Positions 1 to 64,000 of a stretch of DNA of 64,000 nt are shown in pieces. Origin of the DNA: Raillietiella orientalis (lineage: Eukaryota); contig JAYWIR010000012.1 of assembly GCA_036172245.1 (NCBI GenBank), positions 806,001 through 870,000 on the forward strand, read 5' to 3'. The notes under the pieces are model-generated. The model saw nothing but the letters and a program-made list of their open reading frames with translations, was not told the DNA's origin and ran no database searches. Numbering within the stretch: position 1 is the stretch's first letter; the number at the start of each line of letters is the position of its first letter. The position numbers were made by a program, and so were the translations under genes.

Positions 1-1692
1 CGGAGCAACAGCGTGGTCGTTTCAGTTGGTGCGGGGTGGGAGGGGCAGTCCGACTGGATCCGTCTGGGGATCCGGACCGCTACGTCTTTGCAGTACTTGG
101 GCGTCCCGCTGGGGGACATCAGCCCAGTGGAGCGTGATCGGACTGCCTTCGGAAGTTCACGAATGCTTTAAACCCGTTCCACCAAGGCAGGTTCCTGCAG
201 CCAAAGCGGGCCACAGCGCGGAACACCTTCGTTGGCCCCCCTTACGCTCCCTGCTTTTTGTTTGCGCGCCCTCCTACGCCGCCAAGCTCCAGACGCAAAG
301 CCTGTTCAGAAACGTTCTGTGGAGACCCACGAGGTCGACGATCCTCCTCAAAGACTTGGCGGCTCCGCGTCAGGATGCCGGCTTGGGCATCCTGACGCTC
401 TAGAGAATCGAGCTGCAGGCGCAGTTACGAATGTTGGCCCTGTGCGCCAAACTCTGGTCCACTCCGTGTTGTGCAGCCGCGCGCCTGCTATTGCGGCGCT
501 GCACCGGAAGCGAAGGACTTCTGTTGCTCCGGCCAAATACGGAGCGCTCCACGAGAAACTTCGGTTTCCGCTGGAAACCGCTTTGCCTGCTCCTGGTAGC
601 CCACGCATGGAACCCCTGCCTTCCAACGAACTTTAGCGCCTCTCAGCAGAATTCGTTGCAGATCTGGGCAAAGCAACAGGATGTTACGCTCTTGGAACTC
701 CGTTGAGCCAACCTCTCCCCGTACTGTACGATGGATGAAGTCCCGAACATCCAGGAGGAGTGGACTCGCCTGGCAATCACGCCCCTCCTCGACGCGCTGT
801 CAGCCCTCAGCACAAGTGATCACGGCTGTTTACCAGCGAGGTGGGAGGTCGCATGCAGCATTGCAGGAGCAACCCGACCCTTGGGCGGCTGGAGGTCTTG
901 CGAGCTGGCAGACGCCGCCACGCCTCCCAACATCCCGAAGGGTTTCCTTCGGTGGAGTGAACTTTTGAGTGTGCCCCCGAAGAACTTGTGGCCCCTCCCT
1001 CCTGCTTGAACACTTCTGTGTTCCCTTTGAGCTGGAAACAGTACGTCATTATGCTGGTGCATTGTGCTTTTCACTCCAACCAGCAGACGAACCGTGTTTC
1101 CGGGAGAATTGTCTCCCTGAACTGTAAACGGTCTGGGGAAGTGGAAACGCTCCCGCAACTGCTGTTGGACTGAGTTGTTCTGCAAGGACTGTGGTGGAGG
1201 CTAACCTCATCTCTGCAGCACCAGAGGGACACCGCAAGAGACTTGGTGGCCGCTTCTTCACGCTAGGCGGACTGTCGTTAGGTGCTGTCATCGCCACGGT
1301 CTGTTGCACTCGAGCCATCGACAACGTCCACCGACCGCTGAAGAAGCAGGCGATTCGTCGACAGACCTCCGGAATAGCCTGCGAGAACATGACGTAGGCT
1401 TCCGAGTGTGTCCATCTTCCAGAAGACGTTAGGAGCGAGATCACCGGCTTCCATAGCCGGTTGTGAAGGAAAGTAAAGGTCAAACCAGAGACCCGTGTCC
1501 CCTCCTCTCGCCATATTTTGATTTCTATTTTTTATATGTGTATTTGTGGTCCCCTCCCTCCCGTTCCGGACTATCGGTTTATCGAACTGCATGTTGGGGA
1601 TCCGCCCCCTTCGTGTTTTCTGTATCTTTTGTCCGGGAACTCTGTTGCTGGATAGTTTAGCAATAAACACCCCGTCTCATCCGGGTGAGAAA
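1..1692 (+). mobile_element. Tx1/L1-like non-LTR retrotransposon, 3' half of ORF2 plus 3' UTR (degenerate; continues beyond window start)
   Basis: YLGVPLG, LKDLAAPRQDAGLGILTL and RWSELL motifs, with a decayed C-terminal knuckle (CKRSGEVETLPQLLLD). In-frame stops at 401 and 704. Ends AATAAA(1662)-hairpin-GAGAAA. Confidence 0.9.
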
Positions 1693-3085
1693 CAGCCGAC
1701 CCCCCGCGATCGTCTCGATCTCCTGGACGTCTGCCACGGTGATCACGTGGATCTCCTGCAGCTGGGCCAGGTCGAACTCTTGCAGGGTGTCGGCTGTATC
1801 CCGTCTGTTGCCGTCGTTGCAGCCCACTGACATTCCAACAGGCCACGCGGATCCGACGTCGACAAGTGAGCCCAGGTGTTATTCCTGGGAAATCGACGGT
1901 GTGGCGTCCGCCACCTGTCAAGGCGGGAGGCTAGATGGGAGGGATTCGAGAACCTGATTCCTCTCCTCCATGGGTGCTGACGCGTTTGGCTCCTCGCCCG
2001 AAGTTGGTGTCGCGCCTACCTGGTTGCCCTCCTCCATGGCGGCGGGCTCTTGAGGATCGACGCATGCCAGGGGGACTTCGCTCCCCTACCCACCCTTCTC
2101 CATGAGGGTCGCCTGCTCGCTGGCTTCCGAGCGTGGGAGATCTCCCTCTGGGGTTCTTACGCTGGCATCGGCTTCCGTTACTTCCGCCTTCTCCTCCTCG
2201 CTCGTGGAAGGAAAGCGCCTCCTGGGCTTTTTTGACTTGCGTCCCGCCTTCCGGTGGGTGCCTCCGTAGAGGAAGATGAACTTTGGGCCCCCAGGTCTGA
2301 CTTGCCTGCAGGGGCATTCTCTACTGGAGTCGGCCTTCTCACGGCCTTGCGCGAGGAGTTCTCACGCTCGGCCAGAGTGACCGCGAGCTCCTCCACCGCC
2401 TTCGCGAACGCGGGGTCCTCGCTGTCGGCGAGCGCGTCGCGTGGCTCACCCTCTGTGCAGAGGGTTCGCCTTTGCGAGCTTCCGGCGCCGTGGGGATAGC
2501 AGGCAGGGGGGTTTCAATTTGGGTGGCGGTTTCGTGCACGTATACGCGCTCGAGTGTAACCGAGCACTGAGGGAGGGTTTCGGGACACGGCTTCTTTTTT
2601 TTACTTGCGCTTTATTCTGCTCTTTTTTCTCGGGCTTTTCTTTCCTGGCCTTGACCAGCTGCAAGCCCTTTTCAGCTGCCGCGTCTTCGGAGATTTTTTC
2701 CTCCGACGTCTGTGTTGGAGGTTGAGGCGCTGGCGTTTGCTGCCGGCCATTTTCCTTCCGTGGTCTTTTGCGGGTTTGTACGTTTCGCGTGCGACTTTTT
2801 GGCGGTAGGGGACAACGGGGTGGGGCGTTTAGGGCATACGCGCCGAACGTGGCCCTTCTTACCACACATATGACACTCAATGTTCTGTTACGTTTTGCGG
2901 AGGTGCTCTACTCCATTGCAGTACCTGCGGTACCTGAGCTTTCCCACGTTCCAGAGGTCAGCCGACTCGTTCGCGACCTCTAGCTTGTGAAAAAGCCCAT
3001 CTTCTTTCACGATGACACGCGCCACGGCCATGTCCCCGAAAAGCCTCTCAGCCTTCGAATATCGTTGGCTTAAGATGACAATCAC
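1690..3085 (-). mobile_element. Tx1-like element fragment: ORF1 C-terminal part plus start of the APE endonuclease
   Basis: Knuckle CHMCGKKGHVRRVC near 2840-2875. EN start RIRVACWNVSG and LQEIHVIT. Cut at GGRLF by the 3' end of the element at 1-1692. Confidence 0.88.
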
Positions 3086-4051
3086 CTGCGATCAAGTGCT
3101 CTTTGAGTAAGCCCCCCTTTTTTTGGTTTGCTAAGATACCTTAGAGCCAGTTGCGTGCCTCGCGGCGCATGTGGCTCTTTTTAAACATTAAACACTGTTT
3201 TGTTTCTACGCCTCTCTGCCCGCGGCAAACCGCAGGGGGGCGTGTAATTCTTGAGACACTTGAGAGGCACCCCGGGATGAGGGTCCGCCCTATGAATCCA
3301 GGAAAGGCTCGGAGTCCGTTCCTCTCACGCTTGGGGAGGGATTCCCCCGGACGAAGGGGATCGCACCTCCCACCCTGGTTGTCTCCGAAGGGGAACCCCG
3401 AAGGGAACCTCCTTCCTCATTCTCTCCGGAGGGACGTTTCCTGGGAGGGGGGTGGTCCTCTCCATTTCAACTTCTCCGAAGGGAACCCGGAAAGGATCCG
3501 CTTGTAGGGATTTCTTCTCCGGAGGGAACCCGCAAGGGAACCGCTCCTGTTCACTCCTCTGAAGAGAACCCCGAAGGGACGCTTCCGAAACTCAGAAGGG
3601 GCACTGCAGCTTCCCGCAGAGTAATCGCTCTCGCTTGCTTCCTTGTGCACACTCTGTGAGGAGGCGACGACTCGGAGGGACCCCCACAACATGGGGGGTC
3701 CGCTCCTTTGAACAACTGGAGTAGATGCCCGTGAGGGCTCCTGCTTCATCTTGAAACCGGAGGGGTCCCCCGGTGGGGGGTCCTCTCTGCGTTGCACGAC
3801 CGGAGGGGGAACTCCCCACTCCTTTATTCCTGGGAAGACCCGAAGGTCAATTTCCCATTGTTCCGGCCTTCATCGGGAGGCCGCCGGCTTTATCCACCGC
3901 CGGGGCCACGCCCGAATGTCTCGGCCAACCAGCGCCATTGCAGGAGAAACTCGGCACCCGACGCCGCAGTGGCGTCAGAGTTTCTGCCGGAGTATTCGAA
4001 CCCGCGACGCATGGTGCCACACGCGGAAGCCTTAACCACAAGGCCTTCGAC
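3086..4051. other. Unclassified ~965-bp segment between two Tx1-like fragments (possible SINE or LTR-element remnant)
   Basis: No similarity to the flanking LINE ORFs. Contains repeated CTCCGRAGGGAACCC units (3383-3600) and a tRNA-like head at its right end. Confidence 0.4.
3984..4051 (-). ncRNA. tRNA-derived sequence (SINE head or tRNA pseudogene)
   Basis: Minus strand reads GCCT-TGTGGTTA-AGGC (D-arm/A-box like) and GGGTTCGAATAC (B-box like) at tRNA spacing. The anticodon and acceptor stems do not pair. Confidence 0.45.
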
Positions 4052-5366
4052 GCGGGTCCCCTTTAGTGAGATATTTGTCCTCAGGGAAAGGAAGAACTCT
4101 CTCCTTGCGTTCGTCCTCAACGCGTCGCTGCCGCTAGGGGCGTACAGGTTGGTAATGACCAGAATTATGGAGTTGGACCACCTGAAGGTCAGCTGGCCGA
4201 AGCGACCGGCACCATCGAACCGTACGCCCTTTACCGCAGCCTCGACAGCGGGCAGAAGCAGGAACGCGACACCTCAAGATTTGACTGTGCAGCAACGCCA
4301 CAGCAGCCGTCCACCCGAGATACGCTCGATCTCCCTTGCTTGGTCTGCGGAGATCACGTGGATCTCCTGCAGAAGCACCAGATCGAACGATGCCAGGGTG
4401 GCGGCCACGTCTCGTCTCTTGCCGTCGTCGCTTAGCCCGTTGATGTTCCAACAGGCAATTCGCATACGGTGGCAAGTGGCGATTCCGGCATTAAGGCTGG
4501 GAACGTGGCGTTGCAGCACCTGTCAAGGGACAGGTGGGAGGGATGAGCAAGGGGACTGCGGCCATCTCAGGCACTTGAAGCACCTGGGGCACAGACTCTA
4601 CCCTTTCCCTCCCTCCGGGGTCGCAGCGTGGGGTTACCTCTGGGGACGAGTCTTGGGAGTTCCCCACGCCGTTCGCACCCTCGCTTCCCCGGATCATCTA
4701 TCCCTTTTCGACGGAGGAGATAATTTTCCGGGTAGCCTTGGTCATGCGACGAGGCTTCGGGTGGGAGGCCGCGATTCCGAAGGCTGCTTTCCGCCTCGGT
4801 GTCCGAGTCGGAAATCTCCGAATTCCTGATAGAGTTCGGACGCCTTAAGGCTTTTTCGAGGCCTTGGGGGGTCGTTGCAGCGATGCAGCGAGCTCCTGGG
4901 CCACTCGCTGAAAAGCGACGTCATCGAGTATGCGCTGGACGACGGACGCCACAGCCGGGTCGATAGCCTTCGTGTTGACATTCCCGTAGGGTTGAGAGTC
5001 GGCAGCGACGAGTTCAAATTTGCCGCACTGTTCGACCGCAGGAATGTGTTCGATAACGACATAGCAGTGTTTGATCTTTTCGCGACGTTGCAAATTTACG
5101 ATGCGTTTCGCGACATTTTTTTGTTTTTCCGTGAGGTTTTTCAGCCTCTTGGACTGGAACATCTGCCTTCCAGAATCCTAATCTTTCCCCTGGACCTTAT
5201 CAACGTTACCGATATGAACCGTCTCAGAACTGACCTTCACCTCGGGCGTGGTAGTCGCAACCTTAGCAGCGGCTCGTGCTCCTAATTTTTTTAATTTTTT
5301 TACCGCGCGCTTCTTCGCATTCCGTTTGGGCGCGACGCGGACTAGATTTTGCGAGCACAACGGACG
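4052..5366 (-). mobile_element. Tx1-like element fragment: ORF1 C-terminus plus N-terminal APE endonuclease
   Basis: MRIACWNINGL...FDLVLLQEIH...TNLYAPSG are APE motifs. The ORF1 part aligns by eye with 44700-44940. Confidence 0.88.
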
Positions 5367-6562
5367 TTTTCACCCGGTCACGCAGGGGCGTTTATTAAAA
5401 AACACAGTACATCTGCGGTACTACGCCCCGCTACGGGCAATAGTTCATGGACCTGCCAGGAAGCTGGTTCGCAGACCGGCTTCACTCTCCTCGGCAGCAA
5501 GGGGGGGGGGGGTAAAACAAGAAGAAAAATAAATGAAATAACAAAAAGAAATTATTTGGGGGACCGGGAGGGGATCACAACCCGCTAGAGGAAGAGACCA
5601 TCCTTTCCAGGATGCCCTCGAGGTCCCTCGTCATAGTTCCCAGATGGGACCAGCCGATCGCGATTCGCAGGTAGCGACCCGCGTGTACGATGGGGTCCCT
5701 GTCGCTGCTTCCTCTGTTGGCTGCGCTCCAAGCGGCCACAATCTTTCGGAGGCAGCAAAGCGCTGCCAGGGTTGAGGCTGGTGGCAGGGCGTCTCGCACG
5801 AAGAGAAGTCTCACAACGTCTCTGCGGGTACTGCCGGCCGGTATCCGGAGGGTAGTAGCAAAACATTCCCACAAGGGCCGGAGGGCAGCGCAGTCCACTA
5901 ACAGGTGGGGGAGGGATTCTTCTCCCCGCACACTGCACAGTTCTGTCCCACGTTTCCCCAACGTCCAGTGGTGGCGGCGCGCGTTGCAGGGAAGACCTCA
6001 GTGCAACAACAGCAGCGCCGTTTCCTGCCACTTGAGGGGGAGGGTGGATGCGTCTCTAAATAACGGTGGCCACTTTAAGTCATCCAGCGGGATGCCAAGC
6101 AGCTCGCCCCATCTCCGTTTACCGCGCGGGAGAACGCTTGAGGTCGTCGCGTCAGCCAGTTCCCTCACGGTCTAGCCGCTCATCAGCTTCTCCCTGCCTG
6201 CTATCCGGCAGATGACTTGCCACCTTGGCTTTCGTCTGTTTCGAAACTCCCTTCTTAGGAAGGACAGCGCCGTGGTCAGTGGGGTCGTCTCCGCCCAAGT
6301 GCTTCTGGAGGGACACACGATCATGTTCCGCAGCGTGCAGCGGGTGTAGATGCCGGTGCGCAGGCGATTGCAGGATTCTCCACTGATGTGTTTCAACTTT
6401 GCCCACGTCGTAACTGTTGCTTCCAGCCATGCGCTGGAGTTGGCGGGGCTGCAGGCCATCCACCCGTTCTGCTTTGCCAGGGTGGCCATGCGTCCCAGGA
6501 GAAGTCCGCATCTTCTTATTTTCCGGACGGGGCACAGAAGAAAAGACGCAAGTCCTTCAGTC
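5367..6562 (-). mobile_element. 5'-truncated Tx1-like element (ORF2 C-terminus plus 3' UTR)
   Basis: LPLKWQE..LH.GLPCNARRHHW..CAVCG..HLLVDC knuckle region. Close inverted paralogue of 48055-49253. Has the 3' hairpin motifs. Confidence 0.92.
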
Positions 6563-6857
6563 GGACGAGTGTGCGCGGTTTGCTTGCAGTGCAGGGCCCT
6601 CACGTGCAGTTTGCACTGCACGTGGGGCACCTTTTTTTCAGGTGACCCGAAATGCTGCAATGTCCGCAGTAAAGTGGGTTCCCAACATATCAGAGATCAA
6701 CGGACTCGCCGTCGACCTTTAGCTTGTTGGATAAGAAACGGTCCTCGCGGACCGTTATCCGGGCGGCAGTCAGGCTGCATGGGAGCCGGTCGTATTTCGA
6801 AAATGGAGTCGGCTTTTTCCACAACGCGTGGACGGTAACGAATTTTAACAATTATCT

Positions 6858-7432
6858 TCAGACAGCCTCTTTAGCGATTTGAAAGGTTATACCGAGGAGG
6901 TGGATCACAATGAATCTGTCCTCCGTAATGGGGAGGAGCCAGCGATTCTCCATAGGAACAGGTGTTTGGAGCAGGCGCTGGGCAAGACTTGCTTCCTTGC
7001 AAATCACCTCCAGGTACTGCCCACTGCTCCTGATGGTCATCGCGAGCAGCTCTTCCTCCGGAACTTTCAAAGAGTGCATCGCTTTCGAGAAAGCTCACGC
7101 ACACTCCGGGGAATAAAGATTGCCTACCTTGTAAAGCAGAGGGGGATTGTACCCCTCATCCAGGTAGGCTTTTAGCTGAGCCGCAGCTGCCGGCGATGGC
7201 GTCGCAGCCACGGAGCTCCAGCTTCTCGCTAACGCTGGAGACCTTCTTTGGGGGTGGTTGCCCCCCCATCCACTAATTCTGGTGGTGACTTAGGCGTCGC
7301 CCTATCTGTATCACTGGTGATGGTTTCAGGTATTGCTGCCTAGCAACCATCAAATCCGTTGGCACACCAGAAAAGGAAAAAAAAACGCAACCGGCAGCAG
7401 AGAGAAGTAAACACCCATCCGCTCGCGCTCGC
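6858..7432 (-). mobile_element. Tx1-like element 5' UTR plus ORF1 N-terminus
   Basis: LAMTIRSSGQYLEVICKEASLAQRLLQTP is homologous to ORF1 at 49700-49860 and 44243-44400. The 5' UTR matches 59640-59897. Confidence 0.85.
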
Positions 7433-7955
7433 GGACTGGGACGATCTCAACAGATCTGTCCGCGATTTATGCTGCCAATTCTTCTTGCACCGCCTTCCGT
7501 GCGGCTTTGGAGAATGCGTAGCCAACAGCAAAGCTTTCCTGCTGACTACCACGTTTTCCAGAAGCACGAACGTTGGGCATCTCGCGGATCACAAGGCGAG
7601 GACCGAGGGCCAGGTCTGGCAATCCGGAGCAGTTTTCCTGTTGGACCACAAGGGCGAGAAATGCTCGGCCCCAGCCGAAGTACGCCGCATTGTGTGACGT
7701 TACTACTCCTCGTTGCACGCAAAAGCCCAGACGGAGAACATTCTTTCGGAGATACTGCTGTTGTGGGATGCTCCTGTTGTCGGCGAGGAGGAATGCGAAC
7801 GTGTTAACGAGCCCTGCACGGCGGATGACTTTACACCCGCCATCACTGGGCTGAAGAGATGAAAGGCTCCAGGCGAGGATGGGCTCCCCGCGGAATTTTA
7901 TCAGTGCTTTGCGTTGGAGCACATACCTTTGATGCTGAGACTCTCCACAGTGATG
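7429..7955 (+). mobile_element. Tx1-like ORF2 internal fragment (EN-RT linker, internally deleted)
   Basis: LADWDDLNRSVRDLC..FFLHRLPCGFGEC and K(A)PGEDGLPAEFYQ. Homologous to 10430-10935 on the opposite strand. Confidence 0.8.
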
Positions 7956-7958
7956 AGG

Positions 7959-10900
7959 TTTGAACCCGGTCACGCCGGGACGTTTATTCATTAAAACAAA
8001 CCACAAACCTGAAGGGATGTGTATCCTTTCTATACAAAACAAACGCCCATGCAGAAAGCTCAACCCGGAGAAACCACCGGCTAGCAAGACGGCTTCAAAA
8101 AAGGAGGGAACGGAGGGAAGGGACACAAAATAAACAAAAAAACAGGGGAAGTTGGGGACAGGGATCTTTGGTATGAACGTTCCTCAACTTTTTAGAAGCG
8201 AGGCTTTACGATGGCTACTTCCCTGGAGACTTTTCTGGGAAAATGAGTCTACTTAGCAGCTTCCTTCATAAGGTTGGCAGCTATCCTGGTGGCGTCCTTT
8301 CGCTGCGAGCTTCTTTGGTGCTTATGACGGGCCGTCACGATGGCGCGGATGCAACAGAAAGTTGCGATCACAGCGCCCTTCTTCAGTCCGTCTTTGCTAA
8401 AGAAGCGTCGCAGCAGGTTAAAGGCAGTGTCTTGGGGACGACGAAGTGCCGAAGCAAGCCTCCGCCATAACTGCCGCAAGTCACTGAAGACCACAAACAG
8501 GTGCGGAAGCGATTCTATCGCCCCGCACCTGAGACAGTTCGAGGAGGCAACTTCCCCGGAAACCAGGTGTCTTCGCTGATTTCACTGGAAACCCTAGTGC
8601 AGGAATAGCAGAACATTCTGTTTTTAACGAAGCGAGAACATGGTGTCCACACACAGAGAAGGGACCACGAGTTCTTCGGGGAGTACACCAAGAAGCTCAC
8701 TCCACTGAAGGAGTCCCTTTGCCCTGTAACGAGTGGCAGCCTCCACCAGCTCGCTCGTTTAGCAGCCGCTCAGCAGTCTTTCGACTCCTGCAATGCTGCA
8801 GGAGATTTGCCACTCTGACGATTGGCTACTGTAGTTACTCACCCTGAGGGCAGACAGCTCTGCGGCGAGGAGTGAGCCGGCTACCCGGGACCAAAGTGAC
8901 CAGTCCTGCAGGATAACTCCTAGCTGTTTGCGTAGGAGATCCTTTAGAGGTAGCAGTTGCTCTGGACACACATCCAAAGTGAAATTCCAGTGCTCCAGAG
9001 CTTCCTGCTGCCAAGCATTTTAGTTGGAGGGGCGGCAGGAAATCCAGGAATGAGCTAACAACAACGAGGACAGATACCTCAGAGGGTAGCCAAATCCAGT
9101 TCTCCGGCGAAGGTTGCACGGCAGCAACGAAAGCAGTCCTGCACTGCTGACACATCGCTGGAGGATATGGCGAGCAGGAGCACACCAGAGAGAAGACCAG
9201 AATTTCACACATATGTAGAGAAGCCGGAACTGCACTTGCAATCCAATCTTCTGGATGGTCAGGATGTCCAAGTCTGCGTCCTGGCGTGGCGCCACCGTCT
9301 TTGAGATGAACCCGGGAGCGTGCAGCGCCCCACAAGACTTCACGTAGGAAATACTGCGCCCGGAATTTCATCAAATAGGGAGGCGGGCAAACAAAAACAA
9401 GGGGCGGAGTAGGGGGCAAGAAAAGTGTTCCATATGTTCGCCCGTTCCAGCAAGACGAACTCTCCAGCGGAGAACGGACCAAGAGCACGCTCTGCCTTCA
9501 GAAGGCAGTCTGACCACGCTTCTGCAGCGCAGAAGTCGGCCAACGCAACTCCAAGGTACTCGAAGTACCTGCCCGTGGGGATCCCCAGACGGATTCAGTC
9601 GGCCATTCCCTTCCACGACGCACCCACCGGTACTACGGAGCACTTCGCCCTGTTGATGGTCATGCTTGCTCCCCGATGGATCAGCTCGAAGAATCTTCGA
9701 CCGATTATGCCGGAGTGGACATGGGCAACAGAAGCAGAAGGTCATCAGCGTATGCTGCTACGGACGGCATGCACGGAGAGGCTCTGTGTAGGACAGCCAG
9801 CGTTAGCCTGTACGCTCTCAGCACCAACTCAAAGTAGATGCTGAGAAGCAACGGGCTCAAGCTGTCACCCTGCATGATGTCTCTAAGCACGGCAACGCCG
9901 TGCACGCGAGAGCCTCTGAAATTTAAGTTGATAAGCGCGTGGCTCCAGCAGCAGCACAAGTACAGGAGGAGTTGGTTTGTAAGCCCAAGACGCTCCAGGA
10001 TCTCCAGCAGAAGTTCCTGGTTGACGCAGTTCGAAGCTTTGTGCAAGTAGACTGCGACTGCCAAGGCTCCCGGCCTTTCTCCCGTCTGTCCGCACTGGCG
10101 CTTGCAGTCGGCAGAAGGACTCGCCGCTGCTCGACTGTCCATCGCAACATGCTGTTGAAGCTGCCACCAGGTGCTAGCGAAAGGGAGGTTTGTATCCATG
10201 GACCTACCCGGCACACCGTAAGACTGCTCCGGGCTTACCACGGACTCCACGACTTTCCCTAGGCGCGTAACCCACAGCTTCGAAAGCAACTTGACGTCCG
10301 TGTTTACCAACATGATCGAACGCCAGTTGTTGAGTTGGCGCAGATCTCCTCCTTTCGGAAGGAGACGCATCCTCGCTGAGCGGAAGAAAGAAGGGATATC
10401 GCCCGTCACCCTCATCAGCGTCGAGAGGTTGAGCACCAGGGAAGCGAGTTACGCCGCGAAGCTCTGATAGAACCCCGCGGGCAGCCCGTTCTCACCTGGC
10501 GTCTTCCGTCTCTTGAGTCCTGCGATGGCAGAAGAAACTTCCTCCAACATGAAGCGCTCGTCGAAACGAGCGCATTTCTCCTCGCCGATGCCGTGTGCAC
10601 CCCGCAGCAGAAGTAGTTCCGAGAGGACTCTCTCCATCGGGGACTTGGCGTAGAGCAAGAATTGGTGCCTTAGAGCCCATTGTACGTCGGCAGGAGCCGA
10701 GCATTCCCGGATTTGTTCGCCGAGCAGGCTAGCCGTTCCAGACTGTTAGACCTGGCGCTCGGCACTCGCCTTGTACTCTGCGAGGCCCCGGACTTCCGCG
10801 CGTATAGAGATGGTGCGCGTTTGCAGGAATTCTCTGCTATTAACCACGCCTTCTGCGAAACCGCGCGGTAGCAGTTGCAAAGGAAAACGATCGCAAAACT

Positions 10901-11250
10901 CGCGAACCGATCTGTCAAGATGGTCCCAGTCTGCGAGTTGCCGAATGGCAGAGCCGCGGAGAAACTGCCGAAGATGCTCCGCCGCTTCGGGATGGTTGCG
11001 CCAATACGCCGGCATCCTCCAAACATTGTTCGGAGGACCCTTTCCCGGTGGGAGTAGCTTGAACTCCAGCCTATCATGGTCAGATAACGTGGACGGCAAC
11101 CTGCCTCTCCTCATCACTCGTGAGAACAGGTGCTCATCCAGGTAGACGTGATCCATGCACCTTTCCAGTCCAGGTTCACCGGCTTCCAAGTTGCGCGCGT
11201 ACACTGACGCGCATGCCTCTTCCACCGGCGACTGTTCCGCTGAGGACCTC
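7959..11250 (-). mobile_element. 5'-truncated Tx1-like element: EN C-terminus, RT and 3' end (frameshifted)
   Basis: MDHVYL..LSDHD (APE catalytic end), KTPGENGLP, WRSIMLVNTDVK, QGDSLSPLL, AYADD. Ends AATAAAC-GT-CCCGG-CGTGA-CCGGG. Confidence 0.93.
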
Positions 11251-12506
11251 GTCTAGTTAAAAAGCAGGTTAAAGTTGAAGTCCTCTAAGGTTCCCCGCTC
11301 TGGTTCCGGAGTTCCTTAGCCATTGGCTCTCCAGCACGCCGAAGAACTCAACTCTCTCGGCTTTCTGGATCAGGTGTGTGTAACTGCGAGACACACTTTG
11401 AGAATTGTTCCGATACCAGACCATGGCACACGGATCCCGATCGTTCTCCATGCCTGCACTCATTTCTTGATTGAAAACTCCGTGGGGCGTCATTTTGCGA
11501 AGTTACGTAAAAGGGGGACCAGAGGCCTGCACAGTGGCAGATTTGGCGCGACGTTCCTCGTCACGATGGCACATATTTCAGTGGTGTTATTCTAAATCAG
11601 CGATACGTTTCGCTGGAAGTCTCGTTCGTTTTCATTCATTCTTTCGTTTGAAACACAGGATACTCCAAAGATCTGAATGTTGCGGATGCTGTTTCCCCCA
11701 CGTTCCACGTAGAAGAGACCTACACGAGCGTATGCAGCTCTCTCGGAAGGACGCAAATCCAACAGCGGACGGCGAAAATTCTGTAAATACAAATAAAGTC
11801 GGTTTCGTTCTTATCTTGCAATTCTTTTTTATTGCCTGTGCTGCAGAGGTCCCATTCCTTTTCCCGAATCATTCATTCTCCAAGGGAAATGCTACCAAAT
11901 GAGTTTCCAAGGGCAAAAGAGATTGCCAATGGTTTCCCAGATTCTGTGGAAACTGATAGTTATCCACGTGGAATGTTCGCCACAGGAAACAATGAAAGAG
12001 TATCTGTCTTGTGCTTTTCAACTGCTCCAAAACTTCACAGTCTCACTGGATTTTACTATGAGTGCCGTGAATGGTTGGTGCAGCTATCACTGGAAAGCTG
12101 TGTTTTGCTGCTATTGCACTATTTCACAGAGTGAATTCAGTGCTGCTGTGAGAATGGTTCCTGCTAACGTTCCTGTTTTTATTATATGCTTTTATTCTTT
12201 GGAGCTTTGGACATTTCTCCGAAGTTCTGTTACAGTTGGCGGAACCCATAGTCTGTCCATTGCTCTACAATTACTGCCAGCAATTCGTGGTGTACTTTCG
12301 TGTCTGTCAACCGTACAAAATGTAAGCCATTTTTGGTTGCAAAACTTTGGGGTTCGAGGGAATGGGAAGCAGACAAGAGTAAGAGTAGAGCAAGCAAAAC
12401 AGCTTGCTTATGTATTTGCTTTTGTTTTTTTTTTTCCGAGTCAAAAATTTAAATAATTATCAACATCAAATTGATCTTTACTTAAATTAGTAGATTACCC
12501 CCTTGC

Positions 12507-12580
12507 CTAGATACACCTTCCGGTACATCCACTGTGTTACGACTTATCTAACCTTACATCAGAGCGACGGGAGATTTGTA
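12507..12580 (-). pseudogene. rrnS: NUMT: 3' end of mitochondrial small-subunit (12S) rRNA; the AT-rich flanks (~12455-12790) may also be mitochondrial
   Basis: Minus strand reads TACAAATCTCCCGTCGCTCT-short h44-AGATAAGTCGTAACACAGTGGATGTACCGGAAGGTGTATCTAGG. This includes the universal AAGTCGTAAC motif and helix 45 with a GGAA loop. Confidence 0.88.
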
Positions 12581-14229
12581 TTCAATGATTATTGTTAAAT
12601 AATTTTACCTCTCTTAAATAAATTTACATAATTCACTTTCAAGATTTACTATAAACAGTATATTTAAAATCACGTACAAACTCAATATTATTATCTAATG
12701 AATAAATTATGTATATAAATATTTTTATGTTACCTAATAATATTAAAATTATGTAAATTTATGCATACATATATATGTATTAGTTAACTTAACAGCTTAA
12801 CCGAATGACTACTAGGAAGATCTAGAGGCTGTTCAAGATGTATGGCAAGCAGAAGGTTTGTGGGGTCAACAACAACATTTGATATGGATGAAGGGGCTAA
12901 AAGACCCTTCCCTATAAGACACACCATGCATGAAGGAGCAGATTGGCCACGGTGGGGCAATGCAACAAAACCACGGCAAAATTCCCACCCTTGGTCCTAC
13001 GTTCACGGAAAATAGGTCTCGTTCTTTGCAAAGCATGAAGATTTAGAACAATTTATCGAATTCATTGAAGCCTGGAAAGATGATACCACCTTTTCTTGAA
13101 GAGATTTTAGAAGATGACACTTGTTGGAAAATGGAAGATACTTCAGATCGAATTGAACTCATCAGGTATACTGTTAAGAAAAGTGCAACCTCGAAAACTG
13201 AAGACGGACAAAAAAGCCTCTTTGGAAGTCTCTGATCTCTACAAACCACTTCCTGAAATCCGGCCTGAAGACGAAAGGCTGAATCATTTATTTCGGAATT
13301 CAAGCAGCTTGTTTAGAAAGAAAACGAACACAAACACACTCATCGGGAATATGTGATATGGATAAAACATGTTGCTTGGTCTGATCAATATGAGCTGTTT
13401 CTTGTGTAAACGAAACATAGTCATATGCCCGGATACAAACCGATCAGGGGTGATGTTATAATGTAATGTAGGAATGTAAGTGAAAATGTCAAACTGAACG
13501 CAGTTATCGTCGGAAAAAGAAGCAAGAAAAAAAAACATCATTGATTTGGAAGTGGACAGTCAACTGTAGATCAAAAAAACAAAAAAACTGCTCAGTTGCT
13601 GATTGGCACTCATTCGCCTAAAGTTATCGAAACAGCAACTCCAGTGTCTGCTTTCGGTGATTTCCCGACTCGCTAGCTGCAATAATTTCTCATATTCACT
13701 TTCGTTCATAGCGAACATCGAGAGAGATTGCAGGCATTCCTTCTTCGTGGTCTACTCAAATGTCCTTAAGCATGTCTGATCAAGATCATGATAGCAAAGA
13801 AATCAGGATGACTACCCGGGAAAAAAACGGATGCTGGATACGAGATCTTGCATGGTGACATCCCGAAAATGGGAATAAAGGTTTCTATACAGCTTGGTGT
13901 ATGCTGCTTTCACAATATCTGCATTCCCATTCTTACAAGAGCAATTTATTAATGGCTCCCGTGATAATGCACTTTTTAAAAATAATAACAAGAAGTCAAA
14001 TCATGACATTCCATCTGTAAGTTGATTTCAAACTGATCTCCCGGTTTCATTCTTCATTGCAATGCCCTTTTCATCCGAGTTTTGTTGACAAGCTATTTCT
14101 CAGCTTCATGATCTCTAATTCTTTGTTCCCATAACATTTCATGTTTTTTTTATCAACTTTCATTCGGTTTCAAATTTTCGCCGAACCATATTTTGCACTT
14201 GGCATTTTCAGGACATGACAGAAAAATCC

Positions 14230-14390
14230 GATTTTCATCTCATATAAAACGAAGACAGTGTAATACGTGTGTCCTGTTACCTGTGTGTATACGAGAGCTC
14301 AAAGAAACGTGGAATGAGAAGGCTATCAGAAAAACGGTACTCACAGAAGACTCTCATAGGATCAGAAATGAGGAAACTATAATTGAGAAA
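14230..14390 (+). mobile_element. Possible highly decayed RTE-clade LINE 3' fragment
   Basis: IKRRQCNTCVLLPVCI..ETW..HRIRNEE resembles the RTE C-terminal pattern (..CVLPV..YG.ETW..DRIRNEE). Recognised by eye only. Confidence 0.3.
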
Positions 14391-16547
14391 GATGAACTAA
14401 ATTCTCTATTTTCCCTTCCAAAATGCAAGTGTAATTGTCATGGTGGCCTGCAATTGTGTGAAATGGTGAGCGTGGATAAAATAGAAAGAGATGAGTTTGC
14501 CTAAACCTCAAAATAAAATGGCCAACGGGAATCAAAGAGCTTCATTACGGTACCTAAATGGAAGATGGACTTTCAGCTGCCTATAGGATTCAGTATGTAT
14601 TTGTGAGGTACTTCTCACAATGCCGAAGAGTGCATCCAGTAGTTGTGAATAATTTCTCGGACATCACTGCAGGCACTTTCTGCATGATTTTCCTAATGTG
14701 TTGCTATGGAAAACTGGGTCTAAAAAAATATTGCCTGGATCCTCAACGAAGATGAGGACATTTTATTTGTACCTCTTTGGAAGGAAGTACACTCTTCAGA
14801 ATGAAATAACAAAGTCACTAGACAAAAAGATTATCTTCGTGCTAATTATCAGATAGGACATCCTGTGTTCTGAATTTAGAATCGAAAAGATAGATCATTC
14901 CGTACCTTCCAAAAGTATGTAAAAAATGAACGTCCGACGTGGGGAAGGATACGCGCCCTCTTCAGAGAAAGCTGGCTGAAAGGTCAGCTGCTGGGGTGAA
15001 CCTCTTTAGAAAGAAAAATGAAACGTGCGTATTCAAGCAATTGCCGAGAATGAGATGGTTGTATGTGAATTTGCTTTTTAAGTGTTCGATGTGTATTCTA
15101 AGATGAGAGAAACACAGACTAAAATATGCAGAAAACATAGAAGGAGTTGAAACGAAAGAAATCAGATCCTAATCAGAATGAGAGCGATAACATGTCACAG
15201 GGGTCAAAGTCAAGAGCTTACAATTATTTTGTCCAAGTGGAGCTTCTTCTAGTATTTTGAAAGCACCTATCACCTTCTGTCGATGCATCCGCGCATTTCA
15301 AAGTACAAAGGCACTGCATGAATAAACGAAGCATTCTTTTTAAAGCAAAGGTGAATTTTCAAGTCAGTTTCGTAGCGACCGGAAATTACAAGCTGAAAGT
15401 AATTCAGGGAGTCCATACGATGAGCTGTAACGTGGCTGATGGCATCATCTGTTTTTGTAAACACTCAAGTGTCGAAACTCTGTACATTTCAGTGAATCTC
15501 TTGCATCCTATTTTGTAGGTCCCCTCAATGAACCAGGGATACCGATGGGGTTATTTTCCATTTTCTTGCTGCTTATTGCATCGGACACCCCGGTGATTCT
15601 GTCTTCTTAATTGCTTTTCCCATAGATGTGACAGTGATTTCGCAAAGATGTGAATTTCGCGAAATGGACCACGACAGGAACGAATTGCACAAGAGTTGAA
15701 GAATCTGGCAGGAAGTGTCCTCCCGGGGATCCATAGCGGATGCGTTGGCCAACGGGTAGAGCTGGAAGTAGACAGCAGCTTGCGTGTATGCACTTTGGTT
15801 TGCTGCCGTTTGGTAGAGGAGAAGATATGTTTTCTACCATCGTATCGATGTGCCGCTGTAGCTTGCATTGCCAGAGGGCAGCCTCTCACGTATCTGAAAA
15901 GTCATCGAGCATATGCAGGAGTTTCGATCAGGAATAGGCTACTCTGGCCAATAAAAGTGATGGGATGAAGGGAAAGGGGATAGTTAGTAGGGAAAAATCG
16001 TTCCACCCACGCTGATTAACCTTAGCAACCATTCTCCATGCTGAGCAGTGCCCTCCGGTTTGTGGCTGAGGGGTGGTTCGAGGCTCGGAGGCATCGGCCA
16101 GGTGAAAGGCACGAAGAAATCGGTGTTTCGACGGAGAGCCATCAACTCGGAGAATTTCTACTGCATCGGTAATCCATCACGAGCGTTCCGTGCAGTGCAA
16201 TTTCATTTCGTGGATGTGAATGAACGTATTCGAACCACGAAGAGCGCAACAGAACCTTTCCGTGAACGATGTTATGCAAACTGAAAAAGTGCATGGCCTT
16301 CTTAGGAAAGCATCCTATGCTTTTAAGATGGACGCTCTCCATACTGCAGTTGCATTCTGGAAACTTTTGTATTATATAAGTAATGCTTCCATGGATAAGT
16401 TGTTGGGAATGGGATCAGTAGCAGTGTTTGCTGAAGGCATTCTGTGACCATCTTGCCAGTCTTTGTACACAACTTGGTTGCCACCATCAGCGGCTATTGG
16501 CGACGTCGATTTGGTTCCTTCCAGGAAAAGTGATTGCATGCATCATA

Positions 16548-17260
16548 ATGTTAAGTAATTTTGGAAGGACACGAATTTTGTTGGTTCGCAGTTTATCTTA
16601 CGTGCAGGGACAGTGTGTGGATGGGAAAACGAGGGAGTATTTTTATTATGTAGATCATCAAGGAATGGTAAAGATTTTTGGATTTTGGTTTGCATTGCAT
16701 TTTTTGTCATTTTTAGCTTTATCTGGATGATGCAAAAATTAAGAATTTTACATCTTGTTTCAAAGGTAACACATGCATAAATAATAAAAAGTTTGCATTA
16801 TGAAATTACAGAAAAAAAATTCCTTACGTTCTTTTTCAAGCAACTGAAATTAAACAGTACACCAAGGTTTGCAAAGGAATTCCCCTATATTTCCATGTGT
16901 GGTAGAGAGTGCAACTATGTGAGATGTGATGATTTACCTGTTGTTTTTTTGAGTTTAATTCGCAAAAATAATGGCTATTTTTTAACATATGGATGTCAGT
17001 CCGACGGTCTCGTGCAAGAATTTGAACCAGAGAAATTAATAATGCTAAGTGAAACAGGAAGAATATATCATCCTGCCAAAAAAGAAGCTGGGGGTGTAGG
17101 TTTAATCAAATCCTCATTAGCTCTCGAATTGGGTAATCACTTTGAATTTGGCTTAGGAGAAACGAATTTCCCAACAAACTTTGTCTGGAATAATGAAAAG
17201 TACAAGCTAACTTATGAATTGCATCCCATACTATTAACTCACAAGAATAGTCTTTCTTGA
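16548..17260 (+). CDS. C8orf82: UPF0598 / C8orf82 (DUF4505) homologue; 3 exons: 16548-16667, 16717-16765, 16812-17260
   Basis: Spliced product has YVQGQ..REYFYYVDHQGM|LYLDDAKIKNFTSCFK|EKKFL..FPYISMCGRECNYVRCDDLPVVF..GRIYHPA..GGVGLIKSSLA. GT-AG introns of 49 and 46 nt keep the frame. Confidence 0.93.
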
Positions 17261-19078
17261 TACAGAATGTAGCTAGGTATGCAGTTAGACACAATACATC
17301 CCATGTAAACTGAAAAGTAATGTTCTCTATGTAATGTTTTGCATGTTTGTCAGGCTCAATAAATGCAATGTCACAGGTGCTTGATTGACTATTTATTTCT
17401 TTGGACATGATTATGTGTTTCGTATCTTCGAACTTGATAAACCCTTTCCTCCTAAGAGCATAACAAACCCAACTTTGGTTGAGAATTAATCAGCTCCCAG
17501 GATTTCAGTGTTCATGTGCAATCTGTAAGGTATTAAAACCTGAGCAAAAACAGCCTTCAGGTATCTGATAAAGTGTGGTAAATTGAAGTTGAACAGAAAT
17601 AATTGATACAGTCCAAGAAAGCTGGATGTAAAATAAGTGAAGCAATATTTGTTTAATGTGGCTTGATGAATAACATGAGAGCCATGTAACAAAATGGAAA
17701 AAGAATTGACAGAGATTGCAAGCAGTGATTTGATTGTTTAATTCTATCTAAATGCTGGATCTAAATTCTATCTAATGATTGTTTATTGGTACCACATGTT
17801 TTTTTTTTTTTTTCTACGGAAATATTTCAAGTCATATGTTTTAGACATTTTACTTTAGAGAATAATGGCTCTTCAGATGGTTCAGGCCTTACTTTTAACC
17901 TCACCCTCCCCTCCTTTTTTTTGGTAAACAGTGTGCATAGATAAAAGTGTCAGCTTACAGTCTGGTTGATTTGCACTTGTGTTTGCAGGATGCATACACA
18001 GATGGATGGATAGGAGATGAAACACGAATTAGTAATGAAGATTGCAGATAATAATTTATGCAGGTGTTGTAGCAGACAAATTCAACTGTCTTCATGTGTT
18101 CACGTATGATCACAAGGCTGTAGCTTGCATATTGTGCGGTTGCTGGAAAATCCAGCCACAGTCGTTTTTTAATCAGACGCGACTTTTGGGTCTGCCTACA
18201 CCATAGGTGAGGTATGACCTGTTTTTCATGCACAAAGTCCAAAGAGTGCTGCTAATCTTGTTAAAGATTTGAAGCGGTAAGAAGGCGCGAGTCGGTCGTG
18301 GGTTTTTTTGGCGGTAATAGCGGGATGGGAAGGGACGAAAATGCAGGACAGGACGAGAAGGACAGGTTCCTTTAAGGCATATGAAGGTTTGACCCCTCCT
18401 GACGAGTTGTACACGTAACGATAAATGAAAGGAACATAAGATGTCCCAAAGTCAGTTAACTGGGTCCCAGTAGCTGAAGGCTGCTTTCGTTGCTGCGATT
18501 TGCCACCTCTTCCGCGCGTTACGAGAGAAACGTTGGGAACCGCCAGGGCAGGGCCTCCACCGCGAGACAGATCTCGCGAAGCGAATTTCATCGGAGCAAC
18601 ATGAGCAAACCTCGAGAATTCGGTGCCCGAAGAGGGCACGCACCGCCACCGGCTATCTCCACGAACGCGCTGCGCTCCCAAAGTCAAAGCAATTAACCCT
18701 CATTGGGTCGGAGTAGGTGGGTTGCGTGGGTGTGTGGCGCAATCAATGGGTATTGCGTAGATCGGACAACCGATTGGCTTGGTTCGCCTACCGGAACTCA
18801 AATATCCGATCGGGATGGACCTTTTAGAATGTGGATTGCGATTAGTTCGTCAGCAGCCAGCGGGTAAACCTCCTCCCGTTGTGCCACGATCTTGGTAGAA
18901 CCACCGAAACTTTTGCGCGAGGCGCTCATTCCCGTTCAAGGCATCTCCACGGAAACTACAAAATTGTATTGGTCAGGCAGATTGTCGACTCGTAACCGTG
19001 TCGTTGGCTCAACATCGTATGGGGTCATTTCTGTGTCTATGCTACATCGCCGTGTCCTTGCCTGACCGGCGTGGGGTC

Positions 19079-19314
19079 GGCTGATCACCGCGTCGTCGCT
19101 CCATTAGTATACATCATTTATTCTCAGTGCCCGGTCGTTGAGAAATCATCGTGTCTCCGGCTCATCACCGTGCCGATTGACGATCGCCGTGTCGCTGATG
19201 CATGTTCGATCAGGTCTCCGTCTTATCTTGTTGTCTTTGGCTGATCATCTTGACGTCAACTGATCTCCGTGTCGCTGGCTCATCTCGGTAGCATCGGCTG
19301 ATCTTCGTGTCGAT
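19079..19314. repeat. Degenerate 19-nt tandem repeat (consensus ~GGCTGATCWCCGTGTCGYT)
   Basis: Units start at 19239, 19258, 19277 and 19296 (exact 19-nt period). Further units at 19079, 19159 and 19179. Confidence 0.7.
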
Positions 19315-22300
19315 ATCGGATCATTGCATGGTCGCCTCTTCTCCGTGTGATCTTCCTCCAGGTCGATGGTCCGGCTGCGGCACTTTCTCCTAGCACAGAC
19401 GGATCTGTAATCAGAAACAATGACTGAAAAAGCTCCACTTTGTGTGCCGACACGATCAGCTCAACTCTCTCGTTCGTACGCTATACGGAGAGCCTTTCCG
19501 AGTACACTTTCAACCGGTTGTAATGAAAAGACGTTGTTAGGAGGCAACACAAAGTGGAGCGCCGCAATAGCGTGAGCGTAACTTTCAGGGGCGGAGGACC
19601 ACCACGGAGTTGTTCCTGGAGATGCACGCCTGCCAATGAAGAGAGACTTCTCTACAACGAGGTTCTTCGATTACGTGATGTCCATCCCTAGGTGTGCACA
19701 TATATACAAGCAGAAATGGCAGCTGCTTGAGTTTCCTCAGTCATCACCGACGTGTGCCGAGATGAAGCGAGGCGCTTCCTGTGCTGATGAAATCGTTTGC
19801 AGAGTTTCTTTGGGTTTCGAACTCACTTCCTCACTCACAGTCAGAAGCGATCTGCTTCCAATACGCAGCGCGTGCACTGATCCGATCCGCCTCTCAAAAG
19901 CCACAGGGTGTAACAAACTGTAAGTGCACGAATCACCGGGGCTGGCTCGATTCTCATTTTACTCGCACACACGTACATGGCTTTGGATTACAAAGCGTGC
20001 CCCCCCCCCCACACACACACAACCAGGTTACTTGCTGGGTAGCCGCATGAAGGACCGACTGGTTGTTTGCGTGCCAAAGTTCGAGGTCACATCGACGAAT
20101 TTTTGTTGTGCCTCGCCTGCAATTCCCCAAACGAGACGTCTTTTCCACATTGGTGCGTCTCTTCCCTTCCGAAGAGGTTCTTTTCAAACAGTTCACTTTC
20201 TCATTTCTCCATTCGACAGAAAGGAAAGATTCTGTTGCATTTAGCAAAGTTCTGCGCACTGATTGATGGCTGAAATCCCCTTGCGTTCTTTAGAGGCCTT
20301 TCTTAGGTCTATCTGCATCCATGCATTTTGCTGACAGCACTTCAGGTGTCGTACTTGGCTTCGATTCACTTTAGCATCTTTAACTTTGAATTTCGAATCG
20401 TTTGGGGAGGGTTCTCGTGATTTTTTCCCTCTTCTTATTCCGTGATGCACTTTCTAAAAAGAATCCAGTAGCCTTCTGTAGATCTCAAAAACCCAAACAG
20501 TTTTCCACTATGTGTTCGGTGTTCTGCACTCTCCCTGTATTCCATGCGGCGGAGGGCAGAGTCGACGGAACACGTCAGGCAAGCTCGGCTGCTGAAAATC
20601 CCAAAAGGCGCTTAAAGTAGACACCATTCGCGAGAAACTGAAAACTCGGCTCAAGGTGCGTACGTGGGTGGTACGAAGTGAGAAAGAATGCCGGCTTCCG
20701 TACAGATGCACGCATGTGCGTTTCCGGTGCAGATCGCGTACATTATGCATTGCATGGGAGCAGGGCAGATGCACGACGATGACTCTGCCTTGGGTGCTTC
20801 ATCGGACGATTGTGTTTCCGGTTCTCACACACTCGCTGCCGATGCGAAGTTCGCTTACGCACGCAACTGCCAATTTACTGAGGTGTCCCCCTGGAGCTTC
20901 GACGGCGCGGCCCTCCTTGAGGCGTTCAGACACAGTCGGACTGGTGTCAGCCATGTCCATACGCAGTGTCAACCCATGAGATATTGCCTCTGAGCAGGTG
21001 ATTTGCGCTCTCCTGAACGGTTCCCTGCTGCAAGCGAATGTGACATGCCGGTTTGCCTCAAAGTAGGGAACCTCGAGTCCCGGAATTTCAAACACCGTTT
21101 TTCGAGTGTGGTTTCCAGGCCTCCTTTCGGCTTGCGCGCTGAGCGCGTCACGTGACGTCGAAGGACAACGTGAAATGATTTTTCCTAATGAAGTGGAAAC
21201 AAAGAGATCCCGGCTTGTTCCAGTTTTCAAATACAGGTTTCCTGGAAGAGTGCCGAGACTGGGTTTCCCGTGCTCTGCAGGATTCGGAAATAACTAGCAG
21301 ATTGTGACCAAAGTTTCTGAGAATCATGGCCAGAAGAAAGGGATAATATCCCAGGGGATTTCCGGATCGTTGTCCACGTTCCATCGTGGGTACAGAAGTC
21401 TTCCGGTTTGCATTTTCAGAAAAGACACGGCAAAGCAGGTCAACTCCACAGGGCATGAAAAAAAAGTACGCACGTCAAATATGTTGAACAACATGCTCGT
21501 TTTTGCGATCTACCGGAAGGCTGCTTTTGGAAGACCTTTTGGAATTTCTTCGGGTTGATCCAAACTGCGTATCCTACGAGTTGGCGAAATCCTAAGAGTC
21601 GAGAGAAGTTTGACCTTCTCCCGACTGACGCGTGGCAAGGTGGTTCATTTGTCCACACATGCAAGCTCGGCCCAATCGAGCGAGGGTGTGAAACACTTCA
21701 GACGAGTGCTTTTCTCTATGTGTGATTCTCGAGCGGAAATTACTTCGCCCCTTTTCCCAACGATGCTCTGATCACTTGTGTGGTTCTCCGCTGCTTCCAC
21801 TCTCTCCCCTTGCGTATTTTGTTGTCAAATGCGTCGCGGGTTTGCCGTGCGATTTCTTTCTGAATCACCTTTTCTAGATCTCTTGCTCTGGCGCACCAAC
21901 AGCATATGGCCGTTTAAGGCCCACAGTCAGGTACCCTACGGAGGGCACACATGGCAGGAATCTGGCTGCTGCCGGCGGGCACCCGACTTGCCAGAGCGGC
22001 GACCATACGTCCGGGTCTATCAAACCGGGGATTTTTTGCTCGTAGTTTCACCTTCCCAGACGCTTCCCCCCCGAAGAAGCCTGCCCCAGCACTTTCCTAC
22101 ACTGCACTTTCTCTGCCTTGCCCTATCGCGCGAATTGGTCTCGGATGACCTGCCAAGTGTCCGAATTCACATCGTACAAATATGCACGGTCGTGGCAGAT
22201 CCCCACGACTTTCCGGCTTTGGACGGTAAGTTCCCCTTCCGACGCGCGCCCCCAGCAACTTGATGCAGCGGGAGTGGACACGGGAGACGTGTACAAAGAT

Positions 22301-22514
22301 GGCGTGAAACCCACACTCGCGCATTGCGTTGGCTGGCCGTGTCCTTCCTTCATGCAGGCTCGTCCACGTTTCGTCTATCGAATGTAGTGACCCTTTGCTT
22401 TCTCCAGTCGTACGTGGACGAACACGTTTCAGTCTTCGTGGTTGCCGTGGATGCCGTCACTTACGTACAAAGAACACCGCCACGGTCGCCTCTGGGTGCC
22501 CATCGAAATCCCGA

Positions 22515-22993
22515 ATGTCGAAATCTCGAAAGGTCTTGAAAAATAAATACATAACTTTATCGTATATATCGATATATAAATGTAGATTAATATAAAAATC
22601 TATTATAACATACATATTAGAAATTTTGTTTTTAAGACATGTATTTGTTGATATTGAATGTGTTTATTATTAAAAGAAGTAATACTTATTAATATATCTA
22701 TAACACACGAATACGTAACGTTAATTAGACTATGATATATATATACTGCTGGTAAATTTCATGCGTGATGAATACATATTAAATAAATATGTATAAATAT
22801 AGAATTATAAAAAGTAATGGGGCCGATTAAGAATTGTGGAAAAAACATTTATGTATTTCTAATCTTGAATATATTTATATTAATAACGTACATCAATGCA
22901 CATCATTAAGTATATGAGTAACATGTTCTATAATCTAATGTGCGTAATAAACATACGTATTTATTTTTCTTCCAAGATTTCGAAATTCGAAAT
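22515..22993. mobile_element. AT-rich MITE/foldback-like element with imperfect ~40-bp terminal inverted repeats
   Basis: Left ATGTCGAAATCTCGAAAGGTCTTGAAAAATAAATACATA is roughly the reverse complement of right TACGTATTTATTTTTCTTCCAAGATTTCGAAATTCGAAAT. The AT-rich interior is sharply bounded within GC-rich DNA. Confidence 0.6.
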
Positions 22994-25900
22994 ATTTTCA
23001 AACGCTGCTCAGGCCTTGCGCGCCTGCCTCGCCATGACAACCGGCTGTGCCTGGCGCATCTCCATCGCGGGGTCGGGCGCTCCCGCTGCCCGCTTCTCAG
23101 GCTCTCCATGCTAATTGGCATCGTTCCGGACTGGGAGGCAAAGGCAATTCCATTCACTGGGTATGCCACCGGCTTTTGATCCAGTGGCGCAGCATCCCAA
23201 CCTAAGAACTAGGCTTCCCCGAGTAACCCGCGCTGAGGGTTTTCGCGATCAACCCAGCCTCGGTGGGTCCAGCAGAAATCCAGCCTCCTGCTCTTCACCA
23301 GGAACTGGGACACCGGCGAGGAAGGCGCGAACGGCTCTCGCGGCGAAGAGAACGAGCTTCGGATTTACGACCATCAAGGCACCGTCGTCGTACAGAATAC
23401 GTCCACTTGCGAACCGCGACGTGGCCTCGCGCGCCCGCCTGCAAGCGTACCGGTACCCTCCTTAGGTCTCCCCAAGCCATCCCTCCCTTTCACAAGATGC
23501 GGTTCCTCCCCTGCAACCAAAGCGAAAATGCTCGGCCTCTGAACGCTTCCGGAAACCGGGCATCGCTGACCTGTCACGAGCCCGCACTCGGCAGCGCAAA
23601 CCCAACTGCACTTCCACGGACCACGACAAGCAGAAGAACAGAGCCTTCCAGCGGACACTCTGGAAGCTCAGCGCGCCTGCCGGGCAGCCGCTCCTTCGAA
23701 AGTGGGCGCACTTTCACCCACTTCTGCGATTTCTCCAGCGGAGTGCCCGAGGCGCGCAGGAAGGTAAGTTCGCCACTGTCCGCCAGAAACGCCCTGACGT
23801 GCAACACTCGCAATGAGAAACCACAGCGTCTTTCGGATGTGCGGACGCACCGTCAGTGACCAGGGTTGAAAATCCACCTTGCCGATGGAACAAACACCCT
23901 CTCTTCATCATGTGAGCACGAACACTGCGATGCAGGAACTCGTTTTCGAGAGTGTTCGCCTCCTTTCCAAGCTCTCAGGCAAGAGTTACCCTCCGATGTT
24001 CTGCAGACTCTTGTTTCCCATCTGCTTGCAAGATAAACATCGTTACCAGACCAGGCTCACTCATTTGTGAGCTACCCGATCGTGTGCCGGGACGTACCCC
24101 ATCGACACGTGCATCGCCCTTGGTCCTTCAGAATGCAGGCGACCAAAAGGAGTCCCACGGCTTGTTTTCCGGACGATACCAGCGTTGTGAATGTTGCAGT
24201 GGGCAGGATGCCCTAGGGTAGCCAAGCGCACGATTACCTCCAGTACATTCAAGACATCATTTTCACCACGAGTTCAACTTTCCAAGTCTTCCATGGATCC
24301 GCACGCGAGTCAGCTTCCGCCCTCTGCACATGACACTCTTCGTGGCAAGCGAGTTGACGGAGGTCCCGAACGCTTCCGCGGCGCGACACGCTGCGACGTG
24401 TCCGAACAGATTTCTTCCCGTCCAGCTGTTTCCTTAGTGCGCTTCATCCGTTCCTGAAGAAGAGGGATGCTGGGCTCCTGACAACCACTGGGAGGCTGCA
24501 GGAAACCGCTAATCGATGACGCTTTCTCAACGGAGTTTCGAAAGCGCTCTTCGAATTCCGCGAACGCGGTCCTCGCGCGTGCATGCACAACCCGTTCAGG
24601 TGGACCAGAAGTGGATGCTCGTGCATTGGCTTCTGGTCTCGCAGCGGCCCCCATGGTCCCGTGGCCTTGAGTTCGAGGAGGGAATCGACTGTTAGCATCG
24701 ATGAACGAAGGACCTTTGTGCGGGAAAGCCAGCGAGAAACGCACTGACACCCAAGCGGGCTGTTTCGTAGAGTTGGTCCGCGCATGTTGCGTCTGCTGAA
24801 TCGTCGGTGCATCTCCGTGGGGCTTCTTGGGGTACAGCAAAGCTTCCTGAATGAGCACTTGCGGCGCCATGCGTTCCCCACTCACGTGAATCCCGGAGCT
24901 ATCACCTGTCTGGGGCAACTCCTCGGTTCCCAGTCGCTCACCCCTTTGCTCTCTCTCCTTTCGCTTCTGCCGGGTGGCACCCGTCGACTGGCAAAAAATT
25001 CGCAGCTGTCGCGATTCAACTCTGCAAGCGATCCCGACACCGGTCGACCGTGTGGCCATGAAGGTTGCGTCAGGCTGACTGGGAAAATTTCATCGTGAAG
25101 GAAACTGACACCCATTGCGGCAGTCTTCCTCCTCCTCCCGCCCTAGCCAAAATACTCACCTAAATGTGGTGATTTGGCGCCATCAGCAGCCGCACGTCAT
25201 ATTCCGCAGGCGCAAGACGTCTGCTCAGCTTGGGCTGCTCGCCTTTTCCTGCACCTTCACAAGACCAGCAGCGGACGGAGGATCCACTACCGCCTTTTCC
25301 GCAACCATGCGCTCATCCTCTGGGGATGCTGAGACCACACGCTGGCGATACTGCCGGAAGGAACTGGCCGTTCAGGAAAGGAGCGCACCCGACTGCAGGT
25401 GGCTCTCCTCTTCTTCATCGCCTGTTCCGCGCTCGCTGTCTTTCTTCTTGACCTTCACGGTCCAGGGCGACGCGGCCGTTTCTCGAAGGCAGGAAAAATG
25501 CCCCCATCGTTTGGCGTCTTCGTTTTCCGTAGCCAGGGAGTGCAATAAGACCAGCAGCAATTCAGGAGACAGCCACTCTCCTTACTTCGCCCTGTGGCTG
25601 CCTGGCCACGAACGTCGCCGGCTCCGAAATTCTCGACGGACTGTGGACGTTCCTCCTTTGCGCATCATGAGGGCGCTCCGACACGTTTCCGGAGGACTGG
25701 TGTCCGTTGGCACCCCGCTGGATTTAGCAGCGCAGGAAGGCAACAGCGCTGCTTGGCACCGTCGAGAGGTGAGCACGAATTCGGACCTCACCCAAGGCGA
25801 ATGCTGGACGATCTCCTGCCGCCATGCGCGACGGGATGCCGCTTCGTTCCTTTGAGAGGACCAGCCGCTTACGTGGATGTGTCTTCTGTCGGATGTCCAC

Positions 25901-28407
25901 ACCAGCCTCCTCCTGGCTCGAGCCGCGGGACTTGCTGGACTCTCCTGCGGGGAAAGGCGCGCTCTCTCGGAACGGAGGCCCGCACCTGGCTGTGAACGGC
26001 GACCGCCGCTGCAGCAGCCGTGGTCCTGGCAGTACAGCTCTACATCCCTCGAAGAGTCTTCGTACCTGAGGGCGGTGCCAATGCTTCCTGAGCTTCGCCA
26101 GACCCGCCTGCAGCGTAAGAAGCAATCCAGCATCAGCACTGGCGGCGTTCCTGTCTTCCGAAAGACCCCTTTTTTTTTCCCGAAATTTCCAGCGTGCCAC
26201 AAGAAAACGGGAAGGAATGCACGGACATGTATTTTCATGCACGCGTCTTCCTGGGAGCTGCACTTCTCGGGGACCGCGTGCGGCGTAGCTCAGTCCTCAG
26301 GGCGCGCCCTCCTCCGGACGCTGAAAGCGAGAGGGTCCGAGGCGTGGAGGAGAGCGGAGGCGTACGTGCGTCCACTTGGGCTGCATCAACGCTAAGGGGC
26401 TGCGAGACGGCGGACAGTGGCGGCGCTTTGTCGCTACGCGGGACCCTCAATCAGCAGCCAGGAGTGCTCCTGCGACTCCTCCGGGACGTCTTCCGTCTTC
26501 TCCTCGACGTCGCTACAAAGAAAACACATCCTCCGCTTCCACGCGTTGCTTTGCAGCTCCGGCTCGGTTCCGTCGGCGCCAAACTGCGGCAAGCATTTCG
26601 AAGGGAACATCCGGGAAGGACCCTCCCGCCGCCCGTGCCCCAGTGGCGAACTGGTGCCTGGCTGGTGAAGGGGGTCCCTCTTGCGAGAAGCCGCCGCAGG
26701 GCCCTCCGAGATGCCGACTGGCAGAATTCCATTCGGGTGGTTCGCAGATGCCCGCTCCCCGAAAATACACTGGCGGGTGCGTTTGCTCCGACACGCCCGC
26801 CTATACGCCCGCACGCCTGTCGCGTCTTTGGCGTGGGGGTGTTCGGCCGACTCGCCCGGACGGCTGCGCGGCACACGGGGAATTCAGGATCGGGGAAGCA
26901 CGCCCCGAGGCAGGGCAGTCTCGCGCCGGTAGCCGTATTTTGCGTTTCCGTCTCTCTTTCCCCGCCCCTTCTTTTCGTGGCACCCGCAGAGCCCTTCGGA
27001 GGAAAGAGGAAACAACCAGCGTGCGTGAGAATGAAGTGCAGTCTCTTCGGGAAGGGGCGATGTCCTTAGGGGTGGCCCACCGGCATTTACACGATTTTTG
27101 AACGCCAGGTTACCCGAAGAACCCGCGTATTGCCTTCTGGAGAAAGGGCGTCCTTTCGGAGCTCTTGCATCCCTTCCTTTCGCGCCTACCTCGGCTTGCC
27201 AGCAGCCGGAGGGAGCCGCGCTAGAGGCATGAAAGCCTCTAGCGCCAACAAACGAACCCAGGTGCGTCGCACCTGGGTTCGTTTGTTGGATCGGGCACAC
27301 GCTAGGCAAACTACGCTCCTTTCTTGCAACTTCAGCCGCTATTGGAGTATCCAGTAAGGACAGCATCCCTGAGATGGACCCAAAATGAGCCGGCAGTGGG
27401 TTGCTTTCAGGTGGCAACCGGAACGGCGATTTGCATGTCTTTCCTGGAGGACCACGAGAGACCCGTCCTTCTGACTGAACGGGAGCGTTGACGAACGAGC
27501 CGTGCGTAAAGGCGCGCGCGTGAAGCGCGTTGACGCACGTGTTTGGGGCTAGAAGATCCCGTGCCCCCTCGATGGGGCTCCGCGCCTACAACTGCTTGGA
27601 TTGGGTCGCTGCGGCTGCTCCCTCGCGCGCGATGAGAAGGGGGCAAGGTGGGATCACCAGCGAAGGAGGGAGCCCTTTATTCTCAAAGGGCTGGACGCGA
27701 TATAACCCTCTGCGGGTATCGCGCCCTCGAAGTTGCGTCTTCAAGATGGAGCGGGCGCGGAAAAGATCAGTGCGAAGGGAGACGTGCCTGGTTCGCCGAG
27801 GTGACTCCGTACAGGGAAGCACGTATGCTTTGGGCGCCGACTGAGGGCTTAATTGGAAACAGTGGGGCAGTGGATTTCTGTAGCCGGCATTCCGCCTTTG
27901 GGCTTCGAAGGGAGCGGGTGCCTGGTCAGGAGCTCTGGCTGGGTCCGCTTTTGCTCGTTCGTAGCGTGGAAGCGCCCCGTGGAAACGAGCGAGCGGAGAA
28001 GAGTCGGGAAGGGGTGCAGGCGTGCAGCCTCCGTGCCATGCGGTGGTCTTCCAGCCGCGCCTGATCTGAGAAACCGCTTTCTTCGTCCCTTCCTCCGCTT
28101 GCCTCATGCCGTCTCGCTGCGCTGTGACCTCAAAACATCTTCCCACAACAAGGGATCTGAGGGTCACCCGCGATCGACGCTACAGACGGCGGGAGGGAGC
28201 GGTCCTGCCCGTGACTGCACTGGAGGCGTCCGGGCGATGGCCTCAGGGCCGACCGATCGTTTTCAAAGGGGAAGGGAGAGTCGCGCGCGCAACTGGACGT
28301 CCCCCTCGCCGATCAGGATGGTAACGAGGGGACTGCGGGCTTCCTGCGTGCTCTCCCGGCCTTCCGCCTCTTCTGTGAACCCCGAGGGAGAAAGTCCGTC
28401 CTCTTCC

Positions 28408-30767
28408 CTAGACCCGAACCGAGCGGTACCCACGGAACCGGGCTGACCTGGCCTGGAAATCCCCGGTGGGTGTGGTGGTATCGGCTTCGAGGGACTTCGT
28501 GCATTCCTTCTCTTCCTCCTCCCCGTCTTCCTCGTCACTGACCAGAACCTTGTCCACAACGAAGAGATTGCCCAGGTTGTACACATACAGGTCGCTGAGC
28601 AGCACAGTAGCTCCGTTCACGGTGATGGCTCCTGAGCAGGCGAAAGGAGAACATTCGGGTTCAGAAATAAGCAAATTCGGGTTTCTTCCCTTTCCTTCCC
28701 TTCTCCCTCTTTGCTGTTGCTGGACTGCAGGGAGCCCCCCGTGACAAGGAGCACCCGAAATGGTAAAGGGGACGCTCGCGGGGTCAAGTGAGTTTCGTCC
28801 GCAAGGTCAGGAAGGCGAGAGGGGGCAATCCCTCTCCCTTTTCCTCAGCCGGAGGAAAAGAAATGGTTGCGGACGCTGCTCTCCTACGCTCCCCGCACTC
28901 ATTCCGAACTCTCGGAATGGGTGCGGCCCGGACGTCGCATTCCAAGAGAGCGGACGGAAATACAGAAAGAGAGGGACTTGCCATTCTTCGTTGTGACCCG
29001 GATGGGTTTGCCTCCGAGAGACTTCAGAGCTGTGGAAGCTTCCCCGGAAGCGCCAGTAAAGTTCGAGGAGTACCAGTATCCCGGGAGGGTGTGGTCCAGG
29101 AGCAGCTGGCAAACCTTGTCGTAGTAGGACTGGTCCATACGGATGTCGATCCAGGGCAACTCCCGTAACGCCGAGTCGATGGGTGCGAAGATGGTGTACT
29201 TGTAGTACTTGCCTGCAGGGGAAGAAGAGGAACAGGGGAGCGTGGCTCCGCTCGCCAGCGCGCAGGGGCGGCGCACCTGACTTGTAGTAACGAAAGCGCG
29301 GCGCTGCCCCGTGCGCGTTCTGGATAAACCATCGGAAGCGTGTCAAGTCCTCCAGCTCCCACAGCTTGTAGAAGAGATTGCTCAGAAACGCGGAATGGAT
29401 GTGGGGGTATATGAGTAGAGGAGCCGTCTCCTTGTCCCCATGGCTCTTCCTGAGCTCTTCGAAGACATCCACGTCCAGGAAGAGGACCTGGTCGATGAAG
29501 AACGCGTTCCCTCCGGACAGATACGCCTCTTTGTTGACGATGACATCCGCCCCGTTGATGGTGTAGCAGCCTGGTAGCTTCCGGAACACTGCAGGAAGAC
29601 ACGGGGTAGGCTAGCGTGCTTCCTCAGCTCCTCTTTTCTCTCCTGGGTTCTCACTTTTCGTCACGTGGCAGTCGCCACGCGGGCCGATCTGCAGCTTTTC
29701 CCCTCCTAGAGTCTCCCTGGTGATGTTCCTCTCGGTGAAGTCCTCGAAGGACATGCGCCCGAGGACGAAGTGGTTCAGGATGACCTTGTCCCGGAACTCA
29801 TCCACCGAGAACGGGTTAAACCCATAGTCAATTGGGCTCCAGCTCCTGAAGGCCGCGTTACTGGGGACGAAGACCGTGTACTCCCTTCCTGGAAGAAGAG
29901 GCGGAGCATTCCAGAGGCGCTGGATCAACGCGCTACCACGGTTACCCCTCCCCCTTCCCGCCGCTTTCCTTCCCGGAAGCGCTTGTTCTTTCCTACCCAT
30001 TCGGGACCACCTTCTCTGGACTGTGTGGAGACGGGGCCACCCTCCAGCACGCGGTCTCCCGGCAGCCTGCGAAGCGGCCACGAATCCATTCTTGGCTAGC
30101 AGAAGGGACCGTCTGTTCCGACCGCCTCCCTTCCCACCTTGCAAGAAGGGGATTCAAGGTTTTTCGACCGTAAACTGTCGTTTGCGTCGGGAATGCACCC
30201 ATAGGCTCAACATCGGGAACCACAGGCGAACCGGAGAGTATCCTGAGGGAAGGATGAAACTGGGAAGGCCGAGGGAAAGGAAACGACATCGTCTTGTCCC
30301 TTCCGACGACGACGCGCGCATTCTAAGCGTCGTCAGGTGGACCGGGAGGACCGCCTCATAGAATCGCGTCTCTTTGACTCCTTTATCAACCCTTCCCAGA
30401 GCATCGCCCTCTCCTCCCTCCCGCCCATCACCACCACCAGGATTCGCTCGATGTTGCGGAAGTCTACGAGGCACTCACCGGAGAGGAAGTGGCGGTGGAT
30501 GCTGCTGGCCAGGCCGAGCTGCCTGATGAACTCATTGTAGAAGGCGTGCTTCCGCAATTGGACAATCAGGGACGCAGCGAAGTTCCCCTCGAGCTCCGCT
30601 GCTCCTTCGGAACCCGCGTGGACGGTGGTCTCCTCCTCCGAGCTCGCTGCGGCGGCGCGCGCCCCGACGCCAAAACGCAGCACGCAGATGCAGCAGCACA
30701 CGAATAGCGCGGCCCCTGCCGCGCTGCAGCAACCCCTGCACCGACCCACAGCGGACGATCGCGCCAT
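28408..30767 (-). CDS. Secreted fasciclin (FAS1)-domain protein, two FAS1 repeats; exons 30767-30479, 29888-29655, 29588-29277, 29212-28982, 28631-28408 (3' end uncertain)
   Basis: Hydrophobic signal-like N-terminus. FAS1 H1 motifs YTVFVPSNAAF and YTIFAPIDSAL; H2 motifs GNAFFIDQVL and GNLFVVDKVL; INGA/VNGA. All four junctions are phase 1 and keep the frame. Confidence 0.88.
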
Positions 30768-33700
30768 GCTCTCCGGGAAATACGCCGCCTCGCCGGGCCC
30801 TCCGCGCTTAAGAGCGCGCGGCACCGGAGTGCGTCATCGCCCGAGGGCACGCCGACGCTTCCAAGTCGCAGTCAAGGTCCCCTCTACCCTCGGCTCTGAT
30901 TTTCCGATTCCGGCGAACGCGTTTCGCCGATTTCTGGTGCAGGGGTGCTTCGTTCCTCTCTCCTCTTCCCCTTCCCCTCAGCGGTTTCCCTTGAGAAGTC
31001 TCCGCGAAGGCAGAGCACCTCCAAAGCGGCCGATCGTGCCACAAGAAGTGGCGTGCGGTTGCGCAACGGTAGCGCGAGCGAGAAAGATTTATCACGCCTG
31101 TCGTTTCGTGTTTGTCTTTGTTTTTTTTTTTGCTGAGCACGAGCCGTTGGTCCACATCTCTGCTGGGTGCGGATCTTATCGCGGCCCTCATCCGCGCGTT
31201 TCATTTTCCTTCCTTCCCTCCCCTTCTCCCCATCGTCTCATGGAGTCATGCAGTTTTTTATCTCCGAGTCTCATCTCTGCTCCGCGAGTGGCGTCACGGG
31301 GGACCAGCGAAGCTGCAACAACCCACTTTTCCCCTTTCCGGAGCGTCTTTGCGCAGCCACAGCCGTACGGGCGTGCTCCCGTCTCGCGGTGGGAAGGGGG
31401 TGATCTCACAGTAACCCCCTGTATTCGAACGCGCCATCCTCAGACCCTCCAGGAAACCTCCCGTCCAGCACCGTCGTCAGGACTTCCACAACCACCACGG
31501 AAGCGACCACCTACTTCTGCGAAGGCACCATTCTTGCGCCGCCGCTGCCCTCAACACTGAGAAATGGGACCGCGGGACTGCTTTGGGCACTCCCTTCTGT
31601 TCCGATCTACTCCAGCCCTGGAGAAGTGCCTTTTCCAGATTGGGTTCCTCTTGTAGTCGGGAGGCAAGCAGCCTACAGAGAGATCCAAGCTTTGCGAAGG
31701 GAGACTGGCGAACGAGTCGCTCTTCCTCAATAAAAGAAAAGTCCGATCTCGTGAGCTCGTCGATGGGCGCACGTTCCTACTCCCTACTCGGTGCTTCGTG
31801 AAAAGTCCTCTCCCAAGCAGGGAGCTGGTGGGAAACGCTTCCTCAGTTGCTTCTCTCTCCGTTCGAACCTCACGTCCCCCCACGGGCGCGGTCTCACTTC
31901 GGTCAGTCGCACGTGAACAGGGACGGAGATGGAAATCTCGGCCGGCCTACTCTTCAGCCCACTTCAAATAACACAAATCTGACTCTTCCCGTCGGATCAT
32001 CCGGCAGTCGATCGGGGAGTATGATGTGGAGGAAGATGAAAAATGACGTTCAGAATGCAGAATGGAGTTCGAGCGTGCGATAGAGCTGAAAGCGCATGAG
32101 AGTTTCGGCGGCGGGTTGAGGGGGGAAAAAAGGTTTTTGTTTTCTACCTGGAGAAACTCCGGCGAGGTTGGTCGATGTCGCAGTCAGGGGCGGGGGAAAA
32201 AAAACAGCGCAGATGTCAAGAAAGCATTGCTTGTTTCTACGAAGTAAATACCATTGCTCGCTCTCATGGCAACCTCTTCTCCTCCGAAGACAACAGAAAG
32301 ATGGCCTTCTCTTTCACTTTGAGGAGCTTTTGTTTTTTTTGTTTTTTTTCCCATCCCCTTGTCGTCTTCAAGAAAAACAAAACGCACATAACGGAGCGAG
32401 TCATCGCGGAAAACAGCTTCACTTTTCCGAAAGATCATCTCAAAGATGTATCCTCTCCACTCCCGCAGCTTCACTCGCCGTCATGTTCGCTGTTGGCATC
32501 TCGAGGAATGGAAAACTTCAGGTGAGACTGGCGCTCATTCTACCTCCCACACAGTAAAAGAAGAGCGCTAATTTCGTGCTGTACCGAGGATTCGAAATTG
32601 CTGAAACCGTCCTGAGTGAAGGGGGCACTGAAGAGACCATCCTCTGCCAATATTGTAATCGTTCCATCATCAACGCCGAAAAGAATCCCTGTTATTTACA
32701 ACAGACTGTTCATGGTAATGTAATGTAGATGTGCTTCAAGAGTCCATGCGTGACCATTTAAATTTATCCTTAAGAATCCTGTTTACAAATGCTGTTTGAA
32801 GTGGCCCAGTGTATCGAGTGTTTCTTGTTCAGAATTTGGAGCCATGCAGCTTTGTCACTTCAAGTACGTGGGACGTTCGGACTGCTCATCATTCCTCAAT
32901 GGTAATTCCCGTTTGCAACGCTTCAATGCGTCCAGCCTCTTGCTTATAATAATTCAGGGCTGCCAATGATCAGCACACTTCGTTCTTGCTTTATCGAGGA
33001 TCCACACGACACTCAATTGCTGAACTACCTCCGGCCAAACAAAAACGTTGCATTAGGAGGGAAGTTGCTCGTTTTTCTCACATGCTTAATTCCGTCAAAT
33101 AAGAAACTTGTATGAATCCCTCTGGATTTCCTTTTATTTTCTTCCATATCGGTAAAATCGGGCATTTTTTTCATTTCCATCCATCAGCTTGCATATTTTA
33201 ATACCCTATTTTTGTATTCCTTCGTATTGACATTCATGTTTCACATTCTCTTCCTTTTTTGCTTTTCACGTTTATGTTTTCTTCTCCTCTGTAAAGTTTG
33301 CATGGGAAAGTAGGAAAAGCATTCGGCGAAAATGAATAAGGGATGACGACAAAAGAACCGTAAAACTCCTTTACTGCTCTTGGAACAAAAGTTCAATAGG
33401 TATGAATTAAGAATGGTGAGTGATGGTGAGTTACGTCAAATTTGGTTAGATGAAAAAACATTAGCTATTCATTATGCATTTATTCACATGTGTACACAAG
33501 AACGTCACGTTTGCCAATTACCCATTCCCACCTATAGTAGGAACGAACACTTCTTGAGTACCATTTTCGATTCAAATGAGTACTGAATGGTGTTACCTAC
33601 GCGACCCACATTACATGCAATTCAATGCAATGAGGAACCTGTAATACCAGACTGAATGTACCTTGCTTTGGAATCATGGTCGTAATTGAATCTCATGTCT

Positions 33701-35444
33701 ATCGCACTTGCAGAATGTCGGTTTCAGAATGTGGTACACGAAAATCATGTAGAAAAAGTGGGACGAAATTTTGAGCACGCATGGTGGTGCGTGACAAGTC
33801 TTAAAACGGCGACGGATTCTGCAAATGTGGGACGGCTGGTCACCTTAACTTACCGACATCTTCGGCGGATGCTGTGTGACTGCACCGACCGTGGCCACAG
33901 CAGCACGGCATGTGGGGGAAGCCTGACTGACGTGTACGGTTAAAAAAAGCAGTCTTCCCCCTATCGGTCCATGCTGTCATCGGGAAACGGAATCGTTGAG
34001 TTCTACTCTTCGGCGAAGAGCAAAACTGCATTTCATTCGAGATCTAGCATGCTAGGTGATGCTTTTTCTATGTGTGATCAAATTTTTTCCATAACGCGAA
34101 TAACAACAGTATAGGTAAAAAAAAAAAAGTCAGCAGGTCTTGTCCCCCTATTTTTTGCATTTGTCAAGGTGCAGTGTGTGCGTCGCGGTGTGCCTCCAAT
34201 TGATTCTCTCGGGAAGCATCAGTCTGTTTCCCAGGAATTCAAATTCGAGGCTTCATTTCTTAATGCCCGTTTTTATATACGTACGCCACGTGTATTTACC
34301 GAGTTCTTAATCAAAATGCAAAAGAATTGGCGGGTAGAAAAGTAATTGAAAAGTTGTGGTTTATCGATCTCTCTGCGTAGTCTTCAGATTTCTTCATTCT
34401 CCGACTCCCATTGTGAGATTTCATGATTCCATGTATTGATATTGTAAAGAGGATGTGGCATCAGTTTCGATTATGGTGGATGTCAAGTGGTGAATGTTCA
34501 TACCATCCCAGGATCAGATTTTCAGTTGGTGCAGCAATCATCCAAAGTTATGAAAAATGATTTCAAGCATTTATAGAGTGCACCTCGAATGTTTTCTATT
34601 GCAGTTATTGGCTGTAAAGGTATATATTTCGGCATCAGTTGATATCCCCAGTATCCCTAATTCATAAACATTTTCAAGTTTATTTTATCACATGTTTTTG
34701 CTCGAATGCCTAATTTTTATCAATTTTTATTATGTTTTCAGAATTTCGGCTTCATTATGTGTTGCTCATTGCATCGGAGTAGATTACAGTGTAATGACCC
34801 TTTCAGAATGGATCTTTGCAAAACGCATGCCCTTCTTCGCCCTTCATTTGCATGAAACAATTCAATTGCTTGGACAGGTGGCAATCCATACAATAGATGT
34901 TCCCTCCTATACAGGGTAATCGTGTAAGTCTGTAAGGAGGGAAATCGTCGCTGGTAGTTTCAGTCCCAGTCAAGTCCTGCCACAGGTTGTCCCAAGGAAT
35001 GCATTCTTACAAAGTCTCTCTGCCCTAAGCATGCCTTCTAAGCTTTGATGACGATGAAAACCCGCGTATTTTGACAGCGCCTCCTGATGCAGCTTCACAA
35101 AGGCAATCATCAGCTGCCGCATCTCTCTGACGTAGATGAAAGTGCTGCCGCCGTAGGTCGCGCGATTGCCTCTTTATATCAGTGGACTGCCTGCGTGCGA
35201 TGAACGAAACTTCGACCTATAAAGTTCAAAAAAAGTGTCATCCTGATTGGGATCCTTAGAAGATATGGCACTTGCAGCTGCAAGTTATCGCCATCATGTT
35301 GCTACAAGAATTGCTGTTGATAGTGTTGCGTCTTCACAGAACTCCATCGCCCGGTGACGCCAAGGCGTTTCTTCAAAACAACAAACCAATCGGGAGCACA
35401 GTTCCAAACAAATAGAAAATTCAACAGGTACCACCTATACACAC

Positions 35445-36432
35445 GGGCCTCATTCACCCATCTTGCCCTCGTGCTGCCCTCCCTCATAGAAGCCAGGAAC
35501 AGCCAAGAGGAGGCTCGTTACGAAGTGTCCTGCCTCATCGGAGGCAGGAAAAAAACAGTGAAGGCGTGGACGCCCCGGGAACTAGCGGACCCTACAGCCC
35601 CGAGAGTCCCGTCAAATGGAATCGTGCGCTGGGGCGAGCTGCTCGACATGCCTCCGGAGGAGTTGAAGTGGCCCTGGGCGTATTGAGACAGTGGCACTTA
35701 CCCTTTGGGTTGGCAGGAGACGGCGCTGCTTGTGCTCCATTGGGGACTTTGGAGCAGAGCACGCCTGTCTCACTGGACATTGGGGAGACTGGATGCCCAT
35801 TGTACAGAGTGTGGAGAGAGGGAGACCTTCCCCTACTTACTCATCGAATGTGTTGCCCTCAGCCGAACGTGGGATCGACTCTCGTCGGCCATAAACGTAG
35901 CGGTGGGCGACCCTAAAGACAGTTTTCATCGCCTCTTGAAGCGAAACTCCCTACCAGGTGCTGAGTGTGTAGCAGTTCTCTGCTGCATACGAGGAATACT
36001 GGACAAGTGGAACGCGTCGATAAGAGGCAACAGCAGTCGGAATGCCATCCACTGGGCAGTCATCTCCATGGAGAAGGCTAGCCATTGGCGCCGGCTGAGG
36101 AAAATCCTGCCGGCACTTGTTAGCATTTGGAACCAGATGCTGAGGCCTCCGCTCGGCGAGCAGTAATCCCTTCCTTCCCCTCCTCCTCCCTATAAACATT
36201 GTACCCCAGGCGTTTTTTTTTGTTTTTTTGTGTATTCTTTTTTTTTTCTTTTTCCCGTCCCATTCACGAGTGCAGTAGGCCTTACCGGCACTCAAGTCGG
36301 TAAACAAGTGCAAAACAATACGGAAATGTGTTCCGACAGGAACACAAAAACAATGAAAATCAATCGACTGCAATTATAAATTGTAATTTTGTTTTTTTGA
36401 ATAATAAAAGCCCCGGCTTACCCGGTTGAAAA
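35445..36432 (+). mobile_element. 5'-truncated Tx1-like element (ORF2 C-terminus plus 3' UTR)
   Basis: RWGELL..LKWP, WQETALLVLHWGL, CTECGERETFPYLLIEC. Ends AATAAAAG-CC-CCGG-CTTAC-CCGG-TTGAAAA. Direct paralogue of 39625-40591. Confidence 0.9.
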
Positions 36433-37650
36433 CACACGTCGTCCACTCTCAACGTTCGGAACGGATGGGTATTTGGTATCAGCCCGGGTCTTTGACATCG
36501 CCCGCTTCTTCTTCAAAAGCCAAGAAAATTCCTGAGTTGGTGGAATGGGACAATAAATAAATAAATAAAAAGGTGGGAGAAGACAGGATCTTTGGCCTCG
36601 ACCGTTCCTTTCTTCTACAACCGGCGTTGGATGTCGGTGATCTTTGTTCGTACCTGTGTAACCAGGTGAGGCTACCTAGCAACCGTCCTCGTGTAGGTGA
36701 CTGCCTTGCTGGTGACCCCCATTCGCTGCGCTTGCGTCTGAAAGACATGGCCGCGGCAATGACGCAAATGATCACTGCACCTGCTGAGAGTTCGCAGCGC
36801 GAGAAGAATCGCTGTAACAGGTCTCGTATGCGGTGTTCAGCTGGCACAAGAGCTCTGAATCCACCACGGTTCCTGGAGGCGCACCGCATTCCACAAGAAG
36901 ACATGGGGTGGATTCCACCGACCCGCAACTGGGACGGTTCGGCTAAAGAACTCCCCCTGAAACAAGCTTCAGGGACTGGTTGCACTGGACATCCCAGTAA
37001 GGGAACAGCAGCAGCCTGTTTCCTACTTATTGGGAACACTGAAGTGTTTAGGCACAAGAGAGGGACCACTTGGTCATGGGGGAGGGGGGACACCCCTAAT
37101 AGTTCGGACCACCCACGTACTCCCATTGCTTGGGAGCGAGAAGTGGCGGCGTCCACCAGCCCACTCGTTGTCTAGTCGCCCAGTAGTTGGGTCGCTCCTG
37201 CAATGGTTCAGAACTCCCGCCCCAGAACTCCTGCAATGGTCCTGAGGGTGAGCCACTGTCGTCGCTCACCCTCAGGACGGACAGTTCTGCGGCAAGGACT
37301 GTAGCGTCGAGCTCTGCATCACTTCATCCGAGAGATGTCTCAGGAAGTGACGCAGACAACGGAGTTCCTCTGGTTGCATTCCTTAGTTTGCAGTCCAGGA
37401 CACAACCAGCTCCTGTTGCCGGGCATTCACTGAGCGGCAGGAGATCCATGGCTGGGCTTCCATAAGCGAGGCGCGTTGCCTCAGCGGTATGCTGATACCC
37501 GCATCCTGTAGCGGTAGCAACGGTTCCTTCGCTGCAGGCTCAGCGCTGGAGGATGAGGCGCAAAGGCTCACACCACGGGAAGTCCACAGCTCGTCACAGA
37601 GTACAAAACTGCGTCTGCTGCTTTTCTAGTCTTGCGTTTGTCTCGTGTCT
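36433..37650 (-). mobile_element. Decayed Tx1-like ORF2 C-terminal fragment plus partial 3' UTR
   Basis: LWTSPWC, WISC, GVRGWSELLGV, LNTSVFPISRKQ are homologous to 450-1060. The 3' UTR is cut by the 3' end of the neighbouring element. Confidence 0.8.
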
Positions 37651-39439
37651 TGGGCCTCAAGCAGCTGGAGGCCCTTAGATGATCGGCGTGCTTTGCACAT
37701 TGCTGCTCTAGCACGCAAGCTAGTATCGCCGTTGGCTCTCGATTGAGCCCCCGTGCAACCTTTCAGCTCACCATTTTCTTGAACATCTTAGTGGAGAGAT
37801 TAGGGAATGAGGACATGAGGGATCTTGAGGGATCTTGCTCAGGAGGAACAACACTTGCGGCATTCAAAAGCGAAAATGCCACATGTCAGCTGCATCTGGT
37901 ACAGAGTGACGAGAAGTAGCGACTTACAGGGTAGTCACTGCCTCCGCTCTTTAAAAAGGAGTAGAACACTTCAGCAAAATGTTTTCTATTGGCACGTCCT
38001 TGAGGGGTTCCGTGATCTCCACGGATTTGCGAGCGTAAGCGGAATACTACAGATTCTGGGTATTTTCCAATCATCCATTGGCGTCCTCGACCGAATTGTT
38101 TCTTCTTTCCAGGCACCCTTATTCATGCGTACTCCTGTGTCAATGCAACCATCCACCGGAGATCATGACAGTTTGGGAGCAGTCCTAAGAGGCTATGAAG
38201 GAGGAACGATGTCGGTTCCCGGGAACAGGTGGTTCCATTGGCATAGAATTTCTTTGAAAAACTTTAATAAGTGGTTTATTATTTTTCTACTTCTGCGATG
38301 GAACTGGCATTTCATGCCCATCATCCTCAGGAGGAAGGCCAAGATCACCATCCCAACGTGGAGCGCCTATGTTCTTCCAGAGAACGCGAACCGTTGCACT
38401 GACAAAAAGCTTTCCAGAGCAACCTCGGTGCGGCTTTTAAAGATTCTGGGCAAAGGACTAAGAATAATCAGGAGGGTACAGAGGTGTTTACGAACGTGTT
38501 CCTTGTGACTGCGTGTTCCGGAAAGAGCAACTTGCCATCCTAAAACAGGCTGAGCACCACGCCTTCTCCGAAAAGAAACCTTCTGACCTTGCCTTGTGCT
38601 TTACCATGATCAACCACTCATTAAAGTTTTTGTCTCACCTGACTTACTACTTATACGCAACGCACTCTGCACGAGTGCGAGTTCAGCAAGTAGACGATTT
38701 ATGGCAGTCGATGAAGGATCTGTAGAAGACGCAGCGTTGCGGACTTACGTAGCCCAAAACTACAAATTTTCACTCCTCTTCAGCACCAATGGGGTGTTGT
38801 CCAGTTACGACAGGGATCTGCTCAGGAGGAGCTAAGCGTGTAGGCATGAGTGGACAACGGTGTGCAGAGCACTTCACCAAAAGTCAGCAACCACGAGGTA
38901 GTAAACGACTTGGCAGAACATACCACGATTCATGCACTCCAGAGAGGTCCGAACCCTTTCAAGACGTTTCATTCTGTCTATAGGGGACTCGCCGCCGTTT
39001 GGCTCACCATGCCGAATCGCAGATCATTCCGAAAGCAGGTCGACTACGCGTCTGAAGTGCAGAAGTTGTCTGCTCACACTTTGAAAGAAATTAAGTACCT
39101 GTCCACGGGTATCCCCAGTGATGGCGCTAAACCAGATGGGACTCAGACTGTCACCTTGCGTAATTCCTCGACTCATTGGCTCGTCGAACGCGTGACGAAA
39201 GCTGAAAATAGTGCTGATTTGCGCTCCGCGCCATTATGAGTGCAAGTACTGCGTCAACAAGGACATTTTTCCAAGGTGCTGCATGTCCGCTAGAAGGCCT
39301 CCCTCCTCCGTTCTCTATTTTTTGTTTGTCTCACTCCACCCCAAATTAAGACTAGAATGAAGGGTCTCCTGAGGAAAGCACTGTAGGGCTCTGTAGCTAA
39401 CGACCGCAACCTGAACCATTGTGAGTTTCAGCTGCGAGA

Positions 39440-40591
39440 CTTGGCTGTCCTGGTGAGAGGAAATACCTGGATCTCCTGCCTCCTTGCGAACTGTATTACC
39501 TGGCTGCAGGAGTCCGTTTCCGCGTGAGCAAAAATCAACGGCGCCTGCGAGGTGGACTTCTCCTGCCTTCTTCGAGGCAACGCTGGCCAGCTCCTGCGGG
39601 AGATTGTATCCAACCCACAAAAGCTTTTGTGGGCCTCATTAACCCCCCTTGCCCTCGTGCTACCCTTCCTCAGAGAAGCCAGGGACAGCCAAGAGGAGGC
39701 ATCGTATGAAGTGTCCTGCCTCATCGGGGCGAGGAAAAAACTAATGAAGGCGTGGACGTCCCGGGAACTAGCGGACTCTACAACCCCGAGCGTCCCGTCA
39801 AATGGAATCGTGCGCTGCGGCGAGCTGCTCGACATGCCTCCGGAGGAGCTGAAGTGGCCCCCGGCGTATTAAGACAGTGGCACCCTCCCTTGGATTGGCA
39901 TTAGACGGCGCTGCTTGTACTCCATTGGGGACTTTCAAGCAGAGCACGCCTGTCTCACTGGACATTTGGGAGATTGGATGCCCATTGTACAGAGTTTGGG
40001 GAGAGGGAGACCTTCCTCCACTTACTCATCGAATGTGTTGCCCTCCGCCAAACGTGGGATCGTCTCTCGTCGGCCGTAAACGTTCCAATGGGCGACCCTA
40101 AAAATCTTTTTCGTCGCCTCCTGATGCGGAACTCCCTGCCAGGCGCCGCGTGTGTGGCAGTTCTCTGCTGCATACGGAGAATATAGGGCAAGTGGAACGC
40201 GTCAATAAGAATCCGCAGCAGTCGGAATGCCATCCACTAGGCAGTTATCTCCATGGAGAAGGCTTCCCACTGGCGCCGGCTGAGGAAAATCCTGCCAGCA
40301 TGTTCGCATACAGAACCACATGCAGAGGCCTCCCCATGGCTTCCGTGATCCCTTCCCCATAAACATTGTCCCCGAAGCATGTTTTCTTTTTTATGTGTTT
40401 TTTCTCTTTTTTCCGTCCCCTTCGCTAGTGGAGAAGTCCTTACCGGCATACAAGTCGGAAACGACAAGTGCATAAGACAATAAGAACAATGCGTTCTGAC
40501 TGGAACATAACTACATCATACAAGACTTTATTATTAAATTTATAATTATAAAATTTTAATAATAAAAGCCCCGACTTACTCGGATGAAAAA
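39440..40591 (+). mobile_element. 5'-truncated Tx1-like element (ORF2 C-terminus plus 3' UTR)
   Basis: GNTWISCL..WLQESVSA..YEVSCLIGARKK..GELLDMPPEELKWPP..HLLIEC. Ends AATAAAAG-CC-CCGA-CTTAC-TCGG-ATGAAAAA. Confidence 0.9.
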
Positions 40592-40619
40592 CTGCAGGGA
40601 ATTGATGATGTTATTCTTA

Positions 40620-41060
40620 CGCTCTGGGGGCCACTTCACCTCCTCGGAGGTTTTGCAAGCAGCTCACGCCAGCAGAAGTCTTTAAGGAAGGACTCTCGAA
40701 GATGGAGCATCCGCCAGCTTCCGAGTTGTTCTTACGAGCTGTCCACGCCTTTAACGATTTTTTCCTGCTTCTGATGAGGCAGGACACTTCCCACATTGCC
40801 CGTCCGTCGCTGTCCCTAACATTCCTGAGGGAGGGCAGCACTGGGGCAAGGGGGGCGGAGGAAGCCCACAGCAGCTTGCAGTGGTTCATAATTTCCTGCA
40901 GGAGCTGACGAGAGTATCTTCCCCGTCGGAGGCAGCTGTACTTGGCCTCGCTCGAGTCGTTCATCTTAACCCACGCGGAAACTGACTCCTGATGCCAGGC
41001 GGTACAGTTCGTGGGGAGGCAGGAGATCCACGTATTTTTCCTTACCAGGGCAACATCTGA
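40620..41060 (-). mobile_element. Tx1-like ORF2 internal fragment
   Basis: NTWISCLPTNCTAWHQESVSAW..LWASSAPLAPVLP..WEVSCLIRSRKKSLKAWT is homologous to 39460-39770. Confidence 0.82.
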
Positions 41061-41179
41061 CGCAGTTCATGGCCGCAGCTGGATGGACTTGGAATTCTTC
41101 AGAAGAGAATATCCCATTCGAGATTTCTGATCGAATGTACAAGAACGCTCATCGACTCAGTCCTTTTGCCTTGCCCACG

Positions 41180-43860
41180 CCGCATCAGCTTCGATGAGCC
41201 TTTCACGACCGGTAAAATTCTCGCCGGTATCAAAAGGCTCAAGAGGCGGAAAGCTCCAGGGGAAGACGGCTTGCCCGCGGAGTTCTATCAGAGCTTCGCG
41301 GAAGAGCTGGCCCCCCTGGTGCTCGAGTTGACAAGGCGAATCCGAGACGAAGGCGATGTTCCCGCCTCGTTTCGGTCAGCCAGGGTGAGGCTCCTCCCGA
41401 AGGGAGGAGACCTCAGGAAACTTAGCAACTGGAGTCCGATCACGATTGTGAACACGGACGCCAAGTTGATCGCCGGGCTGTGGGCGTCGCGATTGGGGCA
41501 GGTGTCCAATTCCATAATTAGCCCGGAGCAGACTTACGCTGTTCCCGGGCGAAGTATGGAGGAAGAGGTACGAAGAAGGCTCGCGAAGAAGAGGTTGCTC
41601 TTTTTCGCGAGCACATGGATGCACGCGCAGCGGAGTAGGAAAGAAGGGAACGGGAAAATTTGCAACCCTACTTTGGGGCCGACAGTGGGACAGGGTAGAG
41701 ACTCCCATGCGGGAAAGGGGGCCTTAGCGATCGCAGTCGATCTTCATAAGGCATTCGACTGTGTTGACCAGGAACTCCTCTTGGAGCTCCTGGGTCGCAT
41801 GGGCTTCCCACCCTCCTTGATTACCTACCTGCGCTCTTGCTGGCGGAACGCAATAATCTCGATTACTTTTAGTGGTCAAAAGGTGTATGGCGTGTCGGTG
41901 CGGCGGGGCATAAGGCAGGGCGACAGCCTCAGCCCCCTGCTCTTTAGTACCTACTTTGAGTTGGTGCTGAGAACGTACAGGGTGACTTTGGCCCCCTTGC
42001 CGAGCTCGTGCCCCGGCACGCCAGCCGTAGCGGCGTATGCCGACGATCTTCTGCTCCTCTTACCTATGTCCACCCCGGCGAAGGCGGTCGGAGATTTCTT
42101 CGACCTTCTTAGCCGTGGGGCCGGATTACAGGTTAACAGGGCGGAGTCGTCGGTGGTGCCAGTTGGAGCGTTGTGGGCAGGGCAGCAGGACTGGGTCCGT
42201 CTGGGGATCCCCACGGTGAGGTGCATCAAGTACCTTGGTGTGCCGTTGGGGGACTTCTCCCCTGCGGAAGCGTGGTACAGCTTCCTCCAAAAAGTCTAGA
42301 CGGCGATCGGCCCGTTCCTGGTAGGCAAGTTTCACTTGCCAGAAAGGGCCGCGGTTTGGAACGCCTCCGCGGCCCCCATCCTCCGTTCCTTGCTTTTTGT
42401 TTGCCCCGCCCCCGTGGAATCTAAAAAGCGGACGAAGGACCTCCTCCGCATAGCCCTTTGGGGCAAGGGGAGGACCCGAGTCCCTTTGAAGGACTTGTGC
42501 GCTCCGCGTCGGGACGGCGGTCTCGGCCTCCTGACGCTGGAGCGCGTGGAAATCCAGCTGCAATGGCGAACCCTCGCCATCGCAGCGAAGATGTGGAGCA
42601 CCGCTTGGTGCATTCCGGCCCGCCTCCTGGCCAGACGTGTGTCCCGATGCGAAGGACTCGCGTCGTTTCTTCTGTGCCCTGGCCGGAAGATTCGAAGATG
42701 CGGTCTACTGCTCGGGCGCATGGCAACCCTGGCGAAGGAGAACGGCTGGATGGTTTGTGGCCCCGCCAACTCCTCCGCTTGGCTGGAGGAGACTGCTGGC
42801 ACCTGGGCCAAGCAGAACCAAAGGTGCGAAGACCCGATGAACTGCCTGCAAGTCGGCTTCTACGCCCGCCGAACTCTGCGTGAAATTCTTGAATTTCCAC
42901 CGAGTTGCACGTGGGCGAAAGGGACACCCCTTGCTACGGCGATGCCCTTCCTCCAAAGGGCGCTTCACGAAATCCGGAAGTCGAGGTGGCAAGTCTGCTG
43001 CCGTATCGCAGGCAGAGAGAAGATAATGAGCGGCTGGACCATGGGAGAGCTGATAGATGCTACGACCCCTAGTCTCCAGCCGCGTGGATCAAGAAGATGG
43101 GGCGAGCTGCTCGGCATTCGATTGGATGACCTGAAGTGGCCCCCGGTCCTACTTGGATCCAGGATTCTTCCCCTAAAGTGGCAAGAATCGGCGCTTCTGT
43201 GGCTGCATTGGGGTCTACCCTGCAACGCGCGCCGCTTCCACTGGACGCGGGGAAGAGTAAATCCTGCGTGTGCCAGGTGTGGGGAGCGGGAGTTGCTCCC
43301 CCACCTCTTAGTTGATTGCCCTGCCTTCTGGATTCTTTGGGATCGTCTTAAAACGGCCCTTGGGATACCGGATGGTGGCAACCCCAGAGGCGTGTACAGT
43401 CTTGTCTTCCTGCGGGACGCCCTCAGTCCAGCCGCAGCCCTGGCAGCACTTTGCTGCATTCGTGGTACCGTGGCGGCCTGGAGTGATGCCGAAGATGAAG
43501 ATTGCATCGTGAGGGACGTCATCGAGTATGCTGTTCGCTTCCTGCAGAGAGCTACCCGATGGCCCCATCTGGGAAGAATGAAAATGGAACTCGAAGGCAT
43601 CCTGCAAAGGATGGGCCCTCCCAGCAGTTGTCTGTGATCCCTTCCCGGCCCTCCAAACTCCTTTTGTTGTTTTTTCTCTTATTTTATTTTATTTTTGTTT
43701 TCTCCCCCATCCCCTTTTACTGCCGAGGAGAGCACACCGGGCTGCGTCCCGGTGTCCCGGCAGGTCCGGTATTGCGTGGCCGTCAGTGGGGCCTTGTACC
43801 ACGTTCTGTAATGACTGAAGGAATGTTTTTTTAATAAACGTCCCGGCGTACCAGGGTGGC
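41180..43860 (+). mobile_element. 5'-truncated Tx1-like element with nearly open RT-to-C-terminus frame (one premature TAG at 42297)
   Basis: KAPGEDGLP, WSPITIVNTDAK, DLHKAFD, RQGDSLSPLLF, AYADD, KYLGVP, RRDGGLGL, CARCGERELLPHLLVDC. Stop at 43637, then 3' UTR motifs. Confidence 0.96.
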
Positions 43861-43862
43861 AT

Positions 43863-44190
43863 CGCCGCACCAACTGACATCACGGACGACTTCGCCCTGT
43901 TTACCGTAAGCCCGGTTTATCGACTGAGCAGGTCGAAGAACTCCTCGACCGCCGAAGCCGGAGGGGACATAGGGAGCAGCGGCAGACGGTCGTCAGCGTA
44001 TGCTGACGCCGCAGGCGTACCGGGACAATGGCACGGCAGGTTCGCAAGATTTTCCCCTTAGGCTCTCAGTACCAACTCGAAGTAGGTACTGAAGAGCAAG
44101 GGACTCAAGCTGTCTCCCTGCCGTATGCCGGGTCGCACGTGCACGGTACCCCGTGCACGGTATGTCCACTGAAAGAGATCTGGATTAGCA
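43863..44190 (-). mobile_element. Tx1-like RT core fragment (decayed)
   Basis: Minus strand gives ISFSGHTVHGVP..GIRQGDSLSPLLFSTYFELVLRA..SAYADD. Confidence 0.85.
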
Positions 44191-44199
44191 CTTTTCTAA

Positions 44200-44978
44200 G
44201 GCGATGCGCCCTCTCTACGATCAGTAGGAAGAACTCTGCGCGATGACCATCCGCAGCGGGGAGCAGTACGTAAAGGTGATCTGCAAACAGGCACATCTTG
44301 CCCAACGTCTGCTCAAAATCCCCGTGGTGATGGAGAAACGCAGGCTTCTTCCCATCACGGTGGACCGCAGCATGGTGGTCCACCTGTTAGGCGTTACAGC
44401 GCGGATGCGTCGGGAAACCGTACGCGCCGCTTTGGAACAATATGGCACGGTGCATGCCCAGTGGTCTAAGCCTAGTCCCTTTGTAGACTATGCTGGACTG
44501 CAATGCGGCCTGACGGCAGCACGCATCATCGTCCGAGAAGGCTGTTCTCTTCCCAACAAACTGGTGGTCGCCGGCGAAACGGTCGACCTATGGTATGTGG
44601 GGAAGTCCGAATACCTAGCCTTCTGCAATACGTCGGGACATTTCAAAAAGAGGTGCCCCAACGTTCAGTGCCAAGTATGCGGTAGCATGGGTTACACGCG
44701 GGAGGTGTGCCCACAAGCTGCAATGCGCGTAGTGTCCGCGTGCAAAGCGAAAAAACGCGCCCGGCTGCTGCAAAAAAGGCTGATGGGGAAAGCTGCCTCG
44801 AAAGCTGTGCCACCCGCACCCAAGGTCCAGGCCGCAACCGAGACCACGGTGAACAACGCCGAAAAGGTCGAGGGAAACGACCAGGAGCCAGATTGGCAGG
44901 TAGCAACAGCGAAGAAAGAACGACGACTTGAAAAAAAAAACTCGCCTACCGCAAGAAAAAACAGGAGGGTAGCGCGAT
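44200..44978 (+). mobile_element. Tx1-like ORF1 fragment with CCHC knuckles
   Basis: ORF 44243-44980 has VICKQAHLAQRLL..VDLWYVGK..FCNTSGHFKKRCPNVQCQVCGSMGYTREVC. Confidence 0.88.
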
Positions 44979-45002
44979 AATAAAAGATTGCAGCGTTGTC
45001 GT

Positions 45003-47232
45003 TTATTACCAGGCTGCTCCGGGAAGTTTATTGTTAAAAACATCTGGGAACGCAGTTCCCAGGCTAAGGGAGCAGAAGTTAAGGGGGAGGGCTTCAAGAC
45101 ACGCAGGCGGGGCACACTGAGAGCTCAAAACGGGAGGGAGGGGACAATAAATAAATAAATATGGTGGGAGGGTGGGGATATGGGTTTGCAGTTCAGCCGT
45201 TCCTATTCTCAGAACCGGCGGTGAATGCCGGCAATGTCCGTCCTCACTTCTGCGTCAAGGTGTGGCCACCCGACAGCCAGTGCAGATTGCAGGCTGCAGT
45301 GTCGGGGACCGATGTTAGGACCGCTCGCATCTGCAATACGTGGCGAGCCCTGACAGTGGCGCGGACGCAGCAGATGATTGCGACGACCGCTCCCAGAGAT
45401 AGACTGCCACGCGTGAAGAGGCGGTGCATCCAGTCCATTGCGGTGTGTCCGGGATGCAGGAGCGCTAAAGACAGCCGCCGCCACCACAGTTCCTGGAGGG
45501 CACCGCATTCAAATAGCAGATGCGGAAGCTATTCCACCGCTTCGCATTTTGCACAGTTCGGGGACGCGACTTCCCCGTGAACCAGGTGCGCGCGCTGGTT
45601 GGAATACAAACCCCAATGCACCAGCAGAAAAGCATCCCGTTTCCACCGAAGGGGAAACACAGTCACGTCCAAGCACGGGCAAGGGACCACAAGCTCTTCG
45701 GGAGGCACCCAGAGGAGCTCGCTTCACCGGAGAAGTCCCTTGGCAAAAATTCGAGGCGTGGCAGCGTCTGCCAGCTCGCAGGTCCTCCAGCCGCCCAGTA
45801 GTCAAGTCTCGCCTGCGATAGAGCAAGCGACCTCCCACCTCGCCGGTAGGTCACTGTCGTCTCGCACCATCAGGGCAGACAGTGCTTCGGCGAGGGGCGT
45901 AGCGCAAAGGCGTGTCCACTTATCCTGATCTTGCAACATTTCCCCCACTGGACAGTATGGGGAAAGGTCACGCAACGGAGTTCCAATCGGGACACATCCT
46001 GTTGCGATGCCCAGGAAAATAAGGCTTCCTGCCTCCAAGAGTTAAGGTTCGTCGGCCGGCAGAAGATCCAAGAACGCGTTCCCAGAAGCCAGGCGAGCTG
46101 CCACAGAGGGAAGACGAAGCCTCCCATGGCGCGCTCCGTACGCAGGTGCAACGAACGCAGTCCGTCGCCACCCGCGCCGCACCGAAGCAGCAGCCGCACT
46201 GGAGCACACCAGGGAGTCGTCCACAGCTGGGCGCAAAGTGCCAGCATGCGGAACTGCACTAGCAGTCCGATCCGCTCCAGCGTCAGGATGCGCAAGCCGG
46301 CATTCCGCCGTGGAGCAGCCAAGTCCTTGAGGCGGATTTTGGACCTCGCCGGTTCCCACAAGGCGTTCCGCAATAGGCACTTCGCTCGAAGCTTGGCCGA
46401 GTAGGGAGGAAGACAAACAATATAGAAGGGACGGAGGAGAAAGGCAACGAAAATGTTCCACACGAGGGCACGTTCCGCAAGGAGGAACGGGCCGCCTTGA
46501 AACGGGCCCCCAACAGTCTCTGCATTGTGAAGGCAGTGCGACCAGGCTTCTGCTGGACAGAAGGCACCTAATGGAACGCCAAGGTATTTAAAGCACCTGC
46601 CCGTGGGGATCCCCAGGCGGATCCAGTCGGACTGTCCCTCCCACGTAGAGCCAACCGGTATAACGGTTGATTTGCTTCTCTTGACGCTCAGGCCCGCTCC
46701 CCGACGAATGAGCTCAAAGAAATCTTCGAGCCTGGACGCCAAGCTGGACATGAGCAGCAACAGAAGTCGTCAGCATAGGCGGCCACGGCCAGTGTTCCCG
46801 GGCAGGAGATCGGCAGGCTGGCCAACATTAGCCTAAACGCCCTCAGCATCAACTCAAAGAAGATGCTGAAGAGCAACGGGCTTAAACTGTCGACCTGCCT
46901 GATGCACCTGCGCACGGGAATATTGTACACCTGGCAGCCGCTAAAGGAAATGCAAGTTTGCGCGTGGCGCTTTCATGCGCGCAGGTATTCGTTATGACAT
47001 TCGCGTCCATGGACCGCCCCGGAACAGCATACATCTGCTCCGGACTTACCAAGGACTCCGCGATTCTACCCAGCCTCGCGATCCATAGCTTCGAGAACAA
47101 ATTGACGTCCCAATTCACCAAGGTGATCGGACGCCAGTTGCTCAGGTGGCGCAAATCCCCGCCTTTCGGCAGGAGCCGCACCTTTGCTGAGCGGAAGGAA
47201 GCGAAAACGTCTCCCGTCTTCCAAATCTCCAA
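45003..47232 (-). mobile_element. 5'-truncated Tx1-like element, RT to 3' end (deletion near 46955)
   Basis: LLPKGGD..WRPITLVN, RQVDSLSPLLF, AYADD, FKYLGVPLG. Ends AATAAAC-TT-CCCGG-AGCAG-CCTGG. Confidence 0.92.
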
Positions 47233-47264
47233 GCGTTATTTGTGGGAAAACCAAGTGTTTTCCC

Positions 47265-49253
47265 AGAATGTTTTTTTCAGAGGACAGCACGTATTAGGCG
47301 TGCCGGTGAGGCGCGGCAACCGGCAGGGCGACAGCCTGAGTCCCCTGCTCTTTAGCACCTATTTCGAATGGGTGCTGAGAGCATACAGGGTGACATTGGC
47401 TGCCCTGCCAAGCTCGTGCCCCGGTACGCCGGCCGTGTCGGCGTATGCTGACGATCTTCTGTCCCTGCTGCCCAAGTCCGCCCCGGCTTCGGCAAACGAG
47501 GATTTCTTCGACTTGCTAGGCCGCGGGACAGGACTACGGGTGAACAGGACGAAGTCGTCGCTGGTTGCGGTTGGTGCAACGCGGGCAGAAAGAGCTGATT
47601 GGATCCGCTGGGGATCCCCACGGAGAGGTATTCGAAGTACCTCGATGTTCCGTTCGGGGACTTCTGCCACTCAGAAGCCTAGTCAGGTCGTCTCCAGAAA
47701 GTGGAGTCGGCGATCGGCCCGTTCCTGGAAGGCAAGCTTCACTTGCCGGAACGGGCCGCGGTGTCCAACGCGTTCGCGGCCCCCCTCCTTCGCCCACTGC
47801 TTTTTGTTTGCCCCGTACCCCGTGAATTGAAAAAAAGAACAAAGGAACTCCTACGCATCGCCCTGTGGGGCGGCGGGAGGCCTCGTGTGCCTTTAAAGGA
47901 TTTGTGCGCTCCACGTCGGGACGGAGGTCTTAGCGTCCTGACGATGGAGCGAATGGAAACACAGCTGCGGTGGTGTACTCTAGCCATCGCGGCGAAGATG
48001 CGAAACACCCCTTGGTGCGTTTCAGCCCAACTTCTCGCCAGACGTGTGTCTGGGACTGAAGGACTCGCGTCTTTTGTTCTGTGCCTCGTCCGGAAAATAA
48101 GAAGATGCGGACTTCTCCTGGGACGCATGGCCACCCTGGCATAGCAGAACGGGTGGATGGCCTGCAGCCCCGCCAACTTCAGCGCATGGCTGGAAGAAAC
48201 AGTTGGAACGTGGGCAAAGTTAAAAGACATCAGTGGAGAATCCTGCAACCGCCTGCGCACCGGCATCTACACCCGCTGCACGCTACGGAACATGATCGTG
48301 TGTCCCGCCAGAAGCACTTGGGCGGAGACGACCCCACTGGCCACAGCGCTGCCCTTCCTACGAAGGGCGTTTCAAAACTGACGGAAGCCAAGATGGCAAG
48401 TCACCTGCCGGATAGCAGGCAGGGAGAAGCTGATGAGCGGCTGGACCGTGAGGGAACTGGCTGACGCGAAGACCCCACGCGTTCTCCCGCGCGGTATACG
48501 GAGATGGGACGAGCTGCTTGGCATCCCGCTGGATGACCCGAAGTGGCCCCCTTTATTTAGAGACGCATCCACCCTCCCCCTCAAGTGGCAGGAAGCGGCG
48601 CTGTTGTTGTTGCACTGGAGTCTTCCCTGCAACGCGCGCCGCCACCACTGGACGTTGGGAAACGTGGGACAGAACTGTGCAGTGTGCGGGGAGGAGGAAT
48701 CCCTCTCCCACCCGTTAGTGGACTGCGCTGTCCTCCGGCCCTTGTGGGAACGTTTTGCTACGACCCTCCGGATACCGATCGGCAGTACCCCCAGAGACAT
48801 TGTGAGACTCCTCTTCGTGCGAGACGCCCTGCCACCAACCTCAACCCTGGCAGTGCTCTGCTGCCTCCGAGGGATTGTGGCCGCGTGGAGTTCAGCCAAC
48901 AAAGGAAGCAGCGACAGGGACCCCATCGTACACGCGGGTCGCTACCTGCGAATCGCAATCGGCTCGTCCCATCTGGGACCTATGACGAGGGACCTCGAGG
49001 GCATCCTGGAAAGGATGGTCTCTTCCTCCAGCGGGCTGTGATCCCTTCCCGGCCCCCCAAATAGTTTCTTTTTGTTTATTTCTTTTGTTTTTCTTTTCGT
49101 TTTTACCCCCTACCTATTCCGCTGCCGAGGAGAGTCAAGCCGGCCTGCGAGCCGGCTTCCTGGCAGGTCCAAAGAACTATTGGCCGTAGCGGGGCCTCGT
49201 ACCGCGAAAACATAGTGTTTAGCAATAAACGCCCCGGCGTGACCGGGTGAAAA
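47265..49253 (+). mobile_element. 5'-truncated Tx1-like element, RT core to 3' end
   Basis: RQGDSLSPLLFSTYF, AYADD, RRDGGL, CAVCGEEESLSHPLVDC. Stop at 49041. Ends AATAAAC-GC-CCCGG-CGTGA-CCGGG-TGAAAA. Confidence 0.94.
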
Positions 49254-49254
49254 C

Positions 49255-51945
49255 TTCCCCGTGTCGTTCTAGGGAGCGGACGTGGTTTGGCATCGCTCCA
49301 CGGACTGGTTAGTGGGAAGCTTTTCGTTGGTTGTCTGGTGTGTGGGAGCACCGGTGTCCCATGGCAGAAATGCCTGAGGACACCGCGATGGAAGTTGGAG
49401 GAGGAGAAGCGACACGTTCTCCTCCACCAATGAAATTGGGGCATCCGCCCCCACGGAATCCGGGGCACTTGCCCCATCGGAATCGGGGGCAACCGCCTCT
49501 TCGCGTCCCTCCTTGCCATTGGCGAGGAGTTGGAGTGACGTCGTTGCTGCACCATCCCCGGATGCAGTAGCGGAGCAGACTGCCTACAAGGACAGCGGCT
49601 ACAAGCCGTCTCTGATCTATAAGGTAGGCAGTGTGTTTGATGAAAAAATTGCACGCTCCTTCGAAATGGAGCTCCAAAGGTTGAACGTGAGGGAGGAAGA
49701 CCTTTTAGGCCTATCCGTCCTTAGTGGGGGCCAGCGAGTTGAGCTGACATGCAAAGAGGCAAGTATGGCGCAGCGACTGCTGAACACCCCCATCACGGTG
49801 GACGGCCGCAGGATCTTCCCTGTGACGGAGGACCGCTCCGTCGTGGTCCACCTCACAGGTGTATCACTCCGAATGGACAAAACCAGCGTCCATGAGGAGT
49901 TGTCGAAGCATAGTAGTGTGCACGCGTATTGGGCCAAACCCAATGTCTTCCGAACGTACGGAAGGCTATTCAGTGGGATGGCCGCAGCCCGCGTCACCCT
50001 ACCAGAGAATGGTGGGCTCCCCCACAAACTGAATATCCGCGAAGAAAAAGTCGATGTTTGGTACGTGGGTAAGCCCAAGTATTGTGGCCATTGCGATGCT
50101 ACAGGGCATTTAAAAAAGCGGTGCCCTAACATCCAACGCCACTTATGTGAAAATAAGGGCCACATCCGTAAGGTGTGCCCAAGAAGAGAAATCCCGTCTC
50201 CATCCGCTGCCAAAAAGGCAAAGATAAAACGCACGGGAGAGACACATACACAGAAACAGGCTGTAAACACCCAGATGCCAGTCCCTAAGCCCTCACAGCA
50301 AACGTCGGTTGAGAACACTCCTGACGACGCTGGTGACGGCGAAGGCTGGCAGACGGTACAGCCACGAAGAAAACCCGGGAGTCCCGAACGAAACGCGGTA
50401 AAAACAAAAACGGAGCGCGAAAAACCGTGCCGCGAAAAGCTCCGCGCGTGTTCGGTAAAATTAGAACGTGTTGAGGCACTCGATGCCGCCTCCGGGGGAG
50501 CGATCTCCCCCCTCGCGTCCGCCGAAGCCGCGACGGTCGATGGTGAACCCTCTAGCGAAACAGAGGGGGAACCGCGCGCCGCGCTCGACGCGATCGAGGA
50601 GGCCGCCTTCCAGCAGGCGGTGGAAGAACTCACGGCTGAACTGCAAGGCCGTGAAAAGAACTCGCGAAAAGCCTTGCGAAGACCGGCCGCGAGGAAGATT
50701 CCGAAGGCAGGTGAGGCCGATCCGGACGTCGAAAGTGCGTCCTCTTCAGCGGAGGCGCAACCAAAGAAGACGGGACGTAAGTCTCAGAATCCCAGGAGGC
50801 GCATCCGGAACAATAAGGAGGAGGATGAATCGGCCCCCGAGGGGGAAGCCGGCAGCGTGGGAGGCGAGGGTGGGAATATCTCATTCCCCGACACCGCGCA
50901 GCTAGCGACCCCCATGGAGGAGGATGTGCAGGTGGTTGAACCCCTACTTCCTTTGCAAGGCCCCGACGACGAATCGTCCTCCATGGAGGAAGGTTCCTCC
51001 ATGGAGGACGATTCGTCGTCCTCCTAGCGTCCCGCCCGACAAGGTGGCGGGAGCCCCATTGCCAATTTCCCAGGATTAACACCTGGACTCGCCTGTCGCC
51101 GTAGGATACGCGTAGCCTGCTGGAACGTCAACGGGCTGCGCGATGACGGCAACAGGCTGGACACCGCCGACACCCTGCGTGACTTCGACCTGGCACTCCT
51201 GCAGGAGATCCACGTGATCACCGCGGAGAACGCCCAGGAGATCGAAAGGATCGCAGGGGGTCGTCTGTTTTGGCAATGCGGCGCTCGCAACACCTGTGGC
51301 GTCGCGTTTTTTATGAAGCCAGCAGTCGCTTCCTTCGTCAAGGACGTACGATTCGACAAGGACAGTCGGGTTGGCCAGCTTATCCTTAGGTGGTCCGACT
51401 CGATCGACCTTGTCGTGACTAATGTGTACGCTCCGAGCGGAGGACGCGGGTACGGGGAACGTTCCCGGTTACTCGAAACCCTGAAGCGCGACTGGCTGGC
51501 GCAAGGCACATCTGATCGGTGGGGATTTCAACATCCGCCTGCTCTCAGGTGTGCCTTGCAGGCAAAAATACGCAACCAACGTGTTGTGCGCCGCTATGCG
51601 TACGCGCAACTTGCTGGGGGACCTACCGGAAATGGCCCAAAGCGTAGACCACGTCTTCCTTGACGCCGACCTGTGCCCACGGGTCGGCAGACGAGGGAAA
51701 CTTCCGTCGACGCTATCGGACCACTTCCGGTTGATAATCGAGATTATGCCACGCGACAAAGGACCACCATCCAGGGCGTGGCGTATGCCAGGGGACTAAA
51801 CGCGCATCTCAGGTGCTGCGGAACATCTCTGCCAAGTACTGGGAGGCGTCATCCTCCGAAACCTCCAAGACTGGGACCGCATGAAGGCCTCGGTCCGCGT
51901 GTTCTGCAAGGAGTTCCCTGTGCACCGCCTGCCCCGGGGATTTGG
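49255..51945 (+). mobile_element. 5' half of a Tx1-like element: 5' UTR, ORF1 and APE endonuclease
   Basis: ORF1 followed by RVACWNVNGL..LLQEIH..NVYAP..GGF(N)..VDHVFL..LSDHF. Cut by the 3' end of the element at 51948-54202. Confidence 0.94.
49361..51027 (+). pseudogene. Retrotransposon ORF1 (gag-like nucleic-acid-binding protein), one frameshift near 49510
   Basis: ATG at 49361 and a 504-aa open frame at 49513-51027. Knuckles CGHCDATGHLKKRC and (R)HLCENKGHIRKVC, then a long charged low-complexity tail. Confidence 0.88.
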
Positions 51946-51947
51946 TG

Positions 51948-54202
51948 TTGCCACCCAGGTACGCCCAGGGCGTTTATTGGAACTCTACAAAAACTTGGTA
52001 CGAGGCCCCACTAACGGCCGCACAACACCGGACCTGCCGGGACGCCGGGACGCAGCCCGGCGTGACGCTCCTCGGCAGTGGAGGGGAGTTTGGGAGAAAA
52101 CAAAAAAAAAAATAAAATAAAGAAAAACAAAAGGAGTTTGGAGGGAGGGGAAGGGATCACTATGCACTAGGAGGAGGGCCCATCCTTCGCAGGATGCCCT
52201 CTAGGTCCTTCTGCGTTTGTCCCAGATGGGGCCATCTCGCAGCTCTTCGCATGAAGCTCACAGCATACGGGATGACTTCCCTCTCGTTGGCATCCACTCC
52301 TTCGTCGCAAATGTCTCTCCAGGCCGCCACGATGCCCCGGATGCAGCAGAGGGCTGCGAGGGCTGCGGGGGGATGCAGGGCGTCCCGCACGAAGAGTGGC
52401 CGAAGAACGTCTCTGGGCGCGCTGCCCATTGGGAGCCCGAGGGTCGTCCCGAACCGTTCCCACAGGGGTCGGATGGCAGCACAGTCAACTAGAAGGTAGG
52501 GGAGCGATTCCCGCTCCCCACACCTGGCACACTCAGGGCTTACACTTCCTCGCGTCCAGTGGAAGCGGCTCGCGTTGCAGGGTAAACCCCAGTGCAACAG
52601 CAGCAGTGCCGACTCTTGCCACTTTAGCGGGAGAAGCCTGGATCCGATTAATACTGGGGGCCACTTCAGGTCATCCGTCGGTATGCCGAGCAGCTCGCCC
52701 CATCTAACAAGTCCACGCGGGAGGGCACTCGGGGTCGTGGCATCTGCCAGTTCACCCATGGTCCAACCGCTCATTTTCTTTTCCCTGCCTGCGATCCGGC
52801 AGGAGACGTGCCACTTCGGCGTCCGGCCGCTGGTTAGAGCCCTTCGTAGGAAGGGCAGCGTCGAAGCCAAAGGGGTCGTCTCTGCTTACGTGCTCCTGGC
52901 GGGACACTCCAGAGTGGTCCGTAGGGTGCAGCAGGCGTTGGAGCCGAGTCGCAGGCGGTTCCATTCACGTCCAGTCTGGAGGTTCAGCTTGGCCCACGTC
53001 CCAACGGATTCCTCCAGCCAAGCGGAGGAGTTGGCGGGGCTGCATACCGTCCAGCCGTTCTCTCTCACCAGGGATTCCATGCGCCCAAGGAGAAGGCCGC
53101 ATCTCCTGACCTTCCGACCGGGGCACAGAAGGAAAGACGCGAGTCCTTGCGTCCTCGATACACGGCTGGCGAGGATGTGGGCCGGGACGCACCAGGGGGT
53201 GTTCCACGTCTTTGCTGCGATGGCTAGGGTGCGCCATCGCAGCTGTATGTCCATGCGCTCCAACGTCAGGAGGCCAAGACCACCGTCCCGACGCGGAGCG
53301 CATATGTCCTTAAGAGGTGCATGAGGCCTCCCGCTGCCCCAGAGGGCGATGCGGAGAAGGTCTTTAGTCCTCTTCTTCAGGTCACGGGGGACGGGGCACA
53401 CAGAGAGCAGGGGGCGGAGGATGGGAGCCGCGAACGCGTTCCACACCGCGGCCGGTTCCGGCAGAAGGAACTTGCCTTCCAGGAACGGGCCGATTGCCAA
53501 CTCTACCTTTTGGAGACGACCTGACCAGGTTTCTGCGAGGCAGAAGTCCCCCAACGGGACACCCAAGTACTTCAGGTACCTGGCCGTGAGGATCCCCAAG
53601 AGGATCCAGTCAGGCCGTCCAACCTACGTCGCACCCACCGCTACCACCGATGACTTCGCCTTGTTTACCTGGAGTCCAGTCCCACGGCTTAGCAGATCGA
53701 AGAAATCCTCGACTGCGGCTGCCGGGGCCGCCATGAGCAACATTAGCAGAAGATCGTCGGCGTATGCAGCTACAGCGGGCGTGCCTGGGCACGAGCTAGG
53801 CAAGGCAGCCAAAGTCACCCTGTATGCTCTCAGCACCAACTCAAAGTAGGTGCTGAAGAGCAGGGGACTGAGGCTATCGCCCTGCCGTATGCCCCGCCGC
53901 ACCGGCACGCCGTACGTTGTTTGTCCGCTGAAGGAGACGTTGATTAGCGCATTCCGCCAGCAAGAGCGCAGGTAGGAGAGAAGAGAGGGTGGGAAGCCCA
54001 TGAGACCCAAAAGCTCCAACAGTAGCTCCTGGTCCACGCAGTCGAACGCCTTGTGGAGATCGACTGCGATCGCTAGGGCCCCCTTCCCTGCCTTAGTGTT
54101 CGTTCCCAGCCCAGCTGGCGGTCTTAAAGTGGGGTTGCCAATCCTTGTCGCTGTTTCATGGTGACATTTTTGCATATGGAACCATGTGCTCGCGAAGAAT
54201 AG
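51948..54202 (-). mobile_element. 5'-truncated Tx1-like element, RT to 3' end
   Basis: DLHKAFD, RQGDSLSPLLF, AYADD, KYLGVP, CARCGERESLPYLLVDC. Close paralogue of 41600-43860 in inverted orientation. Confidence 0.95.
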
Positions 54203-54845
54203 GTTGGCCTGGACGTTTGGGGGATTGGATGTCAATTGTGCAGAGTGCGGGGAAAGAGAAACCTTCCCCCACTTAATCATCGAGTGTGTCACACTCTGTC
54301 AGATGTGGGATCGACTGTCGTCGATCCTGAATATTCCGGGGGCGACCCCGACAACATTTTTAGGCGCCTCCTGATGCGGGACGCCATGCCAGCCTCCGGG
54401 TTTGTGGAAGTGCTGTGTTGCATACGCGATATCCTGGACAAGTGGACCGCGCCAATGAGAGGCCGCACCAGTCGGAATGCCATTCACTGGGCAGTCATCT
54501 CCTTGGAGAAGGCTTGCCTAAGAAACATTTGCCGGCACTTGTTCGCATCGGAAACTGGATGCAGATGCCTCCTCACAGCGTACCGTGATCCCCTTCCTTT
54601 CCACTCCTCCCAAAAAACATGCCCCCTCCAGGCGTTTTCCTTTTTTTTTCTTTTGTTTTTGTTTTTCCTGCCCCTGCGCCAGTGTGGAGGACCTTATCGA
54701 CCTGCGGGTCGGTAAGGTCAAGTGCCCCAAGACAAAATTTTTGTGCTGACCAAAAAAAAAAACATTGTTAACAAAAACTCTTTATGAAATTCTTTCTATG
54801 TAAAAAATTCTAATAATTAAAGCCCCAGCTCACCCAAGCGAAAAA
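54203..54845 (+). mobile_element. Short 3' fragment of a Tx1-like element
   Basis: CAECGERETFPHLIIEC..RNAIHWAVISLEKA, related to 35775-36432. Has the 3' UTR hairpin and an ATTAAA motif. Confidence 0.88.
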
Positions 54846-54846
54846 C

Positions 54847-57800
54847 CTGGTTGCCTATTTGCGCGCATGTTGGCGCCACGCGCTCATCTCCATCTATTTC
54901 AGCGTCTGCCACGTGTACGGCGTGCCGGTGCGGCGAGGCTTCATACATAGCGACAGATTAAGGCCATTGCTCTACTGCATATTCTTTGAGTTGATGCTAG
55001 AGGCTTTTATTGCGACATTTTGGGTTACATTTTTGTCCTATATAAAGGTCAGTTTTTACTACAAATTTGCGAAGCACAATTTTACAGGGGTTTGAAGTGT
55101 CTTTGAGTACACAGTTGTTGAGAGGGAACATTTTAATTAGTCTTTTGTATCTGAATCTCATTTAGAGAAACGTCAGTACCTGCATAGCTCTTACTATACA
55201 AGATGTAGTGGAGCCGTTGAAAAAGTTGTCATCGGCTCGTGCATCTTAGAGAGGTGGCTTTTATGGTCGAAGCTGGATGCACAGGACGATCACGGATATT
55301 TAAGCTTTTTCAGGGAACGTGGAAGCTCCACATTTCGAATTGAGTGGGTACATTTATGAGAGTCGGGGGAATAGTGGAACCGTTTTGCAGTAAAATCACA
55401 TTGGTCACAAAAGCAAGTGGGAGTTAAAGCATGCATACGTGTCATATGGTGCTTCAGGTGACGGGAACTATTGTGCCTTTCTTCGGCTGAGGAAGCGAAT
55501 TTACAGTCAGGAATAGGGCATGGGCAAGGACATGCAAGCGAAATGCTAACGTATGAACCACGGTCGGCGTCTAAAAAAGCGGGTTCCAAAATTGGTTTTT
55601 GAACTTCCATGGTTTCATTAAGTGGTGCTCTCATGTTACCAGAGTAACGGGGAACTTTCCACAAACAAGCGCTAACGTAGGTACGTGAGTGCATGTGAGC
55701 ACTGCGTTGGGGATACAGGCGCAACTCCAGCTCTGTTGCGCGCGGTAAGAGTTTGGCTTATGCGCGCCACGCGGTCGCGTCGCCATCTTTAAAAATCAGT
55801 GTTGCAAATAAAAAGCAAAAATTCACTAATCGATCAAAACTTTCGGTTAACACAATATTCCAGAAAGCACAGAAAGTGCTAGTTGTTGCTTGTATTGAGA
55901 ATTGAAGCTCGAAACTAAGAGTGGAGATCTTGCGATGCTATGCGACGTCCTATTGTGAATCCATTCACGCGTTGTACTGATGATTTTGCTTCCGACACAT
56001 TACGAAAAGGAAAACAAAAACATTTTGGAAGAGATTGAATAGTTCTTCCAAAATATTAAGGTCAAAAGCAACATGGGAATAAGTCTTACCTTGGCCAACC
56101 AAGAGCTTTCTAGTTGGACCATAGCGGCTGCGGACGGCCAAAGGAGCGCTCTTTTGTTTACCACAATAATCTCTGTATCATCATGATTCCTTGTGAACAA
56201 GTAAAATACCTAAGTAAAATACACTGAATACAATATAAATACGTAAATGCTTGAAGAAAATTTCATGAAATTTACAATTAAACTGTCACCTACGGTAACG
56301 ACACCGAGACACGTCCGCACGTACAGGCTGACGCTGGCCAACTTGCCGAGTTCTTGGCCGAGAACTCCGGCCGTGGCCGCCTATGCTGACGACTTCTCCT
56401 GTTGCCCGTGTCCACCTCGGCGTCCAGTCTCGAAGACTTCTTCGAGCTGGTTCGCCGTGGAGCGGGCATGAGCGTAAACCGGAGCAACAGCGTGGTCGTT
56501 TCAGTTGGTGCGGGGTGGGAGGGGCAGTCCGACTGGATCCGTCTGGGGATCCGGACCGCTACGTCTTTGCAGTACTTGGGCGTCCCGCTGGGGGACATCA
56601 GCCCAGTGGAGCGTGATCGGACTGCCTTCGGAAGTTCACGAATGCTTTAAACCCGTTCCACCAAGGCAGGTTCCTGCAGCCAAAGCGGGCCACAGCGCGG
56701 AACACCTTCGTTGGCCCCCCTTACGCTCCCTGCTTTTTGTTTGCGCGCCCTCCTACGCCGCCAAGCTCCAGACGCAAAGCCTGTTCAGAAACGTTCTGTG
56801 GAGACCCACGAGGTCGACGATCCTCCTCAAAGACTTGGCGGCTCCGCGTCAGGATGCCGGCTTGGGCATCCTGACGCTCTAGAGAATCGAGCTGCAGGCG
56901 CAGTTACGAATGTTGGCCCTGTGCGCCAAACTCTGGTCCACTCCGTGTTGTGCAGCCGCGCGCCTGCTATTGCGGCGCTGCACCGGAAGCGAAGGACTTC
57001 TGTTGCTCCGGCCAAATACGGAGCGCTCCACGAGAAACTTCGGTTTCCGCTGGAAACCGCTTTGCCTGCTCCTGGTAGCCCACGCATGGAACCCCTGCCT
57101 TCCAACGAACTTTAGCGCCTCTCAGCAGAATTCGTTGCAGATCTGGGCAAAGCAACAGGATGTTACGCTCTTGGAACTCCGTTGAGCCAACCTCTCCCCG
57201 TACTGTACGATGGATGAAGTCCCGAACATCCAGGAGGAGTGGACTCGCCTGGCAATCACGCCCCTCCTCGACGCGCTGTCAGCCCTCAGCACAAGTGATC
57301 ACGGCTGTTTACCAGCGAGGTGGGAGGTCGCATGCAGCATTGCAGGAGCAACCCGACCCTTGGGCGGCTGGAGGTCTTGCGAGCTGGCAGACGCCGCCAC
57401 GCCTCCCAACATCCCGAAGGGTTTCCTTCGGTGGAGTGAACTTTTGAGTGTGCCCCCGAAGAACTTGTGGCCCCTCCCTCCTGCTTGAACACTTCTGTGT
57501 TCCCTTTGAGCTGGAAACAGTACGTCATTATGCTGGTGCATTGTGCTTTTCACTCCAACCAGCAGACGAACCGTGTTTCCTGGAGAGTTGTCTCCCCGAA
57601 CTGTAAACGGTGTGGGGAAGTGGAAACGCTCCCGCAACTGCTGTTGGACTGAGTTGTTCTGCAAGGACTGTGGCGGAGGCTAACCTCATCTCTGCAGCAC
57701 CAGAGGGACACCGCAAGAGACTTGGTGGCCGCTTCTTCACGCTAGGCGGACTGTCGTTAGGTGCTGTCATCGCCACGGTCTGTTGCACTCGAGCCATCGA

Positions 57801-58171
57801 CAACGTCCACCGACCGCTGAAGAAGCAGGCGATTCGTCGACAGACCTCCGGAATAGCTTGCGAGAACATGACGTAGGCTTCCGAGTGTGTCCATCTTCCA
57901 GAAGACGTTAGGAGCGAGATCACCGGCTTCCATAGCCGGTTGTGAAGGAAAGGAAAGGTCAAACTAGATACCCGTGTCCCCTCCTCTCTCCATATTTTGA
58001 TTTCTATTTTTTATATGTGTATTTGTGGTCCCCTCCCTCCCGTTCCGGACTATCGGTTTATCGAACTGCATGTTGGGGATCCGCCCCCTTCGTGTTTTCT
58101 GTATCCTTTGTCCGGGAACTCTGTTGCTGGATAGTTTAGCAATAAACACCCCGTCTCATCCGGGTGAGAAA
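54847..58171 (+). mobile_element. Tx1-like element RT core to 3' end, apparently interrupted by ~1.3 kb (about 55005-56315)
   Basis: GVPVRRG..PLLYCIFFELML breaks at ~55003 and RTYRLTL..AAYADD resumes at ~56316. 56480-58171 duplicates 1-1692. Confidence 0.85.
55200..55634 (-). pseudogene. Zinc-finger ORF remnant, possibly the N-terminus of an RLE-type (R2/NeSL-like) non-LTR element
   Basis: CPIPDC..HLKHHMTRMH, CDQC..HKC and YP*SSCASSF..HLSKMH give three finger-like motifs, with a stop at 55290-55292. Confidence 0.45.
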
Positions 58172-58397
58172 CAGCCGACCCCCCGCAATCGTCTTGATCT
58201 TCTGGACGTCTGCCACGGTGATCATGTGGATCTCCTGCAGCTGGGCCAGGTCGAACTCTTGCAGGGTGTCGGCTGTATCCCGTCTGTTGCCGTCGTTGCA
58301 GCCCATTGACATTCCAACAGGCCACGCGGATCCGACGTCGACAAGTGAGCCTAGTTGCTAATCCTGGGAAATCGACGGTGTGGCGTCCGCCACCTGT
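56480..58397 (+). repeat. Near-identical direct duplicate of 1-1918 (offset 56479)
   Basis: ORF translations are identical over the first ~1.05 kb, with scattered substitutions after that. The copies share stops, a frameshift and the element-element junction. Confidence 0.97.
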
Positions 58398-59897
58398 TAT
58401 GGCGAGACTCTAGGAGGAGAAGAGGGTGTTGCTTTGAGCACCTGGTCCCCTTCCTCCATGGGTGCCCGCTCGTCAGGAGGGTCGCCCAAAGGTTTGGTCG
58501 CTCCTACCTGTTCGTCCTCCTCCATGGAGGCGGGCTTTTCAGGATCGACGCATGCTGGAGGCTTTGCCCCCTTGATCACTCTTCTCCATGGGGGTTGCCT
58601 GCTCGCCGTTTCCGAGCGTGGGAGGTTTTCTTTCTCGGGTTCCCACGCTGCCGTCGGCTTTCTGCTCCTCCTTCTCGCTCGTGGACGGAAGGCGCATCCT
58701 CAGCTTTTGGGATTTCCGTCCCGCCTTCCTGGAAAGTGACTCCGCGGAGGAGGATGGGCTTCCGACCACCAGGTTCAACTCACCTGCGGAAGGCATTTTC
58801 GCCTGCTCCGGCTTGCGCACGCCCTTACGCAACGGGTTGTCGCGCTCGGCGAGCGTTGCTGCGAGTTGCTCCGCGGCCTTCTCGAAGGCCGCGTCCGGGC
58901 TGTCGGCGCACGCGTCTCGCGGTTTGCCCTCGGAACCAGGAACGGGTTCTTCCACGCGAGCATTTGTCGCAGCTGCATAAGCTTTTGAGCCAATTCGCCG
59001 CAGGTGGCCTCTGCAGGAACAGCTAAGCGTTCCAATGCCACGGAGCATTGTCGAAGTTCAGCGCGCGGCGTCGATTTTTTCTTTTCCGCGCCGGTCGCCT
59101 TTACTTTCCAACTTTTCCTGCAGATTTTTTTCCTTCTTCTCCTTCCTGGCCATTACCAGCTTCCAGCCCTCTTCTCTTTCCGGGATTCCGGAAAGCTTTT
59201 CTTCCGACTCTTGTCTGAAAGGTTGAGGCGCTGGCAGCAGCTGCCAGCCATTTTCGCTATTAGGTCCTTCGACCTTGTTCAGACGTTTCGCCTTCGCCTT
59301 TTTGGTGGCAGGGGACACCGGGGTGGGGCGTTCAGGGCACACACGAGAGACGTGGCCCTTCTACTCGCAGAAGTGCCACTCGATGTTCGGGCACCATTTC
59401 CAGAGGTGCCCTACTGCATCGCAGTAGCCACAGTCCCGGGGCTTCCCCACGTACCAGGGGTCGAACGATTCTTTCGCGACCCTCGGCTCCTGATGGTCAT
59501 CGCGAGCAGATCCTTCTCCTTAACTTCCAAAAGATTGCATCGCTTTCGAGAAAGCTCGCGCACACTCCGGGGAATAAAGATTGCACACCTTGTAGAGCAG
59601 AGTGAGATTGCAACCCTCCTCCACGTAGGCCCTTAACTTAGCCGCAGCCGCCAGAGATGGCGCCGCAGCCACGCAGCTCCAGCTTCTAGCTAACGCGGAA
59701 GACGCTTCTGTGGGGGCGGTTGACCTCACATGCATTGATTCTGGGGGCGACTTAGACGTCGCCCCAGGATATCATTGGTGGTGGGCTCAGGCATTGCTGT
59801 TTAGCCACAAGCAAATCCACTGGCACACCAGAAAAGGAAAAAAAAAAAACGCAACCGGCGCACGAGCGAAGTAAACACCCATCCGCTGGCGCTCGCT
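58169..59897 (-). mobile_element. Tx1-like element 5' half: 5' UTR, internally deleted ORF1, start of EN
   Basis: 5' UTR matches 7170-7432. Knuckles CGYCDAVGH..CPNIEWHFCE*KGHVSRVC. EN start VACWNVNG. Deletion junction at ~59485. Confidence 0.9.
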
Positions 59898-62800
59898 TCT
59901 CACACGGGTGAACCGGGACGTTTGTTCTTTCGAACAACACGAGAGTCTGTGGCTGAACTAGTGGTCCAGTCACGCACGAATAAACTACATCAAGCCTCCA
60001 GGGTCACCGGTTCGCAGACCGGTACTGTTCACCACGACAGCAGGGGAGCTGGGACAGAACAAAAAGATGTAAGAAAAATTAAAAAAATATATATAAATAC
60101 AAGATCTGAGGAGCACAGGAAGGGATCACAGTCTGCAGCGGGGCCGTTACATCCTCTCTAGGATGCCGGCAAGCTGTTTTTTGATTGTTGCATCCAGATG
60201 GGTCCATCCTATCGCCGCATTGATAAATTCGGCTGTGCATTGGACGGCACCCTTATCGGGTGGTCCTCCCGTTGCCTTGCTCCAAGCAGCGACGATCCCG
60301 CAAAAGCAGCAGAGCTGCTAACGAGGTCGCAGGCCGAAGGGCGTCGCAAACGAAGAGGGACCTAATTGCGTATCTGGGGTTGCCACAGGGGAATCCGATT
60401 GCCGCGACGAAGCGGTTCCAAAGAAGCCGAAGAGCGATGCAATCTATATGGAGGTGGGAGAGGGACTCCTGTTCTGCAAACCTCACACAATTAGGATTCA
60501 CCGCTCCCCAGATCCAATGGTGCCGGCGGGCGTTGCAAGGGAGTCACCAATGCAGCAACAGTAGCGCCGACTCCTGCCATTTTAAGGGGAGGGTGGAGGT
60601 GTTCATTAGCACCGGGGGCACTTTAGTTGTTCCGGCGGAACTTCCAGCAGCTCGCCCCAGCGCAAATAGGGGTGGTAATCCGGGCCGCAGTACCACATAA
60701 GAACACCCGTTTTCCATTCCCCGATCTTTTTCTCCGTGCCGGAGACTCAAGTGACCACTTCCCATGCCACCGCAGTGTTGCTCAGGTAGTCTGCCTTCTT
60801 CACGGATGCAGAGGGTCAACTGGTGGAACAAGCGCAAGTAGGCATGCAGGTACCGCTGATAGTGCGTGATGGGTACACTGTCAGGGCCCGCCGCCACATC
60901 CTTGTGCAGTTGTCCAAAAGCAGTCTTCACCTCGTCTTCGGAGAATTCCTCCTCCAGTCTGTTCCGCATGAGGTCGTCGGTCCTCTTCTTGAGATAGCTC
61001 AGAAAGGCTTGTTGACTAGAGCGACAGAGATGTTGTCGCCTGAAGTGTTTCGTGTAATGCCTGTGAAAGGCTTCCACGATATCCTCGGACGACTGTCGCT
61101 CTTGACCGTCGTACTGGATGCAGAAGATATCTGTTGCCAGATTTCTCTACTCCAGCACGCCGACTTCCCCTTTTATGTTGTTGAAGACGTACCGACTCTC
61201 GTACTGATCGAAGTACTTTGAGAGTGAGCGATCTTGGATGTTCAGCTCTCGCTACGCCTCCTGCCTCAAGCGCCTATCCCCGAATTGCATATTTGCAAAC
61301 AGGTGTATCCTGTGTTTCAAGCTGTCCCAGTCGGCGACTCTTCTGATTTTTGTGGCTCTCAGAATCGTCTCCAGGACCTCCTGATGTCCAGGATGTGTCT
61401 CGAACCAGGAGGGCATGCTGATGAGCGCCGCCCTGGTGCCTTGCCTCCGCCGAGGATTCTCCGTTCTTAGGGAAAACCGCACCAACGGGTGATCGGACAG
61501 AGTGGTCAATGTGTCTCGGAAACCCTGAATGCGATTCCCTAGTTCGGTGCTATGGAGGACGTGATCGATCGGCTTGTGACTTGCTGTTCGCCACACCAGT
61601 CCGAACTCTTCGGATAGCCGCCGATACGCCGTCCTTCCTCTGGCGTCTTGTAAATGAATGATCTCATCCAATATGTTGAGATCGCCAGCAACAATCACGA
61701 CGTCCTTGGGGGCGACCTTTTCACGAAGTGCTGCATGCAGCGCCCCCGCACAACAATGTTTCAGCCTGTGCGGCCCGTACACGTTCACCAGGATGAGGTG
61801 AACAGTAGCGGACCAGGCCAGTCGCACGCTGATGATTCGTCCGGGTTGGGGAAAGAACACTTCCAGAATAGTGGGGCCAAGTGGTTCTTTATTAGGACCG
61901 CCACACCCTGCGTGTTCCATTTTCCCTTGCTTACAAACATCTGCCTGTTGAATCGCCGTTCCATTTGCTGACTAATCTCGAGACCCATCTTGTGGGTCTC
62001 CTGCAGGCACACTATGTCTTGCTGTCCGATGTTCCGCATAATCCTTTTTCTTTTTCCTTGGTCGACCACACCGTTTACATTCCAGGAGGCGATGTTCAGC
62101 CTCCTGGCGGTCGATAGGGAAGAGGCCATAAAAGGGGAAGACCTATTTCTTGGCCTTCCTGAGCTTCTTCTGTCTGAGAGAGCGTGCTCTTCCAGACGAT
62201 GAAGAAGCAGCGGGCTTCTCGCTGCCGGCGTCACTCTCTGTTCCGGTGAGGTCCGTTACTTCCACCTCCTCCGTCGAGTGTTCGGCTCGGGCGATCAATT
62301 TGCGAGATAGCGCTTTTATCTCGAACTTGGCGCAGAAGTTCGCCTTTACGTCGAGAAGCTGTTCCTCTAGCTTGTCGCGCTCGGTGACCTCCACAACCTG
62401 GTTGACCTTCTCCTGTGCATTGCAGAACTTCTGCAAGATTTTCTCTTGCTGGGGACCGCTCTGCACCTCCATAACTTCCTACGCTAGTGTTGCCAACTCC
62501 TCCGAGGACTGCAGGGCCTCCTGCGACACCGGAGTGGCTTCGGCTATTTCTTCTTCCGCGCCTTCCTGCGCCTTCCTCCATCTTCTCGCCTTCTTGCTCT
62601 TCACCTTCCAGGATAAGAGGGGTTTCTTGCTCCTTGACGAGCATCCTCCTCTTTCCTTTCTTCCCTACCTGTATGAAGCCGTCTTCCGATACCGGGACGG
62701 CTTCTTTCACCTTCTTCGGCCTTCCTGCCTTCTGAGGCTGTTCCGCCTCCTTGGTGTTTCTCTCTCTCACGGGAGAGAGACCTCGAATCCTTCTGCAGTT

Positions 62801-64000
62801 TGCAAACTCCGGACAGCTCCATTTGGCATGTCCGTGTTTCTTGCAGAAGGAGCACATTTCCGGCTGCGGGCAGTTCCGGACTTGATGTCCTACTTTGCCG
62901 CAGCGGAAACAACGACACGTTGGGCAAGCGCCGGCCCTGTGGCCGAACTGCTTGCATCCGGTGCAGAATACCGGTTGTTGCCGGTAACGCACGTTCACTC
63001 CCTGGGATTGTTCGTCAAGAACGGCTTATCCAGGGATCACAGCTCCCTCTTTCAACTTCATTTTGGCGATCATGTCGTTAGAAAATATATTTCCAGAGAA
63101 GTTCTGGAATTCAAGGTCCAGAACTTCCCCATACTGTTCCAAAAAGTTCCACACCGTTAGTTGCAGTGTGAGGATGGAGATGCCGTTCAGAAACACGGTT
63201 GTGCATGGCATCTCATTAATACCACAAACCATCCTCCCTTGTATATTGATTCCCTTCTGGATCAATCGCTCTCTAATATTTTCACAGTCTGTGAAGACTG
63301 TGAAACCGTTGTTTGCTGGTATGATCGCCTGTATGCGATCAAAATTCATGTCCGTCTTATCGAGAGACAGATACACCTCCCTGATATTATTGAACTTGAT
63401 CAGCCCAGTCTTGAAAATGATGGGCTTCACATTCGGCCCTCACTCCACGATCGGCCGATCCACCTTTTGGACTTTACCGCATAGCGGCTTCCCCAATTTT
63501 CTTGGTGGGTGGACACTCGCTTGTCCAGCCGCCACCGACGCATACGAAAAGGGCTGCGCCGCCGCAGCCGAACAAGATGGCGTCTCGCCCTGCACCGCGT
63601 GGACGCCCGCGGGTCCTGCCTGGGACGCCGCCGCCGCGAGCGCAACCCTCGACGTCGCCACCGTTGCCGCCGCGGGCGGCACCCTCGGCATCGCCGCCGC
63701 AGGCGCGGCCTTCCCCGCCGCGGGCACGATCCTCGGCGTCGCCTCCGCGGGCACGACCTCCGCCGTCGTCGCCGCGGGCACGACCCTTGGCATCGCCGCC
63801 GTCGGCGCAGCAAAGCCCGCCGCGTGCGCGATCCTCGGCATGCCTACCACCGCCTCGCGGTTGCCGCACGTTACCTCCATGGCTTCCATGGGGGACGACG
63901 GTCTCTCCACTCCTCCTCCAGGTGTCTGCATCCTGGCAGCTGGTCTTGCTGCACGGGACGACTGCAGGTCTTCCGCCGTGATAACCTCGGCGCTTCTTTT
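59898..64000 (-). mobile_element. Divergent Tx1-like element: ORF1 (three CCHC knuckles), APE endonuclease, RT deleted, C-terminus and 3' UTR
   Basis: CTGCKQFGHRAGAC, CFRCGKVGHQVRNC, CSFCKKHGHAKWSC. ORF2 ATG at 62129 gives IASWNVNG..CLQETH..VNVYGP..AGDLN..IDHVL..LSDH. Jumps at ~60780 from AAGPDSVP..EEGRLP to the WGELL/LPLKWQESALL region. Confidence 0.93.
63600..63870 (-). repeat. GC-rich coding minisatellite in the ORF1 N-terminus (Ala/Pro-rich, ~AAMPRVVPAA units)
   Basis: Recurrent MPRIAHAA/MPRVVPAA/TPRIVPAA/MPRVPPAA units in ORF 63440-63931. Confidence 0.75.

Follow-up and report, generated by a model that had tools for sequence, protein, structure and literature searches.

A CUGCG-loop hairpin and a conserved terminal box in the 3' UTRs of L1-like LINEs without poly(A) tails

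LINE copies and their 3' termini

The window, that is, the whole 64-kb stretch of DNA analysed in this work, contained 12 LINE 3' ends, 11 of which were distinct. All the LINE copies carried a reverse transcriptase (RT) and were 5'-truncated or degraded, that is, each was truncated or had stops or frameshifts. The longest element, copy E (59895..63025, minus strand), comprised ORF1, APE, RT, C-terminal region and 3' UTR; its ORF1 with a zf-CCHC knuckle (62231-63025, minus strand) and its APE endonuclease (Exo_endo_phos; 61252-62255, minus strand) were found in this copy only. Copy A presented an ORF2 with RVT_1 and a Cys-rich C-terminal region (41061..43637, plus strand), interrupted by one in-frame TAG (42297-42299). 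RVT_1 was recognized in two of the 13 long ORFs, and the alignment of the C-terminal region past the RT displayed an invariant C..C. Identity of ORF2 to that of copy A ranged from 72% down to 32%, and the nearest named proteins were RTs from plants, fish, frogs, and fungi, with no more than 29% identity, one other protein reaching 67%. No relative was obtained when ORF2 alignments were compared with metagenomes in two scans, nor when an ORF2 alignment was compared with viral contigs. As read from the sequence, the elements have an L1-like architecture, with APE, an RT followed by a Cys-rich C-terminus, and a zinc knuckle in ORF1. The one host gene of the window that was compared resembled C8orf82/DUF4505 proteins of animals, with an identity not above 56%.

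The most conserved feature of the elements was a terminal box of 31-32 nt, consisting of AATAAA, a CCCGG/CCGGG inverted repeat and then ...AAAC, which was conserved in all 11 distinct ends. The mean pairwise identity of the box across families was 0.66-0.67 vs. 0.22-0.29 for the rest of the UTR; coding sequences gave 0.45-0.49. On the plus strand, the box was located in copies A (43833..43863; AATAAA, a CCCGG/CCAGGG inverted repeat and a ..GGCATC end, with no poly(A) after it), C (49224..49254, ending in GTGAAAAC), F (54815..54846, with AATTAAA and a degraded inverted repeat), F2 (36403..36433), F3 (40561..40592), and I (1662..1693, with a duplicate copy, I2, at 58141-58172). On the minus strand it was found in copies B (51947..51978), D (5366..5396), E (59895..59926, where the hexamer is AACAAA), G (45001..45032), and H (7958..7988). 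None of the 12 ends had a poly(A) tail; past the box, each of them terminated in a fixed ...C, 25-26 nt from the hexamer, which is a normal cleavage distance, and was followed by unrelated sequence. Such poly(A)-less ends fit a stringent-type rather than a poly(A)-based recognition. With regard to a helix within the box, 82% of the cells paired, the covariation was matched by 102 of 500 shuffles, the sole compensatory change seen was an A-U pair in F3 where F2 has G-C, and the helix was not recovered by RNAalifold from the MAFFT alignment. The terminal region is a conserved box, in which a helix is unproven. The pattern of the box had no matches in genome contigs or in viral contigs, and a search of the 64-kb window for a partner SINE, a short element carrying either the box or the hairpin domain described below, detected none.

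Convincing target-site duplications were not found (one 11-mer of copy C falls inside another element), so the 3' boundary was set at the point where copies of the same subfamily stop matching. The box could also be regarded as an insertion target shared by the elements, as in site-specific Tx1-type LINEs, in which case AATAAA would mark their true 3' end, with the hairpin at a shorter distance from it. Target specificity is given as a trait of the Tx group in the extract available of PMC3747384, and the box is short and gives way to unrelated DNA. Nevertheless, variants of the box track the subfamily of the element: A and B share a CGTA loop and a GGCA(T/A)C end, C and D share CGTGA and GAAAAC, and F2 and F3 share AAAAGCCCCG.CTTAC, which fits a box that evolves along with its element better than a target common to all of them. 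Moreover, the sequence past the box was unrelated in the 11 distinct copies; no common insertion target was seen among these flanks, so the elements showed nothing of the target specificity that characterizes the Tx group. We consider it very improbable that the box is an insertion target.

The CTGCG hairpins and their covariation

Seven of the copies carried a hairpin with a CTGCG loop, all of them at the coordinates and with the sequences given in the preliminary description. In copies A-E the hairpin was the apex of a two-helix domain of about 45 nt, which scored 74.8 bits with the covariance model built for A-E in copy A (43720..43763, plus strand), 77.1 bits in copy B (52034..52078, minus strand), 78.1 bits in copy C (49122..49166, plus strand), 75.0 bits in copy D (5453..5497, minus strand), and 63.8 bits in copy E (59996..60040, minus strand). 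The inner hairpins had the loop CTGCGT in copies A (43734-43755, plus strand) and B (52063-52042, minus strand), and the loop CTGCGA in copies C (49137-49158, plus strand), D (5482-5461, minus strand; one C.A mismatch), and E (60023-60006, minus strand). The outer CTGCCG..YGGCAG helix, previously attributed to four copies, was present in A (CTGCCG.AGG/CCCGGCAG), B, C (with one G.U pair), and D, and appeared in E in the degraded form CTGTCG..CTGGAG. Copy F possessed a 12-bp stem (54690..54719, plus strand; loop CTGCGG; folding z-score -3.08), correctly located at the outset, in which we noted a U.G wobble that had not been mentioned before. The hairpin of copy G had 7 bp and a 5-nt CTGCG loop (45044..45062, minus strand; z-score -2.53).

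The offset between the last base of the hairpin and the point where the hexamer begins was 78 nt in A, 64 nt in B, 66 nt in C, 65 nt in D, 80 nt in E, and 96 nt in F (97 nt to ATTAAA); the range of 64-97 nt upstream of the poly(A)-signal hexamer initially given for these six hairpins holds on the remeasured offsets. The hairpin of copy G was placed differently, 12 nt upstream of AATAAA. The distance from the end of the hairpin to the 3' terminus was 95-127 nt in A-F and 43 nt in G.

The inner 8-bp helix was paired in 38 of 40 cells across A-E, and three of its eight pairs underwent compensatory double changes (C-G/A-U/U.G, G-C/A-U, and G-C/C-G/U-A); only one of 500 shuffles was as good. The structure predicted by RNAalifold for A-E contained both the inner hairpin and the outer helix, as well as another hairpin and a terminal helix, with five compensatory pairs. 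In this whole structure, which was derived from the same alignment of five homologous sequences from one window on which it was evaluated, 93.3% of the 135 cells were paired, none of 500 shuffles matched the pairing or the covariation score, and slid controls presented 33-49% of paired cells; five sequences give a phylogenetically corrected test no power. The closest copies, which form two independent pairs, A/B (82% UTR identity) and C/D (86%), each differed by one compensatory pair (P = 0.009 and P = 0.033, respectively, in a simulation of random substitutions), and the compensatory changes between A and C reached P = 0.00015. Double changes so improbable under random substitution indicated selection on pairing. 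Read on the opposite strand, the G.U wobbles of C/D, E, and F turn into C.A mismatches, and four events of sense-only G.U pairs were counted vs. one antisense-only event. The earlier proposal that the loop is kept as the stems change in compensating pairs was borne out for A-E; F and G are unalignable with A-E outside the loop. As judged from the five sequences of this one window, it is well supported that the pairing of the A-E inner hairpin is under selection in the sense-strand RNA.

The predicted probability of formation of the hairpin within the full UTR was 0.92 in A, 0.76 in B, 0.87 in C, 0.94 in F, and 0.99 in G, with low values in D (0.46) and E (0.27). Folding-energy z-scores of 61-nt segments were modest (from -0.2 to -3.1), and those of A-E alone ranged from -0.2 to -2.1; the A-E hairpin region is 60-80% GC and shuffled sequences folded nearly as well. 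The GC content and z-scores of A-E, as well as the CCGG core and the loop being invariant in A-E, where only three of eight pairs vary, favor an explanation without any RNA function, according to which a GC-rich CCGG palindrome would have been inherited, compensation would take place at the DNA level, either because a palindromic site is bound by a protein or through templated correction of quasi-palindromes, and the 5-mer would be present in F and G by chance. The low probabilities of the double changes speak against it, as does the predominance of sense-only G.U pairs, since templated correction would yield perfect Watson-Crick arms; in addition, the second hairpin and the outer helix also covary.

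Occurrence of the loop beyond copies A-E

The CTGCG loop appeared in seven of the 12 ends (seven of the 11 distinct ones), being invariant in A-E (5/5) and also present in F and G. The notion of a CUGCG loop common to divergent subfamilies therefore applied to A-G but failed for H, I, and the nearest kin of copy F, namely F2 and F3. The hairpins of F2 (36282..36303, plus strand) and F3 (40440..40461, plus strand; one A.A mismatch) had stems homologous to that of copy F and the loops ACTCAA and ATACAA, respectively. No CTGCG hairpin was found upstream of the box of copy H, just a weak CCGG..CCGG hairpin, nor was one present in copy I. These four of the 11 distinct ends all kept the terminal box without the loop, so the elements do not in general need the hairpin.

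When a maximum of two mismatches was allowed, the core pattern had 11 matches vs. a mean of 2.45 in shuffled sequences, and 11 was reached in none of 100 shuffles. CTGCG was also the top one of the 1,024 possible 5-mers when loops of 5-6 nt on stems with five or more perfect pairs were ranked by their first five bases (six strict loops vs. a mean of 0.49, with four for the next-best 5-mer); this strict filter drops copies D, owing to its mismatch, and F, owing to its wobble, and copies A-E are homologous and do not represent five independent occurrences. Five of the six strict hairpins were within LINE 3' UTRs. The sixth one, at 24385-24402, was rejected as a candidate because it had no LINE context, and the candidates at 23889 and 62958 were discarded for the same reason.

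In the window, the 53-nt domain model (R1) retrieved only the five copies used for training, the next match scoring 12 bits. With the 22-nt hairpin model trained on A-E (R2), copy F obtained 15.7 bits (E around 0.4 for the window) and copy G was not found in the 64-kb window. A palindrome in a coding region (47426-47444) scored 16.2 bits with R2, above copy F. The match of copy F, insignificant window-wide, and the existence of the unrelated CTGCG-loop hairpin at 24385-24402 would agree with a chance recurrence of the 5-mer on a palindrome devoid of RNA function. In contrast, the 5-mer CTGCG is rare, with 184 occurrences in 128 kb, or about 0.14% of positions and, by our own estimate, it is unexpected to meet two more CTGCG loops in six other LINE UTRs with so few hairpins. 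Weighing this together with the covariation, we regard a hairpin without RNA function as quite unlikely. That CUGCG appears again in F and G weakly suggests that the loop could be the part read by a protein.

Rfam provided no matches in the whole window at the gathering score and only chance-level matches (E 1.6-4.7) in a permissive search with two UTRs, and, judged by title or abstract, none of the papers listed in a full-text literature search was relevant to the exact CUGCG retrotransposon loop motif. The initial statement that no description was known is thus sustained for the exact motif, but not for the kind of element, which was already in print (PMC3472496). A pattern combining the outer helix and the loop matched 70 loci, all of them bacterial or archaeal, with no more than 22.7 bits with R1 vs. 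64-78 bits in the copies of the window; these matches were attributed to chance.

Possible function and comparison with known systems

In the textbook view of the L1 group the template is picked by its poly(A) tail, although elements of the stringent type have been reported from monocots and from a green alga, and the way in which a LINE protein chooses its own RNA has been well worked out for a few L2-clade elements only. We hold, with about even confidence, that the CUGCG hairpin is an accessory and lineage-specific cis element of stringent-type 3' recognition in these poly(A)-less LINEs. According to this proposal, the hairpin would crown the two-helix 3' UTR domain of around 45 nt in the A-E lineage and would be a docking site on the RNA of the element for its own ORF2 or ORF1 protein. 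It would act jointly with the terminal box of 31-32 nt common to every family in the window, and reverse transcription would begin precisely at that box, which would leave an A-tail on no copy. The cis-acting RNA element inferred in the preliminary description is favored by the selected structure and the absence of poly(A), and weakened by the non-terminal position of the hairpin and by a loop that is not general. In known stringent LINEs the recognized stem-loop sits in the terminal tail; here that position is occupied by the more widely conserved box, and in none of the copies A-G did the hairpin adjoin the point where reverse transcription starts, at the very tail of the element.

A less probable, though still appreciable, possibility is that the selected hairpin serves mRNA 3'-end formation, stability or export by means of a host factor, the box alone being the signal for the start of reverse transcription. 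The hairpin lies upstream of both the conserved AATAAA/ATTAAA and a U-run, the elements end at the distance from the hexamer indicated above, and the box, unlike the hairpin loop, is conserved in 11/11 distinct ends. Furthermore, a family-specific ORF2 accounts less easily for one loop on two unrelated stems, those of F and G, than does intrinsic stability or a shared host factor. In copy F the loop may close as C(UGCG)G, which matches the UNCG tetraloop pattern, but copies A-E, with A or U as the sixth base of the loop, cannot form such a C-G-closed tetraloop. A pyrimidine- or T-rich tract and then AATAAA is also the ordinary arrangement of fish, frog, and lizard L1 3' UTRs, according to the extract available of PMC5381506. 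Nevertheless, a poly(A) signal should leave A-tails, and 0/12 ends have one.

A broader reading of the accessory recognition element, which we put forward tentatively and find rather doubtful, is that an L1-type lineage in a poorly sampled eukaryote would use a bipartite, poly(A)-independent signal, with the box placed in a working AAUAAA site and accompanied by the covarying CUGCG hairpin, the loop having been kept or independently acquired by three unalignable subfamilies (A-E, F, and G) and being read by one shared factor. If so, stringent-type L1 would extend beyond green plants, and several LINE families would converge on one RNA-protein handle. A poly(A)-less L1-like family with a covarying hairpin and a conserved box would add an exception to the poly(A) rule and, provided that an intact copy exists, would be a tractable system for establishing which part of the RNA is read by which protein. 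The hairpin and the box also constitute a compact signature for annotating the 3' ends of this LINE family.

Among relaxed-type elements, a position-conserved stem-loop with a 5-7-nt loop and an 8-10-bp stem was proposed as an RT recognition element in human L1/Alu (Grechishnikova and Poptsova, 2016; PMC5135761), and it resembles the present hairpins in these dimensions and in its location in the L1 3' UTR. The human elements are poly(A)-dependent, and the abstract of that work includes no covariation, in contrast with the compensatory changes described here. In non-mammalian vertebrate L1, as far as the extract available indicates (Boissinot and Sookdeo, 2016; PMC5381506), a large part of the UTR is taken up by C-rich and T-rich polypyrimidine tracts, with AATAAA after them, as in our elements; a poly(A) tail comes after AATAAA in those L1, a relaxed-type trait seen in 0/12 ends of the window, whereas here the hexamer is followed by a conserved stretch of 25-26 nt with no A-tail.

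The L2-clade elements, i.e., eel UnaL2 and zebrafish ZfL2-1 and ZfL2-2, share with the copies of the window a 3' UTR stem-loop in a LINE without poly(A) tail, according to the extracts available of PMC1636434 and PMC4176376. The L2-clade ORF2 protein recognizes the stem in a general way and the loop specifically, as stated in the extract of PMC4176376, and by analogy this would be the mechanism proposed here. As described in the extracts of both sources, those stem-loops belong to another clade, are located directly before terminal short repeats and proved necessary when assayed, whereas the present ones are known from sequence alone.

A close parallel is that of the stringent-type 3' hairpins of the monocot 1a L1-clade LINEs (LINE1-1_ZM) and of the Chlamydomonas tail of L1-1_CR/SINEX-3_CR (Ohshima, 2012; PMC3472496). 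As in our copies, the elements are L1-type, conservation is much higher in the 3' region than elsewhere in the element, and the hairpins have compensatory stems and a fixed loop, which was read as stringent recognition. Compared by description, the differences reside in the position of the hairpin (within the last 45-50 nt or so vs. 95-127 nt from the terminus here), in the loop (UCU with a CGAG flank vs. CUGCG here), and in the hairpin being shared with partner SINEs and the elements being mostly poly(A)-ended, neither of which was seen here (PMC3472496). By analogy with these systems, it is credible that the tail hairpin of copies A-E, which resembles those used by other LINEs for the recognition of their own RNA, is a new and not surprising example of them.

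The LINE 3' ends and their terminal box

The DNA was eukaryotic, rich in repeats and variable in GC content (37-62% across the window). Twelve LINE 3' ends, 11 of them distinct, were located by a motif scan and self-BLAST of the window, and the copies were labelled by strand and position of the poly(A)-signal hexamer: A (hexamer at 43833), C (49224), F (54815), F2 (36403), F3 (40561), I (1662) and I2 (58141) on the forward strand, and B (51978), D (5396), E (59926), G (45032) and H (7988) on the reverse strand. Ends I and I2 are contained in a segmental duplication (1-2438 and 56480-58916, 93.3% identity). In the coding part of the elements, an RVT_1 reverse transcriptase precedes a Cys-rich C-terminal region. 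Copy E, which is the longest, additionally encodes an Exo_endo_phos endonuclease and, in an ORF farther upstream, a CCHC zinc knuckle; judged from these domains, the architecture is L1-like. Every copy was 5'-truncated, nested or broken by stops or frameshifts, and all the results come from these 12 degraded copies of one 64-kb window. ORF2 identity to copy A was 72% in B, 65% in C, 62% in D, about 40-53% in E, about 40% in the F group, 40-48% over most of the length of G, 32-45% in H and about 35-40% in I. Outside the window, the best protein match was one unnamed protein (67% identity) and the next best did not exceed 29%; named proteins among the reverse transcriptase matches were of plant, fish, frog and fungal origin. 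No DNA relatives of these LINEs were obtained from the sequence collections searched.

The strongest conservation signal corresponded to the 3'-terminal 31-32 nt of each element and not to the hairpin described below. This terminal box (43833-43863 in copy A), present in all 11 distinct ends, opens with AATAAA or a variant of it; two bases later comes an inverted repeat, CCCGG/CCGGG, that encloses a loop of 4-7 nt, and the box closes with TGARAAC or GGCAWC. Averaged over pairs of copies, identity was 0.66-0.67 in the box, 0.22-0.29 in the rest of the UTR and 0.45-0.49 in coding sequence. The potential helix of the box was 82% paired and its covariation did not exceed that of shuffles; the box is thus conserved and its helix stays putative. 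Past the box, no two of the 11 distinct copies shared related DNA; an A-tail was absent from all 12 ends, and no convincing target-site duplication was found at these copies. In all families the elements thus stop precisely, with no poly(A), and carry a strongly conserved terminal box. The box could in principle be an insertion target, with the elements stopping at AATAAA, but its variants go with element subfamily, indicating that it is part of the element; we regard the insertion-target explanation as very improbable.

Several other features were observed. All UTRs contained a pyrimidine-rich tract (at least 32 of 40 nt) after the ORF2 stop, and the motif T(G/A)ATCCC(C)YTCC (43635-43645 in copy A) enclosed the stop codon in A-E, F, F2 and F3, or 8 of 11 copies, F having one C more. 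Directly 3' of the end of copy C there is a 549-aa open frame (49378-51027, forward strand) with no Pfam match, possibly belonging to the 5' portion of another element. A single long exon at 16781-17260 (forward strand) corresponds to a host gene homologous to DUF4505/UPF0598 (C8orf82-like), with animal proteins as best matches (52-56% identity), and is surrounded by a low-GC island (37-41% GC across 12-18 kb). An ORF at 29611-30153 (reverse strand) gave a Fasciclin domain match (E = 1.3e-06), in surroundings of about 60% GC where both strands hold numerous overlapping long ORFs.

The CUGCG hairpin and its pairing in copies A-E

A preliminary description had placed a stem-loop with a CTGCG loop in the 3' UTRs of A-G. 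All its positions were correct when checked in the sequence, as were the single C.A mismatch in the stem of D and the distance of 64-97 nt to the hexamer in A-F; in G this distance is 12 nt. The stem of F comprises 12 bp, one of them a U.G wobble, and the hexamer is AACAAA in E and AATTAAA in F. The core pattern matched 11 times, as compared with 2.45 expected, and none of 100 shuffles reached 11. When all 1,024 5-mers were compared as openings of a 5-6-nt loop closed by five or more perfect pairs, CTGCG was the most frequent (6 cases vs. a mean of 0.49); five of the six lay within LINE UTRs and the sixth (24385-24402) had no LINE context. The motif is hence commoner than chance in the window.

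Copies A-E could be aligned over the entire UTR (82% identity for A/B, 86% for C/D, 75% for A/C and 67% for A/E). On this alignment, RNAalifold placed the hairpin atop an outer helix, CTGCCG.AGG/CCYGGCAG, forming a 45-nt domain, and further predicted a second hairpin and a terminal helix. In the full structure 93.3% of 135 cells were paired, as compared with 33-49% in slid controls, and none of 500 shuffles matched the observed pairing or covariation score; for the 8-bp helix of the preliminary description, 38 of 40 cells were paired, three of eight pairs had changed on both sides, and 1 of 500 shuffles was as good. Because related sequences may outscore shuffles even when they share no structure, and the structure tested came from the same five sequences, independent contrasts were run. 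Between A and B, two of the five substituted columns in the 53-nt domain of the covariance model together turned an A-U pair into G-C, with no pair broken; C and D differed in six columns, which include one compensatory change, C-G to U-A, and break one pair. For equal numbers of randomly placed substitutions, P was 0.009 (A/B) and 0.033 (C/D), and the deeper contrast A/C gave P = 0.00015. The compensating stem changes claimed initially were thus borne out in A-E, and, given the small sample, support for selection on pairing is good, at a level below the standard of a phylogenetically corrected test.

G.U wobbles common to C and D, and others in E and F, become C.A mismatches on the opposite strand, which favours the sense strand, that is, RNA; only the mismatch of D favours the other direction. 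In A-E, compensatory change thus maintains a sense-strand domain of two helices, which is probably a selected structure. That the hairpin is a palindrome without function, its apparent compensation arising from a DNA-level process, seems improbable to us. The predicted probability of hairpin formation within the whole UTR was 0.92, 0.76, 0.87, 0.46 and 0.27 for A to E, 0.94 for F and 0.99 for G. Folding energies were modestly better than those of shuffles (z from -0.2 to -3.1), since the region is GC-rich.

A second small hairpin, GYGG-GGCCTYGTA-CCRC, was observed in A (43786-43802) and at the homologous positions of B, C and D (columns 90-116 of the alignment). Its 9-nt loop is conserved, and one of its pairs changed from U-A to C-G, in a compensatory way, between A/B and C/D.

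Distribution of the loop among the other copies

The covariance model of the A-E domain recovered only its five training copies in the window (64-78 bits; next match, 12 bits), indicating that F and G are not homologous to A-E at the level of the domain. F2 and F3 (70 and 65% UTR identity to F) keep the stem of F, CCTTAYCGRC/GTCGGWAA, at the same place (36282-36303 and 40440-40461); their loops are ACTCAA and ATACAA, respectively, vs. CTGCGG in F. The loop was therefore swapped within one subfamily while the stem was conserved. H presented only a weak CCGG..CCGG hairpin, and nothing comparable to the CTGCG hairpin was found in I. A model of the 22-nt hairpin alone, trained on A-E, missed G and ranked F second among independent matches (15.7 bits, E about 0.4 for the window), slightly below a palindrome, CCGG-TACG-CCGG (47426-47444, forward strand), in the reverse transcriptase coding region of copy C just upstream of the YADD codons, which is probably a chance match. 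Positions in 128 kb at which CTGCG begins number only 184 (about 0.14%). Finding it in two further loops, given how few hairpins the six other LINE UTRs have, is therefore unexpected, and by our own estimate unlikely by pure chance. The loop of F could close as C(UGCG)G, a form that fits the UNCG tetraloop pattern. Thus, the proposal of a loop shared by divergent subfamilies holds only in part: A-G carry it, whereas F2 and F3 have other loops, H and I are without it, and F and G cannot be aligned with A-E over the domain.

Possible function and comparison with known systems

For the function of the hairpin we infer by analogy. With roughly even confidence, we propose that these are stringent-type LINEs: reverse transcription would begin at the terminal box, and the element's own protein would use the CUGCG domain as an accessory RNA site specific to the lineage. 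The hairpin also adjoins what appears to be a real poly(A) site, as would suit a host-factor element for 3'-end formation, stability or export, a role that we consider possible though rather unlikely.

The preliminary description knew of no account of such an element. This stands for the exact motif, as Rfam gave no match to the CUGCG hairpin and a full-text literature search for CUGCG returned nothing relevant; the kind of element, however, is already published. In an L1-clade lineage, the last 45 nt diverge by 0.144 vs. 0.570 for the whole element, and a hairpin whose stem mutations compensate each other, while its UCU loop is conserved, was read as a sign of stringent recognition (Ohshima, 2012; PMC3472496). 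In L2-clade LINEs, ORF2 is reported to bind the stem generally and the loop specifically (Hayashi, 2014; PMC4176376). The preliminary description had called the subfamilies Tx1-like, a placement that stays putative: the Tx group is described as target-specific in an excerpt of PMC3747384, and 3' flanks as unrelated as those observed here speak against such specificity. Fish, frog and lizard L1 present polypyrimidine and T tracts, then AATAAA and poly(A), as outlined in an excerpt of Boissinot and Sookdeo (2016; PMC5381506); with respect to that outline, the LINEs of the window display the same 3' UTR layout except for the added box and the absent tail. The CUGCG hairpin adds to a known kind of LINE 3' element.
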